Shown one piece after another: positions 1 through 64,000 of a stretch of DNA of 64,000 nucleotides. The first letter of the stretch is position 1. Every line of letters starts with the position of its first letter. The stretch is taken from positions 715 through 64,714 of the forward strand of contig CABZAL010000004.1 in the NCBI GenBank assembly GCA_902523675.1, read 5' to 3'. The notes under the pieces are model-generated. The model did not search any database and was not told where the DNA came from. It saw only the letters and a list, made by a program, of their open reading frames with translations. The stretch is from an uncultured Alphaproteobacteria bacterium. Lineage in GTDB: Bacteria; Pseudomonadota; Alphaproteobacteria; Methylaequorales; Methylaequoraceae. Position numbers and translations under genes: made by a program.

Positions 1-23
1 ATTAATATTCAATCAACAAGAGT

Positions 24-1253
24 TTATATTTCATTAAAAGTTTTCATCCCCGTTTTAGTTGCCTGAACTAAAGCTGCCATATTACCGGGCAAATGCTGAT
101 TATTCATCATTTTGGTGTGTGCAACTGGAATTTCATTCCACGTAAAGCATTCAGACATCAGGGGGTTTATTAATTTATTTATCATCATATTATTTGCTTC
201 ATTGGCTTGAAATAAATTAGCAAAGTGGCTACCTTGAATTCGTTTTTGTCGCATCCAAATATATCTAGCGTCCATTGTAAGATTATAACCTGATGTTCCA
301 GCGCAGATAACAACCATTCCACCTGTTTTTACCAAATAACAAGAGACCGGAAAAGTAGATTCGCCTGGATGTTCAAAAACAATATCCACGTCTTTCTTTC
401 CAGTTAAAGACCAAATATCTTTTCCTAGTACACGACATTTTTTTATAAAGTCAGAATAACCTTTTTGATCCTTTACGTCTGGTAATTTTCCGAAACAATC
501 ATAGTTTCTTCTATTTAAAACTCCAATAGCACCCAAATTCTTTACAAAAGGTATTTTGTCGTCATCAGAAATAATTCCAATCGCATTTGCTCCAACAGCT
601 TTGCAGATTTGAACTGCCATACTTCCTATTCCTCCTGAAGCACCCCAAACTAAAACATTCATTCCTGGTTTTACTGCATGAGGGGGATGACCAAACAACA
701 TTCTGTATGCTGTAGCTAAAGTAAGTGTATAACAACCACTTTCTTCCCAAGATAAATGTTCTGGTTTTTTTAACAACTGTCTAGATTGAACTGTTGTAAA
801 TTGTGCAAACGATCCATCATTTGTCTCATATCCCCAAATTTGTTGAGATTTAGAATACATAGGCTCGCCTCCATTACATTCTTCGTCATCACCATCGTCT
901 CTGTTACAGTGAATTATCACTTCATCACCAACTTTCCATCTTTTTACATTGTCTCCAACTGACCAGACAATTCCCGAGGCATCTGATCCACCTATGTGGT
1001 AACCGGTATCCTTTCCTATGACCGATATCGGAATACCCTGAGAGGCCCACACATTATTATAATTAATTCCAACTGCCATTACCATGACTAAAACTTCGTC
1101 TTTTCCTGGGTTTTGAATAGGCATTTTCTCTAACTGCATAGCTTTTTCGGGCACTCCCAACCTATTTTCTCTAATTACCCATGCGTACATTTTTTTAGGA
1201 ACGACGCCTAGGGGTGGAATTTCTCCCATCTCATAAATCTCTTTTTCAGTCAT
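24..1253 (-). CDS. ccr: crotonyl-CoA carboxylase/reductase (MDR superfamily)
   Basis: 409-aa ORF. The N-terminus YEMGEIPPLGVVPKKMYAWVIR and the Rossmann motif VWGASGGIGSMAVQ match Ccr as I remember it. It sits divergent to an acyl-CoA mutase. Confidence 0.85.
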   Translation of the reverse strand: MTEKEIYEMGEIPPLGVVPKKMYAWVIRENRLGVPEKAMQLEKMPIQNPGKDEVLVMVMAVGINYNNVWASQGIPISVIGKDTGYHIGGSDASGIVWSVGDNVKRWKVGDEVIIHCNRDDGDDEECNGGEPMYSKSQQIWGYETNDGSFAQFTTVQSRQLLKKPEHLSWEESGCYTLTLATAYRMLFGHPPHAVKPGMNVLVWGASGGIGSMAVQICKAVGANAIGIISDDDKIPFVKNLGAIGVLNRRNYDCFGKLPDVKDQKGYSDFIKKCRVLGKDIWSLTGKKDVDIVFEHPGESTFPVSCYLVKTGGMVVICAGTSGYNLTMDARYIWMRQKRIQGSHFANLFQANEANNMMINKLINPLMSECFTWNEIPVAHTKMMNNQHLPGNMAALVQATKTGMKTFNEI

Positions 1254-1399
1254 ATTTTTTCCTTATTTCAATTTTCCACTCTCTAGTTAAATTATTGAGG
1301 TTAAAAAGTAAATTTTATAGCATTGTTTGTAAAAAAAAACATAATTTTCTTGTTGAATTCAAAAATTAATACTATTTTTCAATATTATTATTAAAAATT

Positions 1400-3367
1400 A
1401 TGCAAACTAGAGACATACCTTGGGTTATTAGAACTTATGCAGGCCATTCAACCGCAAAAGCATCTAACAAACTCTATAGAGAAAATTTAAAAAAAGGACA
1501 AACTGGTTTATCCGTTGCTTTCGATTTACCTACTCAAACGGCATATGATTCTGATTTTGTTTTGTCTAAAGGTGAAGTTGGAAAAGTTGGTGTTCCAATA
1601 TCACATATTGGAAATATGATGACCCTTTTTGACAATATTCCTTTGGATAAAATGAACACCTCAATGACGATCAACGCTCCAGCTGCTTACCTTTTAGCTT
1701 TATACATCGCAACTGCAGAAAAAAGGGGAATTGAAAGAAAAAATTTATCAGGAACTACACAAAATGACATTACAAAAGAATATCTATCTAGGGGTACTTA
1801 CATTTTCCCACCTGATCCAAGTCTAAAATTAACAACTGATATAATAAATTTTACTACTAATGAGATGCCAAAGTGGAACCCAATGAACGTTTGTTCGTAT
1901 CATCTTCAAGAAGCGGGTGCCACTCCTGAACAAGAATTATCATTTGCTTTGGCTACGGCCACAGGAATTTTGGAATACATGAAAAAAAACTCCAAAATTA
2001 GTAAACCTGTTTTTGAAAAAACCGTTGGAAGAATAAGCTTTTTCGTAAACTCTGGTATGAAATTTATTACAGAAACAGCGAAGATGATTGCTTTTACAGA
2101 AATGTGGGATGAGATATGCAGAGAGAGATTTAAAATTAAAAATTCAAAGTTTTGTAGATTTAGATATGGAATGCAAGTAAATTCTCTTGGACTTACAGAA
2201 TCGCAGCCAGAGAATAATGTTTATAGAATTTTAATTCAAATGTTACCGGTTGTAATTGCTAAAAATTCAAGAGCTAGAGCTGTTCAACTTCCGGCGTGGA
2301 ATGAAGCTCTTGGACTTCCAAGACCATGGGATCAGCAATGGAGCTTAAGGCTACAACAAATTATGGCTTATGAAACAGATTTATTAGAATTTGGTGATAT
2401 TTTTAAAGGATCATCAGAAATCAAAAAAAAGGTAAATGAACTAAAAAAACAAGCTAAACATGAACTTAATGAGATTGACAAATTGGGCGGTTTGATTCCT
2501 GCTATTGAGACAGGATACATGAAAAAAAAACTAGTTCATTCACAAACCATTAGACAAAAAAATATTGAATCAGGAGAACAAATAGTTGTTGGTGTTAATT
2601 GTTTCACAGAAGGTGCAAAATCTCCATTAATGAATTCTGACGACGGTGGTTTTATGAAAGTTGATCAAACTGCTGAAAAAAATCAAATAATTAATGTCGT
2701 AGAATGGAAGAAAAAAAGAAATCAAAAAAAAATTCAATCCTTATTGAAAGAACTTTCAAATACGGCTAAAAATGGATCAAATATTATGAAAATTTCTATT
2801 GAATGTGCACATGCTGGAGTTACTACAGGAGAATGGGGAAAAGTAATGAGAGAAGTTTTCGGAGAATATAGAGCGCCAACAGGTATTGCCTCATCTCACA
2901 TACAACAAAATAAAAGGGCAGAACGGAAAGTTTTAGAAATTAGAAAACGAGTTGATATTATTTCAAAAAAAGTCAAAAAACGCCCAAAAATGCTTGTTGG
3001 CAAACCTGGTCTTGATGGACATTCAAATGGAGCAGAACAAATTGCTGTCCGAGCCAGAGATGTTGGTTTTGAAGTGGTTTATGACGGAATAAGATCAACA
3101 CCTGAGCAATTAGTCAATACTTGTATTGAAGAAAGTATAGACATTATAGGCCTTTCTATCTTGTCAGGTTCTCACATATATCTAGTTAAAGAGATAAGAT
3201 TGCTTTTAAAAAAAATAGGTCTTGATAAGCTTCCTGTTGTAGTCGGTGGTATAATACCTCCAAAAGATGAAAATAAATTACTTAAAATTGGTGTTAAAGC
3301 TGTTTTTACGCCAAAAAATTTTCAAATTGAAGACATAATGACTAGAATTGTAGATATTTTAGAATAA
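1400..3367 (+). CDS. ecm: B12-dependent acyl-CoA mutase, fused catalytic and cobalamin-binding domains; likely ethylmalonyl-CoA mutase
   Basis: 655 aa. It has RTYAGHSTAKASN...GLSVAFDLPTQ and a C-terminal DxHxxG motif (GLDGHSNGAEQ). The Ecm call over Mcm rests on size and on adjacency to ccr. Confidence 0.75.
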   Translation: MQTRDIPWVIRTYAGHSTAKASNKLYRENLKKGQTGLSVAFDLPTQTAYDSDFVLSKGEVGKVGVPISHIGNMMTLFDNIPLDKMNTSMTINAPAAYLLALYIATAEKRGIERKNLSGTTQNDITKEYLSRGTYIFPPDPSLKLTTDIINFTTNEMPKWNPMNVCSYHLQEAGATPEQELSFALATATGILEYMKKNSKISKPVFEKTVGRISFFVNSGMKFITETAKMIAFTEMWDEICRERFKIKNSKFCRFRYGMQVNSLGLTESQPENNVYRILIQMLPVVIAKNSRARAVQLPAWNEALGLPRPWDQQWSLRLQQIMAYETDLLEFGDIFKGSSEIKKKVNELKKQAKHELNEIDKLGGLIPAIETGYMKKKLVHSQTIRQKNIESGEQIVVGVNCFTEGAKSPLMNSDDGGFMKVDQTAEKNQIINVVEWKKKRNQKKIQSLLKELSNTAKNGSNIMKISIECAHAGVTTGEWGKVMREVFGEYRAPTGIASSHIQQNKRAERKVLEIRKRVDIISKKVKKRPKMLVGKPGLDGHSNGAEQIAVRARDVGFEVVYDGIRSTPEQLVNTCIEESIDIIGLSILSGSHIYLVKEIRLLLKKIGLDKLPVVVGGIIPPKDENKLLKIGVKAVFTPKNFQIEDIMTRIVDILE

Positions 3368-3370
3368 TTA

Positions 3371-4240
3371 ATGTTATTAAGAAAAAATATTGAATTAGTT
3401 ATAAATTCCCTAAGACAATTAAATACATATAATCTTGAAAGCTTTTTTGCGGTAAATTTTAAAAAAACAAAAATCGGATGGATCAATTCGAAGAATAAAA
3501 AATTACTGGAGGGTCTATTTAGTTTAAAATCCAGACAAACATTAAATATGAACGAAATTATTTTGAAAGAACCAATTTGGTATGAAAAAATAAAATCATT
3601 TTTAAAAATCAAGTGTGATGAAAAATGCCCAGTTTTTGAATATCAATCAATTAAACCAAAAAAAATATTCAATCAGGACGAAAAAGTATGCGTTAATCAA
3701 ATAATAGAGGTTCCAAGGTCATTACTTTTTTTCTTCGGTTTTCCAGCTTATGGTGTGCATTGTAATGGTTGGTCTAAAGAAAAAAAACAATTATTTTTTT
3801 ATTTATCCAAAAGATCTAGTAAGTTAAAAAAATACCCAGGATTGTATGATAATCTGATTGGTGGGGGTCAACCTGCAAATTTATCTTTTAGAGAAAATCT
3901 GTACAAAGAGGGATTTGAAGAGGTTGGAGTAAAAAAAAGTTTTTTTAGAAATAGTAAATTAGAATCGATAATAAATTATTGTCATGTTAAAGATAATTTA
4001 CTACATTCATCAATAATAGCCACTTATGACGTAAAAGTTTCTAAAGAATTTGAGTTTAGTAACAACGAAAATGAAGTTGAAAAAATTGAAAAATTTGAAC
4101 TAAATGAAACACTAAAATTGCTTGAGGAAAAAAAACTAAAACCTAATTGCATAATACCAATTAGTGATTTTCTCATCAGAAATCAACCACACACATTTGA
4201 CAATAAATCTCTAAAAGAAATAAAAAAATATTTATCATAA
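3371..4240 (+). CDS. Nudix-family hydrolase with long N-terminal domain
   Basis: 289 aa with a degenerate Nudix box, GGGQPANLSFRENLYKEGFEEVGV. Confidence 0.55.
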   Translation: MLLRKNIELVINSLRQLNTYNLESFFAVNFKKTKIGWINSKNKKLLEGLFSLKSRQTLNMNEIILKEPIWYEKIKSFLKIKCDEKCPVFEYQSIKPKKIFNQDEKVCVNQIIEVPRSLLFFFGFPAYGVHCNGWSKEKKQLFFYLSKRSSKLKKYPGLYDNLIGGGQPANLSFRENLYKEGFEEVGVKKSFFRNSKLESIINYCHVKDNLLHSSIIATYDVKVSKEFEFSNNENEVEKIEKFELNETLKLLEEKKLKPNCIIPISDFLIRNQPHTFDNKSLKEIKKYLS

Positions 4241-4245
4241 AAATT

Positions 4246-4899
4246 ATGACTGACACTAAAATTTTAAATACCGAAATAAAACAACCAAATGAAAAAGAAA
4301 TAAAAAAGATTGTGCTTTTTCTTCATGGCTATGGTGCAAATGGTGCCGATCTAATTGGTATTGCTGATTATTTAAAAAGTTATCTTCCAAATACAATTTT
4401 TTATTCCCCTGATGCACCATTTATTTGTGATGTAAATCCAATGGGCTTTCAATGGTTTCCATTAAATGAAAGAACGGAAGATGAAATTCAAAACGGATTG
4501 AATGATTGTGAACCTTATCTCAATTCGTTTGTAAAATATATTCTGGATCTTCACAAACTCAAGATTGAAGACCTTGCGGTAATAGGATTTTCGCAAGGAA
4601 CTATATTATCTCTTTACAATTTTACTAGAAGAGATAACTCATGTGCAGGCATTATAGCTTTTTCTGGTTTGTTTTTTAATAAACATAGGAATAATCACAA
4701 GATTAATTTTCCAATTCTTTTACATCATGGAAAAAACGACGAAGTTATAAATTATAACTTTTCTCTTAATGCCGAGAAAGATTTAAGAAACTTAGGTTTT
4801 GATGTTATATGTAAAATTAAAGAAAATCTTGGGCATGGAATTGATGAAGGAGCAATCGTAGACGCAAAAGAGTTTTTACTGAAATCACTTTTTAAATAA
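4246..4899 (+). CDS. phospholipase/carboxylesterase-family alpha/beta hydrolase
   Basis: 217 aa. It has a GFSQG nucleophile elbow, an LHGYGANG N-terminal motif and a late HG..D. Confidence 0.75.
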   Translation: MTDTKILNTEIKQPNEKEIKKIVLFLHGYGANGADLIGIADYLKSYLPNTIFYSPDAPFICDVNPMGFQWFPLNERTEDEIQNGLNDCEPYLNSFVKYILDLHKLKIEDLAVIGFSQGTILSLYNFTRRDNSCAGIIAFSGLFFNKHRNNHKINFPILLHHGKNDEVINYNFSLNAEKDLRNLGFDVICKIKENLGHGIDEGAIVDAKEFLLKSLFK

Positions 4900-4939
4900 A
4901 TTATTTAATTCATAAGAAATAAAACTATATACTCTACTA

Positions 4940-5500
4940 ATGACTATTAAAGATAACAGTTGTCCAGCGTTGGTCTTAAATGCAGATTTTCAACCATTAA
5001 GTTATTTTCCATTATCAACTTGGTCTTGGCAGAATGCAATCAAGGCTGTTTTTTTGGATAGGGTAAATGTGATATCTGAATACAATGAATCTGTGAACTC
5101 TCCTTCAAAGTCGATTAAGCTTCCAAGCGTCATATCTCTAAAGGATTTTATCCCTTTGCCCTCAAAAGCAGCATTTACTAGGTTTAATGTATTTTTAAGA
5201 GATAAATTTACTTGCCAGTATTGCTTGAATATTTATAAAGCTGAAGAACTTACTTTTGATCATGTTGTACCTAAATCTAGAGGAGGAAAGACTACTTGGG
5301 AAAATGTTGTTACTTCTTGCCGAACTTGTAATACTAGAAAAGGGAGTAAATCGCTTTTAAATCTTAACATTAAACTGGCAGTAGCTCCTAGGGTCCCGAA
5401 CAATTATGAATTGAAAGATATTGGAAGGCAGTTTCCACCAAATTTTTTGCATGAAAGTTGGAATGACTTTCTTTATTGGGACTCAGAGCTTGAACCATAG
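4940..5500 (+). CDS. stand-alone HNH endonuclease
   Basis: 186 aa with CQYC...DHVVPKSRGG...N...CRTCNTRK, the HNH zinc-finger signature. Confidence 0.75.
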   Translation: MTIKDNSCPALVLNADFQPLSYFPLSTWSWQNAIKAVFLDRVNVISEYNESVNSPSKSIKLPSVISLKDFIPLPSKAAFTRFNVFLRDKFTCQYCLNIYKAEELTFDHVVPKSRGGKTTWENVVTSCRTCNTRKGSKSLLNLNIKLAVAPRVPNNYELKDIGRQFPPNFLHESWNDFLYWDSELEP

Positions 5501-6025
5501 CTAGATTTTTTCAGATAATCTTATAGCGGTTTTCGTCAAACCTTTAATTAAAAATTTAAAAACGTTAAGTTGTATATCGTTGGAGCTTATTCCAGATGCT
5601 CCAGTCTCCTTATGTTTATCTTCATCTGCCAAAAATTTTTTAATTTTTTTTCGTATCTCTTTTTCTTCTGAATTAGGTATTTCATGCAATTGCTTTTCAT
5701 AATGCTTTACAATAATTTCCTCTACTGCTTCTGTGCATGCCATTACATAATTTTTTCCTAATAGTGCGGTTAATGCTCCAAGCGAAAATCCACCAATTTT
5801 CCATACTCCTCCTAAAATGGTGGGTCTTATTCTCTTTTCTAGCATTACCGATTCAAAATACTTCAAATGTTCTTCCTCTTCATCAGCCATTTTTTCCAGT
5901 ATTTTTTTTAAATTTTTATCTTTTGTAAACTTTATTTGACCTGAATAAATTTGTTGAGCTCCATATTCACCAGCATGATCAACTCTTATAATTTGATCTA
6001 ATCTTTTTTTAAAGTTCATACTCAT
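5501..6025 (-). CDS. coq7: demethoxyubiquinone hydroxylase (Coq7 family di-iron protein)
   Basis: 174 aa with RVDHAGEYGAQQIY and EEEH motifs. Confidence 0.8.
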   Translation of the reverse strand: MSMNFKKRLDQIIRVDHAGEYGAQQIYSGQIKFTKDKNLKKILEKMADEEEEHLKYFESVMLEKRIRPTILGGVWKIGGFSLGALTALLGKNYVMACTEAVEEIIVKHYEKQLHEIPNSEEKEIRKKIKKFLADEDKHKETGASGISSNDIQLNVFKFLIKGLTKTAIRLSEKI

Positions 6026-6513
6026 TTTTTTTCCAAAGTTTTTTTATTTAAAAGTATAAACATTGTAATGGCAAAATTCATTAAAGAAAATAACGAATTA
6101 TATTGTGCCATTGAAAAACCTAAGTAAGACCATATTACCTCATTACATTTAGTTATAGGAGTCTCATCTAAAAAGTTTCTCAAAGATTCAATATCACTAA
6201 ATTGTTTTCCTGTTGAAGAACAGGATGAGCTAAATTCAAAAAAACTTTTTTCTATGCCTACATGCACTGAAGCGATTACAAGACTTGCTAAAAAAACTGT
6301 AGGAATAATATACAAAAAAGTAGTCTTAAATTTATTTACAAAGAATAATAGAGGAATAAAAAAAATCAAAAAAAAGTATGGTATTCGCTGATATATACAA
6401 AATTCACATGGTGGATAGTTTTCAATATACTGATAATAAAATGCAAATGTTATAGCAATGATGCTAACAAAAAAGCTATATCCACAAAGCAAAGTATCTC
6501 TTCTAATTGTCAT
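6022..6513 (-). CDS. DsbB-family disulfide bond formation protein
   Basis: 163 aa with 4 predicted TM segments and a CEFC pair followed by QRIPYF. It overlaps the coq7 start by 4 nt. Confidence 0.65.
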   Translation of the reverse strand: MTIRRDTLLCGYSFFVSIIAITFAFYYQYIENYPPCEFCIYQRIPYFFLIFFIPLLFFVNKFKTTFLYIIPTVFLASLVIASVHVGIEKSFFEFSSSCSSTGKQFSDIESLRNFLDETPITKCNEVIWSYLGFSMAQYNSLFSLMNFAITMFILLNKKTLEKK

Positions 6514-7119
6514 TTATCTTACAAATAAATAAAAAATAAATATTAACAACAATATAAAGCTAATAACATTTATATTTTTTTCTACTGTTTCTTTGATACT
6601 TTTTCCATATCTAAAAAACAAGTAACTGACCAGTGTAAATCTCGCCCCTCTAGAGATAATTGAACATATGATAAATATAAGTAAGTTTAAATTAAGAATA
6701 CCTGCTGATATTGCAACAATCTTGTACGGCATTGGTGTGAAGCCACCAATAATCACTAAAAACCATCCATAATTTGCAAAATTATGCTTGAATATTTTAA
6801 ACTGATTTTCAAATTTTGGATATAGAGAAATTAAATCTTGAGAGAAAGAACTCCACAAATACTGACCAATAAAATAGCCCGCAATACCTCCAAGAACAGA
6901 AAATAAAATTGTTATAGTAGTCAAAAAAAATACTTTGTGTTTATTGAAAATGATTGCTGGTGCTAAAAAAATATCAGTTGGTAACGGAAAAAAAATTGAC
7001 TCAATAAATGATATTAACGAAAGGAAAATCCATGAATTTTTTTTTTTAGTAAATTTTACAAAATGAAAATATACAAATTCTACAAATTTCATTTTAAAAA
7101 TATACACATAAAATATCAA
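6514..7119 (-). CDS. DedA/YqaA-family membrane protein
   Basis: 201 aa, polytopic, with an FFPLPTD motif. The real start may be the internal MKFVEF. Confidence 0.6.
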   Translation of the reverse strand: MIFYVYIFKMKFVEFVYFHFVKFTKKKNSWIFLSLISFIESIFFPLPTDIFLAPAIIFNKHKVFFLTTITILFSVLGGIAGYFIGQYLWSSFSQDLISLYPKFENQFKIFKHNFANYGWFLVIIGGFTPMPYKIVAISAGILNLNLLIFIICSIISRGARFTLVSYLFFRYGKSIKETVEKNINVISFILLLIFIFYLFVR

Positions 7120-7130
7120 TTAGCTAAAAA

Positions 7131-8219
7131 TTATTTATTTTCTATAACTAAATTTTTCACAAATTCACCAATCGCAAATGAGGAGGTTAATCCCGGAGAC
7201 TCAATTTCAAATAGATTTATTAAAGATATGTTCTGATTAATTTTATTATTTTGAATACAAAAATCGTTTGCGCCAATTTTTGTCCTAATGCCACTATAAT
7301 CTGGCACAAGATTTCTATCCTTAATTTTAGACCAATATTTAGATATTGATTTCTCAAATTTATTTTCTAGATTTCTACTCACATCAAAGTTTATGGACTT
7401 TAATTGTTCAGTATCTGGTCCAAAGTGAGTCTCTCCAGATAAGCAAATAGTCGAATGTATACCTAATCCATCTTTTTGGGGAATGGGATAAATTAATCTT
7501 GAAAATGGAGAATCACCTTCAAGTTTCATTTAATTACCCTTAACATACCTAATCTTTGGAATCTTAAATTGAAAATTCTTAATATTTTTAGCTACTCTAT
7601 GACTGTTGAGTCCTGAACAATTAATTAAAACTTGGGTCTTAAGTACATCATTTTTTTGGTTATTTACAATAAAGTCTATGGAATTCTGATTTATGAATTC
7701 TTCTGAAAACTCAGTATTAAATACAATTGTTCCAACATTAGTTTCAACATCTATTAAGAAGTTAGCCATAAGTTGATGAACATCTACTATTCCAGTTTCT
7801 CTAGAAAACAAACCACCAGAACCATTCAACTCTGGTTCCATTACTTTTAGATTTTTTTTATCTAACTCAACTAGTTCAATTCCTAATCTTTCTGCGTTTT
7901 TTTTTATAAATTTTAATTTTTGGATTTCGTCCAATGATGAGGCAACGATAATTTTTCCACATTTATCATATTTTATCCCCCTATCTTTTATAGATTTGTA
8001 AAGATAATGTCTTCCTTGAATACATAATTTTTCTTTTAAAGAGTTTTTAACATAGTATAAGCCTGCATGAATGACTCCACTGTTTCTTGAACTATTTTCT
8101 TGCCCGAATGAATTATTTTTTTCAAGAAGTAAGACTTTTTTATTCTCTGAACTTAAGAATTTAGCTATTGATAATTCAATTACCCCACCACCTACAACTG
8201 TAAATTCAAAATGCGTCAT
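7131..8219 (-). pseudogene. FAD-dependent oxidoreductase (L-2-hydroxyglutarate oxidase-like, COG0579-type) interrupted by an in-frame TAA
   Basis: The two track ORFs (7530..8219 and 7131..7529) are in the same frame and are separated only by the TAA at 7530..7532. The N-part carries the dinucleotide fold and the C-part carries IESPGLTSS. The GxGxxG motif reads GGGVIE. Confidence 0.6.
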
Positions 8220-8303
8220 TATTTTATATTAGTAAAATTATTTCACTATTAATAGGATAACATAATTAATCTAGACTATTGAACGAAAGATTCTTAAAAT
8301 ATA

Positions 8304-10028
8304 ATGAAAAAAAAGATTAAGATGTCCAATAAAATTCTACTTAAAATTAAAAACCTTGTAAGGAAGAATAATATTAAAAAAGCCGATATTTTATTCAAAA
8401 GATTACTTAAAACGGATCAAAATAATAATAGTCTAAAACAATTTTATTTAGATACTTTATTCAAAGAAAAAAAATACAAAAATGTAACTTCAGTTTTTTT
8501 ATCATTATTTAAAAACACTGCAGATGAAGAAATACTAAAGATCTTTTCAATTTCATTGTTGGAGTTAAATAAGTTTCAGGAGGCAGAAATATATTTTTTA
8601 AAAATTGTTAAGATAAACGAAATTCCTGAAAATTTTTCCTTGCTCGCCATTTGTCAATCAAAACTAGGTAAAAATGAATTGGCCATAGAAAATTTTAAAA
8701 AAGCAATAAATATCGATCCAAATAATTCCAGATATATAATTAATTTAGCCAACCACTTTCGTGAGTCAAATCTAATTATTCAAGCTATTAACCTATTAAA
8801 AGATTTTAATAAATCTACAACAGATATAAATGTGTTAATCCTTCTTGTTGGTTTGCTGAGAGATATTCAAAAACACGAAGAGGCAATAGAATATTGTTCT
8901 GAAGCAATAAAAATTGAAAAGGAAAATAGCTACCTTATTCTAATTCTTGCCACACTTTTTTTGGAAAGTAATAATGTTGTTGAAGCAGAAAAGTTTTTTG
9001 AACTTTCATTAAAATATAGACCTTTTTTTGGGCCGGCTTTAAGAATGTTAAGTTTATTTAAAAAAATAGACGCTCAAATGCTGAGTGATCTCGAAAAATT
9101 TATTGAAAATTCAAAAAGTTTTGATCCTAATCTGATTCAACTAGGTCTAGCAGTCTCAAATTTCTTAGAGAAAAATAATAATTTTAAAAAAAGCTTTAAA
9201 TACCTTAAAAGGTTCAATAGTTACCAAAAGAAATTAACAAAATATAATATAAATTACTACAGAGAAAAGTTTGATAAAATTAGAAGGATTTACAGATTTT
9301 ATAAGGGACAAAAAAAACAATTAAATAAAGAAATTAAAGATGTTTGTCCAATATTTATAGTTGGATTGCCAAGATCAGGAACCTCTCTGATTGAGCAAAT
9401 TTTATCATCCAAAAAAGAAATTAAAAGTTGTGGTGAATTAACATTTCTAGATGATAATTTTTCAAAAATATTTAAATCAATAAAGGAAGAAGATATTTCA
9501 ATACGTATGCTTGAAATGTTAAGTACAACATATATAGATAATGTAGTAGAGAATCTGGAGGTCAAAGAAAAATTTTTTACTGACAAAATGCCATTAAATT
9601 TTTTTTATGTTGGAATAATAAATCTAATCTATCCAAGTTCTAAAATTATATTATGCAAGAGATCAAAAATGGATAATATTATTTCTCTTTATAGAAATTT
9701 TTTTCCTTCAGGTAATAATTTCAGTTACGACTTAAGTGACATTAATGATTTTTTAAAATTATATGATGAGGTTATTACTTACTGGAAAAAAGAGGGAATA
9801 GATTTCCACATTGTTGATTATGAAAGTTTAATTCGTGACTTCAAAACTGAAACGTCAATATTATTTAAATACTTAAATTTAGATGTGGATGACTCAATTT
9901 TAAAATTTCATAAAAATAAAAGAGTAGTACAGACTGCAAGCTTCCTTCAGGTTCGTAGACCTTTATTTAAAAGTTCTATTGATTCATGGAAAAAATATAA
10001 AGATGAAATAGGTTATTTAAATAATTAA
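8304..10028 (+). CDS. TPR-repeat protein with C-terminal sulfotransferase domain
   Basis: 574 aa. The N-terminal half looks like TPR repeats. The C-terminal half has IFIVGLPRSGTSL (PAPS 5-prime phosphosulfate-binding loop). Confidence 0.75.
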   Translation: MKKKIKMSNKILLKIKNLVRKNNIKKADILFKRLLKTDQNNNSLKQFYLDTLFKEKKYKNVTSVFLSLFKNTADEEILKIFSISLLELNKFQEAEIYFLKIVKINEIPENFSLLAICQSKLGKNELAIENFKKAINIDPNNSRYIINLANHFRESNLIIQAINLLKDFNKSTTDINVLILLVGLLRDIQKHEEAIEYCSEAIKIEKENSYLILILATLFLESNNVVEAEKFFELSLKYRPFFGPALRMLSLFKKIDAQMLSDLEKFIENSKSFDPNLIQLGLAVSNFLEKNNNFKKSFKYLKRFNSYQKKLTKYNINYYREKFDKIRRIYRFYKGQKKQLNKEIKDVCPIFIVGLPRSGTSLIEQILSSKKEIKSCGELTFLDDNFSKIFKSIKEEDISIRMLEMLSTTYIDNVVENLEVKEKFFTDKMPLNFFYVGIINLIYPSSKIILCKRSKMDNIISLYRNFFPSGNNFSYDLSDINDFLKLYDEVITYWKKEGIDFHIVDYESLIRDFKTETSILFKYLNLDVDDSILKFHKNKRVVQTASFLQVRRPLFKSSIDSWKKYKDEIGYLNN

Positions 10029-11468
10029 TTACTTTAACCAACTATATTCCTTGTTGATTTTTTGAAAAACAAAATCATAATTTCGATATTTAAGAAAATT
10101 ATTAATATTTATTGGCTCTCTTAATTGTTCATTATTTGTAGTTTGTGTATAGATTTTTTTTTTATAAAAGTTCAAGCATCTTTCTGTCCATTTAATACCA
10201 CAAAAATCAAAAATACTTTTTGTCGCTATTTTAGGATTCTTCAATAACTCCTCAAACTTTAAATTGTATATAAAATTTTGATTTTCAAATTTAAACTTAT
10301 TCATTATTTTGTAATATCTATCAAAATATTTTAAAATATCTTGCATTCTATGAGCCCATGGAACTGACATTAAATTATTTTTAAGTATTGAAATTATAGA
10401 TTCCTTAGGATCTCTGATACAATTTATTATCTTTGCATTAGGTAAGCATTTTTTTATCAGGTTTATAAATTCAAAGTTTTCTAATGACTTATCAGTAAAT
10501 CTATACTCAAAGTTGACATTTTTAATTTTTTTATAAATGTAGAGTATTTCATCTATTGATTTAATTTTTTTATTTTTAATATCAATTTTCCTTAATTTAT
10601 TGAAGAAAATTTGTGTTTCCTCTAATGACTGAACTTCAGATTCTGATGAACAAATTATTTTTTCTATTAGAGTTGAACCAGATCTCGGTAATCCGACAAT
10701 AAAAATTGGGTGAATTTTTTTTGATAATTTGGATTCAGAAATATGCTCTGTCGATTTTTTTATGTTAGCTATTTTTTTTTCGTAAGCCGAATTAAAATCA
10801 GAAAAATAAGTATTAAGCTTAAAATATAAATCGTGAGCAATTGTTAAATTTTTGATTTCTTCCTCAAAATTCTTATTTTCGTATTCAATTTTTCCCTTTA
10901 AAAAATAATAATAAACAGAATTTTCTGCATTTGGTTCAAGTTTCATTATTTTATTTAATTTCTCAACTTTTACTTTATTTTTGTTCATACGATAGGATTC
11001 ATAAAGAAATTTCAAATTATTGGGATTTTGTTTTCTTGCTTTTTCAAAGTATTTTGAAGATTTTTCAAATTTTCCTAAGTTTCTGTATATTCTTCCTAGA
11101 TTAAATAAAGCAACAAAATACTTTGGTTCTATTTGAATAATCTTTTTAAAAATTGTAATTGATAAATTTATATGTCCCTGTTTTTCGAAGAGGTTAGCTT
11201 TGTTATTAAGTAATAAAATGTTTCTAGAATCTATTTTTAAGCCTTGATTTATGACAGACATAGCTAAATCATTTTTATCCATCACCACAAGATTTGATGC
11301 AAGATTAATATAAAGATTTGTTATATTTTTATTAATTCTTATGGCTTTAATTAGTGCAATACAAGATTTATGGATTAGTCCAATTTTTTTATATTCTTGA
11401 GATAAATTAAAAAGTCTTTGAATGATTTCTAATGTATTTTGAAAATGTGATGTTGAATTGAGATACAT
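10029..11468 (-). CDS. TPR-repeat protein with C-terminal sulfotransferase domain (paralog of 8304..10028)
   Basis: 479 aa with IFIVGLPRSGSTL and FTDKS...ESIISILKN, which are collinear with the neighbouring paralog. Confidence 0.75.
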   Translation of the reverse strand: MYLNSTSHFQNTLEIIQRLFNLSQEYKKIGLIHKSCIALIKAIRINKNITNLYINLASNLVVMDKNDLAMSVINQGLKIDSRNILLLNNKANLFEKQGHINLSITIFKKIIQIEPKYFVALFNLGRIYRNLGKFEKSSKYFEKARKQNPNNLKFLYESYRMNKNKVKVEKLNKIMKLEPNAENSVYYYFLKGKIEYENKNFEEEIKNLTIAHDLYFKLNTYFSDFNSAYEKKIANIKKSTEHISESKLSKKIHPIFIVGLPRSGSTLIEKIICSSESEVQSLEETQIFFNKLRKIDIKNKKIKSIDEILYIYKKIKNVNFEYRFTDKSLENFEFINLIKKCLPNAKIINCIRDPKESIISILKNNLMSVPWAHRMQDILKYFDRYYKIMNKFKFENQNFIYNLKFEELLKNPKIATKSIFDFCGIKWTERCLNFYKKKIYTQTTNNEQLREPININNFLKYRNYDFVFQKINKEYSWLK

Positions 11469-11654
11469 AATGGCTAATCTTATTCCTAATTTTTTTTAAT
11501 ATTATTTTCAGTAGTCCAAAAATTTGAGCAATATGTATGCCAATTTTTTTATTGAGTTATCTAAAAAACAATCAAATTTTTTATAAAATTAAGATTTGAA
11601 GATAATCGCTTTAACTTAGATTTAGAACAATACATATTTTAACTAAATTTTAAA

Positions 11655-11740
11655 GCACCTTCAGCAGAATTGGAATATGCAACAGATTCAAATCCGTTGG
11701 ACTTCCGATCATGTCCGTTCAAGTCGAACTAGTATTCCAT
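11655..11740 (+). pseudogene. degenerate full-length tRNA-Leu(CAA)-like relic
   Basis: It aligns along its whole length with the intact tRNA at 13798..13884 (gcagaattgg..gattcaaatccgttggacttc..catgtccgttcaagtcgaac). The anticodon loop is 1 nt short, the acceptor stem does not pair and the T-stem has a mismatch. Confidence 0.55.
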
Positions 11741-11742
11741 AA

Positions 11743-12897
11743 TTAAAAATTTTTAAACCTTTTTGGACTAACCATCAAAATGCTTGAAAACAACAAACAA
11801 ATAATGGCTAAAAAAATTGAACTTTTGTAGTCACCTTGAGAGTCAATAAGAATACCAGAAATAAAAGGTCCTAATATTTGACCTACACTAAATGCAGTTG
11901 TCATAATAGCAACTGAAATATTGACATTTCCAATGAATCTTTTTTTTCCTTCAACAAGTACTAAAGCAACAGATCCTGGAACTCCTAAACCATAAAGCAT
12001 GCACGAAATTAAAAAATAATTTAGATTATTACTAAAAAATAATAGTGAGACGCCTAAAGCAACTGTTAAACAAGAAAAAAATAGTAAAAAGTCTGTGCTG
12101 ATATTTTTTGATACAAAATTCCAAATGAGAACTGATGGAATCGCAAAAATTCCAACAACAATCCATGAAAGATATTGATATGAAGAAATTTCAAATAAAT
12201 CTTTTGCTATTGCACTAATAAACGTTCCAAAAATTATATACCCAACACCAAAAAAAAAATAACCAAATGCTATAGAAAAAAAATCTATCTTAAATTTATT
12301 TTCAATTGGAGCAATTTTATCGGTTTTTAAAAGTATTTGTTTCGGAGTATAAAAAATTATCGGGATACATAATAAAATTCCAATAAAACCGATAAACATC
12401 CATTGATGATTCCAAAAAAGATATGAAGTTGAAATAATCCAAACAGCTGAAGTTCCAATAACTATTCCAAGCCCAATTCCGCAAAAATGATAAAGTTGTA
12501 AGGTTTTATTTTTCATATCTTTGAAAAAATTGAACATTAGCGATATTGTAAATACAAAGCCAAAAGCACTGGATATTCCGCAAAAAAATCTTAGAGCAAT
12601 AAAGGTTTTTAAATCTGTAGTAAACCCCATTAGATAAATTGTAATTACAGAACATATTGAAGAAAAAATAATTATTTTTTTAAAATTATTAAATTTCCAA
12701 ATGATTGGAATGATTGAACCGACAAGATAACCAAAATAATTATATGAAGAAATTATCCCCATAGTGGTTGAACTTAGATCCAAGTCATTTTGCATATTCG
12801 GTAATATCGGTGTGTAAATAAACCTACCAAAACCGATGGCTATCAGAGTAGAGCAAATACCTGCTATAATAATTTTTAAGCTATTGGATGATTTCAT
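11743..12897 (-). CDS. MFS transporter (YbfB/YjiJ-like)
   Basis: 384 aa with about 12 hydrophobic segments and MFS-like organisation. Confidence 0.7.
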   Translation of the reverse strand: MKSSNSLKIIIAGICSTLIAIGFGRFIYTPILPNMQNDLDLSSTTMGIISSYNYFGYLVGSIIPIIWKFNNFKKIIIFSSICSVITIYLMGFTTDLKTFIALRFFCGISSAFGFVFTISLMFNFFKDMKNKTLQLYHFCGIGLGIVIGTSAVWIISTSYLFWNHQWMFIGFIGILLCIPIIFYTPKQILLKTDKIAPIENKFKIDFFSIAFGYFFFGVGYIIFGTFISAIAKDLFEISSYQYLSWIVVGIFAIPSVLIWNFVSKNISTDFLLFFSCLTVALGVSLLFFSNNLNYFLISCMLYGLGVPGSVALVLVEGKKRFIGNVNISVAIMTTAFSVGQILGPFISGILIDSQGDYKSSIFLAIICLLFSSILMVSPKRFKNF

Positions 12898-12933
12898 TTT
12901 TATGCTTAAATATTAAAGTACATTTTATTTATA

Positions 12934-13713
12934 TTGACTAGGAATAAATTAAAATCATTTATGCAATTATTTTTTATTTGGATAATATTAGCATATATTG
13001 GAGTTTCTTGTGTTTTGAAAGCTCATCACAAAATTGATAATCCAATAATAAAGTTTTCCGATTCACCGGAAATAAAAAATCTTTTCTTTGAATGGAGAGG
13101 TCATATTAATATTGATAGGAAAAAAAATAATCACGAAACTTATCATCAAGTTTTAGAATTTGGCAAAGGTTGGAATGAAAGACATGAAACGGATATTGAG
13201 CTTCACATTGCTGATTTAAAAAATAGTTCATTGGCAATCCCAACAATAAAATTCCAAAATAAATTTAATATCATAAATAAAAAGAATCTTTTATTTTCTA
13301 CTTTTTTTTCATTTAACTTCGCAACAGAAAAAAATGGCTCAGATCAAATAGAATATAAATTTCTATTCCAAAATAAATTTAAATATTTTATTTTTAATAA
13401 CGGTTTAGGTTTCTACAAAAACATTAATGGAGTGAATTCAAAAAAAACAGTTTTAAAATACTTTCCTTTAATTTATTTCAAAAAACCTATTATATCCGAT
13501 ATTCATTTGGCAATTGCTGGAAGTAGCGATTTCGGAAAAATTTCAAAGTTTAGTACATATACTAATCAGAAACATCAGTATGGATTAGGGATCAAAAAAT
13601 CTTTTTATAAAAATACTTCATCTGAAGTTGATTTAACAATTGCATATCTAAAAGGTCTTAATTCAAAGTCTTTTGATCAATCACTTATTTGGTATGTTAA
13701 TAAATCATTTTGA
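12934..13713 (+). CDS. hypothetical exported protein, possibly an outer-membrane beta-barrel
   Basis: 259 aa with an N-terminal signal-like segment, alternating amphipathic stretches and a C-terminal Phe. The start is TTG; an alternative ATG lies at 12961. Confidence 0.4.
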   Translation: MTRNKLKSFMQLFFIWIILAYIGVSCVLKAHHKIDNPIIKFSDSPEIKNLFFEWRGHINIDRKKNNHETYHQVLEFGKGWNERHETDIELHIADLKNSSLAIPTIKFQNKFNIINKKNLLFSTFFSFNFATEKNGSDQIEYKFLFQNKFKYFIFNNGLGFYKNINGVNSKKTVLKYFPLIYFKKPIISDIHLAIAGSSDFGKISKFSTYTNQKHQYGLGIKKSFYKNTSSEVDLTIAYLKGLNSKSFDQSLIWYVNKSF

Positions 13714-13797
13714 TAATTTTTTTAGGTTGATGACAATTTCTGGATAACCACTTTGACCTAAGATTATAATCATATATATTTTAACTTCATTACTAAA

Positions 13798-13884
13798 GCC
13801 CCTATGGCGGAATTGGTAGACGCGACGGATTCAAAATCCGTTGAACTTCGGTTCATGTCCGTTCGAGTCGGACTAGGGGTACCA
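13798..13884 (+). tRNA. tRNA-Leu (anticodon CAA), class II with long variable arm, CCA encoded
   Basis: Hand-folded. The acceptor stem is GCCCCTA/TAGGGGT, the anticodon stem is ACGGA/TCCGT with loop TTCAAAA, the T-arm is GTCCG-TTCGAGT-CGGAC, and the 3-prime end is ACCA. Confidence 0.9.
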
Positions 13885-13894
13885 TTTAAGTTTT

Positions 13895-14749
13895 TTAATC
13901 AACTTTTGTCAGTGCATTTTGTGGTTGAGTGTACTCGTCAATAATTTCATTTAACCATGAATTTTTGGGGATTAAAAATTCTTTTTCTTTTGGTACTGCC
14001 AAAGTATTAAAAGTTGCTGCATTAGCATAGTAATTATTATCATTAATAAAATAATTATTTGGGTTATACAACATAGTCGTTGCCCAAAATGGTTTATAGT
14101 TAATTGTTAAAAGATGTTTATTCAAACAATTTGGATATTCACGATGATTTTCAATCCAAATGATTGGTTTAAACTTATTAATAAAATCTTTTGCTCCTTT
14201 TAAAACACTTAATTCCATAAACTCTACATCTATTTTCAAAAAATTACATTTTTTTAAATTTAAAAAGTTATTGAGAGTTAAAGTCTTTATTTTATTTTTT
14301 TTTATTCCCTTAATTTTTGCACAATATGAATTATCATAATCTTTTTTCAAACCAATTCCTCCAAAATTACCTGGTTGGGAATAATCAAAATCATTTAATT
14401 CTAGGATTGTGTTTGTACTTCCAACCGCATTATTGAAAATCTTAACATTATTTAATTCGTTACATTTAATATTTCTTTTTAGAAGATTAAAAATAAATTT
14501 TTGAGGTTCAAAAGCGTAAACTTTTCCATTTAAACCAACCTTTTTTGCAAATGGTACAGAAAAACATCCAATGTTAGCACCTATGTCAAAAATTACATCT
14601 CCGTCATTAATAAATTTTAATATTGTCTTTAATTCTAATTCCGAATACTCTCCATATTCTCTAATTGACAACCCAATAAATTCATCAAAATGACAAAAAT
14701 GAAATATACCGTGTTTTCCATTTACCCTACCGAGAATATCTTTATTCAT
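13895..14749 (-). CDS. FkbM-family SAM-dependent methyltransferase
   Basis: 284 aa with a VIFDIGANIGCFSV motif. Confidence 0.75.
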   Translation of the reverse strand: MNKDILGRVNGKHGIFHFCHFDEFIGLSIREYGEYSELELKTILKFINDGDVIFDIGANIGCFSVPFAKKVGLNGKVYAFEPQKFIFNLLKRNIKCNELNNVKIFNNAVGSTNTILELNDFDYSQPGNFGGIGLKKDYDNSYCAKIKGIKKNKIKTLTLNNFLNLKKCNFLKIDVEFMELSVLKGAKDFINKFKPIIWIENHREYPNCLNKHLLTINYKPFWATTMLYNPNNYFINDNNYYANAATFNTLAVPKEKEFLIPKNSWLNEIIDEYTQPQNALTKVD

Positions 14750-14863
14750 ATTTATTAATTAGCAATTTCTGTTCCATTGGTAAATTAAATATACAAAGTG
14801 TGTTAATGTGTGTGTTAGTAAATTTGAAACCCGCACTCACGTTGACTCACAGAAGGAGGAAAT

Positions 14864-14922
14864 GGATTTAAAAATCCGTTGAACTTCGTTTCATGTCCGT
14901 TCGAGTCGGACTAGGGGTGCCC
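14864..14922 (+). repeat. direct repeat: copy of the 3-prime part (anticodon loop to acceptor end) of tRNA-Leu(CAA)
   Basis: aaatccgttgaacttcgtttcatgtccgttcgagtcggactaggggt matches 13836..13880 with one mismatch. Identity starts in the anticodon loop. Confidence 0.8.
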
Positions 14923-15081
14923 TCGTAAAATTCTGGTATAAAAGTTGCTAATTTGCTGAATGACCAAAAATTAGACTGAAGTGGGATTGCATTATTAGAA
15001 TACTTAATTTCCAAAAAAACCTTCAAAGATAAATTCATAGCATTAGATATCGGAAGTGCTTTAGGAACTCATACAAGTATT

Positions 15082-15771
15082 ATGAGGTCATATGGTTTAT
15101 CTGTTGATATAATTGACAAATATGAAAAAAATACTGAATTCGTAGAAGATTTTAACATACATAAGTTTAAAAAAAAATATGATTTAATTTTTTGTTCTCA
15201 CGTTATAGAACACCAAAGAAATCCAGGACTCTTTCTTGATAAAATTTTTGATTCTCTCAAAGATGATGGGGATTTTATTATTTCAGCTCCAAAACATCCC
15301 GCAGAAAGATTTGTTGAAGGACATATATTGTCCACTATTTTACCAGTTTTTTTAAAGATGTTAATATATGCTGGATTTGATTGTAAAAAAGGTAAAATGA
15401 TTTCACTTTTGGGTATTGAAAATTCATTTATTGTAAAAAAGTCCAAAAATTTCTCGCTAAAGGAAAGAGATGCGACTGGATATAAATGGACAAAAAATCA
15501 CCGAGATCGTTCGCCAATAGAATTAAGAGCAGGTTATGAGATTCCAGCTACTACTTTGTATTTAAACAACTGTGAAATATTCAAGATATATGAAAAAGAA
15601 TATGAAGAAAAAACAAATTCTGCCACTGGATTAATTTTCGATCCTCCTAGAAATTATAAAAAAAGAAATGTTTGTTTTTTTCTCAATACCTTTAAACAAT
15701 TTTGTTTATACGATTCAGCTAAAAATCTTCTAGCTAATTTCAGTGATGATTATGTGCGTTTTAACATTTAA
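15082..15771 (+). CDS. class I SAM-dependent methyltransferase, apparently 5-prime truncated
   Basis: 229 aa from the first ATG, with YDLIFCSHVIEHQRNP (post-I/II region). SAM motif I (ALDIGSALG) lies upstream of the ATG in the same frame (open from 14980) with no ATG, GTG or TTG available. Confidence 0.6.
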   Translation: MRSYGLSVDIIDKYEKNTEFVEDFNIHKFKKKYDLIFCSHVIEHQRNPGLFLDKIFDSLKDDGDFIISAPKHPAERFVEGHILSTILPVFLKMLIYAGFDCKKGKMISLLGIENSFIVKKSKNFSLKERDATGYKWTKNHRDRSPIELRAGYEIPATTLYLNNCEIFKIYEKEYEEKTNSATGLIFDPPRNYKKRNVCFFLNTFKQFCLYDSAKNLLANFSDDYVRFNI

Positions 15772-15966
15772 AAAAATCAATTATTAATCCACACAACTTA
15801 ATTAACTTTACTTAAAAACATAATCCTACCCATCCCTACTGATTTCTAGGATGATTGCTTTAGCATTCACAGAAATAATCTTAGAGATTTTGAAAAAAAA
15901 CATTGATAAAAGACATTGACACAAACAATGAAAGTCAATTTCATGAAGGGTTTTAATCATAAAACA

Positions 15967-16025
15967 ACGAATTCAAAGCTAGCTGAACTTCAGTTCATGT
16001 CTGTTGGAGTCGGACATGGGCACCA
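15967..16025 (+). repeat. second, more degenerate copy of the tRNA-Leu 3-prime part
   Basis: acgaattcaaagctagctgaacttcagttcatgtctgttggagtcggacatgggcacca aligns with the intact tRNA at roughly 80 percent identity by eye. Confidence 0.6.
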
Positions 16026-16157
16026 ATTGCTTTAGTTTGCAGTATTAATTTAAAATCAAAAAATTAGAAAAAATGTTTCTCATCTTTGTTTTCATCATTA
16101 TAATGAATTAAACAATTTTTTAATCATAGGGGTTAAAATTTTTATTAATGGAAAAAA

Positions 16158-16985
16158 ATGGAGTTTAAAAAATTCTTTTTAGAGGATAATACATACATAA
16201 GATTCAAAAAAATAGGTAACGGTCAGCCTATTTTGTTATTGCACACTTTTAGAAATAGAATGGAATATTCTGACAAACTTGGTAATTTATTAAAAAATAA
16301 GTTTACGGTTTACTCAATTGATCTCCCTGGTTTTGGAGACTCTCCAATTAATAAAAATACAATTTACAGCTTAGGTTTTTTTACAAATTCTATCGTCAAT
16401 TTTTTAAAAAGTTTGAAAATTAAAAATCTAGTTATTGCAGGAGAATCAATTGGTGCGACTTTAGCAGCAAGTGTTTCAGTTGCACTTCCAAAAATTGTAA
16501 AAAAAATATTCATGTTTAATCCATATGATTACGACTCATATTTTGGTGAAGGAATTCAAAGAGGTAATTTTTTTGCAAAATTCATATTGTTTCACGTTGG
16601 AATTCCTGTAATTGGAAATTTTTTTTCAAGCTTAGAGAATAAATTTATATTAAAAAATGTTATGAGTGGTGGATTTTTTGACAAGCAAAACCTTACTGAT
16701 AATTATCTAAACTTACTGTGTGGATCTCTTAAAAAAAAAGGATATGTTTACCACTTTAGAAATGTGCTATCTCAATTTAATAAAAATAATGGAATTAAAG
16801 ATTTATATAAAAAAGTGTCTGTTCCAGTTGAATTATTTTATGGAAAACAAGATTGGGCAAAAGAGTCGGAGAAATTACAAACTCAAAATTTGTTAAAACT
16901 AGATAAATTTAAAACACTTAATAATTCGGCACATTTTTCTTTTTTAGAAAATACGAATGAAGTAGCAAAGTTAATTAAAATTTAA
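16158..16985 (+). CDS. alpha/beta-fold hydrolase
   Basis: 275 aa with a GESIG nucleophile elbow and an LLHTF oxyanion region. Confidence 0.75.
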   Translation: MEFKKFFLEDNTYIRFKKIGNGQPILLLHTFRNRMEYSDKLGNLLKNKFTVYSIDLPGFGDSPINKNTIYSLGFFTNSIVNFLKSLKIKNLVIAGESIGATLAASVSVALPKIVKKIFMFNPYDYDSYFGEGIQRGNFFAKFILFHVGIPVIGNFFSSLENKFILKNVMSGGFFDKQNLTDNYLNLLCGSLKKKGYVYHFRNVLSQFNKNNGIKDLYKKVSVPVELFYGKQDWAKESEKLQTQNLLKLDKFKTLNNSAHFSFLENTNEVAKLIKI

Positions 16986-17000
16986 AAAGGAGTGATTAAT

Positions 17001-17732
17001 ATGGAAAAAATTGCATTCATAACAGGAGCCAATAGAGGAATAGGGTTTGAAACCTCAAAAAGACTAGCTGAAGAGGGTGTCAAAGTAATTTTGGGTTCAA
17101 GAGATTTAAATAAAGGAAAGGAAGCTGTCGAAAAATTAAGCTCTATCAATATTGATGCCGATCTAGTTCAATATGATGCATTTGATTTGGATGCACCTCA
17201 AAAGATTTATGATTATATATTCGAAAAATATAAAAAGTTAGATATTTTAATCAATAATGCTGGGGTCCTCTTAACAGGAAATCTATTTGTAACTAATAGT
17301 TCAACTATCACCGACAAAAATTTGAAAGATACTTTTCAAACTAATTTTTTTTCTATTGTTTCACTAACCCAAAAGTTACTTCCCCTACTTAAGAAGTCTA
17401 AAGCAGGGAGAATAGTAAATGTATCTACAATTCTAAGTTCATTAACTCTCCACTCAGCTAAAGATTCACCAATTTCACCAGCAAAAGAATTAGCATACAA
17501 CTCCTCTAAAACAGCATTGAATGCATATACAATACATTTAGCCCTAGAACTAAAAGATACAAATATCAAAGTTAACTCTGGTCACCCTGGTTGGGTAAAA
17601 ACTGAGCTAGGCGGTCCAAACGCGCCAATGGAAGTTAAAGATAGTTATAAAACCTCATTACGTCTAGCATTACTGGACTCAGATGGTCCAAGTGGAGGTC
17701 ATTTTCACGAAGAAGATACCATACCATGGTAG
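17001..17732 (+). CDS. short-chain dehydrogenase/reductase (carbonyl-reductase-like)
   Basis: It has ITGANRGIG and YNSSK motifs. The track start at 16992 is GTG; the ATG at 17001 gives MEKIAFITG. Confidence 0.8.
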   Translation: MEKIAFITGANRGIGFETSKRLAEEGVKVILGSRDLNKGKEAVEKLSSINIDADLVQYDAFDLDAPQKIYDYIFEKYKKLDILINNAGVLLTGNLFVTNSSTITDKNLKDTFQTNFFSIVSLTQKLLPLLKKSKAGRIVNVSTILSSLTLHSAKDSPISPAKELAYNSSKTALNAYTIHLALELKDTNIKVNSGHPGWVKTELGGPNAPMEVKDSYKTSLRLALLDSDGPSGGHFHEEDTIPW

Positions 17733-17845
17733 TTCTAAAGTTAAATTTATATTTTAAAAATTAGTTTTATGATGCTGTTTATATTATCTAAATTAAGTAT
17801 TTAAGTGTTTTTTTAATATAGTCTTTAAAATAATTGAAACCAAAA

Positions 17846-18835
17846 ATGAGAAAAAACATTGCTATTATTGGTTCTGGATTAGCAGGAATTACTATTGCCT
17901 CAGAATTAAAAAAAAAATTCAATGTAGAAATTTTTGAAAAATCTAGAGGAGTGGGAGGAAGAATGTCAACTCGAAAGGAACATCCATTCATTTTTGATCA
18001 TGGAGCGCAATTTTTTAAGATTACAACAACTGATTTCATGAATTTCGTTTCAGAACTACTTACGGAAAGAGTAATTTTACCGTGGAAATTCAAACTTGCA
18101 CATTTTGAAGGTATTAAATTAACTAAAATTAAAATTATAGATAATGAAGATAAATTTTTTGTGGGAGTTCCGAATATGGATTCTATTATAAAATATCTGG
18201 CAAAGAAGATTGATGTAATGATTAATACTAAAATTGAAAAAATAATTAAAAAAAAAAACGACTGGTTTTTATATGATCAAAATAATAAAAGCTATGGTAA
18301 ATATGACTGGGTGATTTCGACTCTTCCAGCAGAACAATCAAAAGAGTTAATTTCCAAAACAATCTCTTTTTACCCATTACTCAAAAAGATTAAAATGAAG
18401 GGTTGTTTTTCTTTGATGATTGGTATGAATGACCCAGTAAGCTTAGATTATGATGCTGCTATAATCAAAGACAATGATGTTGCTTGGTTAGCCATAAATA
18501 ATTCAAAACCATTAAGGACAGAAAAATATAGTTTATTAATAAATTCTTCATATGATTTTGCTGCTAAAAATATTAGTTCTCCGAAAGAGAAAATTATAAA
18601 CCATTTGTTAGATACAACTAGTGATGTAATTAATCGTCAAATTCCTGAATCAGCTATGATAAGACTTCATCAATGGAGATATGTTGAAGCAGAAAAACAC
18701 CCAGATGATAATTTTTTTATTGATTCCCAAAATAAAATCGGGATATGTGGTGATTGGTTTGTAAATAGTAGAGTTGAGGGTGCGTTTATTAGTGCTAGTA
18801 ACCTCTCAAAAGAGATTATTAAACACAATTTTTAA
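17846..18835 (+). CDS. NAD(P)/FAD-dependent oxidoreductase (renalase/amine-oxidase-like)
   Basis: It has an IAIIGSGLAGI dinucleotide fold and RMSTR. The track start at 17834 is TTG; an in-frame ATG lies at 17846. Confidence 0.7.
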   Translation: MRKNIAIIGSGLAGITIASELKKKFNVEIFEKSRGVGGRMSTRKEHPFIFDHGAQFFKITTTDFMNFVSELLTERVILPWKFKLAHFEGIKLTKIKIIDNEDKFFVGVPNMDSIIKYLAKKIDVMINTKIEKIIKKKNDWFLYDQNNKSYGKYDWVISTLPAEQSKELISKTISFYPLLKKIKMKGCFSLMIGMNDPVSLDYDAAIIKDNDVAWLAINNSKPLRTEKYSLLINSSYDFAAKNISSPKEKIINHLLDTTSDVINRQIPESAMIRLHQWRYVEAEKHPDDNFFIDSQNKIGICGDWFVNSRVEGAFISASNLSKEIIKHNF

Positions 18836-18836
18836 A

Positions 18837-19304
18837 TTAATTATCAAAAGGAAGTGATGAATGATGTAAATTTATTCTTAGCTCATTTTTGTCTACCTTA
18901 ATAAAACCAAAAGTATATTCAACTTTTAATAATTTGTTATGACTATCTTCAAAATAATAGTTTCCCATAGATAAAATATAACCATCATTTCCAATAATTT
19001 TAAAATTTTCAAAATTTATTGACTTCCACTCTTTAATTGCGAATCCTGTATCCTCTGAACACACTTGATTCTTGCCAATAAAATAAGAAATGAACTCTTT
19101 TCTCTTAGATCTAAATTGATTAATTTTAGCTAAAGTGGGTTTAAATAAAACATCAGAATACTGAAATGCATAAACGTCATCTAACAATTCATCTACCAAA
19201 TCATTTAAGTTTTCATTTTTTTTGTGGGCTTTACTGATTGCAAGAATGTAATCTGCCCACTTTCTCTGAGTTTTGAGTACTAGGTCTATTAAATTATTAT
19301 TCAT
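18837..19304 (-). CDS. hypothetical protein, NTF2-like (SnoaL/DUF4440-type) fold suspected
   Basis: 155 aa. The pattern W..Y......D...L..L...D..F.PT......R.....YF resembles that family. This is a weak call. Confidence 0.35.
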   Translation of the reverse strand: MNNNLIDLVLKTQRKWADYILAISKAHKKNENLNDLVDELLDDVYAFQYSDVLFKPTLAKINQFRSKRKEFISYFIGKNQVCSEDTGFAIKEWKSINFENFKIIGNDGYILSMGNYYFEDSHNKLLKVEYTFGFIKVDKNELRINLHHSSLPFDN

Positions 19305-19409
19305 GATTCAAACTATTAAAAGTTAATTACTTAAAATATTTTTTCAGAGATGTTATGTCAATTTTATATTTACCTTTTACAAATCAATCAAATTTACTAA
19401 AATGTCCAT

Positions 19410-20069
19410 ATGAAAAAATTATATAGTAAATCACATAGAGAACTTCAGGATCAGTTCGATTCAAGAAAAATGGCAGATCGTTTAAATGAAGTAATTGTTA
19501 AAAAATCATTTGATGAAGACGCAATAAATTTCATAAACGCCATAGATATGTTTTTTCTATCAACAATAGATCACAATAATCGTCCAACAGTTTCATACAA
19601 AGGGGGAGATCCCGGATTTGTCAAAGTTATTGATGAGACTACCCTTGCTTTCCCAAGTTTTGACGGAAATGGGATGTTTATGTCTATGGGAAATATAAAG
19701 CAGAATAATAAAATTGGAATGTTGTTTATTTCCTTTGAGAAACCTCATAGACTGCGTGTTCATGGGGAGGCAACAATTACTGAAGGTGACTCTTTATTAA
19801 AAATTTATCCCGAAGCAGATTTAATCGTCAGAGTAAAATTAACAGATTATTGGCAAAATTGTCCACGATATATCCATAGATATAAAAAAATAGATGAATC
19901 TAAATATGTTCCTAAAAAAAACAAAAAGACTCCAGTCGCAGGTTGGAAAAAAACTGATATCGTCCAAGACGTTCTATCGAAAAAAGATAGAAAAAAAATT
20001 AACAAAAAAGATGTCATTGGTATTAACGAATGGTTAGAAAAAGTTAAGTCAGGAGACCCCTCCGCTTAA
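19410..20069 (+). CDS. pyridoxamine 5-prime-phosphate oxidase-family FMN-binding protein
   Basis: 219 aa with the split-barrel region MFFLSTIDHNNRPTVSYKGG...LRVHGEA and a Lys-rich C-terminal tail. Confidence 0.65.
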   Translation: MKKLYSKSHRELQDQFDSRKMADRLNEVIVKKSFDEDAINFINAIDMFFLSTIDHNNRPTVSYKGGDPGFVKVIDETTLAFPSFDGNGMFMSMGNIKQNNKIGMLFISFEKPHRLRVHGEATITEGDSLLKIYPEADLIVRVKLTDYWQNCPRYIHRYKKIDESKYVPKKNKKTPVAGWKKTDIVQDVLSKKDRKKINKKDVIGINEWLEKVKSGDPSA

Positions 20070-20161
20070 ATGATCGTATAATTATGTTAAACATATAATT
20101 TAAAACAATTTTTTAATATCTTTACTTTTATAAAAAAACTTTTGATTTAGATTGTTCAGAA

Positions 20162-20545
20162 ATGCAAAAACTTTTTCTAATATTCTTTTTTTTATTTTCT
20201 CTAAAGTATGATGTTGTTTATACAAAGGATCATAAGGATTTAGTTTATACTTGTGCTGACAGAAAAGGTCCAGTATTGGAGTTTTTGATACCTAATTTTA
20301 AAGATAATGAATTTAAAAAAGAAATATCTTTAAAATTTTATAAAACTAATAAAGATACTTTTACTGGATACGGAACCATAGAAAAAAAAAGTAGCCCAAT
20401 TGATTATTCTTATACATTTTATTTAATAGAAATATCAAAAAATTTAGAAAATACAGAAATTACTCAAATTGAATTTTTTCCACCGTCGCACATGATAGTC
20501 ACAAAAAATAAATCATCTAGCAAAAGTCTTGTTTGTTGGCATTAA
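20162..20545 (+). CDS. hypothetical small exported protein
   Basis: 127 aa with an N-terminal hydrophobic signal-like segment and no recognisable motif. Confidence 0.4.
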   Translation: MQKLFLIFFFLFSLKYDVVYTKDHKDLVYTCADRKGPVLEFLIPNFKDNEFKKEISLKFYKTNKDTFTGYGTIEKKSSPIDYSYTFYLIEISKNLENTEITQIEFFPPSHMIVTKNKSSSKSLVCWH

Positions 20546-20640
20546 TTTGAAACCCGGTTAAATCAACTTTAAATAAATAAAGAACAAGAACTTTATAGAA
20601 GGATCAAAATATTATATTATAATAATAATTTAAAATAATT

Positions 20641-21405
20641 ATGAGTTTTCCTACAACCCCAAGTTTTCGTCTAGACAATAAGAGGTCACTGGTTACTGGT
20701 GCTGGCAAAGGAATTGGATTAGGTGCATCAATTGCCCTTGCAGAGGCAGGTTCAGAGGTAGTTATGGTCTCTAGAACAAAAAAAGATTTAGATTCTCTTC
20801 AAAATTATATTTCCGAAAAAGGTCATAAAGCTTACTATAAGGTTCTGGACGTAACAAATATTAAAGATATTGAAAGTTTTCTAAATGATGAAAGTCCTTT
20901 TGATATCCTAGTAAATAACGCTGGATCAAATGAACCATCAGAATTCATTAGTTTTAAAAGTAAAAGTTTAGATCGTATTATATCATTGAATGTGAAATCT
21001 GTTTTCCAGCTTACAAAAATTGTTGTAAGAAAAATGTTAAAAAATGGTTTAAATGGATCAATAATAAATGTTTCTTCTCAAATGGGTCATGTAGGTGCTC
21101 AAGGTAGAACAATTTATTGTTCTTCAAAATTCGCATTAGAGGGTTTAACTAAATCTTTAGCGATTGAACTTGCACCAAAAGGTATTAGGGTAAATTCTAT
21201 TTGTCCTACTTTTATAGAAACGTCTTTAACAAAACCTTTTTTAAAAAACAAAGAGTTTAAAAAAGAAGTTATTTCAAAAATTCCTTTAGGAAGATTAGGT
21301 CAAGTTGAAGAATTAATGGGATCTTTTGTTTTTTTGGCATCTGAAGCCTCTTCATTGATTACAGGAACAAGTTTGATTATTGACGGTGGATGGACTGCAC
21401 AATAA
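20641..21405 (+). CDS. SDR-family oxidoreductase
   Basis: 254 aa with VTGAGKGIG, NNAG and YCSSK motifs. Confidence 0.8.
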   Translation: MSFPTTPSFRLDNKRSLVTGAGKGIGLGASIALAEAGSEVVMVSRTKKDLDSLQNYISEKGHKAYYKVLDVTNIKDIESFLNDESPFDILVNNAGSNEPSEFISFKSKSLDRIISLNVKSVFQLTKIVVRKMLKNGLNGSIINVSSQMGHVGAQGRTIYCSSKFALEGLTKSLAIELAPKGIRVNSICPTFIETSLTKPFLKNKEFKKEVISKIPLGRLGQVEELMGSFVFLASEASSLITGTSLIIDGGWTAQ

Positions 21406-21416
21406 TTTTTTCTTTA

Positions 21417-23111
21417 TCAAATATTTAACAAAGGATCTGGTATTTTAAAATAGTAGATAAGCGTTAAAACTATCAATCCAGAAAAAATTAAATAATATGC
21501 TGTAGGTATTATTGTAATTCTAAGAATTTGACCTTCTTTTCCCAATAAACCGACGGTTGCCGACGCTGCTACTACATTGTGAATTGCAATCATATTTCCT
21601 GCAGCTGCCCCTACACTCTGTGCTGCAACCATTAGTGCACCAGATAACCCTAATAGGTTTGCAGTTTCGAATTGAAATTGACTTAACATTAAGTTACTTA
21701 CAGTATTAGATCCAGCAAGAAATGCTCCAACTGCACCTATTAAAGGTGAAACCAATGGATAAAAATTTCCCATTAACCTAGACATTCCCTCAGCCATAGC
21801 TATTGGCATGCTCACAATTTCTTGAGAATTCAATCCTGAATTGATCATTATTCTTACAAGAGGTATTGTAAAAATTAAAACAAAACCAGCACTAAAAATT
21901 GTTTTTGTCGAATCGCGAATTGCTTTAAATATTTCCTCATGCTTCATTTTGTGAATTATGAATGTTACTAGACATACAAATACCAATATACCTCCGGGTA
22001 AATAAAAAAACTTCAAACTTGCATTGATTTTTTCTTCATTAAAAATGCTATTAAATTCTAAATCTATTGATTTTAAAAAATCTGATAAAGGTTCATAAGT
22101 TCTCGAGAACACAAGTAAAAATGCAAGGAAAACATATGGAAACCACGCTAAAACATTACAAATTTTTTTTTGAGATATGCTTTCAAGTGATGTTTCCATA
22201 TTTCCCATCCACGATGTTGGCCAATCACTAGAATGAGCAAAATCCCAAGAATCTTTTGGAATTAAAACGTTTCTTTTTATTGCGAAAATTACAATTGATA
22301 GTCCAGTCAACCCACCAATTATTGAAGGAAATTCTGGCCCTAAAAAAATACCAGATAAAAGATATGGTATTGTAAAGCTAAGTGCTGCAAAAATTGCAAA
22401 AGGAAATATTGATAGTCCTTCAGTCCATGATTTATTTTTTCCAAAAAATCTTGTCATGATAACTATTAACATAATAGGCATAAAAGTTCCGCAAATTGCA
22501 TGAATTATTGCAACCTCTGATACTATAAGATTAAAAAAAGATTCCCATTGAACGTTTTTAAGTTCTAATTCTTCAGATATTGTAATCTTATCTAACCCAC
22601 CTTGAACTCCCACAAGCATTGGTGTACCAACAGCACCAAAGGAAACAGGTGTGGATTGGATCATCAAGCCAAACACAACTGCTGGCAAAGCCGGGAATCC
22701 TACGGCTACCATTAATGGTGCTGCTACTGCTGCTGGCGTTCCAAAACCTGAAGCACCTTCTATAAAACAACCAAACAACCACGCAATCAGTATTACTTGA
22801 ATTCTCCTATCTGAACTTATCTGTGAAAAACCTTTTCGGATAGTTAACATCGCCCCAGAATATTTAAGCGTGTTTAGAAGCATGATAGCTCCGAAAATAA
22901 TCCATAGAATACCTACTGTAATTATTAAACCTTGAATAGTCGAAGCCAAAACTCTTAAAAAGCTCATTTCCCAAACAAAAAGCGCGATACCTACTGTAAA
23001 TAAAAACACAAATGGCATCGCAAATTTTGCTGAAATTCTCAAACCAACAAGAAGGATTCCGGCTAATAGAATAGGACCAAAGGCAAAAAGAGGTAAAAGA
23101 TCAATTAACAT
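21417..23111 (-). CDS. lctP: L-lactate/glycolate permease (LctP family)
   Basis: 564 aa, polytopic, with [16 protein letters not shown], which is typical of LldP/GlcA. Confidence 0.8.
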
Positions 23112-23144
23112 CTTTAATAATCATCCTTTTTGAATCGTACAAAA

Positions 23145-23507
23145 CTAAACATTACAATTTTTTTTAATTTTTTTAAATCTTCTTCTGGCCCAGAAATTAT
23201 AAATGATATTAGAAAATTTTTTAAATGGTGTAATACTCACTATCAAAGATAAAATTTTAAAATACTTAAATTCATTCCAAATTATGATAAAAGCGTCAAC
23301 ACCAATTTTTTTATCTCCATTTTTATCAATTGCATGCAGATACATTAAACTATCTTCGAAATCAATATTATAATTACTAAGAACATCTACCTTAGAATTA
23401 ATATCAACCCAATTAAAAGTTTTCTTGAGATCAAGTTTTTTGTAAAATTTAATTTCTGAATTACATAAATTACAATTTCCATCATAAAATACTGTTATCT
23501 TTTTCAT
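23145..23507 (-). CDS. DCC-family thiol-disulfide oxidoreductase (DUF393)
   Basis: 120 aa with the N-terminal motif VFYDGNCNLCNSEI. Confidence 0.7.
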   Translation of the reverse strand: MKKITVFYDGNCNLCNSEIKFYKKLDLKKTFNWVDINSKVDVLSNYNIDFEDSLMYLHAIDKNGDKKIGVDAFIIIWNEFKYFKILSLIVSITPFKKFSNIIYNFWARRRFKKIKKNCNV

Positions 23508-23597
23508 CGTATTATTATAAGTTAAAATTATTGTTTTAAAATTTAAAAATGATAATATATATCTTTATTGTAATTTTTAAAGATGGGAGATTTGAAA

Positions 23598-23732
23598 ATG
23601 AATAATAGTAATGACTGCGGTTGCGGAAGATCGCCAACTGGAAAATGCATAGGTTGGCATAGTCTTAGTGAAAAAGAATATCAAGACAAACTAGAGGCGT
23701 ATAATTTAAAAACTAGTGATAAGAGTAAATAG
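23598..23732 (+). CDS. small Cys-rich protein (44 aa), uncharacterised
   Basis: Not in the ORF track because it is under 60 aa. Translation: MNNSNDCGCGRSPTGKCIGWHSLSEKEYQDKLEAYNLKTSDKSK. It is preceded by GGGAGA about 9 nt upstream of the ATG. Confidence 0.4.
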   Translation: MNNSNDCGCGRSPTGKCIGWHSLSEKEYQDKLEAYNLKTSDKSK

Positions 23733-23755
23733 CATTTTCTAAATTTGACTATTTT

Positions 23756-25234
23756 TTAAACAAATTTAATTTCAGAGCTTTCTGCAGATATTGCGTTAGC
23801 TGCGTTTTTTAAACCTCTTGGTATTGCTTCTCCGTAAAAGATTGAATGTTTATTTTTAACAATTAGTTTTAATGAATTTTTTTTAAATTTAAGATTGCAA
23901 AGTTTTAGATTCTTTGTTGAAATACCACCAGTTATGTGGTGGGCTAACCTTAAACATTGGCCAATAAATTTACACAAATTCTTTTTATCATCATCAATTT
24001 GATTGTAAAACTCTTCTACACTCTTATCCTTGATTCCATTTGAATGCCTAAAATACATAATAAAAGCTAGTTCAATTCTTTCTTTTCTAGTTATACCATA
24101 AAAAGGATACCATAAAATTCTCTCTAGACCATACATTCTCCTATGTTCAGGATGCACATCCCATGCTATATTAGATATCCAACAAGCTGACATAAGAATA
24201 TCATCACTAATATTAAAAGTGCTTGAAACATCTTTTAGCCATTTAAATAATCCATTAGCCATAGAAGATGTCATGGTTTGATCTGCCAGTCTTTGGATCT
24301 GAAAAAGAAATGCATCGTTATTTGATCCTTTGATTAAACTATTAATATATCCTTCACGAATACTAGAACTGGAAAAGTAAACATCTTTCACGTTAAAAAA
24401 TAAAATCATATGTTCTAAAACATTTAAAGCATAAGGTAATGAATTTCGTCTACTTTTTGTGATATTTAAAAGTAAGTCCGTATTAATTTTATTATTTTTC
24501 GTCACTAAGTTTTTTTTTAAAATATTTTTTATATTCTGAGATGAAATTGAAAAATCCTGTACAACTTTAAGATTTATTTTCTTTAAGAACATATATAGTC
24601 TAGCAATTACTCTAAATGAACCCCCAACAGCATAGAAGTTTCTATACCCATGATTTTTGATTTTTTTTAAACTTTTAACTATATGATCATTAACTGAATA
24701 ACTAAAGGGTTTCCCAATATTTTCTAAAAATGCATAGCCTAATTTTAAGGAGCCCAAAAAATTTATATCACCATTTACACACGTTAATTCAAGACTTCCA
24801 CCCCCGAGGTCTCCAACTATGCCGGTAACATTTTTATGACTATACAGTATTCCTAGCGCGGCAAATTTACCCTCAGATTCTTCAGAAAGAATTTTTAGGT
24901 TAACATCAAATCTATCTCTGATAATTTTTTCAATTTGAAGTCGATTCTGGGATATCCGAATGGCTGATGTGGCAAGGAATGTTGGTGTTTGACTATTCAT
25001 AGATTTAGAAATACTAACAAATCTATCCAAAACATCTAACATAAATTTAAGTTCTTTACCCTCTATTTTTGAATTAACAGCAACTACTTTTCCAAGATTA
25101 CAGATAACTTTTTCATTAAATAATGTTCTTGCTGCAACTGACAATGAATCGTAGACAACTAACCTAATAGAAAAAGATCCAATATCTATGATTGAAAATG
25201 GAGTATTCTTTATTTGATTATTTTGAATCTTCAT
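23756..25234 (-). CDS. ppx: exopolyphosphatase (Ppx/GppA family)
   Basis: 492 aa with IDIGSFSIRLVVY and GDLGGGSLE ASKHA-fold motifs. It overlaps ppk1 by 17 nt. Confidence 0.8.
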   Translation of the reverse strand: MKIQNNQIKNTPFSIIDIGSFSIRLVVYDSLSVAARTLFNEKVICNLGKVVAVNSKIEGKELKFMLDVLDRFVSISKSMNSQTPTFLATSAIRISQNRLQIEKIIRDRFDVNLKILSEESEGKFAALGILYSHKNVTGIVGDLGGGSLELTCVNGDINFLGSLKLGYAFLENIGKPFSYSVNDHIVKSLKKIKNHGYRNFYAVGGSFRVIARLYMFLKKINLKVVQDFSISSQNIKNILKKNLVTKNNKINTDLLLNITKSRRNSLPYALNVLEHMILFFNVKDVYFSSSSIREGYINSLIKGSNNDAFLFQIQRLADQTMTSSMANGLFKWLKDVSSTFNISDDILMSACWISNIAWDVHPEHRRMYGLERILWYPFYGITRKERIELAFIMYFRHSNGIKDKSVEEFYNQIDDDKKNLCKFIGQCLRLAHHITGGISTKNLKLCNLKFKKNSLKLIVKNKHSIFYGEAIPRGLKNAANAISAESSEIKFV

Positions 25235-27341
25235 TTTTCACTTTGTTTGCGCCTCTTCCAGATAGAGAAGAATTCTTTAAGAAAAATTCATGTGATGAGA
25301 ATTGTTTGCTAGAGTTTGTAATCTTCTCATAAGTACCATCTCCTTTTAATTCTGAAGTATTAGTATTATCTTTTAAATAATTAGTCATTATCTGGTCTAA
25401 AATTTGTTCATGAACTGTCTGATTAAGTATAGGTATAAAAGTTTCTACTCTTCTATCAAGATTTCGCGTCATTAAATCAGCCGATGAAATATAAACTTTT
25501 ACTTTTCTAGAAGGCATCTTATTGCCATTTGAGAAACAATAAATTCTGCTATGCTCTAAAAACCTTCCAACAATACTTCTTACTCTAATATTTTCTGAAA
25601 GGCCTTTAATTCCTGGTCTTAGTCCACAAATTCCCCTCACTATTAATTCAATTTTTACACCCATTTGGGATGCGTTATACAAGGCATCTATAATCTCAGG
25701 ATCAATGAGAGAATTTATTTTAATCCATATTCCTGAATCAAGGTTTTTTATTTTGTTAGTGACTTCTTTGTTAATTAACTCAATTAATTTTGTTCTAAGA
25801 CCAAGCGGTGAACACACTATTTGGGATAGGTTTTCTGGCTTTGCATAACCAGTTATAAAGTTAAAAATTTTTCCAGAATCTTTTCCTAATTCCTCGTTAC
25901 ATGAAAAAAATGATAAATCTGTATAAACTTTTGCCGTTAATGGATGATAATTCCCAGTTCCAAAATGATTGTACGTTATAATTTTATTTCTCTCTCTTCT
26001 TGTAACCATTGATATTTTTGCATGCGTTTTCAAACTAACAAAACCGTAAACAATCTGCACACCTGCTTTTTCTAAATCTTTTGCCCATTTGATATTTTTT
26101 TCTTCATCAAAACGAGCTTTTACTTCTATAATAGCTGTAACAGCCTTTCCATTATTTGAAGCCTCAATTAAGGCGCTTACAATTGGTGAATTATAACTTG
26201 TCCGATAAAGTGTTTGCTTTATTGAAATTACATTTGGATCATTTGCAGCTTGATTTAAAAAATTAATCACAACATCAAATGTTTCAAAAGGATGATGTAG
26301 TATCAAATCTTTTTTCTTTATAGCTTTAAAACAATCTCCAGAAAAATCTTTTATCCTTTTCGGATACCTTGGATAAAATTTTTTAAATACCAAATCTAAA
26401 TCAGCCAAATCTATAATTTGACTAACCGATTCGACATCTAGTAAAGATTTCACTTTAAACAATCCATCATCTCTTACTCCGAGTTCTTTTTTTACAAAAT
26501 TCAATAATTTTTCTCCAATATTTTCTTTAACATAAAGCCCAATAACCGAACCTAATCTTCTTTTTTTTAGAGCTATCTCAAAAGATTGCATTAAATCTTC
26601 TGCTTCTTCTTCAAACTCAATATCACTGTCTCGAATTACTCTTATTAATCCTGATTCCTGTAAATTGAATTCTGGAAAAAGCTTATGAATATTTAGTAAA
26701 ATAATATCCTCAGTACTTATAAAGGTATCTTCTTTATTATTAAGTTTAAAATACCTTTTTTGGGTTTGTGGGAAAGTTACAAGAGCTGAAACTTTTTTTT
26801 TATCTCTGTTAATTAATGAGAGTATTAATGTCAAACTTAAGTTTGGGAGAAAAGGAAAGGGATGAGCTGGGTCAATGGCAAGCGGAGTTAAAGTAGGGTA
26901 AATTTCTTCGTCAAATATATTTGAGATTTTAAAAGAAAATTTTTTCAAATCTTGTTTTGAATTAATAATTTTTAAATTGTGAAATTCCAGTTTCTTTTTA
27001 AGTGAATGCCATACATGTTGTTGTTCCTCTAACAAATCTTTCATACTAAAAATTACATCTAGAAGTTGCTGACGAGGTGTTCTGCCGTCAGAGCTTTTTT
27101 CTTCAATATTTTCTCGAATCTGTCTTGCAATTCCAGCTACTCTGACCATGTGAAATTCGTCAAGATTATTTCCTGAAATTGATAAAAATCTTAATCTCTC
27201 TAAAATTGGGTAATTTTTATTTTTTGCCTCATTCAAGACTCTTCTGTTAAAAGAAAGCCATGAAAGCTCTCTATTTATAAATCTTTTTTCATCGTACTTA
27301 CTAATATTTTCATTCAAATCTAAACTATCGGCATTAGACAT
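25218..27341 (-). CDS. ppk1: polyphosphate kinase 1
   Basis: 707 aa with FINRELSWLSFNRRVLNEA and two PLD-like HxK modules. Confidence 0.9.
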   Translation of the reverse strand: MSNADSLDLNENISKYDEKRFINRELSWLSFNRRVLNEAKNKNYPILERLRFLSISGNNLDEFHMVRVAGIARQIRENIEEKSSDGRTPRQQLLDVIFSMKDLLEEQQHVWHSLKKKLEFHNLKIINSKQDLKKFSFKISNIFDEEIYPTLTPLAIDPAHPFPFLPNLSLTLILSLINRDKKKVSALVTFPQTQKRYFKLNNKEDTFISTEDIILLNIHKLFPEFNLQESGLIRVIRDSDIEFEEEAEDLMQSFEIALKKRRLGSVIGLYVKENIGEKLLNFVKKELGVRDDGLFKVKSLLDVESVSQIIDLADLDLVFKKFYPRYPKRIKDFSGDCFKAIKKKDLILHHPFETFDVVINFLNQAANDPNVISIKQTLYRTSYNSPIVSALIEASNNGKAVTAIIEVKARFDEEKNIKWAKDLEKAGVQIVYGFVSLKTHAKISMVTRRERNKIITYNHFGTGNYHPLTAKVYTDLSFFSCNEELGKDSGKIFNFITGYAKPENLSQIVCSPLGLRTKLIELINKEVTNKIKNLDSGIWIKINSLIDPEIIDALYNASQMGVKIELIVRGICGLRPGIKGLSENIRVRSIVGRFLEHSRIYCFSNGNKMPSRKVKVYISSADLMTRNLDRRVETFIPILNQTVHEQILDQIMTNYLKDNTNTSELKGDGTYEKITNSSKQFSSHEFFLKNSSLSGRGANKVKNEDSK

Positions 27342-27383
27342 CTAAACAACTATTCAAAAAATATATATTACATCAAAATTAAA

Positions 27384-29174
27384 TTAATAAATATCTCTTA
27401 GATATCTTTTCTCACGTTTAAGATTATTCATATATTCGTTGGTTTTATCATCGTTTAGTTTACTAGATTTCTGAATTAAATTATACAAAGCTTTGTCTAC
27501 GTCTCTAGCCATATAATTAGCATCGCCGCAAACGTAAACGTAAGCGCCATTTTCTATCCAGTCAAATAATTCTTTTGAAGATTCTAACATTCGATGTTGT
27601 ACATAAATTTTTTCTTTTTGATCCCTTGAAAAAGCTAAATCAAGCTTTGTCAAAATTCCATCTTTTTTAAAATCACTAATTTCTTTTTCGTAAATAAAAT
27701 CATTATTTCTGGTTTGATCTCCAAAAAATAACCAATTTTTTCCACTACCCCCTCTTAACCTTCTATCTTGTAAAAAAGCCCTAAATGGTGCAACACCAGT
27801 ACCAGGCCCAATCATAACGATTGGAATAGAATTATCTTCAGGTAATCTAAATGAGTGATTTTGACTTACAAATATTCCAGCATTATCTATAGTTTCTTCA
27901 GAATTAGAAAGAAAATTAGAACATACTCCTTCATGAACTCTTTGCGAATATTCCCATTTAACGGTAGAAACTGTTAAATGGACTTGATCTTTATACATTT
28001 TTTGGCTTGATGATATAGAGTAAGCCCTAGGTTGTAATGGTTTTAATAAACTCAAGAATTCATCAGGTGGAATTGAAACATTATTATCCAAATTCAGAAG
28101 ATCAAGCACATCCTTACCCCACAAAAAAGAATCAAATTCTTTACTATTTCCAGATTCTAGGAGTCTTTGCATCTTACTAATTTTTGAATTTCCTAATATA
28201 TAGTTAACCAAATCTTTACTAGGTGAGAGTATTTCATACTTATTCATTAGAAGATAATGAATAGTATTTTGAAATCCGGAGGGTTTAAAGTTATTATTTA
28301 ATTTTAGTTTTTTTAGAATCTCTCCTACAAGTGTTCTTGAATTTGTTGGAAATACGTTAAGGGTATCGCCGACTTCGTATCGAATTCCACTTTCTGCCAA
28401 CTCTATTTCATAATGTCTAATTTCTTTATTTGATTTATTACCTGACAGTAACAAATTTGCTGAGATTTCTGCAAAATATGGGTTTTTTTTGCTCCAAGAA
28501 AATAATTCTTCTTTAGTATTTTTTTCTGTAACATTTAATTCTTTAAGCCCACCAAAAGATGGAAGAGTAGATTTTAGCCACTCATTAGAAGGAATTTCGT
28601 AATCAACGTCGCAATCAATTCTTTTACTAACTCTTTTTGCCCCTAACTGCTCTAATCGAAAATCCAACAGTTTTCCTGCATTACAGAACATTTCATAACT
28701 AGTATCACCTAATGAAATTACTCCGAAACTTAAATTATTAAGTTTCGGGGCAATCTCTGAAGACAAAGACTCCCAAAATAATTGTGCGCCGTCAGGCATC
28801 TCCCCCTCACCATAGGTGGAAATCACAAAAACAGCTTTTTCCATTTCTTGTAATTGATCCATCGAAACATCATCCAGAGATAAGAGATTGCTATCAAAGT
28901 TATTTTTTGAAGCTAAATCTGCTGCATTCCTCGCTAGTGACTCTGAATTTCCTGTTTGTGTTCCATATAGAAAATTTATTTTAACTTTTTCAGTTTCTTT
29001 GGGAAAATTTTTATTGTTAAAATTCTCTTTGATACCAGCTAAAAAACCAGAAATCCACTGTTTTTGATTTGAAGAAAATGGAGCTTTATCGGGGAAGAAA
29101 GGAGTATCTCCGATATTTTTTTCTCCAGCAATCTTTTCTGCATTTTTTAAATTTATAGATTTATTTTTCGACAT
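27384..29174 (-). CDS. CysJ-type NADPH diflavin reductase (flavodoxin-like FMN domain plus FNR-like FAD/NADPH domain)
   Basis: 596 aa with LYGTQTGNSE, STYGEGEMPDG, RAYSISSS, GPGTGVAPFRAF, YVCGD and the C-terminal RYLRDIY. It starts 32 nt downstream of the GltB-like gene. Confidence 0.85.
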   Translation of the reverse strand: MSKNKSINLKNAEKIAGEKNIGDTPFFPDKAPFSSNQKQWISGFLAGIKENFNNKNFPKETEKVKINFLYGTQTGNSESLARNAADLASKNNFDSNLLSLDDVSMDQLQEMEKAVFVISTYGEGEMPDGAQLFWESLSSEIAPKLNNLSFGVISLGDTSYEMFCNAGKLLDFRLEQLGAKRVSKRIDCDVDYEIPSNEWLKSTLPSFGGLKELNVTEKNTKEELFSWSKKNPYFAEISANLLLSGNKSNKEIRHYEIELAESGIRYEVGDTLNVFPTNSRTLVGEILKKLKLNNNFKPSGFQNTIHYLLMNKYEILSPSKDLVNYILGNSKISKMQRLLESGNSKEFDSFLWGKDVLDLLNLDNNVSIPPDEFLSLLKPLQPRAYSISSSQKMYKDQVHLTVSTVKWEYSQRVHEGVCSNFLSNSEETIDNAGIFVSQNHSFRLPEDNSIPIVMIGPGTGVAPFRAFLQDRRLRGGSGKNWLFFGDQTRNNDFIYEKEISDFKKDGILTKLDLAFSRDQKEKIYVQHRMLESSKELFDWIENGAYVYVCGDANYMARDVDKALYNLIQKSSKLNDDKTNEYMNNLKREKRYLRDIY

Positions 29175-29206
29175 TTTTCTGTACTCAATAATAAAATGGT
29201 AACGAT

Positions 29207-32200
29207 CTAACTATTTACAACTAAATCTGAAAGTATTTGATTGCAAAAGAGTTCTTCGTAATCTGGTATTTTATGCATCGCTGTAATATTTTTTCTATCT
29301 TGGTGGATAATCCATCCGTAAGTACTCAAACTTTCCATACCTAAAACATTTCTTAAAGTTAAAGCTTTTTTGAAATCATTCAATCTTTTATTAGCTATCA
29401 TAACGGCAAGTTCTTTGTCGGAATAATGGGAGATTGCCTCTCTCGAATGTTTTAGTAAACTATTCATTAGTTTGAAATCTTCAGTTAATATTAAGTTTTG
29501 AACAACCTCATTTATTTCAAGATCACTAACTTGATTTTCGGTCTTAGAGTTTTTCAATGCAATTTTTTGCGCAGAATCAAGGACCATCCAATTATTTAGA
29601 AGTTCATATTTTTTAATAGAATTACTTTGTTTTTTTCTTGGCACTTCTCCCATTAAAATTTTTTCTCCCTTGCGCCAAGCTTTTTTGAATTTTTCAATTT
29701 GAAACACAGACATAGCTTCAGAAAGTTCTTCAATTAAATCTTTTCTTGTCTTACTTTCTAAAATACTTTCATAATCTTGATACTGTAAAAATGCTTTTGG
29801 AGTAATTATAGCCATATTGTACTTTTCAACTGACCAATTTTTTAATATATATTTTACTTTTTTTGAATCAGTAGCATACAAATGCCAATTTAAAAGATTA
29901 AAAATTGTGTCTTCGTGCATTCTAGATATTTCTGATTTCTTGTTGAGATAATTTAAAAACACTGATTCTTTACTTATGTTATCGCCAAGTAACCTAAGGG
30001 GATCATATTGATAAGCAAAACCACCAGACATTCCATTCCCGAAACCCCTTGAAAATTTTCCTAAATTTAGAATCGTCCCGTTTGTCATATATTCAGCACA
30101 ATATTCTCCAACACCCTCGATTACAGAGACTGCTCCAGAATTCCTTACAGCAAATCTGTCGCCGGCTTGTCCCTCAACAAACAGTTTACCTCCTGTAGAT
30201 CCAAACAGAGCAAAGTTTCCTATTAACACTTGTCTGCCTTTATCTTTTGAATTAATGCATGGATTTTTAATAATGATCTCTCCACCACAAGATGATTTCC
30301 CGACACCATCATTACATGTGCCAGTATGAATTAACTTCATACCATTATTACAAAATGCTCCAAATGATTGACCAGCTGATCCTTTTGTTTGAATTGTAAT
30401 TGTATCTTTGTCTAAAAAATTTCTTCCTGTTTTAGATTTAAAAACGCAATTGAATTTAAGCTTGGCTTTTTCATGATTTATTAATCTTTCAATATCAATT
30501 GAAAGCTGTCCGCCAAAAGTTTTGTTTCTGTTACTTAGAGTCAGGCCTTTACCTAAATCTATATTTCTAGAATTTTTAGAAAATAAGTTTTTCTTTACTA
30601 GATTATAAAATTTATCGTCAATGGAAAAATCTTTTTCTAAATAAATTGGACTCTTAACTTTTTTGGTTTTAATTTCTTTTAACATGTCCCGCAAATCAAC
30701 TTCACCAACTGTTGAACTTGAATTCGTCAAATGAAGAAGATTTGTATGTCCTCTTATTTTTTTTAGAGATTTGAAACCAATTTTTGCCAATATTTCTCGC
30801 ACTTCATGGGCCACGTTTAAATAAAACTGAGCAAGTGCTCTAGCGTCTCCGTTGAAGACTTCAGCATTTGTAGTAAGACCTGCTGGACATTTAATGTTAC
30901 AATTTTTAGCCATAACACATTTCATCATCATCATTGCAGTAGTACCAAACTCAAAACTATCAGCACCCAGTATTGCAGATTTAATTACATCACTTCCCGT
31001 CTGATGGGCACCAGAACACCTTAGTAAAACTTTTTCTCGTAAATTATTAGCACATAAAGCCTGATGAACTTCACTCAATCCAATCTCAACTGCACGTCCT
31101 GCATACTTAAGAGAAGTAACGTTTGCCGCACCTGTACCCCCAGTATTCCCAGCGATATTTATTACATCGGCTCCAGCTTTTGCTACACCAACCGCAATCG
31201 TTCCAATCCCTACAGAGGATACTAACTTTACAATAACTCGTACCTTCGCTGCTTTTGCATCATGAATAAGTTGAGCCAGATCTTCTATTGAATATGTATC
31301 ATGATGAGGAGGGGGTGAGACTAATTCAACTCCAGGTGTTCCATTTCGAGCAGCCGCAATTTCGACATTTACCTTAGCAGCTGGCAGTTGTCCACCTTCT
31401 CCAGGTTTTGCACCCTGTGCTATTTTTATTTCAATTTCTTCTAGCATTGGATCTGCTAAATATCCCGCCCATACACCGAAACGTCCTGATGCCAACTGTT
31501 TTATTTTAGATGCTCTAATAGTTCCATATCTTGACATATGTTCTCCACCCTCACCACTATTCGAAAAAGCACCAACCATATTAGTTCCATGAGCAATTGC
31601 TTCATGTGCTGATGAGACTAAAGCCCCGTGACTCATTGCACCCGATGTAAAGGTTTTTGTAATTTCGCTTGCCCTCTGAACTTGTTTCAAATTAATTGGG
31701 TCTGATGAAGAAAGAATTTTAGATAAAAATTCTTGAGCATCTGAGTTGGCTTCCAATAAAATATTTTTTTCACTGACTTCTTTTATTTTTATTTTTCTTT
31801 TAAACACTCCTTGAAGTGCCTTTGAAAACTCTAAATGCTTAGAATATTTCTTATGAACTTCGCATTTTAAACTCAGTGAAAAAAAATTATGTTTATTACT
31901 AATGACTAAATTTTGAAATAAAAAATTATTGTTTCCTTTTTTTGAGAAAAGTTTTATTTTTCCCAAAAAGTCATCTCTTGTTTCCAACTTTCCAAGATCA
32001 ATAGGAAATGATAAGATATCTCTCAAAGCAACTGGTCTTAATTCCCTTTCATTTTTTAACATTTTAGAAAATGAACGATAACCGGGTGTTACTTTGAATT
32101 TATTAATTTGCTGATTGTTTAGTTTTTCGAAGTTAGTATTCTTAAAATCTTTGTCACTTAGGCCAAATGAGTTGTACATCTTATTAAGAGTTAATAAACG

Positions 32201-34663
32201 CATATTCTCTTGATGGTCTTCAAGTTTATTTCTCTTAAAAAAAATCTTCTCGTCAGTCATTTCTAGAAACCCTCTTACAGCAGTTAATCCATACGAGTGT
32301 CCAGCTCCTTCTGCTCTTTCCTTAAATAATCCAACTATAGGAATTTCAGATTCGTCAGAGACTTCTTTTGATTTGGAATGCCAATTTACTATACTTTGAG
32401 CTATGTCAGAAAAACCAACACCACCAACAGGTGAGGAAATATTTGGAAAAAACTGTTTTAAAGTTAGATCATTAGTGTTTAAAAAATTGGATTCGAAAAA
32501 TTCTCCACCTGAATAGCTTTCAACAGTGCAAAGTCCAACTTTTCCCATAATTTTCATAAGAGACTTTTCACAGGCCTTTTTAAAGTTTTCTTGTGATTTT
32601 TGTTTATTTTTGTGGAATTTATCATTACTTCTCATTTCAGAACAAATAGAATAAACTGCAGAACCACCAAATCCAAGTGCACATGCTACATGGTGTGGAG
32701 AAGAAATCTGTCCACTTTCAACAATTATTGATGTTTTAAATCTTAACCCAGCTGAAATTAAACTTTGATTGATAGCTGAGACAGTCAATATCATTGGAAT
32801 CGCCGCGCGCTTTGAACTTACACTTCTATCACTCAACACTACAATCCCACCACCTGAAGATACAAAATTGTTAACCTTTTGTGATAATTTTTTTAATGCA
32901 ATCACAAGAGCTTTTTCATTTTCTTTAGAATTTTTGTAATTTGGTTTATATGTAAAATCAAAGCACTCTATAGGTAGTAGTTTTTGATTTTTTAATACGT
33001 TTAAGTCCTTTTCTAGAAGAATGGGCGAATCCAAAACAATTTGAGGAACCATATCTGTTTTTAAATTAACTTTGGGACCCAGTGCCATTCGCAATGTCAT
33101 TCCATCCGACTCTCTGATTGGATCTAATGGGGGGTTCGTAACTTGAGAAAACCTATGGGAAAAAAATTTGGCCATCCCCCCTTCCGACTCGGACAATGCA
33201 TTTATTGCATTTCCATATCCCATAGCTGAAACTTTTTCTACACCGTTTTCTAGTATAGGATCAATTAAAAATTTTAAACTTTCTTGGTTTTGGTAATAAG
33301 CAACATATCTTCCTGCATTTACTAAATCTGCTTCATAGTTTTCAAAAGTTGCCGACTCGTTTATGTTAATATCAGATAATTTTATGGCATGCTTTTTTAA
33401 CAATTCTATATAGTCTCTTTTTTTTGCAAGCATAGAATATGTATCGCCTGTATCAAATAGTTTCTTTTTTTCGTGATCATAATAAAAAATCCCACCAGCT
33501 TCTATTCTACCTCTTTTAACAACACTGGATTCTGGAAAATTAATTTGACCAGCTTCTGACATAACTGAAACATATTTATGAGTTTCAACTGTTCTTAAGG
33601 GGCGTAACCCAAGTCTATCTAAGCAAGCACCAATAATTACACCGTCTCCAAAAATCACAGCCGCTGGTCCATCATTTTTCTCTTCATATAAGGAAAAAAA
33701 CTCAAACATAGATCTTATTTTTTTTGATAACTTTTTATTATTCTCCCATGCTGGTGGCATCATACAAACTATTGCTGACACAATATCTAAATCTTCTTCA
33801 GCAATTCGATTTTTTAAAGTCTGGTCAAACCGACAACTATCAGATTGTCCTGCTGGTCTTACGATATTTTTTTGCCTTGCTTTAAAAATAGCGTTTTCTG
33901 ATAATCTATTTTTATTATCAGTATTAAGTTCTCCATTATGCGCCATCATCCTAAATGGTTGTGCCATAGAAGGGTGTGGATCGGTATTAGTTGAAAATCT
34001 TGTATGAAAATATAGAGAATGAATCTTTTGATTTTTATTTTGTAGATCTAAAAAATAAGGAATTAATTCATTGGAATTAAGTCTGCCCTTTAAAACTTGA
34101 ACTTTTGTTGAAAGTGATAATGGATATAGTCCTTGCAATTTTTTTGATTGAAAAGCAATCTGCTCTATATCAAGAAGTGCCTCATGAGTAACACCTTCGA
34201 CATCTGAGGAATTTAAATTTATGGGTGTTTCAAAAATCCATTGTTTTATTAAAAGTTGTACATTTCTTGAAGCTGGAGTTAAACATTTATAATTAACAGG
34301 AATCATTCTTGACATGATTAGTTTCATACCTTTATTTTTTAAGGTATTTTCAATTAGATCTTGAGCATCAGAATGATATCTCTTTTGGTCGGGAAGAAAA
34401 AAGTTTCCAACACAAAATTTTTCAGGTTTAAGTTTTTTCGATGTGATCTCTCTAAAAAAATTTGTAGATAGGTCAATACAAATACCAGCTCCGTCGCCAA
34501 CACCTTCTGAAGACATACCTCCTCTATGAGGTACTGAACATAGTGCTTCATGTGCATATTTCAAAATTTTATGAGATTGTTTTCCATCTTTTCGTGTCAA
34601 GAATCCAACCCCACAACTACTTTTTTCTATGCTATCATCATATAGTCCAAACTTCTTTTTCAT
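29207..34663 (-). CDS. gltB: glutamate synthase large-subunit-like protein, oversized (1818 aa)
   Basis: It carries SSCGVGF, HTRFSTNT and AHNGELNT (Ntn amidotransferase domain). It carries GAMSHGAL, SNSGEGGE, ASGRFGV, KIAQGAKPGEGGQLP and SPPPHHDTYSIEDL (FMN domain). It has the cysteine cluster KCVMAKNCNIKCPAG, and GSAGQSFGAF and GDRFAVRNSGA (GXGXG domain). Confidence 0.85.
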   Translation of the reverse strand: MKKKFGLYDDSIEKSSCGVGFLTRKDGKQSHKILKYAHEALCSVPHRGGMSSEGVGDGAGICIDLSTNFFREITSKKLKPEKFCVGNFFLPDQKRYHSDAQDLIENTLKNKGMKLIMSRMIPVNYKCLTPASRNVQLLIKQWIFETPINLNSSDVEGVTHEALLDIEQIAFQSKKLQGLYPLSLSTKVQVLKGRLNSNELIPYFLDLQNKNQKIHSLYFHTRFSTNTDPHPSMAQPFRMMAHNGELNTDNKNRLSENAIFKARQKNIVRPAGQSDSCRFDQTLKNRIAEEDLDIVSAIVCMMPPAWENNKKLSKKIRSMFEFFSLYEEKNDGPAAVIFGDGVIIGACLDRLGLRPLRTVETHKYVSVMSEAGQINFPESSVVKRGRIEAGGIFYYDHEKKKLFDTGDTYSMLAKKRDYIELLKKHAIKLSDININESATFENYEADLVNAGRYVAYYQNQESLKFLIDPILENGVEKVSAMGYGNAINALSESEGGMAKFFSHRFSQVTNPPLDPIRESDGMTLRMALGPKVNLKTDMVPQIVLDSPILLEKDLNVLKNQKLLPIECFDFTYKPNYKNSKENEKALVIALKKLSQKVNNFVSSGGGIVVLSDRSVSSKRAAIPMILTVSAINQSLISAGLRFKTSIIVESGQISSPHHVACALGFGGSAVYSICSEMRSNDKFHKNKQKSQENFKKACEKSLMKIMGKVGLCTVESYSGGEFFESNFLNTNDLTLKQFFPNISSPVGGVGFSDIAQSIVNWHSKSKEVSDESEIPIVGLFKERAEGAGHSYGLTAVRGFLEMTDEKIFFKRNKLEDHQENMRLLTLNKMYNSFGLSDKDFKNTNFEKLNNQQINKFKVTPGYRSFSKMLKNERELRPVALRDILSFPIDLGKLETRDDFLGKIKLFSKKGNNNFLFQNLVISNKHNFFSLSLKCEVHKKYSKHLEFSKALQGVFKRKIKIKEVSEKNILLEANSDAQEFLSKILSSSDPINLKQVQRASEITKTFTSGAMSHGALVSSAHEAIAHGTNMVGAFSNSGEGGEHMSRYGTIRASKIKQLASGRFGVWAGYLADPMLEEIEIKIAQGAKPGEGGQLPAAKVNVEIAAARNGTPGVELVSPPPHHDTYSIEDLAQLIHDAKAAKVRVIVKLVSSVGIGTIAVGVAKAGADVINIAGNTGGTGAANVTSLKYAGRAVEIGLSEVHQALCANNLREKVLLRCSGAHQTGSDVIKSAILGADSFEFGTTAMMMMKCVMAKNCNIKCPAGLTTNAEVFNGDARALAQFYLNVAHEVREILAKIGFKSLKKIRGHTNLLHLTNSSSTVGEVDLRDMLKEIKTKKVKSPIYLEKDFSIDDKFYNLVKKNLFSKNSRNIDLGKGLTLSNRNKTFGGQLSIDIERLINHEKAKLKFNCVFKSKTGRNFLDKDTITIQTKGSAGQSFGAFCNNGMKLIHTGTCNDGVGKSSCGGEIIIKNPCINSKDKGRQVLIGNFALFGSTGGKLFVEGQAGDRFAVRNSGAVSVIEGVGEYCAEYMTNGTILNLGKFSRGFGNGMSGGFAYQYDPLRLLGDNISKESVFLNYLNKKSEISRMHEDTIFNLLNWHLYATDSKKVKYILKNWSVEKYNMAIITPKAFLQYQDYESILESKTRKDLIEELSEAMSVFQIEKFKKAWRKGEKILMGEVPRKKQSNSIKKYELLNNWMVLDSAQKIALKNSKTENQVSDLEINEVVQNLILTEDFKLMNSLLKHSREAISHYSDKELAVMIANKRLNDFKKALTLRNVLGMESLSTYGWIIHQDRKNITAMHKIPDYEELFCNQILSDLVVNS

Positions 34664-34787
34664 TTATCTATTTTAATCCCATTGTACTATATATTATTTA
34701 ATATTTTGCTATAAAACATCAATGGTCATCATTTTTTATTTTTTTTTGAAAAAATTATTCAAATTTCAATTTTCTCATAAAATTTGC

Positions 34788-35444
34788 CTAGTTGTCAATA
34801 ATCATGGTCTTATCATATGATATCTTTCCCATAGTTTCTGAATCTGATGTTTCTTCTCTGATATATTTAACAATTCCAAAATCTCTAGAATACCAAGTTT
34901 CTATTGAAACTTCTATTTTTATATTGCTTAAGGGGGGGCCAGGATTAAAACTAGTCATTCCACGACTTGATATTTTTATACAATTTTTGATCTTTTTTCC
35001 ATTTATTGAAACGGTATCATTTGTTTTTTCAATTATGTTTTCTAACTCCAATGGCAAATTAGTGTTATAAACTCTGTCATATCCTAATTTCATTTGCAAA
35101 GTTGTTTTATCATTGGTTTTCCATTTTGTTCCAACTTCAACAGGAAATGCCAAGACAATTTTTGAAATACTATTATTTAAAGTTTTTTTTATTATCCCAT
35201 TTTCATTTTGTGAAAAAAAAAATACCTCTCCATCATTTTTTAAAACAGGTAATAGATTATTTGAAATAGATAAAAAAGATAAACTCTGTCTGTAAACATT
35301 TCGTTTGTTTTCTTTATCCAGAAAAATAACCTCATAAAAGAGTGTTTTTCCTTGAGATTTTTCCAAAAAACTCATCTCACTCTTACATGAAAGAATAAAG
35401 AAAAAAATCAAAATAAATGAATTATAAAATATTTTACTCTGCAT
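34788..35444 (-). CDS. hypothetical lipoprotein
   Basis: 218 aa with a signal peptide ending in a lipobox-like FILSC. Confidence 0.4.
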   Translation of the reverse strand: MQSKIFYNSFILIFFFILSCKSEMSFLEKSQGKTLFYEVIFLDKENKRNVYRQSLSFLSISNNLLPVLKNDGEVFFFSQNENGIIKKTLNNSISKIVLAFPVEVGTKWKTNDKTTLQMKLGYDRVYNTNLPLELENIIEKTNDTVSINGKKIKNCIKISSRGMTSFNPGPPLSNIKIEVSIETWYSRDFGIVKYIREETSDSETMGKISYDKTMIIDN

Positions 35445-35449
35445 ATTTA

Positions 35450-36058
35450 CTAAAACATTTCCTCTTTTACTAATTCAGATAGACCCAATTTGTATTCTAA
35501 AGCATTGCACAACATTTGACCTATGAGTATATGTGCCTCTTGAATTCTGGAAGTATTCTTAGCCGGAACGGAAATGATTTCATCGGTAAATTTTTTGATT
35601 AATTCTGTATTTCTTCCGGTGAAAATTATTGTCTTCATCTGATTCTCTTTTGCATATTCAAGAGCTCTAATAACGTTTTTACTTTTTCCAGATGTAGAAA
35701 TTCCAATTACAACATCATCTTTCTGACCCAGTGCCTCAAGTTGTCTAGAAAATAAAAATTCAAATCCCAAATCATTGCCTATAGCAGTTAGTGTCGAGGT
35801 ATCGGTAGAAAGGGATAAAGCTGGAATTGCTTTTCTAGTTTTATTAAATCTCACTGTCAATTCAGTAGACAGATGTTGCGCATCTGAAGCACTACCTCCA
35901 TTGCCAAAAAAGATTATTTTTCTTCTTTTTTTTATGGCTTTAAAACATATGCCCACTATGTTTAAAAAGCTTTCTTGTGCATCGATCTTAAGTTTTTTAA
36001 TAACTAATTCGTGTTCAGTTATCTGTGTTTGAAAAAAGTCTTTCAAGTTTTTGTTCAT
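35450..36058 (-). CDS. gmhA: SIS-domain protein, phosphoheptose isomerase (GmhA/DiaA-like)
   Basis: 202 aa with FGNGGSASDAQHLSTEL and ISTSGKS motifs. Confidence 0.75.
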   Translation of the reverse strand: MNKNLKDFFQTQITEHELVIKKLKIDAQESFLNIVGICFKAIKKRRKIIFFGNGGSASDAQHLSTELTVRFNKTRKAIPALSLSTDTSTLTAIGNDLGFEFLFSRQLEALGQKDDVVIGISTSGKSKNVIRALEYAKENQMKTIIFTGRNTELIKKFTDEIISVPAKNTSRIQEAHILIGQMLCNALEYKLGLSELVKEEMF

Positions 36059-36074
36059 GCAAACCCTGTTTATT

Positions 36075-36150
36075 TGGCGATCTTATCTGGACTTGAACCA
36101 GAAACTAATCCTTAGGAGGGACTTGTTATATCCAATTTAACTATAAGACC
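36075..36150 (-). tRNA. tRNA-Arg (anticodon CCT)
   Basis: Hand-folded from the reverse complement. The acceptor stem is GGTCTTA/TAAGATC, the anticodon stem is AGTCC/GGATT with loop CTCCTAA, the T-arm is TCTGG-TTCAAGT-CCAGA, and the 3-prime end is GCCA. Confidence 0.9.
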
Positions 36151-36182
36151 ATAGTTTATATAAAACAGAAAAAAATTTAAAG

Positions 36183-36698
36183 TCAAAACGGAATTTGATA
36201 TTTGAGCACCAGAGTTTCTGAGCCTGGGTTTCTATATCCACTGTCAGCATTGGATATATGAAATATTCCTGCTCCTAAACGAACATTATTTTTGAATCTA
36301 TAAAATAAATCAATGCCAATATAAAATTCCATATGATTTCCAGCTTTTATTTCACTGCCATCTTTGTAATATCCACATGCAACACTGGGCGTTAGGATAA
36401 TATTTTTTTTCTTTGTGTAGTAACCATCAATTCCAAAACCTCCATAAGCATAATAAGTTCCGGCAGAAGTTCCCAAAAATCCCAAAAAAGGTTTAATTAT
36501 GTTGAATACTTTTTTTCCACTATGTACTTCTAAATTTAACATCTCTGAAGTTTTGTTATAAGGGCCAGTTCCATCCTCCATAAAATTGAATTGTCCGACT
36601 CCAACTGAAATTCTATGATTATTGTCTTTTGATTTTAAAGGAGAAGAAAAAAGAAAAATAAATAAAAAAAGTAAATTTTTCATAAAGCTATTTATCAT
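36183..36698 (-). CDS. PagL-like lipid A deacylase / acyloxyacyl hydrolase outer-membrane barrel
   Basis: 171 aa with a signal peptide. FHISNADSGYRNPGSE gives an H-x-S...E spacing consistent with the PagL His-Ser-Glu triad as I recall it. Confidence 0.65.
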   Translation of the reverse strand: MINSFMKNLLFLFIFLFSSPLKSKDNNHRISVGVGQFNFMEDGTGPYNKTSEMLNLEVHSGKKVFNIIKPFLGFLGTSAGTYYAYGGFGIDGYYTKKKNIILTPSVACGYYKDGSEIKAGNHMEFYIGIDLFYRFKNNVRLGAGIFHISNADSGYRNPGSETLVLKYQIPF

Positions 36699-37204
36699 CT
36701 GCTGAGTGGTATTTGATATTTAAATATTATTTGTTCTGATCCAGGGTTCCTGTATCCCAAACCTGCATTAGAAATATGAAAAACTCCTAACCCTACTCTA
36801 ACATTGTTTCTAAATCTGTAAGTAACATCTCCACCGCTTCTAAATTCCATTGTATGGCCGAGTCGAATATCATCTCCATCTGAATATGTGCCAACCGCCA
36901 AACTGGGAGTCAATACAACACACTTACATTTTAAAAAGTATAAATCACTGCTTAATCCAAAATATCCATAATATGCTGATTCTGTTGTTCCTAAGAAACC
37001 TATTAACGGCTTCAAAAAATTAAAATATTTTCTTCCAGAAAATAATTCTACATTGTATCCTGTAGAAGATGAATTAAATGGCTTGCTTCCATGTTCCAAA
37101 AAATTGTAAATTCCAGATCCGATAGACAATTTAGGATTTTGATCTTTTGAAGCTAGTCTATCTACAGGGATTAATAACAAAATTATTAAAAAAAAAAAAA
37201 TCAT
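36695..37204 (-). CDS. PagL-like lipid A deacylase / acyloxyacyl hydrolase (tandem paralog)
   Basis: 169 aa with VFHISNAGLGYRNPGSE. It overlaps the downstream paralog by 4 nt. Confidence 0.65.
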   Translation of the reverse strand: MIFFFLIILLLIPVDRLASKDQNPKLSIGSGIYNFLEHGSKPFNSSSTGYNVELFSGRKYFNFLKPLIGFLGTTESAYYGYFGLSSDLYFLKCKCVVLTPSLAVGTYSDGDDIRLGHTMEFRSGGDVTYRFRNNVRVGLGVFHISNAGLGYRNPGSEQIIFKYQIPLSR

Positions 37205-37259
37205 ATATAAATGTTAATTATGCATTAAAATCTAGTCAACTAAAGTATCACATAATTTA

Positions 37260-38222
37260 ATGCTAGTACCAAAAAAATTAAAACTAATTTTTATTTTTTT
37301 TCTTTCATCATTTCTTTTGAGTTGTCAAAATAATAGTAAACTTGAACAAATCGAATTTGGTAGCCATGAGTATTTTCTGAATGAGTTCGGTGGAATTTAT
37401 GAAAATTCAATATTACAAAATTATATTACAACTATTGGCAAACTTATTTCAAATTCAATGAAATTGAACGAACATAATTTAAATTTTTATGTTTTAAATT
37501 CCCCCACTTTGAATATTTTTTCAGCAAACAAAAAAAATATTTATATTACTAGAGGAATAATTATTTTGTGTAATAATGAATCAGAGTTAGCTAGTCTGTT
37601 AGCTCACCAACTGGGTCATATTAAAGCAAATCATGATCCAACACACAAAAAAAATTATATTTCATGGAATAAAGATATATCAAAATATACTGAAACTAAA
37701 AATAAAAAGGATTCAATCAACGCACCGTTAAAAATTAGACTTCCATACTATAATCATTTTCAGGAAAACGAGGCAAACAAAATTAGTGTTGATGCTCTCA
37801 ATAAAATAAGTTTTAGCTTTAATGATTATATAGAAATTAATAAATCAGTTAAAAAGCTTTTAAAATATAAGAGCAGTCTATATTCTTGGAAAAATATGAA
37901 ATACGACGTTGAAAATGTTCATCCTTCATCAATGAAAGACTTAAAAAAACTCTTCGATAAATTTGAAGGAAAAAGGCAAAAAAATCCAATAAAAGGTAGA
38001 TATTATTTTTTGAAAAAAATAGATGGTACTATTTTTGGGAATTTCAATGAAAACAAAATAATAGTAAAGTCTCTGAAGAAAAAAGAGAGATTTAATGATT
38101 TCACACAAAGGAATGGCATAACTAAAAAAAAATCAAAAGAACTGTTTATGATTTTGAATGGTTTGACACAGAGGGAATTTACTTCTAAAAAAAAATTAAA
38201 AATAATTAAAGGAATAGATTAA
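37260..38222 (+). CDS. M48-like metallopeptidase-family lipoprotein with HQxxH in place of HExxH
   Basis: 320 aa with the lipobox LLSC. LASLLAHQLGHIKANH is collinear with the M48 HExxH helix. Confidence 0.55.
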   Translation: MLVPKKLKLIFIFFLSSFLLSCQNNSKLEQIEFGSHEYFLNEFGGIYENSILQNYITTIGKLISNSMKLNEHNLNFYVLNSPTLNIFSANKKNIYITRGIIILCNNESELASLLAHQLGHIKANHDPTHKKNYISWNKDISKYTETKNKKDSINAPLKIRLPYYNHFQENEANKISVDALNKISFSFNDYIEINKSVKKLLKYKSSLYSWKNMKYDVENVHPSSMKDLKKLFDKFEGKRQKNPIKGRYYFLKKIDGTIFGNFNENKIIVKSLKKKERFNDFTQRNGITKKKSKELFMILNGLTQREFTSKKKLKIIKGID

Positions 38223-38725
38223 CTGTTCAGCGTTTCTTCTAATTTTTTTTTTGAGATTTTTTTATCAATATTTTCAACTGCTGCATATTCATTACTTAAT
38301 CTATTAAGGGCTGTAAGATAGATTTGTCTTTCTGAATATGATTGTTGTTCTAAAGATTCGTCATTTTTGTGAAGGTCTCTTACAACTTCAGCTATTAAGA
38401 CTGGATCCCCACTATTAATATTTTTCTCATATTCTTTTGCTCTTTTTATCCACATATCTTTTTTTTGATTTGGTGGTTCTTTCAATATTTCTAATGCCTT
38501 TGAAATTCTATTTTTGTTGCTAAGTTTTCTTAAACCAGAATTAGCAGTCTTTTCCATCGGAATTCTCAATTTCATTTTGTCTTGTTTAAAGTTTATTAGA
38601 ACAAAATCATGGTCATTTCCGTCAATTGTGTGTGTATCAAATTCTTCAATTTGACCCACACCATAAGTTGGATAAACAACTAAATCTCCGACTTCTAAAT
38701 TTAAACTATCGTTATCTTTCTTCAA
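38219..38725 (-). CDS. carD: CarD/CdnL-family transcriptional regulator
   Basis: 168 aa with the RNAP-interacting Tudor-like motif GDLVVYPTYGVGQIEE. Confidence 0.85.
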   Translation of the reverse strand: MKKDNDSLNLEVGDLVVYPTYGVGQIEEFDTHTIDGNDHDFVLINFKQDKMKLRIPMEKTANSGLRKLSNKNRISKALEILKEPPNQKKDMWIKRAKEYEKNINSGDPVLIAEVVRDLHKNDESLEQQSYSERQIYLTALNRLSNEYAAVENIDKKISKKKLEETLNS

Positions 38726-38757
38726 ATTAACCTCCGTATTTTAAATTTATAGCCAGT

Positions 38758-39096
38758 TTATGAACCTTTCCCAGGGTTTGGGCTAAAATGTTCTTTAAAT
38801 TTATTCTTCACTCCATTCCATTTATCGCTGTCAGACGGGGGGGTACCCATTTTAGAAATATTAGGCCATTTTTCAGCATATTCTTTATTAATTTCCAGCC
38901 ACTTATCTGCATCATCACAGGTATCGTCACTTATGGCCTCTGCTGGGCATTCAGGTTCACAAACACCGCAATCTATGCATTCATCAGGATGTATTACTAA
39001 AAAATTTTCTCCTTCATAAAAACAATCAACAGGACAAACTTCCACACAATCCATATACTTACATTTAATACAATTGTCTTTAACTATATAGGGCAT
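38758..39096 (-). CDS. fdxA: 7Fe ferredoxin (3Fe-4S plus 4Fe-4S)
   Basis: [29 protein letters not shown] and [12 protein letters not shown]. The track ORF starts 18 codons upstream, but the ATG at 39096 gives the canonical N-terminus. Confidence 0.85.
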
Positions 39097-39176
39097 AATT
39101 AATCTAGTACCAATCTCGATTGATGTCTTATATAACAACTTTCTCATCACTCTTCAAGATATTCAATATAATATAT

Positions 39177-41549
39177 TTATACATTTACTTTTGCTAATAA
39201 TTTATCTGCACTAATTATACAATTTTTAACAAATGTTCTTTCATTATTACACTCGTCTAAAAGTCTTTTGCTCAAAGGGACTTTTCTCTTTTTATTTAAA
39301 TAAATAAAGTCAATTAATTTTTCGTAAAGCGTATAATGAACCCAGTAAGCTCTATCTGATAGAAAAATTTTCCAATAACCAAACATTGGTAAATAATTTT
39401 TTCCTAACACTTGATCTTTTTCATTTATCATTATCAATTTTTTATTTACTGATTTTTCACATCTGAGATTAAAAAAAATATTTATCAACATGTGTCTGAA
39501 GGAGAATGTGTTATTTTTTTCTTCCTTAAAATAAAAAAATTTATTTCCATTGCGTAGCCCAAGATGTTTAAAAAAAGAAAATTCTTCAGAATTAAGTTTT
39601 TTATAGTGTTGATTCATTTTCTTTTTTGAGCAATATCCAAAATTTTCATATAAATTAAAGCATAGTGCTCTAAAGGAACTTGATCTTTCATTACACTTAG
39701 AACCTTCTAAAGAAGATAAAAGCTTAGAACAATTTTGATTCAGAAGAAATTTTAAAAATTGTTGGAACTTGAGCTCCAATTTTGTCTTTTCACTGTAAAA
39801 AAAGTCATCACTTATTATTTTTATATTTGGATAAAGAATTTTTTCTGATTTAGTAAACTTTGCTATGATATTTTTTTCCCAATAAATATTTCCAGAGATA
39901 TCAAAATGAAAGAATTTAAAACTAGATTCGCTAAAGTCTTTAATCACTTTTTTTGAAATTAGAAACAAAGATTGTTTTATTAACTTGTAACTGTGAGATT
40001 TATTATCCAACAGCAACGTATTGTCGTAAAATTTAAATCTAAAACCATCAAGTTTTCCTACTTTATTTTTATTTAAACTTAAATCCTTTTGTTTGCCTAA
40101 ATGCAAAAAATCATATTTTGCGTTTCTACTTTCTCTAATACTCAATGATGAATCTACAAATTTATTAATTAAATTCTTATGTAATTTATTAGACAAAAAA
40201 ATTTCTATATTTTTTATTTTTTTTTGGATTTTTTTTGATTTTTCTATCCAATTTTTTTTAAATGCTATGTAAGACCAAATCCTTATTTGGGCAATTTTTG
40301 CATTTATTGAGGAAATTTTATCTGTAACTTTTTTTATCTGTTCAACTTGAAATTCTATCCAGCTTCCAGGAATGGTTTTTTTCTTTTCTGTTAAAAAAAC
40401 GAACAATTTTATCAGTAATCTTGAATGAAATTCGTCTAACGTTTTTGTATAATCTGGAATGCCACATATTTCCCACAGTAACTCTAAATTATTTTTCTTT
40501 GATTTTAGTATTTCTATCACCCTATTATTTTGTGTTAGCATTTTTAAATGTCTTTGGTCTGCTGAATCTTTTTTTAAAATAAAATTTTTTGATTTCGGTC
40601 TAATATTAAGACTATTTAAAAGTTCTTTAGGGGAATTAAAACAAAGTTTAGAGTTTCTCCAATAGATCTTTTCAATCTCTGTATTTTTGTAATCCTCAAC
40701 AAATTCAATAATTTCATTACTTAAAGATTTTAAATTTTGAGTAATGCCAAAATAGCCAGAATTTTTATATCTTCCAGCTCTTCCAGCGATTTGAGAAATT
40801 TCGTCATTTGTTAAATATCTTTTCTTAGTACCGTCAAATTTAACTATACTAGTAAAAAAAATATATTTTATTGCCAAATTTAAACCATAACCAATTGCAT
40901 CAGTGGCGATAATGTAGTCTACTTCTCCATTTTGAAACATTCTTACTTGTGCATTTCTTGCTTCAGGAGACAAGGCGCCTGTAACTACTGAAACACCACC
41001 TCTAAACTTTTTTATTTTTTCAGCTATTGAATATACATCTATCTGAGAAAATGCAATAATTGCTGATCTTGGGGGTATTCTTGAAAGATTTTTATATCCA
41101 CAATATTTTAATTCTGAAAATCTTGGTCTTCTATTAATCTTTATATTTGGAAATATCCTAAGAAGTAAATTTTTAATGGAGCTTGATCCTAAAAATAAAG
41201 TTTCATTATTGCCTCTGACGTTTAATATTTTTTCAGTAAATTGATGACCTCTTTCGAAGTTAGCAGACAATTGAATCTCATCAATTGCTACAAAGTCAAA
41301 ATTTTTTTCAGTCGGCATAGCTTCCACTGTGCAAAAAAAAAATTGCGCTGTTTCTGGAATTATTTTTTCTTCTCCAGTTATTAATCCAACTCTTGTAATT
41401 CCCACTTTTTTTGCTGCCAGTTCATAGTTTTCTCTCGCTAATAATCTCAAAGGAAAGCCTATTATACCACTTTTAAAATTTAACATCCTTTCCACAGCAA
41501 AATATGTTTTTCCAGTGTTAGTTGGTCCAAGTATAGCTGAAAAATTCAT
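39177..41549 (-). CDS. SF2 helicase (SUV3-like ATP-dependent RNA helicase) with long C-terminal region
   Basis: 790 aa with GPTNTGKT (Walker A), AIDEIQ, TDAIGYGLN and QIAGRAGR within the first 270 aa or so. Confidence 0.7.
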   Translation of the reverse strand: MNFSAILGPTNTGKTYFAVERMLNFKSGIIGFPLRLLARENYELAAKKVGITRVGLITGEEKIIPETAQFFFCTVEAMPTEKNFDFVAIDEIQLSANFERGHQFTEKILNVRGNNETLFLGSSSIKNLLLRIFPNIKINRRPRFSELKYCGYKNLSRIPPRSAIIAFSQIDVYSIAEKIKKFRGGVSVVTGALSPEARNAQVRMFQNGEVDYIIATDAIGYGLNLAIKYIFFTSIVKFDGTKKRYLTNDEISQIAGRAGRYKNSGYFGITQNLKSLSNEIIEFVEDYKNTEIEKIYWRNSKLCFNSPKELLNSLNIRPKSKNFILKKDSADQRHLKMLTQNNRVIEILKSKKNNLELLWEICGIPDYTKTLDEFHSRLLIKLFVFLTEKKKTIPGSWIEFQVEQIKKVTDKISSINAKIAQIRIWSYIAFKKNWIEKSKKIQKKIKNIEIFLSNKLHKNLINKFVDSSLSIRESRNAKYDFLHLGKQKDLSLNKNKVGKLDGFRFKFYDNTLLLDNKSHSYKLIKQSLFLISKKVIKDFSESSFKFFHFDISGNIYWEKNIIAKFTKSEKILYPNIKIISDDFFYSEKTKLELKFQQFLKFLLNQNCSKLLSSLEGSKCNERSSSFRALCFNLYENFGYCSKKKMNQHYKKLNSEEFSFFKHLGLRNGNKFFYFKEEKNNTFSFRHMLINIFFNLRCEKSVNKKLIMINEKDQVLGKNYLPMFGYWKIFLSDRAYWVHYTLYEKLIDFIYLNKKRKVPLSKRLLDECNNERTFVKNCIISADKLLAKVNV

Positions 41550-41554
41550 TTTTT

Positions 41555-44185
41555 TTATTGTTTGCTGACTTTATCTAAAACGTAGGGTAATATTCCATCT
41601 TTTTTAAAAAAATTTATCTCATTCCAAGTATCAATTCTAGAATTGACATCTACATTAATCTCTCGACCATTTTTATATTTTATCGCAATCTGTTTTTTTA
41701 AATTTGGTTTCTTGATATACGTTTCAATTGAACCTAAATCCAAAATTTCCGACCCATCTAAATTTAAATCATCAAGGTAAACATCGGAAAATTCCAGAGG
41801 AAGTACTCCCATTCCGACCAAATTAGATCTATGTATTCTTTCAAAACTTTCAGCTATAACTGCTCTAATGCCTAACAACTTTGTTCCTTTGGCTGCCCAA
41901 TCTCGAGAAGAGCCAGTTCCATATTCTTTACCAGCAATAACAACTAGTGGTACGTTTTCACTTTCATAAATTTTAGAAATATCATAAATTTCTCCTTTTT
42001 TTTGACTTGGATGATGAAGAGTAAACCCACCTTCTTCTTTTACCATTTTATTTTTTATTCTAATGTTGGCAAAAGTTCCCCTTACCATTACTTCATGATT
42101 ACCCCTTCTAGACCCAAAAGAATTAAAATTTGCTTTAGAAACTTGTCTGTTTAACAAAAACCCTCCAGCAGAACTATTTTCTTTGATTACACCAGCTGGT
42201 GAAATATGATCGGTAGTAACTGAATCACCTAAGATCAATAATGGTCTTGCATTATCTAACATACTGCTTTGTTTTTTAAGATCCAAAAAAGGGGGTTTTT
42301 TAATATAAGTTGAGGAAATTGACCAATTAAATGTCTCTGATTTTGTTGTTTTAATTTTTTTCCAGTTTTCGTCACCTTCCGCGATTTTAGAATATTTTGA
42401 AGTGAAAATTTTTTTATCAAGAACCGATTTCATAATTTTTTTTACTTGAAAATCATTGGGCCAAAGGTCCTTAAAAAAAATATGCTCTTTTTCAGATATT
42501 GGGTCTGTTTCAAACTGTAAATTTACTTTTCCAGCCAATGCATACATTACTACAAGAGGAGGAGAGGCTAAAAAATTTGATTTTACAAGTGGATGTATTC
42601 TACCCTCAAAATTTCTATTTCCAGAAATAACGCTGCACACATTTAAATTTCTCTCATTAATTTCCTTTTCAACTTTTTTATTTAAAGGGCCAGAATTTCC
42701 AATACAGGTTGTGCAACCATAACCTACAATATTAAAGCCTAATTTATTTAATGGTTCCAATAAATTTGACTTTTCTAAGTATTCTTCAACAACCTGACTT
42801 CCTGGAGCCAAAGAAGTTTTGACCCAGTTTGGTACATTTATTTTATATTGTACTGCTTTTTGTGCAATTAAACCGGCCATGAGCATCACCTCTGGGTTTG
42901 AAGTATTTGTACAACTAGTTATTGCAGCCACGCAAACTGAGCCATGATCAAGTTTATTTTTTTCTTGGTCACTTAGTTCTTTCTCTTCTCTTTCTGAAAG
43001 CTGCTTCAAAAAGATTTTTTTTACATCCTTTAATTTCACTCTATCTTGAGGTCTTTTAGGTCCTGAAACGCAAGGTTCTATTTCGTTTAAATTAATTTCT
43101 AAAATATTATTATATTCAATCTCCTCAGAATCCTCTTCAACCCATGTTCCTTGAATTTGACTGTATTTTTTTACAATATTTGTAAGAGCTTGTGTTCTAC
43201 CTGTAATATTAAGATACCTTAAAGTTTCTTCATCAGTTGGGAAAATACCACAAGTAGCACCATACTCAGGGGCCATATTAGAAATAGTTGAACGCTCAGA
43301 TAATGAGAGATATTTCAAACCTGAGCCAAAAAATTCAACAAACTTTCCGACTACTCCGAATTTTCTAAGCTTTTCTGTAATGAGTAATACTAAATCTGTC
43401 GCTGTAATTCCCTCATTTAATTTTCCTTTGAGTCTTACACCTAAAACGTCTGGAATAAGCATTGAAATAGATTCTCCTAACATAACAGATTCTGCTTCTA
43501 TTCCTCCTACTCCCCAGCCAATAACAGAGAGAGCATTAACCATTGTAGTGTGACTGTCGGTGCCAACAACAGAATCAAAATATAAGGTTTTTTCTTTTTG
43601 TGATACAATTTCTGCCAAATATTCAAGATTGATTTGATGACAAATACCTGCTCCAGGGGGGAAAACCTCAAAATTTTTAAAAGAGGACTGGGCCCACTTT
43701 AACAACTGATAACGTTCCATGTTTCTTTTAAACTCTTCAGAAATATTTTTTCTAATAGAGTTAGAACTTCCAAAATCATCTACTGTAATAGAGTGATCAA
43801 CAACTAAACTAACTGGAACAAGAGGATTAATGATGTTGGGATCAAGTTTATTTTTCTTCAATGAATCTCTCATTGCGGCTAAATCAGAAACTGCAGGTAC
43901 CCCGGTGTAGTCCTGCATAAGAACTCTTGACGGTTTAAATTGTATTTCTGAGCCAATTCTTTTTTTTATTAGATTTTCAATGTCACTTTCTTTAACTATT
44001 TTTTGATCAAAATTCCTAATTAGATTTTCCAATAAAATTTTATAACAAATTGGTAAATTCGAAACTTTACAATTATAAATTCTCTCAATATTATTGATGT
44101 TGAAAAATTCATAATAGGAATTGTCAATTTTTATTCGATCTCTAAAATTTTTTAGTTTAAAGTTTTTTTTCATTTCTTTTCCCAT
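41555..44185 (-). CDS. acnA: aconitate hydratase A
   Basis: 876 aa with GTDSHTTM, SCTNTSNP and GCTTCIGNSG cluster-ligand motifs. Confidence 0.9.
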   Translation of the reverse strand: MGKEMKKNFKLKNFRDRIKIDNSYYEFFNINNIERIYNCKVSNLPICYKILLENLIRNFDQKIVKESDIENLIKKRIGSEIQFKPSRVLMQDYTGVPAVSDLAAMRDSLKKNKLDPNIINPLVPVSLVVDHSITVDDFGSSNSIRKNISEEFKRNMERYQLLKWAQSSFKNFEVFPPGAGICHQINLEYLAEIVSQKEKTLYFDSVVGTDSHTTMVNALSVIGWGVGGIEAESVMLGESISMLIPDVLGVRLKGKLNEGITATDLVLLITEKLRKFGVVGKFVEFFGSGLKYLSLSERSTISNMAPEYGATCGIFPTDEETLRYLNITGRTQALTNIVKKYSQIQGTWVEEDSEEIEYNNILEINLNEIEPCVSGPKRPQDRVKLKDVKKIFLKQLSEREEKELSDQEKNKLDHGSVCVAAITSCTNTSNPEVMLMAGLIAQKAVQYKINVPNWVKTSLAPGSQVVEEYLEKSNLLEPLNKLGFNIVGYGCTTCIGNSGPLNKKVEKEINERNLNVCSVISGNRNFEGRIHPLVKSNFLASPPLVVMYALAGKVNLQFETDPISEKEHIFFKDLWPNDFQVKKIMKSVLDKKIFTSKYSKIAEGDENWKKIKTTKSETFNWSISSTYIKKPPFLDLKKQSSMLDNARPLLILGDSVTTDHISPAGVIKENSSAGGFLLNRQVSKANFNSFGSRRGNHEVMVRGTFANIRIKNKMVKEEGGFTLHHPSQKKGEIYDISKIYESENVPLVVIAGKEYGTGSSRDWAAKGTKLLGIRAVIAESFERIHRSNLVGMGVLPLEFSDVYLDDLNLDGSEILDLGSIETYIKKPNLKKQIAIKYKNGREINVDVNSRIDTWNEINFFKKDGILPYVLDKVSKQ

Positions 44186-44235
44186 TTTTATAAAATTTAA
44201 TTGCTATTTAAAAATATTCTATAGTAAGAAGAATT

Positions 44236-44901
44236 ATGATTTTAAAAATTGACTCAATATGTATTAGACGAAACAAGAAAATCTTATTTGATAATCTTAG
44301 TTTAAATTTAAAAAAATCTCAAATTTTGTTTTTAAAAGGCTCAAATGGGATTGGAAAAACAAGTTTACTAGACGCAATTTCGGGACTTTTAAATCCCGAA
44401 AAAGGAGAAATATATATTACTGATTACTTATTGCGTAATAAAAAAAAGTTAGATAAAAGAAGCTTTTTTTATTTAGGCCATGATTTTTGTCTTAAAGACA
44501 ATCTTACAGTAATTGAAAATCTAATAATATGGGCAAAACTGTGCGGAAAATCTGCGACCAAAAAAAATATTATTCAAAAGTTAAAATACTTTAAAATTAA
44601 TAATCTAATTGATATTCCAATTTACAAATTATCTCAGGGACAAAAAAGAAAAGTTTCGCTTTGCAAGTTACTATTTGACTCAAGAAAAATTTGGATTTTA
44701 GATGAACCAACCTCTGGTTTAGATGTTTCTTCAACACAAAATTTTTTAAAGCTTTTAAAAAGTCACGTCAGAAAAGAAGGAAGTGTAATTATTACATCAC
44801 ATATCGATCTCAATATTAAACCAACACATACGATAGATTTAAATAAGCAAAAAGTTAAAATTAAATCTCAATTAAATTTTAAGACCTGGAATCATTTATG
44901 A
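44236..44901 (+). CDS. ccmA: heme exporter ATP-binding protein CcmA
   Basis: It has Walker A GSNGIGKTS, the ABC signature LSQGQKRK and Walker B ILDEP. It is the first gene of the ccm operon. Confidence 0.85.
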   Translation: MILKIDSICIRRNKKILFDNLSLNLKKSQILFLKGSNGIGKTSLLDAISGLLNPEKGEIYITDYLLRNKKKLDKRSFFYLGHDFCLKDNLTVIENLIIWAKLCGKSATKKNIIQKLKYFKINNLIDIPIYKLSQGQKRKVSLCKLLFDSRKIWILDEPTSGLDVSSTQNFLKLLKSHVRKEGSVIITSHIDLNIKPTHTIDLNKQKVKIKSQLNFKTWNHL

Positions 44902-45563
44902 GAAAGTTTAAAAGTTTATTATTTAGAGAATTTTTTTTAAGTTTTAGAAATACTCATAGCTTAATAATTTGCCTTTTATTTTTTGTACTTGGAATTACAA
45001 TTTTTACCATATCGATAGGAAGTGCAAGCATAACTGAATTAAATATAGGTTCATCAATTATATGGGTTCTTTTTATTTTTACTTTACTTTTAAGTGTTGA
45101 ACAATTTTTTTTAAAAGATCATTTAGATGGAAGTCTCAAGGAATTGGTTTTGTTAGGGTTTTCATCAGACTTAATTATTATTACAAAAACTCTTACTATA
45201 TGGGTTTTCTTAATTTTTCCTATACTTCTTTTTTTTCCCTTTGTTGGAATTGTGCTAGGTATTGAATTAAAAGAAATCTATATTCAGCTAATTGCGATTT
45301 TTCTTAGTAGTCCAAGTTTAATATTACTCTCAATAATTGGAACTTTAGTTACAATCCAGTCCAACAGTAGTAAAATAATGTTAACAATTTTGATACTACC
45401 CTTTATTATTCCAATTTTAATTTTTGGGGTTGGTGCAGCTGAAACATTTTTTGAATCAACAAAACCATTTCAAAACTTTTTTATTTTAATTGCAATTTTT
45501 TTAATTACATTACCATTAACATTGTTTGTGGGCAGAATTGCCTTTAAGGAGTTAAATAATTGA
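44898..45563 (+). CDS. ccmB: heme exporter membrane protein CcmB
   Basis: 221 aa, polytopic. It overlaps ccmA by 4 nt and is in operon context. Confidence 0.8.
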   Translation: MRKFKSLLFREFFLSFRNTHSLIICLLFFVLGITIFTISIGSASITELNIGSSIIWVLFIFTLLLSVEQFFLKDHLDGSLKELVLLGFSSDLIIITKTLTIWVFLIFPILLFFPFVGIVLGIELKEIYIQLIAIFLSSPSLILLSIIGTLVTIQSNSSKIMLTILILPFIIPILIFGVGAAETFFESTKPFQNFFILIAIFLITLPLTLFVGRIAFKELNN

Positions 45564-46276
45564 ATTTTTTTAATCTATCTAGTCCTAATAAATTTCAAAA
45601 ATTTTCTAAGAGAATTTATCCGTGGGTTTCTTATGGATCAATAATGTTTCTGTTTATCGGATTATTTTTTTCTTTCTTTAAATCTCCTCCCGACTATCTA
45701 CAGGGCGAAAGTGTAAGAATAATGTATATTCATGTGCCAGCAGCTTGGCTTTCACTACAAATTTATGTTGTAATGGCTATTTGTAGTTTTGTTTCTTTGG
45801 TTTATAGACATTCATTAGCTGATATAATTTCTAGATCCTGCGCGCCAATTGGTGCAACTTTCACTTTTATAACTTTAATTACTGGTTCTATTTGGGGAAA
45901 GCCTACATGGGGTGCATGGTGGGTGTGGGATGCCAGACTTACATCTGAACTTATCCTATTTTTCATTTATATTGGTCATATGATTGTTTCAAACTCTTAT
46001 GAAGATTACAGAAAAGGTGATAAGAATGCAGCTATACTGACTTTAGTTGGAATAGTAAACTTACCAATTATAAAATGGTCTGTTGACTGGTGGAACACAT
46101 TGCATCAACCAGCTAGCATAATGAAGTTAGATACTCCTTCAATTGATTCTGAAATGCTTACTCCTTTATTCTTTATGGCTATTTCATTTTTTTTAATTTT
46201 TCTTTCAATTATGTTAACTAGAATTTCAACAGAAATTATGGTTCGTAAGATTGAAATCATAAAATCAAACTTTTAA
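45560..46276 (+). CDS. ccmC: heme exporter protein CcmC
   Basis: It has the WWD motif WGAWWVWDARLTS and a TTG start overlapping the ccmB stop. Confidence 0.85.
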   Translation: MNFFNLSSPNKFQKFSKRIYPWVSYGSIMFLFIGLFFSFFKSPPDYLQGESVRIMYIHVPAAWLSLQIYVVMAICSFVSLVYRHSLADIISRSCAPIGATFTFITLITGSIWGKPTWGAWWVWDARLTSELILFFIYIGHMIVSNSYEDYRKGDKNAAILTLVGIVNLPIIKWSVDWWNTLHQPASIMKLDTPSIDSEMLTPLFFMAISFFLIFLSIMLTRISTEIMVRKIEIIKSNF

Positions 46277-46283
46277 TTACAAA

Positions 46284-46451
46284 ATGGAAAATTTTTTAAC
46301 ATTTTTGAATTCTGATAAATATATCACTTATGTGTGTTCATCATATCTAATATGTTTTTTTGGACTTTTAATTTTAAAAATCAGTTCTCATATTAAAGAG
46401 AAAAAGGTTATTAAAGAATATACTGATATTAAGAGAAAATATGAAAGCTAA
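46284..46451 (+). CDS. ccmD: heme exporter protein CcmD (55 aa)
   Basis: Not in the track. MENFLTFLNSDKYITYVCSSYLICFFGLLILKISSHIKEKK... is a single-TM protein. It lies between ccmC and ccmE and overlaps the ccmE start by 11 nt. Confidence 0.6.
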   Translation: MENFLTFLNSDKYITYVCSSYLICFFGLLILKISSHIKEKKVIKEYTDIKRKYES

Positions 46452-46893
46452 AAATAAAAGATTGATGATAATAATCTCTTTATTAGCAACCTTTTTTTTG
46501 GGTTGTATTTTATTGTTTTTAAATTTAAGAGAAAACTTAATTTACTTTTATTCGCCAACTGAGATCAATGAGAGTAAAACTACAAAAACCGAAAAGATTA
46601 GGGTTGGTGGGATGGTATCAAAGGGAAGTGTAAAAAGAGAATTAATAATGAGAGATAATGAAAAATTGGAAAAAATAAATTTTGAAATTACTGATTTTGA
46701 AAATTCTGTTCAAGTAAATTATATTGGTATTCTTCCAGACTTATTTAAAGAAGAGCAAGGAGTAGTAGTAGAAGGAATTTTTAAAAATCAAATTTTTCTA
46801 GCAAGTAAAGTCTTAGCTAAACATGATGAAAATTACATGCCGCCAGAAATAAAAAAAATGCAATTACTTAAGGATAATAATGATGGTAGTTGA
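46441..46893 (+). CDS. ccmE: cytochrome c-type biogenesis heme chaperone CcmE
   Basis: 150 aa with an N-terminal TM anchor and the heme-binding His motif LAKHDENYMPPE. Confidence 0.85.
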   Translation: MKAKNKRLMIIISLLATFFLGCILLFLNLRENLIYFYSPTEINESKTTKTEKIRVGGMVSKGSVKRELIMRDNEKLEKINFEITDFENSVQVNYIGILPDLFKEEQGVVVEGIFKNQIFLASKVLAKHDENYMPPEIKKMQLLKDNNDGS

Positions 46894-48820
46894 ATTTGGT
46901 TATATTTTTTTAGTACTAACAATCGTATTTAGTTTTTTTCAGTTTTGCCAACCTATCTTACAAAATTTTATTAAAAACAAAACTGGGGAATTTATCAGAA
47001 TTGATAAGTGTGCTAATATAGTTTTTTTTAGCACTTTTCTTTCTTTTATCTGTTTAACTTATGCTTTCGTCGTTTCAGATTTTTCTCTGGAAATTACAGT
47101 AAAAAATTCTAATAGCGAATTACCATTAATTTATAAAATGACTGGTGTATGGGGTAATCATGAAGGGTCAATTCTTTTATGGTTATTAGTTATGACTCTA
47201 TTTGGTTTTATATTTTCTAGACATAAATTAAAGAATATAGATCTCAAAAATATCATTCTTTCAATTCAAGGTTGTTTGTGCTTTCTAATTGGTTTGTTTG
47301 TAATTGTAACTTCCAACCCGTTCGAAAGAATTTTTCCACCTAAAATTGAGGGAAGTGATTTAAATCCATTACTGCAAGATCCTGGTTTAGCCATTCATCC
47401 CCCTTTTTTATATCTAGGTTACGTTGGCTTTTCGATAGTATACTCAATGGCTGTTGGTCTTCTAATTAAAAAAAAATGTAGCAAAGATTTTATAGCCTTA
47501 ATGAAACCATGGATCTTTATGTCATGGATTTTTTTGACAATTGGAATCGGTCTGGGAAGCTGGTGGGCTTATTATGAATTAGGGTGGGGTGGATTTTGGT
47601 TTTGGGATCCTGTTGAAAATGCATCACTTCTCCCTTGGTTGACTGCTACTGCTTTATTGCATTCAATCTTAGTTGTAGAAAAAAAAGAAACTTTAATAAC
47701 TTGGACAATACTTTTAAGTATAATTACTTTCTCTTTAAGTCTATTAGGGACATTCTTAGTCAGATCCGGTGTGCTGGTTTCAGTTCACGCATTTGCAAAC
47801 GACCCTGGAAGAGGTTTGTTTATATTACTACTTTTACTTTCAATTTTTGGATTTGGAATTTTTATTTTCCTAAAAAATTACAAAAATTTTCTTGATAATA
47901 AAAATATTGAGATTCTTTCCAAAGAAGGAGCGATTTCATTAAATAATATTTTCATGGTCACTATCTCTGCGACAATTCTTTTAGGAACAATTTATCCTTT
48001 AATATCTGATGCATTTTTCAATAAAAAAATTTCAGTAGGGGCGCCTTTTTTTAACGCAGTAATAATACCTTTTGTCGGACCGTTAATTTTAGGTATGATT
48101 CTTGGACCGTTTCTAAAATGGGGTCGTGATGATATATTGAAAGTTTTCAATAGATTAAAACCACTAATAATTTTTTTGTTTATAATAACGTTAATCTACT
48201 GGTACTTCGAAAATCAAGGTCCAGTTGTTTCAATTGTCTCTTTCACACTAGCAATTTGGCTAATTGTAAGCTCTTTATTTGAAATTTTTTATAATTCCCT
48301 CTTAAGATTCAAAAATAAACAAAAAGAATTTTGGAAATTACCTTCAAAAATTTTTGCGCAAGCTACTGCACACATTGGTGTCGCGTTAGTTATAATTGGG
48401 GCAACTGGAGGTTCAGTTTTAAAAGAAGAAAAAATCCAATTCCAGAAATTAGGAGAATTTATAAAAGTACATGGTTATGAAATAGAATTTAATAATATGG
48501 AAAATAAACTCATTGATAATTACAGATCGGATTATGCAACCTTTAAAGTTTATAAAAATGACGAATTCATTAAAAACCTTTATCCTGAAAAAAGATATTA
48601 TAATACTGGAAAACAGGTAACTACAGAAGCTGCGATACACTCTACTTTTTTTGGTGATATATATATAGCAATTGGTGAAAGAAATGAATCATTTAGTGAT
48701 TTTCAATCTTGGACAACTCGAATTTGGTTTAACCCATTTATCATATGGATTTGGGCAGGTGTTTTTTTTATGGCATCAGGAGGTATAATTTCCTTGCTTA
48801 AATCATATAGAAAAGTATGA
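46880..48820 (+). CDS. ccmF: cytochrome c heme lyase subunit CcmF
   Basis: 646 aa, polytopic, with the WWD motif WGGFWFWDPVEN. Confidence 0.9.
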   Translation: MMVVEFGYIFLVLTIVFSFFQFCQPILQNFIKNKTGEFIRIDKCANIVFFSTFLSFICLTYAFVVSDFSLEITVKNSNSELPLIYKMTGVWGNHEGSILLWLLVMTLFGFIFSRHKLKNIDLKNIILSIQGCLCFLIGLFVIVTSNPFERIFPPKIEGSDLNPLLQDPGLAIHPPFLYLGYVGFSIVYSMAVGLLIKKKCSKDFIALMKPWIFMSWIFLTIGIGLGSWWAYYELGWGGFWFWDPVENASLLPWLTATALLHSILVVEKKETLITWTILLSIITFSLSLLGTFLVRSGVLVSVHAFANDPGRGLFILLLLLSIFGFGIFIFLKNYKNFLDNKNIEILSKEGAISLNNIFMVTISATILLGTIYPLISDAFFNKKISVGAPFFNAVIIPFVGPLILGMILGPFLKWGRDDILKVFNRLKPLIIFLFIITLIYWYFENQGPVVSIVSFTLAIWLIVSSLFEIFYNSLLRFKNKQKEFWKLPSKIFAQATAHIGVALVIIGATGGSVLKEEKIQFQKLGEFIKVHGYEIEFNNMENKLIDNYRSDYATFKVYKNDEFIKNLYPEKRYYNTGKQVTTEAAIHSTFFGDIYIAIGERNESFSDFQSWTTRIWFNPFIIWIWAGVFFMASGGIISLLKSYRKV

Positions 48821-49338
48821 GATTTTTTTTTGCATTATTTTTTTTAATTTGCACAGTGTATGCTTTGATTATAGGTTTATCTAAAAATCCTCGTGAAGTA
48901 CCATCGACATTAATTAACCAAAAGATCCCAAATTTTGAATCCATATCAATACCTTCTAAAAAGTCTTTTGATGCATTGAGCTTAACAGCCGATGAGGTAA
49001 AAATAGTAAATTTTTTTGCGTCGTGGTGCCCACCTTGTAAAATTGAACACCCTCAGTTAATGCGTTTAAATCATATAGATGGAGTAAAAATTTATGGAAT
49101 TCTTAAGAAAGATACTCATAGTAGCTTAGAAAAATTTTTAAAAAATTTAGGTAATCCTTATAACGCTATTGTAGATGATCCTAAGGGAAAGACTGGAATT
49201 AGTTGGGGTGTTTATGGTTTGCCAGAAACTTTTATTATCGATAAGAGGGGTACAATAAGATATAAACACATAGGACCAATTATGGAAAGAGAATTACCAA
49301 AAATAAAAATAATTATTAATAAACTACATGAAGAATAA
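48817..49338 (+). CDS. ccmG: thiol:disulfide interchange protein CcmG/DsbE
   Basis: 173 aa with a thioredoxin fold (WCPPC) and GVYGLPETF. Confidence 0.85.
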   Translation: MRFFFALFFLICTVYALIIGLSKNPREVPSTLINQKIPNFESISIPSKKSFDALSLTADEVKIVNFFASWCPPCKIEHPQLMRLNHIDGVKIYGILKKDTHSSLEKFLKNLGNPYNAIVDDPKGKTGISWGVYGLPETFIIDKRGTIRYKHIGPIMERELPKIKIIINKLHEE

Positions 49339-49714
49339 AATTGCAACGATTGCTTTTGTCGTTATTTTTATAATTAATTATGAAACTAAAGCCATTGAGC
49401 CTGACGAAATCCTTCAAGATCAAATCTTAGAAAATAGAGCTAAAAATATTAGCAAAGAACTTAGATGCTTAGTTTGTCAGAATGAAGATATTAATAACTC
49501 TAATGCAGATATCGCTAAAGATTTAAGGCTACTTATTAGAGATGAACTTCTTAATGGAAAAACTGATCAAGAAATTATCAATTTTATCCATTCAAGATAT
49601 GGTGACTTTATTTTGTATAAACCTCCAATAAGATTTTACACAATTTTTCTTTGGGTTTTTCCATTTATCTTTTTTTTTAGCTTTTTAATTCTATTTTTTA
49701 AGAAGAAAAAATGA
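49328..49714 (+). CDS. ccmH: cytochrome c-type biogenesis protein CcmH
   Basis: 128 aa with an LRCLVCQNE motif and a C-terminal TM segment. Confidence 0.85.
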   Translation: MKNKIATIAFVVIFIINYETKAIEPDEILQDQILENRAKNISKELRCLVCQNEDINNSNADIAKDLRLLIRDELLNGKTDQEIINFIHSRYGDFILYKPPIRFYTIFLWVFPFIFFFSFLILFFKKKK

Positions 49715-50325
49715 ATTTTTGGTTTTTTATTTTTATAGTTGGATTTATTACAGTTTTTTTTTCATTATATGTGAACGAAAGAGGTTTAAATCCTAAAAAA
49801 AGAATTTTATTTTCAGTATTAATTTTTTCTGTCACAACTCTAACCTATGTAACTAATTCAAATTTAGAAGTTTTTTCCTACAAAAAAAAATTAGAAAATG
49901 ATTTGTATAGTGAAAAAAAAATTAATCCAGAAAAATTAATACTATTTTTAGAAATACAACTTCAAGAAAATCCAAATGATCTTGAAGGTTGGAAAATTTT
50001 AACTAAGACTTGTTTTTTATCTGGCTATATTCAAAAAGCGGATATCTATTATAAACGATCTCTAAAATTTTTTCCAAATAATCTTGACTTATTATTAGAA
50101 TATGCAGAACTTAAATCAAATGTTTCACAATTGTCAAACGCAATAAGCATTCGAGAAAAAATTAAAGAGCTTGATAATTCTAATATTGAAAACATTATTT
50201 CGCTTATCAAACTATATGTTGATGTGGGGAAAAAAAATGAAGCCAAAAATGAAATAGAATTCTTGAAAAATAAAAAAATTGATAAGAATATAATAAAAGA
50301 ACTTAGTTCAAAAATAAATTTTTAG
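49711..50325 (+). CDS. ccmI: TPR-containing c-type cytochrome biogenesis protein (CcmI-like)
   Basis: 204 aa with N-terminal TM segments and then TPR-like repeats. It is the last gene of the ccm operon. Confidence 0.55.
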   Translation: MNFWFFIFIVGFITVFFSLYVNERGLNPKKRILFSVLIFSVTTLTYVTNSNLEVFSYKKKLENDLYSEKKINPEKLILFLEIQLQENPNDLEGWKILTKTCFLSGYIQKADIYYKRSLKFFPNNLDLLLEYAELKSNVSQLSNAISIREKIKELDNSNIENIISLIKLYVDVGKKNEAKNEIEFLKNKKIDKNIIKELSSKINF

Positions 50326-51189
50326 TTATTTAAGTTCAAGAAATTTTAAATCGTCAAACTTTTTTATAATTTTATGCACTCTTTGGTCAATAACAAACTT
50401 TTTTGATTCTACTTGCTTAACAGGGAGTATTTTTATCAGTGAATTAGTTAAAAAAATACTGTCGGCTTCTAAGAAAAAGTCTTTGGACGACTCACAAATT
50501 TTAATTTCATTAAAGAATTCGCAGCACTTATCAATAACTACTTCTCTCATTATCCCTTTTATTCCGCAAACATTAATAGATGGAGTGAACAAAACATTTT
50601 CTTTTATGAAAAATAAATTCGACATGGTTCCTTCAATAATATTATTATAATTGTCGATGAACATACTATCAAATACATCATGATCTTCCCATTTTGATCT
50701 TGCTAAAACTGAATCTAATCTATTAAGATGTTTGAACCCAGCGAGAGAGTTATTTATTGTAATCGAACTTTTGCTTATTTTAATTTTTACGCCATTTGAA
50801 TAAAAATCTGATGGATATTCAGTCTTATTTGAAACAATAAAAATTATATTAGGTTTCATATTTTTTTCATACTTATATCCTCTTCCACCTTCACCCCTTG
50901 TTATTATTATTTTTAAAACTCCTTCAACCATTCCAATATTGTGAGCTTTAGTTAAAATTTTGTTTTTATCTTTTTCTAACTGCGAAAAATTAGAAATTTT
51001 AATATTGAGAAACTGACATGTTTGTTTGATTCTCCTTAAGTGTCTATTCCAAAATTCAACTCTACAATCTTTTTTTCTTTTACTAAATCTCCAAGCTGTA
51101 GTTTCAAAAAATCCATCGCCATAAGCTAAACCTCTATCAAATATAGAAATTTTATCTTTAAATTCTCCATTGATAATTGCTAATCGCAT
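50326..51189 (-). CDS. pabC: class IV aminotransferase-fold protein, aminodeoxychorismate lyase-like
   Basis: 287 aa with the FDRGLAYGDGFFET N-terminal motif. It overlaps the upstream pabB-like gene by 10 nt. Confidence 0.65.
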   Translation of the reverse strand: MRLAIINGEFKDKISIFDRGLAYGDGFFETTAWRFSKRKKDCRVEFWNRHLRRIKQTCQFLNIKISNFSQLEKDKNKILTKAHNIGMVEGVLKIIITRGEGGRGYKYEKNMKPNIIFIVSNKTEYPSDFYSNGVKIKISKSSITINNSLAGFKHLNRLDSVLARSKWEDHDVFDSMFIDNYNNIIEGTMSNLFFIKENVLFTPSINVCGIKGIMREVVIDKCCEFFNEIKICESSKDFFLEADSIFLTNSLIKILPVKQVESKKFVIDQRVHKIIKKFDDLKFLELK

Positions 51190-52589
51190 TGTGACCTTAA
51201 GTTTTGAAGAGCTTCAAGCATAGCACTTACTTTTGCTTCAGTTTCTAACGTTTCTTTTTCTGGAATTGAATCTGCAACAATTCCTCCTCCAGCTCTAATA
51301 AATATTTTACCCTCCTCCATAAGCATTGATCTGATCAGAATATTAAAATCAAGATTTGAATTATGGTTGACATATCCGAATGATCCGGTGTAAGGACCTC
51401 TCCCTATTTTTTCCAATTCTCCTAAAATTTCAATACATCTTACTTTTGGACATCCGGTTATAGTACCTCCTGGAAACACCGCTGATAAAATGTGTCCTGG
51501 CTTTACATTATTTCTAATTACACCTTTAATATTTGATACAATGTGATGAACGTGTGAATATGATTCAATTACCATCATTTCATCTACCTTAACTGTACCA
51601 AACTTACATACTCTAGAAATATCATTACGCTCTAAGTCAACTAGCATTAAATGTTCAGCTCTTTCCTTCTCTGAACTGATTAATTCTCTGGATAGTTCAA
51701 CATCTAATATTCCACTTCCTCCTCTAGGTCTTGTTCCAGCAATAGGCCTTGTCTCTAGAATGGAATCTTTGATACTTACAAGTCTTTCAGGAGATGAACT
51801 TATAATTGAACTATTATTAAAAAAAACCATTCCTGCAAAAGGTGAGGGATTTGTTTTTTTAAGTTCTCTATAAATTTCACTATCAATGTTTTTATCATGA
51901 ACTTTAAACTCCCAAAGTCTAGACAAATTAGCCTGAAATATTTCACCCTGAAAAATATAGTCTATACATTTTTTTATATCTTTTTGATGATCTTTGCTTG
52001 TCCCTTTTTTAATCAGCTCTATTTTTTTATTAAAAACTTCTTTTTTAAAAGACTCATTGTTTAAAATTAAAAAAAAATCTTTTTCCATTGCGTCTAATAT
52101 TTCGTTTGATTCTTCTGAAAAGAAATAAATTGTTTCCTTTATATGATCCAAAATAACAGCTGACTTTATTCTAGAGGCAAAAGCTGTTGGAAATTTAAAA
52201 GGAGAATCTGGAATATTTAGCTTATCTTCAATTTCATAGATTAACTCATAGCCTAAGTAAACAAACCAACCACCTAAAAATGGTATGTCTATTCCTCTGT
52301 CCTTTAAAATATCTTGATCTTGAATCAAACATTCTTCCTCCCAATACTTGTTAAAAGTTTCTAAAAAATTTAGGTCCTTTAAATTTTTTTTCACTAACCT
52401 GGTATCAGGGTCACAAAAGATTATAGAAAATCTTGCTGATTTGTTACCTTTGGCTGAGCTTTCGAGAAGGAAAGGATATTTTTTCCTATTTAATTCAAAA
52501 AAACTAATCATTTCAAACAAAGAGGTATCAATTTTTTGATATCTAAGATAAAGATTTCTTCCTACAATATTTTTTTTTTGTATATTCAT
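51180..52589 (-). CDS. pabB: aminodeoxychorismate synthase component I (chorismate-binding enzyme)
   Basis: 469 aa with SSSPERLV, the PIAGTRPRG region and PGGTITGCPK. The PabB-over-TrpE call rests on the coupled PabC-like gene. Confidence 0.75.
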   Translation of the reverse strand: MNIQKKNIVGRNLYLRYQKIDTSLFEMISFFELNRKKYPFLLESSAKGNKSARFSIIFCDPDTRLVKKNLKDLNFLETFNKYWEEECLIQDQDILKDRGIDIPFLGGWFVYLGYELIYEIEDKLNIPDSPFKFPTAFASRIKSAVILDHIKETIYFFSEESNEILDAMEKDFFLILNNESFKKEVFNKKIELIKKGTSKDHQKDIKKCIDYIFQGEIFQANLSRLWEFKVHDKNIDSEIYRELKKTNPSPFAGMVFFNNSSIISSSPERLVSIKDSILETRPIAGTRPRGGSGILDVELSRELISSEKERAEHLMLVDLERNDISRVCKFGTVKVDEMMVIESYSHVHHIVSNIKGVIRNNVKPGHILSAVFPGGTITGCPKVRCIEILGELEKIGRGPYTGSFGYVNHNSNLDFNILIRSMLMEEGKIFIRAGGGIVADSIPEKETLETEAKVSAMLEALQNLRSQCD

Positions 52590-52642
52590 AACTTGTTTTT
52601 TTTATTTGTTATAACATATAAAACTAATAGGGAGTATTCATT

Positions 52643-53923
52643 ATGTATCATACCGTAGTTATTGGTGGAGGTTGTTTAGGTGCAGCAACTGCAATATCCT
52701 TACAACATAAACTAAATAAACTTAATATAAAAGAAAAGGTTTGTATTATTGATAAATCTGTACTTTGCGCAGCAGAATCATCTAGACATTCAGGAATAGT
52801 AAGATCAGCTAATGCTGATCAGGATGCATCATTGATGGCTTCAGAAAGCACAAAGCTCTGGAAAAATTTAGGATCTATATGGGGAATTGATATGGAAACT
52901 GAACAGTTTGGTGCGATTTGGATAGCCAAAAAAGGACAAAATGGTGAAAATAAAGCTTGGAAAGAACTTTCAAAAAGAATGAAGTCATTAAACATAGAAT
53001 TCAACGAAATCGATCATACAAAAGCGAGTGATTTGTGCGGTGAGAGCCTGATTATTAATGAAGATGAAAGCTATTATTATGAACCAGCAGCACTTCAGAT
53101 AGATCCAAGTATTTTGAGGTCCACAATCTATGATGCACTAGAATACAATGGTGTTGAAATATTAGAAAAGACTTCTGTTGAGAGTATATTAACCAGTGAT
53201 GATAATGTCACTACTTGTGTTACCAATAATGGTAACTTCAGCGGAAAACATTTTGTAAATGCTGTGGGAGCATGGAGCCCCCAACTTTTTTTAAAAATTG
53301 GTATCAAAATACCTGTTACCATCGAACCTGTTTCAGTTGTTAATTGGATGGAGAGCCCTAAACAAATAAAACATGAATATCCAATTATAGCTGATTACGT
53401 TAATCTATGTTATTTTAGATCATGGAGGGGGAATAAGTTACATGCTCATCAGCCGAGAAAAAGATCAGTGTATGAAATAGCAAAAAATTTCATTAACGAT
53501 TTATGCGCTGTCAATGGGGGAGAATATTTAAATGAACCTATGAATCAAAGTTTGGCTTACAATCAAATCAAAACTTATGAAGATATTGCAAGAAAAAGAT
53601 TTTCAAATATTGATAACACTGTATATTCTTCAGGATACAGATCTTTTTTTGATATTACACCAGATTTAAGATTCATTCTTGGAGAGGACTCAAAATTTTC
53701 CAACTTGTATCATGTACTGGGTTCAGGTCAAGCAATGAAATACTCACCTATTCTGGGTGAAGCAATAGCAGAAGATATTTTAAAGCGCCCTGAAAACATA
53801 AGTAAATTTGATTATAAAAAATTTTCTATTAATAGATTTGGTGATGACTACATGGATCAATTTTGGAATCTTGTAAATGGTGAAGAAAACACCCTTCACA
53901 GACAAGGAAAGAATACACTTTAA
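52643..53923 (+). CDS. FAD-dependent oxidoreductase (DAO / sarcosine-oxidase-beta-like family)
   Basis: 426 aa with the VVIGGGCLGAATA dinucleotide fold. Confidence 0.7.
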   Translation: MYHTVVIGGGCLGAATAISLQHKLNKLNIKEKVCIIDKSVLCAAESSRHSGIVRSANADQDASLMASESTKLWKNLGSIWGIDMETEQFGAIWIAKKGQNGENKAWKELSKRMKSLNIEFNEIDHTKASDLCGESLIINEDESYYYEPAALQIDPSILRSTIYDALEYNGVEILEKTSVESILTSDDNVTTCVTNNGNFSGKHFVNAVGAWSPQLFLKIGIKIPVTIEPVSVVNWMESPKQIKHEYPIIADYVNLCYFRSWRGNKLHAHQPRKRSVYEIAKNFINDLCAVNGGEYLNEPMNQSLAYNQIKTYEDIARKRFSNIDNTVYSSGYRSFFDITPDLRFILGEDSKFSNLYHVLGSGQAMKYSPILGEAIAEDILKRPENISKFDYKKFSINRFGDDYMDQFWNLVNGEENTLHRQGKNTL

Positions 53924-54019
53924 TCGGACAACAAACTTTAAAATTCTCTTGATTAAGTAAAAATAAAGAAAAAAACATTCTGCAACGTAATGTCAATATT
54001 GCAAAATGCCTATATGCTT

Positions 54020-54409
54020 TTATTCATCTTTTAAAGAAGTCATAACATTTAAATTTCTCCAAAAATCTTCCCCTTTCAGGTTCATATCATTGAGTCTGAT
54101 CAATAAACTTCTCAATATAGCCTTAATTACGGGATCAGCCTTTCCAATTTTATCTTTTAATTGTTTTTCACTTATTGGAAATAAAATACAATTTGTTGCT
54201 GCCTCCGCCGTAACTGATCTTTCTTGATCCAAAGAAGGTCCTCTCTCACCAAAGATTTCTCCTTCACCAATTTGACCTAAAAGAAGACCTCCTGGGCTAT
54301 ATATATTAACTTTTCCTGAATGAACATAGTAAGCAAGATTTGCTTTTTCACCTTTTGAATAAATCTTAGATCCTGAAGAAAATTTTAACCTGTCTAAGCT
54401 AGTTTTCAT
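54020..54409 (-). CDS. stand-alone cyclic-nucleotide-binding domain protein
   Basis: 129 aa with GEGEIFGE...RSVTAEAATNCILF, typical of the cNMP-binding beta-roll and phosphate-binding cassette. Confidence 0.7.
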   Translation of the reverse strand: MKTSLDRLKFSSGSKIYSKGEKANLAYYVHSGKVNIYSPGGLLLGQIGEGEIFGERGPSLDQERSVTAEAATNCILFPISEKQLKDKIGKADPVIKAILRSLLIRLNDMNLKGEDFWRNLNVMTSLKDE

Positions 54410-54433
54410 AAATAAAAATCTCCACTTTATAAT

Positions 54434-55849
54434 TTAAATTGAAATATTATTTTTTTTCATTAGTTTTTCAAAGTTTTTTCTACTTTCAATATATCTTTTT
54501 GAATATTGTTGTTTGCTTGAAATTAATGAATCAAAAAATGACGGTTTTTTACTAGACGTATAAGAAAAGCATTTTTTTGTATACAAATTAAATTTTTTGC
54601 AGTCTAACACTTTTTCTACTGAAGTCCTGATGTTTTTTAAAACATTTGACTCAAATTTAGTTTGGAAAAAAAACTTGTCTTTAATTTTGATTACTGGAAT
54701 ATTAGAAGCACCACTTGATCTTAAAAATTGATAGAAGATTTCAGATATCATCCCTTCCCAATCAATATATACTTTAGAATAAAAATTTTTGTATAAGTTG
54801 GGAAAATAACTTGAAACAATCTTTATTAAGTTTTCAAAGTCTGATCTTCTTACTGATTTTCTAATTCCTAATTTTCCTTTTTCATTTGAAAAGGATCTTA
54901 ACAAATTTTCAAAATTTTCGGATGCAAAGCCCTTAATTAGTATATAATTAAGTTGGTCAATGTTTTGAATAAAATTTGTATACTTTTTAAAGATTTCCAA
55001 ATTCAAATCTTCAAAAGAAAAATTGAACTTTTTTGATAGAATAATTGGAAGTAAATTTGACAAATCAATAAAAGAAGTTTCAGAATTATTAATAAGCATA
55101 TGGTGAGAATATTTAGTTACGCTGTAAAGATCTAAGTTATCCCACCAACTACCTGTTATAATTCCAAACTTTTTCCAATTTTTATGAAAGTATCTTGATT
55201 GAGTGACACGTAGAAAAGAAATTATAATCTTAGCTTTATCTCCACGTCTTATAAAATTATCATTAATACATGGAATATCAAAAAAAGTTTTTAGCATTAG
55301 TGCGTTATAATTTCTCATTATCTCTCGCATTTCGTGAGTTGCAAAACTATCCTTGTATTCCTGAGGTTTTAAAGAAGAATCTAATAAAAAAACAACTTCC
55401 CTTTTTTCGTTTTTATGAATCTTGTAAATATTAATATTCGATTTTTTAAAAAGACTTATCAACTTTAGTGAAGCTTTTATTCTTGTTAATCTACTTATGT
55501 TGGTTTTTGCATCATAAAAACCTGGAAAGAAATCAATCCAGAAGTTATCTTTAAGATATTTTATTGCCTCTATCGCAATTGATGAGATATTATTTGGATT
55601 GTATCTTGATTTAGCTTTGTAACCTCTTTTTGACATTGAAACTGCCAAAAATTGTTGTTCTGATTCATTCCAGCATGAAAAAAGATCTAGAACAAGAAAT
55701 TTTACATGCTTAATAAGCAAGGTGTTTTTTGAGGAAACCCTGAAAAGAATTTCATCAAAAAAAGACCGCGTATCATCTAAAATTAAATTCTTTTGAAAAT
55801 CTAATCTTCTACAAAAATTAAAATCTAATTGAATATGCTCATTTTTCAT
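54434..55849 (-). CDS. hypothetical protein (471 aa), no recognisable domain
   Basis: A long uninterrupted ORF in a stop-rich AT genome. It lies 24 nt upstream of the cNMP-binding gene on the same strand. Confidence 0.5.
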   Translation of the reverse strand: MKNEHIQLDFNFCRRLDFQKNLILDDTRSFFDEILFRVSSKNTLLIKHVKFLVLDLFSCWNESEQQFLAVSMSKRGYKAKSRYNPNNISSIAIEAIKYLKDNFWIDFFPGFYDAKTNISRLTRIKASLKLISLFKKSNINIYKIHKNEKREVVFLLDSSLKPQEYKDSFATHEMREIMRNYNALMLKTFFDIPCINDNFIRRGDKAKIIISFLRVTQSRYFHKNWKKFGIITGSWWDNLDLYSVTKYSHHMLINNSETSFIDLSNLLPIILSKKFNFSFEDLNLEIFKKYTNFIQNIDQLNYILIKGFASENFENLLRSFSNEKGKLGIRKSVRRSDFENLIKIVSSYFPNLYKNFYSKVYIDWEGMISEIFYQFLRSSGASNIPVIKIKDKFFFQTKFESNVLKNIRTSVEKVLDCKKFNLYTKKCFSYTSSKKPSFFDSLISSKQQYSKRYIESRKNFEKLMKKNNISI

Positions 55850-55876
55850 AATAAAAACAATTAGGTGGGTATTTAA

Positions 55877-56155
55877 GTGTCTGTTTTTGGTTTTTTAGCA
55901 TACGAAATATTAAGAATATATAGCTTTCTTGTTATAGTTTATGTCTTGATTAACATTTTAATATCTTTTAATATAATTAACAGTAATAATCGATTTATTA
56001 ATATGATAATAGACTCGATGTACTTACTTATTGAACCATTACTTAGAAAGATTAGATCAGTATTACCAAATTTTGGAAGCATTGATATATCACCTATAAT
56101 TTTACTAATTCTGATCCGAACAGTTCAATATGCAATTTTAAAATATAGCTTATAA
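55877..56155 (+). CDS. YggT-family membrane protein
   Basis: 92 aa with two hydrophobic helices and a YggT-like PLLRKIR...DISPI pattern. The start codon is GTG. Confidence 0.65.
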   Translation: MSVFGFLAYEILRIYSFLVIVYVLINILISFNIINSNNRFINMIIDSMYLLIEPLLRKIRSVLPNFGSIDISPIILLILIRTVQYAILKYSL

Positions 56156-56158
56156 CAA

Positions 56159-57055
56159 ATGAATGATTGTATAGTATTAGACGGGAAGAAGTTTGCTGAA
56201 GAAATAAGATCAAAACTTAAAGATTTAGGCACACAATTTACAGAAGAAACTGGTGTCACACCCGGACTAGCCGTTGTTGTTGTAGGTGATCATCCTGCAA
56301 GCAAGGTGTATGTAAGGAATAAAATTAAGCAAACTGAAGAAGTTGGATTCAATTCTATTGAACATAAACTGCCAACAAATGTCTCTGAGAAAGACTTACT
56401 TTCGATTGTTGATAATTTAAATCATGACAAAAAAGTTAATGGAATTTTAGTTCAATTACCTTTGCCAGAACATATAAACTCTGATGTAATCCTCGATAAA
56501 ATTGATCCTTCAAAAGATGTAGATGGTTTTCATGCGACAAATGTTGGAAAATTGTGGAGTGGTTTGAATAGTCTCGTTCCATGTACTCCTTTGGGTTGTA
56601 GCCTGATGATTAAAAAATTGTATAGTGATCTATCTGGAAAAAAAGCAGTAATTGTTGGAAGATCAAATATTGTTGGAAAACCTATGGCAGCATTACTTAT
56701 TAAAATGAATGCAACGGTAACTATCGTCCATTCAAGAACAAAAAATATTGAAGAAATTTGTAAATCAGCTGATATTTTAGTCGCAGCAGTAGGAGTGCCT
56801 AATATGGTCAAGGGAACATGGATTAAAAAGGGATGTGTTGTAATTGACGTAGGAATAAATAGAATCGAAAAAGATGGAAAAAATATTTTAGTAGGTGACG
56901 TAGATTTTAATGAAGCAATAAAAAGTTCTTCGATGATTACTCCTGTACCTGGTGGAGTAGGGCCAATGACAATTGCCTGCCTTTTATTAAACACTCTTAA
57001 TGCTTCCAAGGCACAATATAACTTAAATGAAATTGATCTAAGTTCTGTGCTTTAA
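56159..57055 (+). CDS. folD: bifunctional methylenetetrahydrofolate dehydrogenase/cyclohydrolase
   Basis: 298 aa with [24 protein letters not shown] and [10 protein letters not shown]. Confidence 0.9.
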
Positions 57056-58243
57056 TAGTTTTAACCTAAGAGCATTTAACTTAATAAATCCATCTGCGTC
57101 TTTTTGGTCATACTTATTGTCTTCTTCAAAAGTTGCCATTTCGTTTGAGTAAAGGCTATTTTTAGAACTTCTACTCAAAATCTGGATATTTCCTTTATAC
57201 AAACTCACTACTACATTTCCACTCACATGGGTTTGACTCTTATTAATTAATGCTTGAAGCATTTCTCTTTCTGGAGAAAACCAAAAACCATTATAAATAA
57301 GCTCAGCATAACGCGGCATTATTTCATCTTTCAAATGAGCTGAGCCTTTATCAAGTGTTAAACTTTCTATTGCTCTTCTAGCAAATAAAAGTATTGTTCC
57401 GCCTGGTGTTTCATAAACTCCTCTTGATTTCATACCTATAAATCTATTTTCAACAATATCTAATCTTCCTATTCCATTTTCTCCGCCTAACGCATTCAAT
57501 TTTCTTAGTAAATCAGCCGGAGTCATTTGCTCATTATTGATTGCAACTGGATCTCCCTTTAAAAAATCAATATTTATCTTAGTTTCTATATCTGGTGCTT
57601 CATTCGGAGAAACCGATCTTGTAAACATATCCTCACTAAAAGTTTTAGATGGATCTTCAAGTATTTTACCTTCATAAGAAGTATGTAAAATATTAGCATC
57701 CATTGAATACGGAGGTGTGTCAAGCTTATCTTTTGGAACAGGAATGTTGTATTTTTTAGCATATTCCAATAAAGCATTTCTAGAATTTAAATTCCATTCT
57801 CTCCAAGGTGCAACTACTTTTATATTAGGGTTATTAGCATAATAGCCCAACTCAAATCTTATTTGATCATTTCCTTTTCCAGTCGCACCATGACTTACTG
57901 CATCTGCTTTTTCTTTATTGGCAATCTCAATTTGACGTTTAGCTATAAGAGGTCTTGCTATTGATGTACCTAAAAGATATTGACCTTCATAAAGAGCATT
58001 TGCTCTAAACATTGGAAACACATAATCTTTTACAAAAACGTCACTAAGATCTTCAATATAAATTGATTTCACTCCAAGCATCCTTGCTTTTTCTCTTGCT
58101 TCATCAACTTCGACTCCTTGACCAATATCAGCAGTAAATGTAATAACTTCACAATCAAATTTTTCTTGCAACCATTTAAGAATTATTGAAGTGTCAAGGC
58201 CTCCTGAAAAGGCCAAAACTATCTTTTTATATTTTTTTTTCAT
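57038..58243 (-). CDS. argG: argininosuccinate synthase
   Basis: It has the [12 protein letters not shown]-loop and [14 protein letters not shown] prefer the ATG at 58243 because the track start at 58291 would overlap the upstream gene. Confidence 0.9.
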
Positions 58244-58268
58244 AATTTTTAGGTGATATTTATAGTTT

Positions 58269-58790
58269 TTATTTCTTTTGGCACGCTTCATTTATTTTTT
58301 GATAAGCCTTACTGAAGCCCAAAAGTGAGTAGGTATCTTTGGTTAATGTTCCTCGCGATGAAGTTCCAATAACTTCCATTTTTAGAGAGGTTTTCATGGC
58401 GTTTATTACTTTTAAATCGTCTCTAACACTAAAACTCCAGGCACGTGATCCTGAAGTAAAAAGTTGAATTTTTAAATCGCCAATTTGAACATCTGGATTA
58501 CTACCTGCCTTAAAATTATAACCGGCTACTATACTAAACTCATCCCATTTATCCTGACCGGGAAGATGAGTAACCATTGCAAAAATATCTCCACGTTTTT
58601 TATAGTTTCCTTCATCTTTTTTTGGTTTTGAAACAATCATACATGCTTTATTTTTTGCTTCACCTTCTGAATACGCTTTCCAGTCTTTGCTAGAAAGAAT
58701 TTCTCTAGAAGTTAATTTATTCAAATCTAAAATGTATGTGAAAGAGAGAAAGAAATAAAATATAGTGTATAGGTAGATTTTAAGTTTCAT
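58269..58790 (-). CDS. invasion-associated locus B (IalB)-family periplasmic protein
   Basis: 173 aa with a signal peptide. Size and pattern (W.A......ACMI...P......RG...) resemble alphaproteobacterial IalB proteins. Confidence 0.55.
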
Positions 58791-58841
58791 TTTTTTTTAA
58801 TTACACAAAAAAAATTAAATTGCAAGGATTGTTGATTTATA

Positions 58842-59702
58842 GTGAATTTTTTTTTTAATAATCAGAATAAACCTGTTTTTTTAATTATAGCTTCCTGTTT
58901 CTTTTTTTCTATTTTAGCAGCTTTAATTAAATATTTAAATTCTTTTTTGCATCCTTTTGAGCAAGCATTTTTCAGAAATATTTTTAGTGTAATTCTAATT
59001 TTGCCTATTTTTTTTATTTTAAAGGAAAATTTTTACACAACTAAAAAAAAAAAACTGCTTTTTTTAAGAAGTATTTTTGGGGCTTTAACAATGATTCTTC
59101 TTTTCTGGTCTTATACTCTAATACCCCTTTCTCAAGTAATGGCCATTAGCTTTAGCACACCATTATTTATTTTTTTAGGTGGAATCATTTTTTTTAAAGA
59201 AAAAATAGATCGATTAAATGTTATAATTATGTTCTGCGGATTTGCATTTACAATTTTGATTATTCGTCCTGATATCTCAATAAAATTTGGCACAATAATA
59301 GCTTTAATGTCTGCGATCAGCCATGCAATAACTGGTCTAATTGTAAAAGATCTAACAAGAACAGAGTCTGTGTTTTGTATAATGTTTTATATGGTCGTTT
59401 TCATGAGTCCATTAACTTTTGTCCCATCAATTTTTGTTTGGGAAATACCATCAGGAATTCAAATTTGGATAATTTTATTTTTACTTGCATTAGTAGGTAC
59501 TCTTGGAAATTTTTGTTGGACTAAAGCTCTCAGTTTGGCACCAACAACTAGAATCATGCCTTTTGAATTTTCTAAACTTATATTTGCCTCAATTATTGGA
59601 ATAATTTTCTTCAATGAAAACTTGGATATTATTACAATCTTTGGAGGACTAGGGATTATAATTTGTAACTTATTTATTGCGAAAAGGACTAATGAAAACT
59701 AG
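58842..59702 (+). CDS. DMT-superfamily (EamA) transporter
   Basis: 286 aa with about 10 TM segments, an EamA-like two-repeat layout and a GTG start. Confidence 0.75.
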   Translation: MNFFFNNQNKPVFLIIASCFFFSILAALIKYLNSFLHPFEQAFFRNIFSVILILPIFFILKENFYTTKKKKLLFLRSIFGALTMILLFWSYTLIPLSQVMAISFSTPLFIFLGGIIFFKEKIDRLNVIIMFCGFAFTILIIRPDISIKFGTIIALMSAISHAITGLIVKDLTRTESVFCIMFYMVVFMSPLTFVPSIFVWEIPSGIQIWIILFLLALVGTLGNFCWTKALSLAPTTRIMPFEFSKLIFASIIGIIFFNENLDIITIFGGLGIIICNLFIAKRTNEN

Positions 59703-60555
59703 TTTAAAAAAACAATTTTATCAAATTCTAAGTTGTTGCTGTTTTTCAATCTTAGGCATGCAAATAAAACTTTTATCAGGAGCTACAAATGTAGAAACAA
59801 TTGTTTTTTTCAGATCACTATTTGGATTATTAGTTTTAGTCATAATAATCATTTTAAGATATTTAAAAGACAACCAAAATCTTTTGAAAACTCAAGATTT
59901 TCTTATTCAATCCCTAAGAGGTGTTTTCGGCACATTTGGGATGTTTTTTGGTTATAAATCACTAACCTTAATACCATTAGCACAAGCTTCAACAATAAGT
60001 TATATCAAGGTATTTTTTGTTGCATTTCTTGCATATATTTTTCTCAAAGAAAAAATACAATCCCAAATTATTTTTTGTTCTATTATTGGATTCGTTGGGA
60101 TTTTTTTTATTACTAATCCTGATAATTTTATGAGCTTTAAGGGGAGTTTTTATGCTTCTATTTCAGCTCTATTTGTAGCCGCAGGGATTATTTCGGTATC
60201 ATTTCTTTCTAAAAAAAATGCTCCTATGACAATTCTTTTTTACAACTCACTTTTTGCCTCAATAATTAGTTGTATAATATTTTATGGAGAAATTCAGCTA
60301 CCGAGTAACATAAATGTATTACAATCTCTGATATTAATAACATTAACAGCTTTATTAGGTCAGTATTTTAATACAATAAGTTACAAAGACACTCAAGCTA
60401 ATGTAATTGTATTATTTGGATATAGTAGAATATTATTTTCCTTCGTCCTAGGTTTCTTTTTTTTAAACGAACAATTAGGGCTTAATTTCTTCTTAGGGTT
60501 TATATTAATTTTACTATCAACTGGATTTGTAAGTATTTTCTCAAGAAAAAATTAG
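59692..60555 (+). CDS. DMT-superfamily (EamA) transporter, tandem to the previous one
   Basis: About 287 aa from the ATG at 59692 (the track TTG start is at 59677), with about 10 TM segments. Confidence 0.75.
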   Translation: MKTSLKKQFYQILSCCCFSILGMQIKLLSGATNVETIVFFRSLFGLLVLVIIIILRYLKDNQNLLKTQDFLIQSLRGVFGTFGMFFGYKSLTLIPLAQASTISYIKVFFVAFLAYIFLKEKIQSQIIFCSIIGFVGIFFITNPDNFMSFKGSFYASISALFVAAGIISVSFLSKKNAPMTILFYNSLFASIISCIIFYGEIQLPSNINVLQSLILITLTALLGQYFNTISYKDTQANVIVLFGYSRILFSFVLGFFFLNEQLGLNFFLGFILILLSTGFVSIFSRKN

Positions 60556-60559
60556 TTCT

Positions 60560-61600
60560 TTAAGGGCATGGATAAGGATTTTCGTTGTGAATAGTTTCTA
60601 TTTTCTCTATTAGCTCTTCGTTAAGATTGATTTTTATTGACTGAATATTCTCTTTTAGTTGATCAATAGTTGTTGCACCAATAATATTACTTGTTAAAAA
60701 AGGACGCGAATTTACATAAGCTAGAGCCATTTGGGTCGGCGTAAGGTCATTTTGTATTGCTAACTGATTAAATTTCTTTGCAGATTCTATACCTTTTGAT
60801 TTGGTATATCTTGTGTAAATATTTTCATAGATTGTAAGCCTAGCTTTTTGTGGTTTTTTTCCATCATCATATTTTCCAGTCAACATTCCAAATGCAAGGG
60901 GTGAATAAGCTAAAAGACCACAATTTTCTCTTACAGAAATCTCTGCCATTCCAACTTCATAGCTTCTATTTAATAATGAGTACGGATTTTGTACTGAAAC
61001 AACTCTTGGAAGATTATATTTCTCAGCTAAATTTAAAAACTTCATTAATCCCCATGAGGTTTCGTTTGATAGACCGACATATCTAATTTTTCCTTGTTTA
61101 ACTAAATCATTCAGGCATTCCAGTTGATATTTCAATTCAATAAAATCTTCCTCTTCTTGATGCTCATATCCAAGTTTGCCAAAAAAGTTAGCTTTCCTGT
61201 CAGGCCAATGAATTTGATAAAGATCAATGTAATCTGTATTTAATCTTTTTAAACTTCCTTCTATTGCTTTTATAATTTGCTCTTTATTGATTCTTGTTTC
61301 TTTACCTCTGAACCATTTCATGCCAGACCTTCCAACAACCTTAGTTGCAAGAACAACTTTTTGTCTATTCTTTCTCTCTTTAAACCAATTTCCTATTATT
61401 ATCTCAGTACTTCCAAATGTTTCTTTTTTAGGAGGCACTGAATATAGTTCAGCAGTATCAAAAAAATTTACCCCATAATCGATTGCACAATCCATTTGAT
61501 CAAATCCTTCTTTTTCAGAATTTTGTTCACCCCAAGTCATCGTACCAAGACATATACGACTAACCTTTGTATTTGAATTTCCTAAATTATTGTATATCAT
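60560..61600 (-). CDS. aldo/keto reductase (Tas-like NADP-dependent oxidoreductase)
   Basis: 346 aa with LGTMTWGEQ, FFDTAELY and DLYQIHWPD motifs. Confidence 0.85.
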   Translation of the reverse strand: MIYNNLGNSNTKVSRICLGTMTWGEQNSEKEGFDQMDCAIDYGVNFFDTAELYSVPPKKETFGSTEIIIGNWFKERKNRQKVVLATKVVGRSGMKWFRGKETRINKEQIIKAIEGSLKRLNTDYIDLYQIHWPDRKANFFGKLGYEHQEEEDFIELKYQLECLNDLVKQGKIRYVGLSNETSWGLMKFLNLAEKYNLPRVVSVQNPYSLLNRSYEVGMAEISVRENCGLLAYSPLAFGMLTGKYDDGKKPQKARLTIYENIYTRYTKSKGIESAKKFNQLAIQNDLTPTQMALAYVNSRPFLTSNIIGATTIDQLKENIQSIKINLNEELIEKIETIHNENPYPCP

Positions 61601-61721
61601 TATGTAGTCAAATTTATGAATTTAAATATTGAAATCATCAAAATGTAACATATTTTAGCTTTAACAGTTAGCATTTTTATTGTATAATATGCTAAATAAC
61701 ATATTAATTAGGAGTTTTAAA

Positions 61722-62456
61722 ATGGCTTACGATTATGAAAAAAACGTCCAAGCTAACACGGACGTAAGATCAGAAATAGATCTTGGTCTTAAAGCTTATA
61801 TGAATAAAGTATATTCTTTCATGGCTGTAGGACTAGCATTAACAGGGACTATCGCACATTTATTCTCTCAAATGGCTTTTAACTTTGAGACCAATCAATT
61901 GACTAGTTTTGGTTCCACAATTTATGCATCACCTCTTGCATTTATAATTATGCTTGCGCCACTTGGATTCATGTTGGCGATAAGTTTTGGTATTAGTAAA
62001 ATGCAAGAGTCAACAGTCCAAATCCTGTATTGGTCTTTCGCTGCTGTAATGGGAGTATCTCTTGGAAGTATTTTCATACAATACACTGGAGAATCTGTAG
62101 CACGAGTCTTCTTTATAACCGCGGGCGCTTTTGGTGCATTAAGTTTATATGGATACACCACCAAAAAAGATCTATCAGGATGGGGTTCATTTTTATTTAT
62201 GGGACTAATTGGAATTTTAATTGCCTCAATTGTTAACATATTTATAGCAAGTACTTTTTTACAATTTGCTATATCAGTTATTGGTGTTCTTGTATTTGCA
62301 GGCCTAACCGCCTATGATACTCAACAAATTAAAAATATGTATTATGACGGTAATGGACAAGAGGGGAAAAAAGCAATCATGGGTTCACTAAGATTGTATC
62401 TTGATTTCATAAATCTTTTTATAATGCTTATTCAACTATTTGGTAATAGACGATAA
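61722..62456 (+). CDS. Bax-inhibitor-1/YccA-family membrane protein
   Basis: 7-TM protein with YDTQQIKNMY near the C-terminus. GGAG lies 8 nt before the ATG at 61722; the track start at 61680 is TTG. Confidence 0.8.
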   Translation: MAYDYEKNVQANTDVRSEIDLGLKAYMNKVYSFMAVGLALTGTIAHLFSQMAFNFETNQLTSFGSTIYASPLAFIIMLAPLGFMLAISFGISKMQESTVQILYWSFAAVMGVSLGSIFIQYTGESVARVFFITAGAFGALSLYGYTTKKDLSGWGSFLFMGLIGILIASIVNIFIASTFLQFAISVIGVLVFAGLTAYDTQQIKNMYYDGNGQEGKKAIMGSLRLYLDFINLFIMLIQLFGNRR

Positions 62457-62470
62457 CTTTTTTTGGTTGG

Positions 62471-63199
62471 TTGAATTTTCAACCAACCAAAACATTCATG
62501 TTCTCTTACAAACTTATATTTCTAGTATTTTCATTATTAGCTTTTTTTACATTACCTAATGATGTTGAAAGCTTTAATAAAGAACTTTCTAGTTTTGGAC
62601 TTCCTGAAAATCTCTATTTTCATGTCTACAGAAATGATAAGAAAATAGGTCATCACTCCGTAAAATTTTCTAAAAGTAAAGACGTATTACTAAATGTTGA
62701 TATTAATATTGTTTTAAATGTAAAGTTTCTAGGAATAAATATTTACAAATACATGCACCAAAATAATGAAAAATGGAAGTATTCTAGAAATAATAAAAAT
62801 TCATCAGATCTAAAATTTATTTCTTTAAGCACCACAACAAATATTAATGACGAAATAATATTTTGTAATGAGAAAGTTGAATTATATGAAAATGAAAAAT
62901 ATATTTTCCCTACTAGTTATTGGAATTCCAGTTTTTTAAAAAGAGATTTATTCTCATTAGAAGTGTATAATACTCAAGATTGTAATTTTTTTGATCTAAA
63001 GGTAAAAAAATTAGCTGATGAAAAAATTTACGATAAAGGTTTAACCGCCTCTAGATATAAATTATTTGGAGAAACAAGTCATGGAAATGTTTTAGATATT
63101 GATATTTGGTATGATAAGACAGGTAAATGGGTAAAAATGATTTTTTTAAAAGATGGCAGTGAAATAAAGTATATTCTTGATGAATACCATGAAAAATAA
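62471..63199 (+). CDS. hypothetical exported protein
   Basis: 242 aa with an N-terminal hydrophobic signal. The start is TTG and an alternative ATG lies at 62498. No motif recognised. Confidence 0.4.
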   Translation: MNFQPTKTFMFSYKLIFLVFSLLAFFTLPNDVESFNKELSSFGLPENLYFHVYRNDKKIGHHSVKFSKSKDVLLNVDINIVLNVKFLGINIYKYMHQNNEKWKYSRNNKNSSDLKFISLSTTTNINDEIIFCNEKVELYENEKYIFPTSYWNSSFLKRDLFSLEVYNTQDCNFFDLKVKKLADEKIYDKGLTASRYKLFGETSHGNVLDIDIWYDKTGKWVKMIFLKDGSEIKYILDEYHEK

Positions 63200-63959
63200 A
63201 AAAGTTGCTTGGATTACAGGAGGTGGTACTGGCATTGGTTCTGAACTAACAAAAAGATTAGTTGCCAAAGGTTGGGATGTTGTTATCAGTGGAAGAAGAA
63301 TAAAGAAACTTAAAGAAGTTCAAAATTTCAAAAAATCAAATATTCACGTTTACTCGCTTGATATAACAAGTGAAAAAGAATGTAACTTGGTTTTTAATAA
63401 AATTAAGTCACTTTTTAAAAAAATCGATCTTATTGTTCTTAATGCCGCTTCATATAACCCAGGACATCTAAACTTTGAAAAAACCGATTCTATAAAAAAC
63501 GTTATTAACACAAATTTGATGGGTCAAATAAATTGTTTGAAACACGTTTTATCTCAAATGAAAATTCAAGGTTTCGGTCAAATAGTTTTTATTTCGTCTC
63601 CTGCTGGATTCAGGGGGTTGCCAAACTCAGGAATTTATGGGGTCACAAAATCTGCGTTAACTTTCCTGGCTGAATCTTTATATTTAGAGTTACGAAGTAA
63701 AAATATTTTTGTACAAGTAGTTCATCCTGGTTTTGTGAAGACTCCAATGACTGACAAAAATGAATTTTTTATGCCTTTTTTAATGTCTTCAGAAGAAGCA
63801 GCAAGAAGAATATTTAACGGTATATTCTCAAAAAAATTTGAAATTTCATTTCCTAAAAGACTAATAATCCCAATGAAGTTCTTAAGAATACTACCTAATA
63901 GTTTATATTTTTTTCTGATGAAAAAATTTTTAAAGAATATCAAAAAACAATATGAATAA
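63189..63959 (+). CDS. SDR-family oxidoreductase
   Basis: It has ITGGGTGIG, LNAA and YGVTK motifs. The ATG at 63189 gives MKNKKVAWITGGG. Confidence 0.8.
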   Translation: MKNKKVAWITGGGTGIGSELTKRLVAKGWDVVISGRRIKKLKEVQNFKKSNIHVYSLDITSEKECNLVFNKIKSLFKKIDLIVLNAASYNPGHLNFEKTDSIKNVINTNLMGQINCLKHVLSQMKIQGFGQIVFISSPAGFRGLPNSGIYGVTKSALTFLAESLYLELRSKNIFVQVVHPGFVKTPMTDKNEFFMPFLMSSEEAARRIFNGIFSKKFEISFPKRLIIPMKFLRILPNSLYFFLMKKFLKNIKKQYE

Positions 63960-64000
63960 AATAATAAAAAAATACATAAGATGTTTTATGGAAATTAATA

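Follow-up and report, generated by a model that had tools for sequence, protein, structure and literature searches.

Repeated insertion of ~8-kb integrative elements as the probable origin of a tRNA-Leu(CAA) cassette island in a SAR11-like genome

Tycheposons are small tRNA-targeting integrative elements of the streamlined marine Prochlorococcus, and relatives have been reported in Alphaproteobacteria (Hackl et al., bioRxiv 10.1101/2020.12.28.424599). VEIMEs, with monomers of <5 kb to ~17 kb, encode tyrosine integrases but no capsid genes; long reads show them as concatemers, and integrated copies occur in Pelagibacter and other Alphaproteobacteria (Eppley et al. 2022, PMC9618062). Partial tRNA repeats are also on record from SAR11 genomic islands, in a study that reports a single integrase and no canonical mobile elements (Molina-Pardines et al. 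2025, PMC11796062). HTVC019P-type pelagiphages integrate into SAR11 tRNA-Leu(TAG), tRNA-Leu(TAA), tRNA-Cys and tRNA-Arg through cores of 11-46 bp, located at the 5' end or centrally within the tRNA gene, the disrupted tRNA being complemented by a partial 5' tRNA copy of the phage or by its own tRNA gene (Zhao et al., bioRxiv 10.1101/410191). The locus analysed here, in a 64-kb stretch of DNA (the window), matches the tycheposon-built islands of Prochlorococcus and the concatemeric VEIMEs. We propose, with a probability of roughly 0.8, that it is an island seeded by tRNA-Leu(CAA) and built by repeated insertion of ~8.2-kb circular integrative elements in a SAR11-like (Pelagibacteraceae-type) genome.

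The resemblance to tycheposons is wide: a tyrosine integrase faces inward at one end of the element, beside the att site; a small serine recombinase is present among the hallmark genes; multi-unit islands have their units split by partial copies of the island tRNA; integrases are fragmented and partial tRNAs scattered, newer insertions apparently shifting the older ones outward; and the cargo serves defence and nutrient acquisition, the latter through phoA and ornithine-lipid-type genes in our case. The present system departs from tycheposons in its SAR11-like alphaproteobacterial host and in targeting tRNA-Leu(CAA); the element has no recognised primase/helicase or excisionase, a clamp-loader-like AAA+ ATPase being its only recognised replication-type gene; and the integrase has Y-x-x-R where H-x-x-R is expected. 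With VEIMEs the element shares its unit size (8.2 kb) and a concatemeric long-read contig of 3.3 units. However, VEIMEs are defined by encapsidation, and our element has zero matches in IMG/VR and no recognised packaging or phage-interference gene. What sets our case apart from the SAR11 islands of PMC11796062 is the identification of an element family whose attP matches, together with integrase remnants at the locus. Integrons also form one-directional arrays of short, mostly single-gene cassettes, each closed by a recombination-site repeat; unlike them, our locus has no IntI, attI or attC, tRNA 3' halves with arms of the lambda type serve as its repeats, its recombinase is on a separate element and insertion takes place at a tRNA gene. 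CIMEs (e.g. ICESt/CIME of Streptococcus thermophilus) are integrase-less, att-bounded deletion derivatives of autonomous elements, in tandem at the integration site, which keep both functional att sites and are mobilisable in trans. The window array likewise consists of integrase-less, att-bounded tandem units at an integration site, but a profile search finds no P' arm in either of its cassettes.

An earlier note on this DNA had reported an intact tRNA-Leu and three copies of it on the same strand; all four are where it placed them, and the spacings of 980, 1045 and 2058 nt are correct. The intact tRNA-Leu(CAA) (13798-13884, + strand) is called by ARAGORN and scores 29.1 bits with the Rfam tRNA model. 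Its sequence is identical in ~30 related genomes, with at most one intact copy per assembly; it is the attB/attL site and the seed of the island. With this tRNA as query, nhmmer aligns the upstream copy (11655-11741, +) over 11657-11732 (tRNA positions 3-79, E 1e-9), the first downstream copy, down1 (14860-14922, +), over 14860-14921 (positions 26-86, E 4e-11) and the second, down2 (15964-16025, +), over 15965-16021 (positions 26-83, E 2e-6). ARAGORN does not call the upstream copy, and in the alignments it is, as had been described, a degenerate full-length pseudo-tRNA-Leu whose anticodon loop has 6 nt and whose acceptor stem is unpaired. The T-arm core TCATGTCCGTTCGAGTCGGAC (21 nt) occurs four times, always on the + strand (at 11709, 13853, 14891 and 15995, with 2, 0, 0 and 2 mismatches), and has no match in any of 100 dinucleotide-preserving shuffles. 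Over the whole window, a relic profile HMM picks out these four copies and nothing else.

Down1 is a near-perfect copy from the anticodon stem-loop to the 3' end. Its match with the tRNA begins at G31; the loop, TTTAAAAA, has one C>T change and one additional A, and there are one mismatch in the variable arm and two in the final four bases. Down2 is more decayed (relic profile E 9e-15, vs 5e-20 for down1). Because identity starts at the anticodon stem-loop and an element-derived arm stands in front of each, down1 and down2 are attR scars. The arm before down1 (14750-14859, +) is of class C: its flank ACTCACGTTGACTCACAGAAGGAGG has matching class C counterparts in L015, L038, L044 and L042, and the arm is 75-81% identical to those of L007, L037 and L042, with no full element partner in the data. 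Down2 has a class B flank and is preceded by a P arm of the L050/L057 element family (15777-15937, +), the sole match in the window of the P-arm profile HMM (E 1e-30); it is 78.6% identical to the arm of the L050 element and has homologues in ~20 loci. It consists of a conserved block of ~100 nt and, behind it, two 12-nt repeats in tandem (15901-15924, CATTGATAAAAG/ACATTGACACAA), which co-vary with subfamily (alignment A5) and are candidate arm-type integrase sites. P' arms were found by profile search at 10 sites, every one directly behind a tRNA or a relic. In the related assemblies, all 3'-type relics have their start between tRNA positions 20 and 28 and become identical to the tRNA at about G31, and their upstream flanks sort into discrete classes A-E; these boundaries and element-derived flanks support repeated tRNA-targeted insertion.

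The element itself is represented by L055, a contig of 8,235 nt whose two ends overlap exactly over 55 nt and which aligns to the unit as one of its circular permutations. Other permutations are given by L056 and L051, and the 27-kb long-read contig L050 repeats the unit every 8.24-8.32 kb. The circular element contains an internal attP, ordered class-A P arm, tRNA-Leu 3' core, P' arm and int, and the Illumina contigs L052, L053 and L057 have the same configuration with intact integrases. The integrase (393 aa), whose gene directly adjoins the tRNA-like core, is a tyrosine recombinase: its family has a SAM-like domain in 23 of 24 members, PF00589 in 9 of 24 (best E 6e-10) and the invariant residues R236, K266, R341 and Y376, and the top 20 PDB matches of its AlphaFold model (pLDDT 87.5) are XerA, Tn1549 Int, XerH, lambda Int, IntI and Cre (E 6e-8 to 1e-4). 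As L050 begins within tRNA-like sequence and its units differ by ~5% from each other, it could be a chromosomal tandem array and not a free concatemer. The cores of L050, L052 and L055, the best-characterised circular copies, differ from the host tRNA in the variable arm and T stem, which points to a sister lineage as their target. A core identical to the tRNA of the window's lineage was found on L057 only, which has a class-B arm; its left part is a cargo-like ORF, and it might be a chromosomal junction instead of a free attP.

Among 49 genome tiles no complete element lies between tRNA-Leu(CAA) and a relic; there are remnants only. Pieces of integrase stand beside tRNA-Leu(CAA) in L014, L010, L033, L001 and L034. 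[quoted passage not shown] In L033 and L001 a P' arm and ~75 nt from the start of int come after the tRNA, the complete order in L033 being tRNA, P' arm, int stub, c13, P arm and relic.

The relatives also inform on the dynamics of the array. Relics are present in 26 of the 32 related assemblies, which have 65 relic or pseudo copies in all, invariably on the same strand as the tRNA and with a median spacing of 1.35 kb. The same att-bounded cassettes turn up again, 77-91% identical, in other orders and beside other neighbours; AG-892-K07, for example, has no FkbM cassette and nothing between c0 and the tRNA. Such extensive cassette polymorphism is the opposite of the identical arrangement everywhere that the earlier note had named as evidence against its reading. 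Its view that older scars are further out and more decayed also finds support: in 26 of 30 consecutive pairs the downstream relic is the lower-scoring one (p = 6e-5). The two cassettes downstream of the tRNA in the window show the same trend, with an intact gene in the proximal one and a pseudogene in the distal one.

According to the mechanism we propose, the element carries an attP made of the P arm, the tRNA-Leu(CAA) 3' part (anticodon stem-loop to 3' end) and the P' arm, and directly behind the latter the integrase gene; this enzyme would catalyse recombination between the attP and the chromosomal tRNA, with the crossover in the anticodon loop. An intact tRNA would be restored at the left junction (attL), and at the right junction the displaced tRNA 3' part with the element P arm in front would form attR, the relic. 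Every new insertion would land beside the tRNA and shift the older ones outward. Deletions, the presumed route to single-gene cassettes, would strip the integrase, the replication genes and the P' arm, and the remaining cargo gene(s), P arm and relic would decay later. In the window, the younger remnant would then comprise the FkbM cassette and down1, and the older one the methyltransferase pseudogene, its L050-family arm and down2.

The FkbM-family methyltransferase (13895-14749, - strand; Pfam Methyltransf_21, E 1e-16) is intact and is the cargo of the tRNA-proximal, youngest cassette. The entire unit 13828-14916 is 88.7% identical to L037 6259-7350, at another array position there, and in AG-892-K07, where the FkbM cassette is missing, the tRNA abuts the next cassette. 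The Methyltransf_23-type SAM methyltransferase (14960-15771, +; Pfam Methyltransf_23, E 1.5e-8) is a pseudogene: relative to its intact 273-aa homologue in L030, 10 nt are missing right behind the ATG at 14960 and TGG has become TGA at 14977-14979, and its first usable ATG, at 15082, is downstream of SAM motif I. An intact allele with the 10 nt was found in metagenome run X3. The first gene past the last detectable relic encodes an alpha/beta hydrolase (16158-16985, +; Pfam Abhydrolase_1, E 2.6e-13); the profile search detects no relic or arm beyond it in the window, and it is, as far as can be seen, the right border of the island. Genes further right (17834-18835 and 21417-23111) are relic-flanked in L022, L036 and L042.

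On the left, a conserved flank gene of cluster c0 encodes a VTT/DedA-domain protein (6514-7119, -; Pfam VTT_dom, E 1e-11). The tRNA comes directly after c0 in many related genomes; c0 adjoins or is near the tRNA in 13 loci, and the order in AG-892-K07 (L019) is c0, tRNA, MT23 cassette. The next gene, for a DAO-family FAD oxidoreductase ("lhgO-like"; 7131-8219, -), has an in-frame TAA (+ strand TTA at 7530-7532); its read-through translation aligns with an intact 361-aa L021 homologue (Pfam DAO, E 2e-53), which has Tyr at the stop position and is located between a relic and a pseudo-tRNA. It is island cargo and probably a pseudogene. Two TPR-sulfotransferase genes (8304-10028, +, and 10029-11468, -; Pfam Sulfotransfer_3, E 2e-27 and 6e-28, with TPR repeats) are island cargo upstream of the pseudo-tRNA: in L020 the tRNA, and in L030 a relic, has a homologue (cluster c25) directly downstream, and AG-892-K07 lacks the two genes. 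Behind the pseudo-tRNA, an MFS_4 transporter gene (11743-12897, -; Pfam MFS_4, E 1.5e-61) forms a cassette with an ORF of 259 aa and unknown product (12934-13713, +); the block 11679-13721 is found again, ~77.5% identical and behind an att copy, in L009, L032, L038, L040 and L045. The MFS cassette follows the intact tRNA in L040, and the pseudo-tRNAs of the window and L021 have derived bases in common. The upstream copy marks a former position of the functional tRNA. Insertion into the tRNA, the reading of the earlier note, stands for down1 and down2 but not for the full-length upstream copy, which is no displaced 3' end, does not fit the element-insertion mechanism and needs a different history.

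Could the copies be decayed tandem tRNA duplicates, paralogue pseudogenes made with no mobile element? The upstream one is full length, L041 and L021 have comparable decayed copies of full length, and for the upstream copy alone duplication is possible. The downstream copies, however, have no 5' part, break at the anticodon stem-loop and have element-type arms, a pattern that duplication does not produce; the arm homology rules it out for down1 and down2, and as a general account it is very improbable. Still harder to credit is that the relics are scars of temperate pelagiphages of the HTVC019P type. These podoviruses do insert by tyrosine integrase into SAR11 tRNA genes including tRNA-Leu (bioRxiv 10.1101/410191), but at the TAG and TAA isoacceptors, not CAA. 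Their genomes, of ~35-40 kb, contain structural genes, which are absent from the window, the arrays and the elements, and have no sequence match to our arms or core. No phage record matches the tRNA-Leu(CAA) 3' half or core, IMG/VR has neither an exact core match nor an integrase relative, INPHARED has neither the core nor the integrase, and the arms match the non-phage 8-kb element.

Two other readings accept the integrase. The cassettes might still be mobile, as CIME-like or integron-like units bounded by arm and relic, which the integrase of a visiting 8-kb element would excise, reinsert or capture in trans. They are small (as the spacing indicates) and single-gene, with att copies in one orientation and varying array positions; some, as in L033, retain both arms around one cargo gene, and many relics are perfect. 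We nevertheless find this unlikely: most cassettes, both window ones included, have no P' arm, integrase stubs indicate deletion derivatives and not designed minimal units, excised cassette circles were not seen, and recent origin from the host tRNA accounts equally for the perfection of relics. A stronger competitor, to which we give about one chance in three, is that the integrase made the scars but the present mosaic arose mainly by homologous recombination with DNA from other cells, for which the 55-65-nt perfect relics and ~100-nt arm blocks would be portable homology. SAR11 has very high rates of homologous recombination. The recurring cassette units start and stop at att copies and have different neighbours, relic cores are near-identical between genomes, the arms have their conserved block in common, and the window cassettes lack the P' arms required for canonical integrase-mediated excision; in metagenome unitigs, too, the MT23 cassette follows a perfect relic but has a different upstream neighbour. 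On the other hand, direct repeats within one chromosome favour deletion over gain, and the decay gradient is better matched by ordered insertion than by free shuffling. Recombination would make the hotspot variable with no need of an integrase; it complements repeated element insertion and excludes nothing of it.

Observed directly were the scars with their arms, elements that match them, remnants of the integrase, cassette polymorphism and a gradient of decay. The central idea of the earlier note, repeated tRNA-targeted insertions by tyrosine integrases with elements reduced to cargo remnants, is supported at all testable points. That note had also seen no integrase in the window and had left the mechanism of the hotspot unclear. 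The former observation is confirmed, six-frame HMM and phmmer searches with the relevant tyrosine and serine recombinases giving a best E of about 0.8 in the window; the latter we take as resolved, transient ~8-kb elements bringing the integrase. Since the enzyme would arrive with each transient element, the island needs no recombinase of its own, and in a window devoid of one it would be supplied in trans.

Only two tRNAs are returned by ARAGORN for the window: the intact tRNA-Leu(CAA) that the earlier note had called, at 13798-13884 (+), and a tRNA-Arg(CCT) at 36075-36150 (-), of which partial copies were looked for within the 64 kb and none found. The 21-nt T-arm core of the tRNA-Leu occurs at four sites with at most two mismatches, all on the + strand (11709, 13853, 14891 and 15995); none of 100 shuffles of the window yielded any match. 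With the tRNA as query, nhmmer aligns an upstream copy at 11657-11732 (tRNA positions 3-79), relic down1 at 14860-14921 (positions 26-86) and relic down2 at 15965-16021 (positions 26-83), all on the + strand. A profile built from 70 relic copies finds exactly these four copies across the 64 kb and nothing more, and profile searches for further decayed relics, P arms or P' arms—the element DNA on either side of the attP tRNA core—gave none elsewhere in the window. These results agree with the earlier note on the position, spacing and description of the four copies. The locus carries an intact tRNA and same-strand direct repeats of its 3' part, the layout of a tRNA-anchored island. In four marine metagenome runs (X1, X2, X3 and X5) the depth of the bin 13776-14009, which includes tRNA and relic sequence, is 10-15x that of neighbouring bins, which fits a multi-copy sequence common to many strains.

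The host is called SAR11-like on the basis of the titles of related genome records and of base composition (window G+C about 28%). From left to right, the genes around the array are DsbB, a VTT/DedA-domain protein (6514-7119), a DAO-family "lhgO-like" FAD oxidoreductase (7131-8219, -), two TPR-sulfotransferases (8304-11468), the pseudo-tRNA, an MFS_4 transporter with an unknown ORF (11743-13713), the intact tRNA, an intact FkbM methyltransferase (13895-14749), relic down1, a Methyltransf_23 pseudogene (14960-15771, +), a non-coding stretch of about 195 nt, relic down2, and then an alpha/beta hydrolase, an SDR and further metabolic genes. The Methyltransf_23 pseudogene has lost 10 nt just past the ATG at 14960 and carries a TGG>TGA change at 14977-14979; an intact allele that retains the 10 nt was found in marine metagenome run X3. 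The DAO gene is split by an in-frame TAA (+ strand 7530-7532) where the homologue in the related tile L021 has a Tyr, and is either a pseudogene or the product of a sequencing error; pseudogenes are normally very few in this type of genome. Two genes to the right of the last relic, an amine-oxidase-like gene and a lactate permease (17834-18835 and 21417-23111), are flanked by relics in four relatives (L022, L036, L039, L042), and the island may once have extended further right than is now visible. As the earlier note had it for integrases, the whole 64-kb window yields no detectable tyrosine or serine recombinase.

A one-genome-per-species scan for the degenerate core gave 49 tiles of 8 kb. 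One of them, L002 from an Acidimicrobiia soil MAG, was left out as a chance match; the others belong to 32 assemblies, all of them SAGs or MAGs of marine Alphaproteobacteria, two records being named Pelagibacteraceae and the rest "uncultured Alphaproteobacteria" or "Rickettsiales". The intact tRNA-Leu(CAA) is never found more than once per assembly. Relic or pseudo copies total 65, with one or more relics in 26 of the 32 assemblies and three or more in 12; as tiles were fetched only where the core matched exactly, these are minimum counts. Copies within any one tile share their strand—no tile has both—and their median spacing is 1.35 kb; in L022, five relics follow the tRNA within 6 kb.

The ends of these copies are informative. 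In the 3'-type relics the match to the tRNA begins at positions 20-28 and is exact from about G31, in the anticodon stem-loop; the 5'-type copies end just past the anticodon loop, in the attP of element L054 (positions 1-39) and in a 5' relic of L024 (about 1-41). The overlap of both types is the anticodon loop, a canonical crossover region. The sequences upstream of the relics are not random either: they fall into discrete classes, A to E, that recur across genomes, down1 being preceded by class C sequence and down2 by class B sequence that has decayed. The 3'-type relics are attR junctions. A separate case is the copy at L018 7598-7676 (-), on a 745-kb MAG contig, which aligns at tRNA positions 1-79 only, unrelated sequence replacing the 3' acceptor strand; it is possibly a disrupted tRNA or an assembly artefact.

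Alignment A5 covers the roughly 270 nt that precede class A and B relics. In it the order is a block of about 100 nt conserved in all, two tandem 12-nt direct repeats, about 25 class-specific bases and the tRNA core. The tandem repeats differ in concert between subfamilies (GTTTGATACTAA, GTGTGATAGTAA, CATTGACACCAA, CATTGATACAAG), those of the window being CATTGATAAAAG/ACATTGACACAA at 15901-15924. Judged by sequence, such concerted short repeats beside a recombination core resemble arm-type sites and are putative binding sites of the integrase. Against the family arm profile, the arm of the window (15777-15937) scores an E of 1e-30; its identity to the arm of the element contig L050 is 78.6%. 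The block of about 100 nt (window 15810-15900; A5 columns about 60-175) is itself conserved across classes and genomes more than the neighbouring sequence. Promoter-like sites are not in excess in this block (17 found, 16.5 expected), and RNA structure there has no covariation support.

On the other side of the core, several relatives keep the beginning of an integrase gene. In L014 (AG-337-E20), 95.6% identical to the window over the unknown ORF and the tRNA, the ORF immediately 3' of the tRNA has an integrase SAM-like domain, breaks off where the catalytic domain starts and is fused there to a C-methyltransferase fragment; L010 carries the same integrase N-terminus, 99% identical. L033 and L001 show the tRNA, a P' arm of about 90 nt and the first 75 nt or so of the integrase gene, then unrelated DNA, and with L034 truncated remnants are found at the homologous position in five tiles. 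Inside the island of the window no integrase gene stands next to the tRNA, and the homologous sites of relatives hold truncated remnants only. The P'-arm profile finds 10 sites in 9 tiles, every one directly after a tRNA or a relic, and none in the window.

A protein-database search with the integrase N-terminus led to long-read contigs bearing the whole element. In L050 (27 kb), which repeats head to tail every 8.24-8.32 kb, the tRNA 3' core stands at positions 1, 8259 and 16502; L055 (8,235 nt), whose two ends overlap exactly over 55 nt, maps as the same unit circularly permuted, and L056 and L051, from other samples, are further permutations of this unit. The unit starts with the tRNA core (about positions 22-87), the P' arm and int (393 aa), continues with three ORFs of no known family, a clamp-loader-like AAA+ ATPase (phrog_168, E 2e-46) and more unknown ORFs, and ends with a small serine recombinase (Resolvase, E 1e-37) and a class A P arm. 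It has no capsid, terminase or conjugation genes; neither Pfam nor PHROGs recognises an excisionase, primase or helicase on it, several ORFs matching no family. Illumina-quality contigs with an intact integrase in the same attP layout are L052, L053 (TARA), L057 and L058.

An attP that matches relic and flanking arm, with an adjoining integrase, is present in L055 (circular), L056, L051, L050, L052, L053 and L057; the query of the metagenome scan was a two-sequence alignment. The cores of L050, L052 and L055 differ from the host tRNA by compensatory changes in the variable-arm stem, and those of L050 and L052 also in the T stem, and so correspond to a sister lineage's tRNA-Leu(CAA). In L057 the arm is of class B, with CATTGACAC repeats, and the core is identical to the tRNA of the present lineage; next to it lies an intact integrase 90% identical to that of L052.

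The integrase belongs to a family with at least 501 cluster representatives of 390-415 aa in marine data. Many members lie on contigs of 8-10 kb at most and a few are chromosomal, the latter having a Resolvase nearby too, plus tandem integrases; the intact members P0020 and P0032 sit on long chromosomal contigs. Of 24 members, 23 have Phage_int_SAM_5 and 9 have PF00589 (best E 5.8e-10); the query integrase itself matches Pfam by its SAM-like domain only. PF00589 thus does not match most of the family, although the fold predicted is clearly a tyrosine-recombinase one. Searches of the PDB by sequence were uninformative—no match with the integrase as single sequence and, with the family profile, just a weak topoisomerase IB match (E 0.1)—and we therefore turned to a fold search. 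With the AlphaFold model of the integrase (pLDDT 87.5), the top 20 Foldseek matches in the PDB are all tyrosine recombinases (E 6e-8 to 1e-4, probability 1.0). By family match and predicted fold, the protein is thus assigned to the tyrosine recombinase superfamily. In alignment A4, R236, K266, R341 and Y376 are invariant; an invariant Y338 gives Y338-x-x-R341 where H-x-x-R is expected, and the second His/Trp position is apparently Asn, the equivalence of residues being judged by motif order. P0012 is the integrase encoded at L052 185-1366.

Comparison of the cassettes across relatives, as the earlier note had proposed, shows that those bounded by att copies vary in position and neighbours. The unit 11679-13721 recurs in five genomes at about 77.5% identity, after the intact tRNA in L040 and after relics of different classes in the others. 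The unit 13828-14916 is found at 88.7% in L037, where it takes the fourth position of the array. The unit 14868-16015 is found at 90.6% in L030 and at about 85% in AG-892-K07, where it abuts the intact tRNA, so that this genome is devoid of the FkbM cassette; everything between the VTT gene and the tRNA is missing there as well. Decay follows position: in 26 of 30 consecutive relic pairs over all tiles the downstream member scores lower (binomial p = 6e-5; Spearman -0.46, p = 0.001), which confirms that the more distant scars are the more decayed, and in the window the distal cassette has a pseudogene as its cargo, the proximal one an intact gene. Public reads, in the form of short Logan unitigs, served as supporting evidence only; the apparent tRNA-to-downstream "joints" in them can be read in more than one way, the intact tRNA being the best alignment target for any perfect relic.

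Among the cargo of the arrays are phoA, OlsB-like and acyltransferase genes and DNA methyltransferases accompanied by HNH nucleases; a WYL regulator, a radical-SAM enzyme, a 2OG oxygenase and a lactate permease are found as well. One cassette of phoA, an OlsB-like GNAT and an acyltransferase recurs in L015, L017, L039, L043 and L044 (gene clusters c21, c23, c31); by analogy with the islands of Prochlorococcus, it looks like phosphate-stress cargo. Two kinds of cassette are restriction-modification-like: one in L016 (3781-7530, oriented) has two C5 DNA methyltransferases around a 464-aa ORF that, judged by eye, is HNH nuclease-like, and one in L006 and L027 has a Dam-type methyltransferase with a partner ORF (c45, c44). 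L025 carries the WYL regulator and L044 a T5orf172 protein. The cluster c13, of about 400 aa and often beside relics, was considered as a recombinase; it is Cys-rich, matches no Pfam family and was treated as cargo.

The repeated tRNA-targeted integration put forward in the earlier note is borne out by the scars, arms, elements, integrase remnants and gradients observed here, and its question of what keeps the hotspot active receives an answer of a known kind, transient integrase-bearing elements. Such elements, bringing their own integrase, would integrate serially and site-specifically at the anticodon loop; their mobility genes would then be deleted, and the remainder would decay. We infer that this integrase catalyses the reaction and that deletion is the route to single-gene cassettes. 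Homologous recombination through relics and arms probably contributes to the mosaic too. Mobilisation of cassettes in trans is possible, with no support in the case of cassettes without a P' arm. An integron was rejected: the window has no recombinase, and its repeats consist of tRNA halves and arms where an integron would have attC sites. The remnant of a temperate-pelagiphage prophage was considered as well; there are no phage structural or replication genes and no phage attP that matches the relic. In IMG/VR the exact and degenerate core gave 0 matches and relatives of the integrase none, and among INPHARED phages BLAST with the tRNA or with its 3' half returned only unrelated phage tRNAs; a phage origin was dropped because these searches gave no matching core or integrase. 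Pelagiphage integration uses other tRNA-Leu isoacceptors (bioRxiv 10.1101/410191), and the INPHARED searches gave no match in sequence to it.

The upstream copy (11655-11741) is a full-length pseudogene and does not fit the mechanism proposed. The MFS cassette sits after the intact tRNA in L040, and the pseudo-tRNA therefore marks a former functional position. It has derived bases in common with the pseudo copy of L021, both being downstream of the DAO gene, and other upstream leftovers occur in L041 (full length) and in L024 (a 5' half, ending right after the anticodon loop). The matching 5'-half leftover of L024 lies at 2647-2690, 2.4 kb upstream of the intact tRNA. A sister element, L054, whose integrase is 47% identical to that of L052, has an attP (4480-4700) made of P arm, tRNA positions 1-39 and P' arm, hence the 5' and not the 3' half; 28 nt of its P arm recur unchanged before the class D relics of L024 and L016, and at 93% identity in L041. 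At 167-1999 (+) this 9.6-kb element also has a gene for a 610-aa protein whose N-terminal domain is ParB and which has a DruA-like (Druantia) domain besides; it may serve in defence or partition. When an L054-type element inserts, the rebuilt tRNA would stand at its right end and a 5' leftover at its left, and such an insertion at a 3' relic could regenerate a complete tRNA there. No L054-type arm is matched upstream of the intact tRNA of the window; the 84 nt upstream of this tRNA match only L014, so that the 5'-type account is, for the window, a hypothetical one. One could go further and regard the arm-plus-relic units as live recombination sites, and the tRNA-Leu(CAA) locus as a population-wide, integron-like cassette platform without its own recombinase, for which transient 8-kb circles would provide the integrase in trans; L054-type rebuilding would then make the functional tRNA "walk" along the array, leaving upstream pseudo-tRNAs such as 11655-11741. 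We hold this to be unlikely.

Serial insertion by integrase-bearing elements, which we prefer, is thus a known kind of explanation, whose closest precedents are tycheposon-built islands, VEIMEs and the partial-tRNA islands of SAR11. Islands built by tycheposons show tandem elements separated by partial tRNAs, fragmented integrases and the tRNA as seed (bioRxiv 10.1101/2020.12.28.424599). The present element has a tycheposon-like layout, with core, P' arm and int at one end and an AAA+ ATPase, and shares the small serine recombinase as a hallmark; Pfam and PHROGs recognise no excisionase, primase or helicase among its ORFs, several of which match no family. VEIMEs are concatemeric integrative elements packaged in virions, from <5 kb to about 17 kb, whose hosts are Pelagibacter and other Alphaproteobacteria (PMC9618062); the concatemeric contig L050 is reminiscent of them. 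In a recent SAR11 pangenome study, four islands were reported to hold partial tRNA repeats, with "no canonical mobile genetic elements" seen (PMC11796062). The specific interest of the present locus lies in a matched circle-and-scar pair in a SAR11-type genome, in two attP polarities within one integrase family, and in the pseudo-tRNA that does not fit.

SAR11 is the ocean's most abundant bacterial clade, and its flexible islands turn over quickly; it is usually described as devoid of mobile genetic elements. Here one SAR11-like island is tied to a concrete vector, a family of circular elements of about 8.2 kb with an integrase, and the chromosomal scars can be matched to it by attP arm, by core and by integrase remnants. 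With this the tycheposon/VEIME model reaches beyond Prochlorococcus to a SAR11-type lineage, and attP, attB and integrase sequences are defined for experiments. It also gives a testable mechanism for the gain of cassettes in a streamlined genome, the cargo including phosphate-stress, cell-surface and defence genes.

Follow-up and report, generated by a model that had tools for sequence, protein, structure and literature searches.

The DNA analysed here, a 64-kb stretch of the genome of an uncultured alphaproteobacterium (the window), carries two adjacent genes that encode a long GltB-type glutamate synthase (GOGAT) subunit and a CysJ-like diflavin reductase. The initial annotation had described two ORFs of 1818 and 596 amino acids, 32 nt apart on the minus strand, and their coordinates were confirmed. 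An HMM scan with Pfam also bore out the four GltB domains and three reductase domains that it had assigned. The E-values for the two proteins were in the range of 1e-14 to 1e-107, and the four GltB domains scored above their cut-offs and occurred in the canonical order. All of the motif strings quoted at that time were located in the two translations.

Features of the glutamate synthase-reductase locus (positions in the window)
Feature	Position	Strand	Basis
CysJ-like diflavin reductase, 596 aa, proposed NADPH electron-input subunit	27384..29174	-	Pfam
Reductase, flavodoxin-like FMN domain, aa 69-191	28602..28970	-	Flavodoxin_1 1.5e-30; YGTQTGNSE, STYGEGE
Reductase, FAD-binding domain, aa 228-421	27912..28493	-	FAD_binding_1 2.1e-29; RAYSISSS
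Reductase, NADPH-binding domain, aa 454-560	27495..27815	-	NAD_binding_1 5e-14; GPGTGVAPFRAF
Intergenic spacer, 32 nt	29175..29206	-	ORF coordinates
Long GltB-type glutamate synthase large subunit, 1818 aa	29207..34663	-	Pfam four domains, NF008730, PDB matches
Large subunit, Ntn glutaminase domain, aa 17-420	33404..34615	-	GATase_2 3.9e-87
Large subunit, central domain, aa 454-725	32489..33304	-	Glu_syn_central 6.2e-73
Large subunit, family-specific insert, ~100 aa, main block aa 886-982	31718..32008	-	no E. coli counterpart
Large subunit, FMN / 2-oxoglutarate domain, aa 959-1297	30773..31789	-	Glu_synthase 2.3e-107
Large subunit, Cys triad C1249/C1255/C1259, presumed 3Fe-4S ligands	30887..30919	-	alignment to 1LLW
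Large subunit, GXGXG beta-helix domain, aa 1405-1578	29930..30451	-	GXGXG 3.4e-51
Large subunit, family-specific C-terminal extension, ~175 aa, aa 1642-1818	29210..29740	-	no E. coli counterpart

The large protein is ~30-40% identical to E. coli GltB and matches the GltB/GltS chains of the PDB with E-values of about 1e-217 to 1e-221. It also passes the cut-off of the NCBIfam model NF008730 (1078.6 bits against 1047). Cys17 of this protein occupies the position of the Ntn nucleophile and is preceded by a 16-aa leader, as had been noted initially. The glutaminase motifs CGVGF, HRGG, and HNGE are kept family-wide in an alignment of long GltB proteins. Likewise, equivalents of the Synechocystis residues E903, Q969, K972, Q978, and R992 are all kept in the window protein when it is aligned to 1LLW_A. 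The three cysteines of the triad line up with C1137/C1143/C1148 of 1LLW once a gap of one residue is allowed. In other words, their spacing is C-x5-C-x3-C and not the canonical C-x5-C-x4-C, and the shorter form is invariant across the long-GltB family. This shorter spacing could alter the cluster.

The window protein has ~330 extra amino acids that are family-specific and consist of an insert and a C-terminal extension. The insert sits between the central and FMN domains of long GltB and forms a small alpha/beta domain (pLDDT 80 in an AF2 model) whose fold had no match at E < 0.1 in a search of the PDB. The C-terminal extension was modeled as all-helical (AF2, pLDDT 82), and a fold search of the PDB returned nothing significant for it.

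What reaction does the long GltB catalyze? True GOGAT chemistry is favored over a different reaction because long GltB keeps the nucleophile of the glutaminase, the residues of the 2-oxoglutarate/FMN site, and the three cysteines aligned with the cluster ligands. A GOGAT-derived enzyme with a different reaction had been raised initially as the alternative. In that case the pair would carry out another reductive amidotransfer, one that uses another keto-acid acceptor or amide donor and draws its electrons from the diflavin reductase. The long GltB does stand apart as a clade of its own, which has two additional domains and a changed cysteine spacing, and its pass of the GltB equivalog cut-off is marginal. 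There would also be room for a new function in the many hosts of the pair, including isolates such as Agrobacterium and Mycobacterium, that presumably have canonical gltBD as well. Set against this are the complete retention of the E903, Q969, K972, Q978, and R992 equivalents together with the glutaminase residues, and the occurrence of the pair at the gltBD locus of Erwiniaceae described below. A different reaction is improbable on this evidence, and the conserved residues led us to disfavor it.

The partner reductase shares ~35% identity with E. coli CysJ and retains the CysJ-type N-terminal segment, and the database name of the partner is "sulfite reductase subunit alpha". The C-terminus of the window reductase reads ...RYLRDIY; an aromatic terminal residue, here Y, is a trait of the diflavin reductase superfamily (CPR/CysJ/MSR). 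The database name, the identity to CysJ, and the N-terminal segment would fit a reading in which the adjacency of the two genes is meaningless: the reductase would belong to a sulfite reductase as its CysJ, with CysI encoded elsewhere, and the long GltB would use a GltD encoded elsewhere. Curated models for cysJ speak against it. The window reductase scored 593.9 bits with TIGR01931 (cut-off 668) and 464.9 bits with NF008197 (cut-off 838), and five further partners scored 562-617 and 446-507 bits, respectively. Because all six tested partners fall under both cut-offs, the partner reductase is, by these scores, no bona fide CysJ.

Further evidence came from the genes around the pair. A tblastn search of the 64-kb window with E. 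coli GltD and CysI found neither, which agrees with the initial annotation; the top match (E 0.07) was an unrelated amine-oxidase-like flavoprotein. Relatives were collected with a profile of the C-terminal extension specific to long GltB, which matched 398 species genomes. The best 80 of these 398 matches were inspected as loci, the remaining 318 being more distant. These 80 loci span four classes in two phyla, namely Alpha-, Beta-, and Gammaproteobacteria and Mycobacteriales. Conservation of the adjacency in relatives had been set beforehand as a test, and a CysJ-like gene lies immediately 3' of the long gltB on the same strand in 80 of 80 loci (best 80 of 398), so that the pairing is obligate in this set. 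The same arrangement is seen in metagenome, Agrobacterium, Methylobacillus, Ketogulonicigenium, and Tsukamurella loci. Neither GltD nor CysI was found within 10 kb at any of the best 80 of 398 loci. The spacers of relatives are mostly -4 to +30 nt, meaning that the genes overlap or nearly abut. Pairwise identities of the long GltB and the reductase correlate with each other (r = 0.95, 64 loci). Flanking genes vary by lineage, and the conserved unit is therefore the pair alone.

In two Lentisphaerae-type assemblies, both proteins are encoded in one reading frame. The fused proteins, P0260 (locus L093) and P0350 (locus L094), were recovered from independent assemblies and share 62% identity. Each reads in a single frame through the GXGXG domain and the C-terminal extension of long GltB to the CysJ N-terminal motif and flavodoxin domain of the reductase, and the C-terminal extension leads directly into the N-terminus of the reductase. 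A seeming second "middle-of-protein" match, P0258, was discarded as it resembles a frame-shifted translation. In three Erwiniaceae genomes, the pair follows mtgA-arcZ-arcB, which is the site of gltBD in E. coli; here the pair has replaced gltBD in situ. In Porticoccaceae, hemE lies downstream of the pair in 22 loci, and aroK-aroB also lies upstream in 21 of them, a setting that we take to be the position of gltBD in Pseudomonas aeruginosa.

The 80/80 adjacency, the co-variation, the fusion, and the arcB-adjacent site in Erwiniaceae establish that the pairing is not due to chance. With the adjacency held across two phyla with otherwise unrelated flanks, and with no cysI within 10 kb at any of the best 80 of 398 loci, the notion of a stray CysJ beside a GltD-fed GltB is close to refuted. 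Together with the tight spacers, the same observations support the initial proposal that the reductase is the dedicated partner of the GltB-like enzyme.

The reading that we prefer is that the pair is a two-subunit NADPH-dependent glutamate synthase in which the diflavin reductase probably serves as the electron input (a probability of about 0.78). A full-text literature search found no paper that describes a pairing of GOGAT with a diflavin reductase, and a glutamate synthase with such a partner appears to be a type not yet described. In this enzyme, glutamine would be hydrolyzed at the N-terminal Cys of the large subunit, ammonia would be channeled to the FMN site of the same subunit, and 2-iminoglutarate would be reduced there to glutamate. 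The electron source would be the dedicated CysJ-type diflavin reductase, where other GOGATs use free ferredoxin or GltD (FAD and two 4Fe-4S clusters). Judged by domain logic and gene association, electrons would pass from NADPH to FAD, then to the FMN of the flavodoxin-like domain, the [3Fe-4S] cluster of GltB, and finally the FMN of GltB. The insert and the helical C-terminal extension are likely docking surfaces for the reductase.

How does this enzyme compare with known systems? It shares with the GltB-GltD NADPH-GOGAT (E. coli and Azospirillum brasilense, PDB 1EA0, 2VDC, and 6S6S; B. subtilis, 7MFM) the four-domain architecture with its Ntn Cys and FMN/2-oxoglutarate residues and a Cys triad in the position of the 3Fe-4S ligands, as well as a pyridine nucleotide source of electrons, indicated by an NADPH-type binding domain, and a gene order with the reductase downstream. 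Unlike in that system, the window reductase is a flavodoxin-FAD-NADPH diflavin protein without Fe-S clusters, and the large subunit has the insert, the C-terminal extension, and the C-x5-C-x3-C spacing. As in Fd-GOGAT (Synechocystis GlsF, PDB 1LLW/1OFD), there is no GltD, and one-electron input is proposed from a small external carrier domain to the 3Fe-4S/FMN subunit. However, the window protein lacks the ferredoxin loop of Fd-GOGAT (residues about 907-933 of 1LLW), and its proposed donor is an NADPH reductase that is dedicated to it, encoded beside it, and in some cases fused to it, whereas Fd-GOGAT uses free ferredoxin. Eukaryotic/fungal NADH-GOGAT is a GltB-GltD fusion, and the Lentisphaerae form similarly joins the large subunit to a reductase. 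The fused reductase of NADH-GOGAT is GltD-like with Fe-S clusters, while that of the Lentisphaerae fusion is a diflavin protein.

The reductase resembles CysJ in its domain order, its FMN/FAD/NADPH motifs, its C-terminal aromatic residue, and its N-terminal segment. It differs in that it always adjoins the long GltB and never cysI (best 80 of 398 loci), and in that its proposed acceptor is a 3Fe-4S flavoenzyme, the acceptor of CysJ being a siroheme protein. Recruitment of a diflavin module for nitrogen assimilation has a possible parallel in NasN, a monomeric, diflavin-containing assimilatory nitrate reductase that Tan et al. reportedly described from mycobacteria in JBC in 2020. NasN is likewise a nitrogen-assimilation redox enzyme with a recruited CysJ/CPR-type diflavin module as its NAD(P)H input. 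Its catalytic part is a molybdopterin enzyme and is fused to this module, whereas GltB and the reductase are mostly encoded by two genes. A diflavin-containing assimilatory nitrate reductase, cited in PMC10704036, serves as the precedent.

What might be gained from a diflavin partner? Because the reductase has no iron-sulfur cluster, a protomer would need 3 Fe instead of 11, and the enzyme is therefore likely to be an iron-sparing GOGAT. Iron-sparing responses include a down-regulation of canonical gltBD (PMC3751524; PMC9410917). Iron starvation would be expected to induce the pair where canonical GltBD coexists with it, as in Actinobacteria, and the pair may be a standing GOGAT in iron-poor marine lineages such as the window's alphaproteobacterium and SAR92/Porticoccaceae. 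IdeR-box-like matches were found at all five Mycobacterium/Mycolicibacterium loci and in Tsukamurella, with a single site each, 57-156 nt upstream of the large gene. Each of these six loci, 18-20 kb in length, has no IdeR-box-like match elsewhere; at locus L084, two overlapping matches lie at that upstream site. At 15 of the 80 genome loci (best 80 of 398), the gene that follows the pair as the third gene is HemS/ChuX-like, and such a gene also follows the pair on two plasmids. The pair adjoins siderophore or Fec-type uptake genes at L082 and in K. vulgare and Methylobacillus. Downstream of the pair lie FumC in L079 and a suf operon in L005. The putative IdeR boxes and the frequent heme/siderophore neighbors suggest the predicted iron-sparing role.

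The iron link is uneven, with neither Fur boxes in Proteobacteria nor Irr ICE boxes in Alphaproteobacteria (see below). The neighbors of the pair in the window are ppk1/ppx and LPS genes, with no iron genes among them. A 7Fe-type ferredoxin gene lies ~4 kb upstream of the pair in the window (38758-39150); as a neighbor of the pair, ferredoxin is present solely in the window and in one close relative (L001).

The heme neighbors allow another reading, namely that the reductase is a general or heme-degradation reductase with HemS/ChuS-type or other clients, that the long GltB is fed by ferredoxin or flavodoxin, and that the genes are linked by co-regulation under iron stress and form no complex. 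A P450-reductase-type donor can drive heme degradation by ChuS-type proteins in vitro, which would suit such a role, as would the HemS-like third gene at 15 of the best 80 of 398 loci and, for the window, the ferredoxin gene. This reading seems quite improbable given that the window and 65 of the 80 loci have no HemS, while long GltB is paired with the reductase in all 80. It also has to accommodate the fusion of the two proteins in one lineage, a long GltB without the ferredoxin-binding loop of Fd-GOGAT, and the restriction of the ferredoxin neighbor to two loci.

Regulatory signals outside Actinobacteria were searched as well. A scan for Fur boxes in the 400 nt upstream of the pair in 73 loci gave best matches with 6-10 mismatches, no better than shuffled sequences, and no Fur box was found upstream of the pair in Proteobacteria, including the window; control by Fur in Proteobacteria is therefore unsupported. 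In Alphaproteobacteria, the Irr ICE-box scan gave one upstream match where 2.5 were expected, that is, no enrichment. No Rfam riboswitch or leader was found upstream of the pair in the window or in seven loci, and a scan of the AT-rich window for sigma-70 promoters and terminators performed no better than on shuffles. A conserved 32-aa upstream ORF and hairpins in Rhizobiaceae were discarded because their folding was no better than that of shuffles (z = -0.34). Good sigma-54 promoter matches were found solely in three of five Methylobacillus loci, which hints at nitrogen control in Methylobacillus but not in general.

For the two-subunit, diflavin-fed glutamate synthase, a broader proposal can be made that we hold tentatively, at slightly less than even odds. 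The pair would represent a third GOGAT class with an iron-free diflavin input that lowers the iron of a protomer from 11 to 3 Fe. In Actinobacteria, its role would be that of an isozyme for iron starvation under the control of IdeR. In abundant marine bacteria limited by iron, namely SAR92/Porticoccaceae, the Planktomarina MAG L060, and the streamlined alphaproteobacterium of the window, it would be the principal GOGAT and possibly the sole one.

GOGAT is the central entry point for nitrogen into biomass, and its textbook electron supply takes two forms, GltD or a GltD-like domain on the one hand and ferredoxin on the other. A CysJ-type diflavin reductase as a widespread third mode of supply would extend GOGAT enzymology, in a family that is distributed over at least 398 species-level genomes and that occasionally occurs as a fusion protein. 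It would also be a clean natural case of an iron-sulfur electron-transfer module swapped for flavin, parallel to the replacement of ferredoxin by flavodoxin. Metabolic reconstructions are likely to treat the partner as cysJ, and sulfate assimilation would then be signaled falsely; if the proposal of a third class is true, many of the genes called 'cysJ' in genomes and metagenomes do not serve sulfur assimilation. If the iron-sparing role is true, the pair would be a new member of the actinobacterial IdeR regulon and would tie iron limitation to nitrogen limitation in marine bacteria through a molecular link that can be tested.

The two genes recognized in the initial annotation, a long gltB and a gene for a CysJ-like diflavin reductase, were confirmed as minus-strand neighbors separated by 32 nt. 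A Pfam scan bore out the domain architecture read from their motifs. It returned GATase_2, Glu_syn_central, Glu_synthase, and GXGXG in canonical order in the large protein, and Flavodoxin_1, FAD_binding_1, and NAD_binding_1 in the reductase. All of the motif strings quoted at that time were found in the translations. The absence of GltD and CysI, the usual partners of GltB and CysJ, also held, as tblastn with the E. coli proteins as queries found no credible homolog of either in the 64-kb window. The window is AT-rich (G+C about 29%), and its remaining genes are ordinary chromosomal housekeeping genes (aconitase, ccm genes, argG, folD, trpE, ppk1, ppx, and LPS genes). Over the two genes compared, the proteins of the window were 95-98% identical to those of L009, a contig from the single-cell genome "uncultured Alphaproteobacteria bacterium AG-337-E20".

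Features of the window and of related loci (L numbers)
Feature	Location	Strand	Size or remark
Long GltB ORF	window 29207-34663	-	1818 aa
CysJ-like reductase ORF	window 27384-29174	-	596 aa
ppk1 and ppx	window 23756-27341	-	707 aa and 492 aa
TPR repeats fused to sulfotransferase domain	window 8304-10028	+	
TPR repeats fused to sulfotransferase domain	window 10029-11468	-	
Two tandem PagL-like lipid A deacylase paralogs	window 36183-37204	-	
Borderline tRNA match	window 13805-13863	+	29.1 bits (gathering score 29)
ORF with no Pfam match	window 34788-35444	-	218 aa
ORF with no Pfam match	window 3371-4240	+	289 aa
ORF with no Pfam match	window 54434-55849	-	471 aa
HemS/ChuX-like gene	L091:11274-12191	same as pair	plasmid
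HemS/ChuX-like gene	L092:11480-12292	same as pair	plasmid
GltB-reductase fusion (P0260)	L093:1-1868		
GltB-reductase fusion region (with P0350)	L094:5504-12942		
Rhizobiaceae upstream ORF	L002:7787-7885		32 aa

Several other features of the window were recorded. The ppk1 and ppx genes begin 42 nt past the reductase gene on the same strand, with no terminator-like site in between; this linkage recurs only in the near-identical L009 and is missing from relatives of 70% identity. The two TPR-sulfotransferase genes are convergent. The PagL-like paralogs adjoin a GmhA-like SIS gene and a tRNA, an arrangement also present in a Tara relative (L001). The borderline tRNA match covers model positions 8-63 only and may be a tRNA fragment. 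The 218-aa ORF directly upstream of the long gltB had no NCBIfam match either, and an unannotated gene occupies the equivalent position in L001.

Is the pairing of the two genes conserved? An alignment of the family-specific C-terminal extension of the long GltBs (A1) was scanned against one genome per GTDB species and matched 398 genomes. The 80 best loci were then inspected together with 10 kb of flanking sequence. In all 80, a reductase homolog (44-95% identical to that of the window) lay directly downstream of the large gene in the same orientation, and none of these best 80 had a GltD or CysI homolog within the flanks. The adjacency, whose conservation the initial annotation had named as a check, is thus kept in these relatives. 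The hosts include Alphaproteobacteria (Rhizobiaceae, Agrobacterium, Brucella, Rhodobacteraceae, and marine MAGs), Betaproteobacteria (Methylobacillus), Gammaproteobacteria (Porticoccaceae/SAR92, Pantoea, and Winslowiella), and, outside Proteobacteria, Mycobacteriales. Independent look-ups found the same pairing in a Tara contig, Agrobacterium pusense, Methylobacillus flagellatus, another metagenome lineage, and plasmids of Ketogulonicigenium vulgare and Tsukamurella. The spacers between the two genes are mostly -4 to +30 nt, and the pairwise identity matrices of the two proteins correlated closely (r = 0.95, 64 loci). Flanking genes are kept within lineages only, indicating that the pair itself is the conserved unit. 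Across the 80 inspected loci, the pairing is obligate. In Rhizobiaceae, the stretch between an MFS gene and the long gltB (aligned region in L064-L087) holds a conserved upstream ORF of 32 aa and GC-rich hairpins; predicted folding was no better than that of shuffles.

Further evidence comes from gene fusion. A profile of the C-terminal extension was searched against 1.84 billion representatives, and nearly all matches were fragments of long GltBs. Two Lentisphaerae-type assemblies carry an in-frame fusion of the long GltB to the diflavin reductase. P0260, one of the matches and from a Lentisphaeraceae MAG, runs continuously from GXGXG and the extension through the CysJ-type N-terminal motif into the flavodoxin domain. 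P0350, which is 62% identical to P0260 and has the same junction, comes from an 81-kb long-read contig whose many frameshift errors fragment the fused ORF in gene calls; apart from these breaks, the 7.3-kb region reads as one gene. As read from the assemblies, such a fusion is classic evidence of physical and functional partnership.

The large protein aligned with solved GltB/GltS chains at E values of about 1e-217 to 1e-221 and scored narrowly above the NCBIfam equivalog cut-off for the glutamate synthase large subunit (1078.6 versus 1047 bits). When its FMN domain was aligned with Synechocystis Fd-GOGAT (1LLW), E903, Q969, K972, Q978, and R992, located around 2-oxoglutarate and FMN, proved to be kept, as did the three cluster cysteines, whereas the ferredoxin-loop insertion was missing. 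The glutaminase Cys, HRGG, and HNGE are conserved throughout the family. Long GltBs differ from canonical GltB in three respects. The cysteine spacing, presumably of a 3Fe-4S cluster, is invariably C-x5-C-x3-C. The central and FMN domains are separated by additional sequence, whose main block (aa 886-982) is predicted to form a small alpha/beta domain (pLDDT 80). A C-terminal extension of about 175 aa is all-helical in the predicted model (pLDDT 82). No solved structure resembling the insert or the extension was found. There are many full-length relatives (1800-1870 aa), which go by the names "glutamate synthase-related protein" or "large subunit".

The reductase shares about 35% identity with E. 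coli CysJ and retains the CysJ-type N-terminal segment. However, none of six partners scored, the window protein among them, reached the curated cysJ equivalog cut-offs. Of the other five, three exceeded the NF004859 cut-off through the FAD/NADPH half only; the partner from K. vulgare and the window protein were just under it. This partial match is the probable reason for the NCBI name of these partners, "sulfite reductase subunit alpha". By these scores the partner is CysJ-like but not CysJ, and metabolic reconstructions are likely to count such partners falsely as cysJ.

How would the two proteins work together? In the proposed mechanism, the reductase would pass electrons from NADPH to FAD and then to FMN. 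From there they would enter the 3Fe-4S cluster of the large subunit one at a time and reach its FMN, where 2-iminoglutarate, made with the channelled ammonia, would be reduced. Judging from the potentials published for the GltB cluster and FMN and for the semiquinone/hydroquinone couple of the CysJ FMN, this path would be downhill. Their family specificity and the fusion junction suggest that the insert and the extension may be docking parts for the reductase. The pair would thus work like NADPH-GOGAT, but with a reductase from the CysJ/CPR family, and like Fd-GOGAT it would take single electrons from a flavodoxin-like or ferredoxin-like carrier. The closest conceptual precedent is NasN, which is reported to be a diflavin-containing assimilatory nitrate reductase. 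A full-text literature search whose coverage omits most subscription journals found no description of the pairing, so an earlier mention may exist elsewhere.

The position of the pair bears on its function. In three Erwiniaceae (Ca. Pantoea multigeneris, Ca. Pantoea astica, and Winslowiella arboricola; L076, L081, L086) it follows mtgA, arcZ (Rfam match of 75 bits), and arcB, the kinase carrying the ArcB-specific TM domain. In E. coli, this arcB-adjacent position is held by yhcC-gltB-gltD instead. Likewise, hemE lies downstream of the pair in 22 Porticoccaceae loci (among L012-L035 and L055), with aroK-aroB also upstream in 21 of them, a site that gltBD probably holds in Pseudomonas aeruginosa. 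That the pair takes the place of gltBD in this way argues for its performing the GOGAT function.

GltD contains two 4Fe-4S clusters and the diflavin partner none, so the pair would need 3 Fe per protomer instead of 11. The iron-sparing responses of Caulobacter (PMC3751524) and, with IsrR, of S. aureus (PMC9410917) include a down-regulation of canonical gltBD. A divergent HemS/ChuX-like gene comes next after the reductase gene, in the same orientation, in 15 of the 80 genome loci (L029, L030, L039, L044, L047, L049, L052, L057, L069, L070, L072, L073, L079, L082, L084) and on both plasmids; the three-gene unit occurs in Alphaproteobacteria and Actinobacteria. Members of the HemS/ChuX family degrade or traffic haem. 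On the conjugative IncP-type plasmid 1 of K. vulgare WSH-001 (L091; 225568-244119), the genes that come after the pair in the same orientation encode the HemS-like protein, an AraC regulator, a TonB-dependent siderophore receptor, and fhu-type ABC transporter components. In Methylobacillus, genes of the FecI-FecR type and one for a TonB-dependent receptor closely precede the pair on the same strand. FecCD-type transporter genes (L082), fumC (L079), and a suf operon (L005) were also found near the pair. Good matches to a sigma-54 promoter (TGGCAC-N5-TTGCT) were noted about 160-190 nt upstream of the large gene in three of five Methylobacillus loci (L045, L056, L059).

Loci were also searched over their full length with the IdeR box consensus TTAGGTTAGGCTAACCTAA, allowing up to 5 mismatches (best match, 3). 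Matches with 3-5 mismatches lie 57-156 nt upstream of the large gene in five Mycobacterium/Mycolicibacterium loci (L052, L070, L073, L080, L084; positions about 5000-5040) and on the Tsukamurella plasmid (L092; position 3991), and nowhere else in each 18-20-kb locus. L084 has two overlapping matches and the others a single site. These IdeR-box-like sites suggest that the mycobacterial and Tsukamurella pairs are iron-repressed. On the other side, no Fur box was found upstream of the pair in Proteobacteria and no Irr box in Alphaproteobacteria, and the window has no iron genes next to the pair and no HemS/ChuX-like gene. Weighed against these negatives, the evidence for an iron link makes an iron-sparing role of the pair likely in Actinobacteria and plausible outside them.
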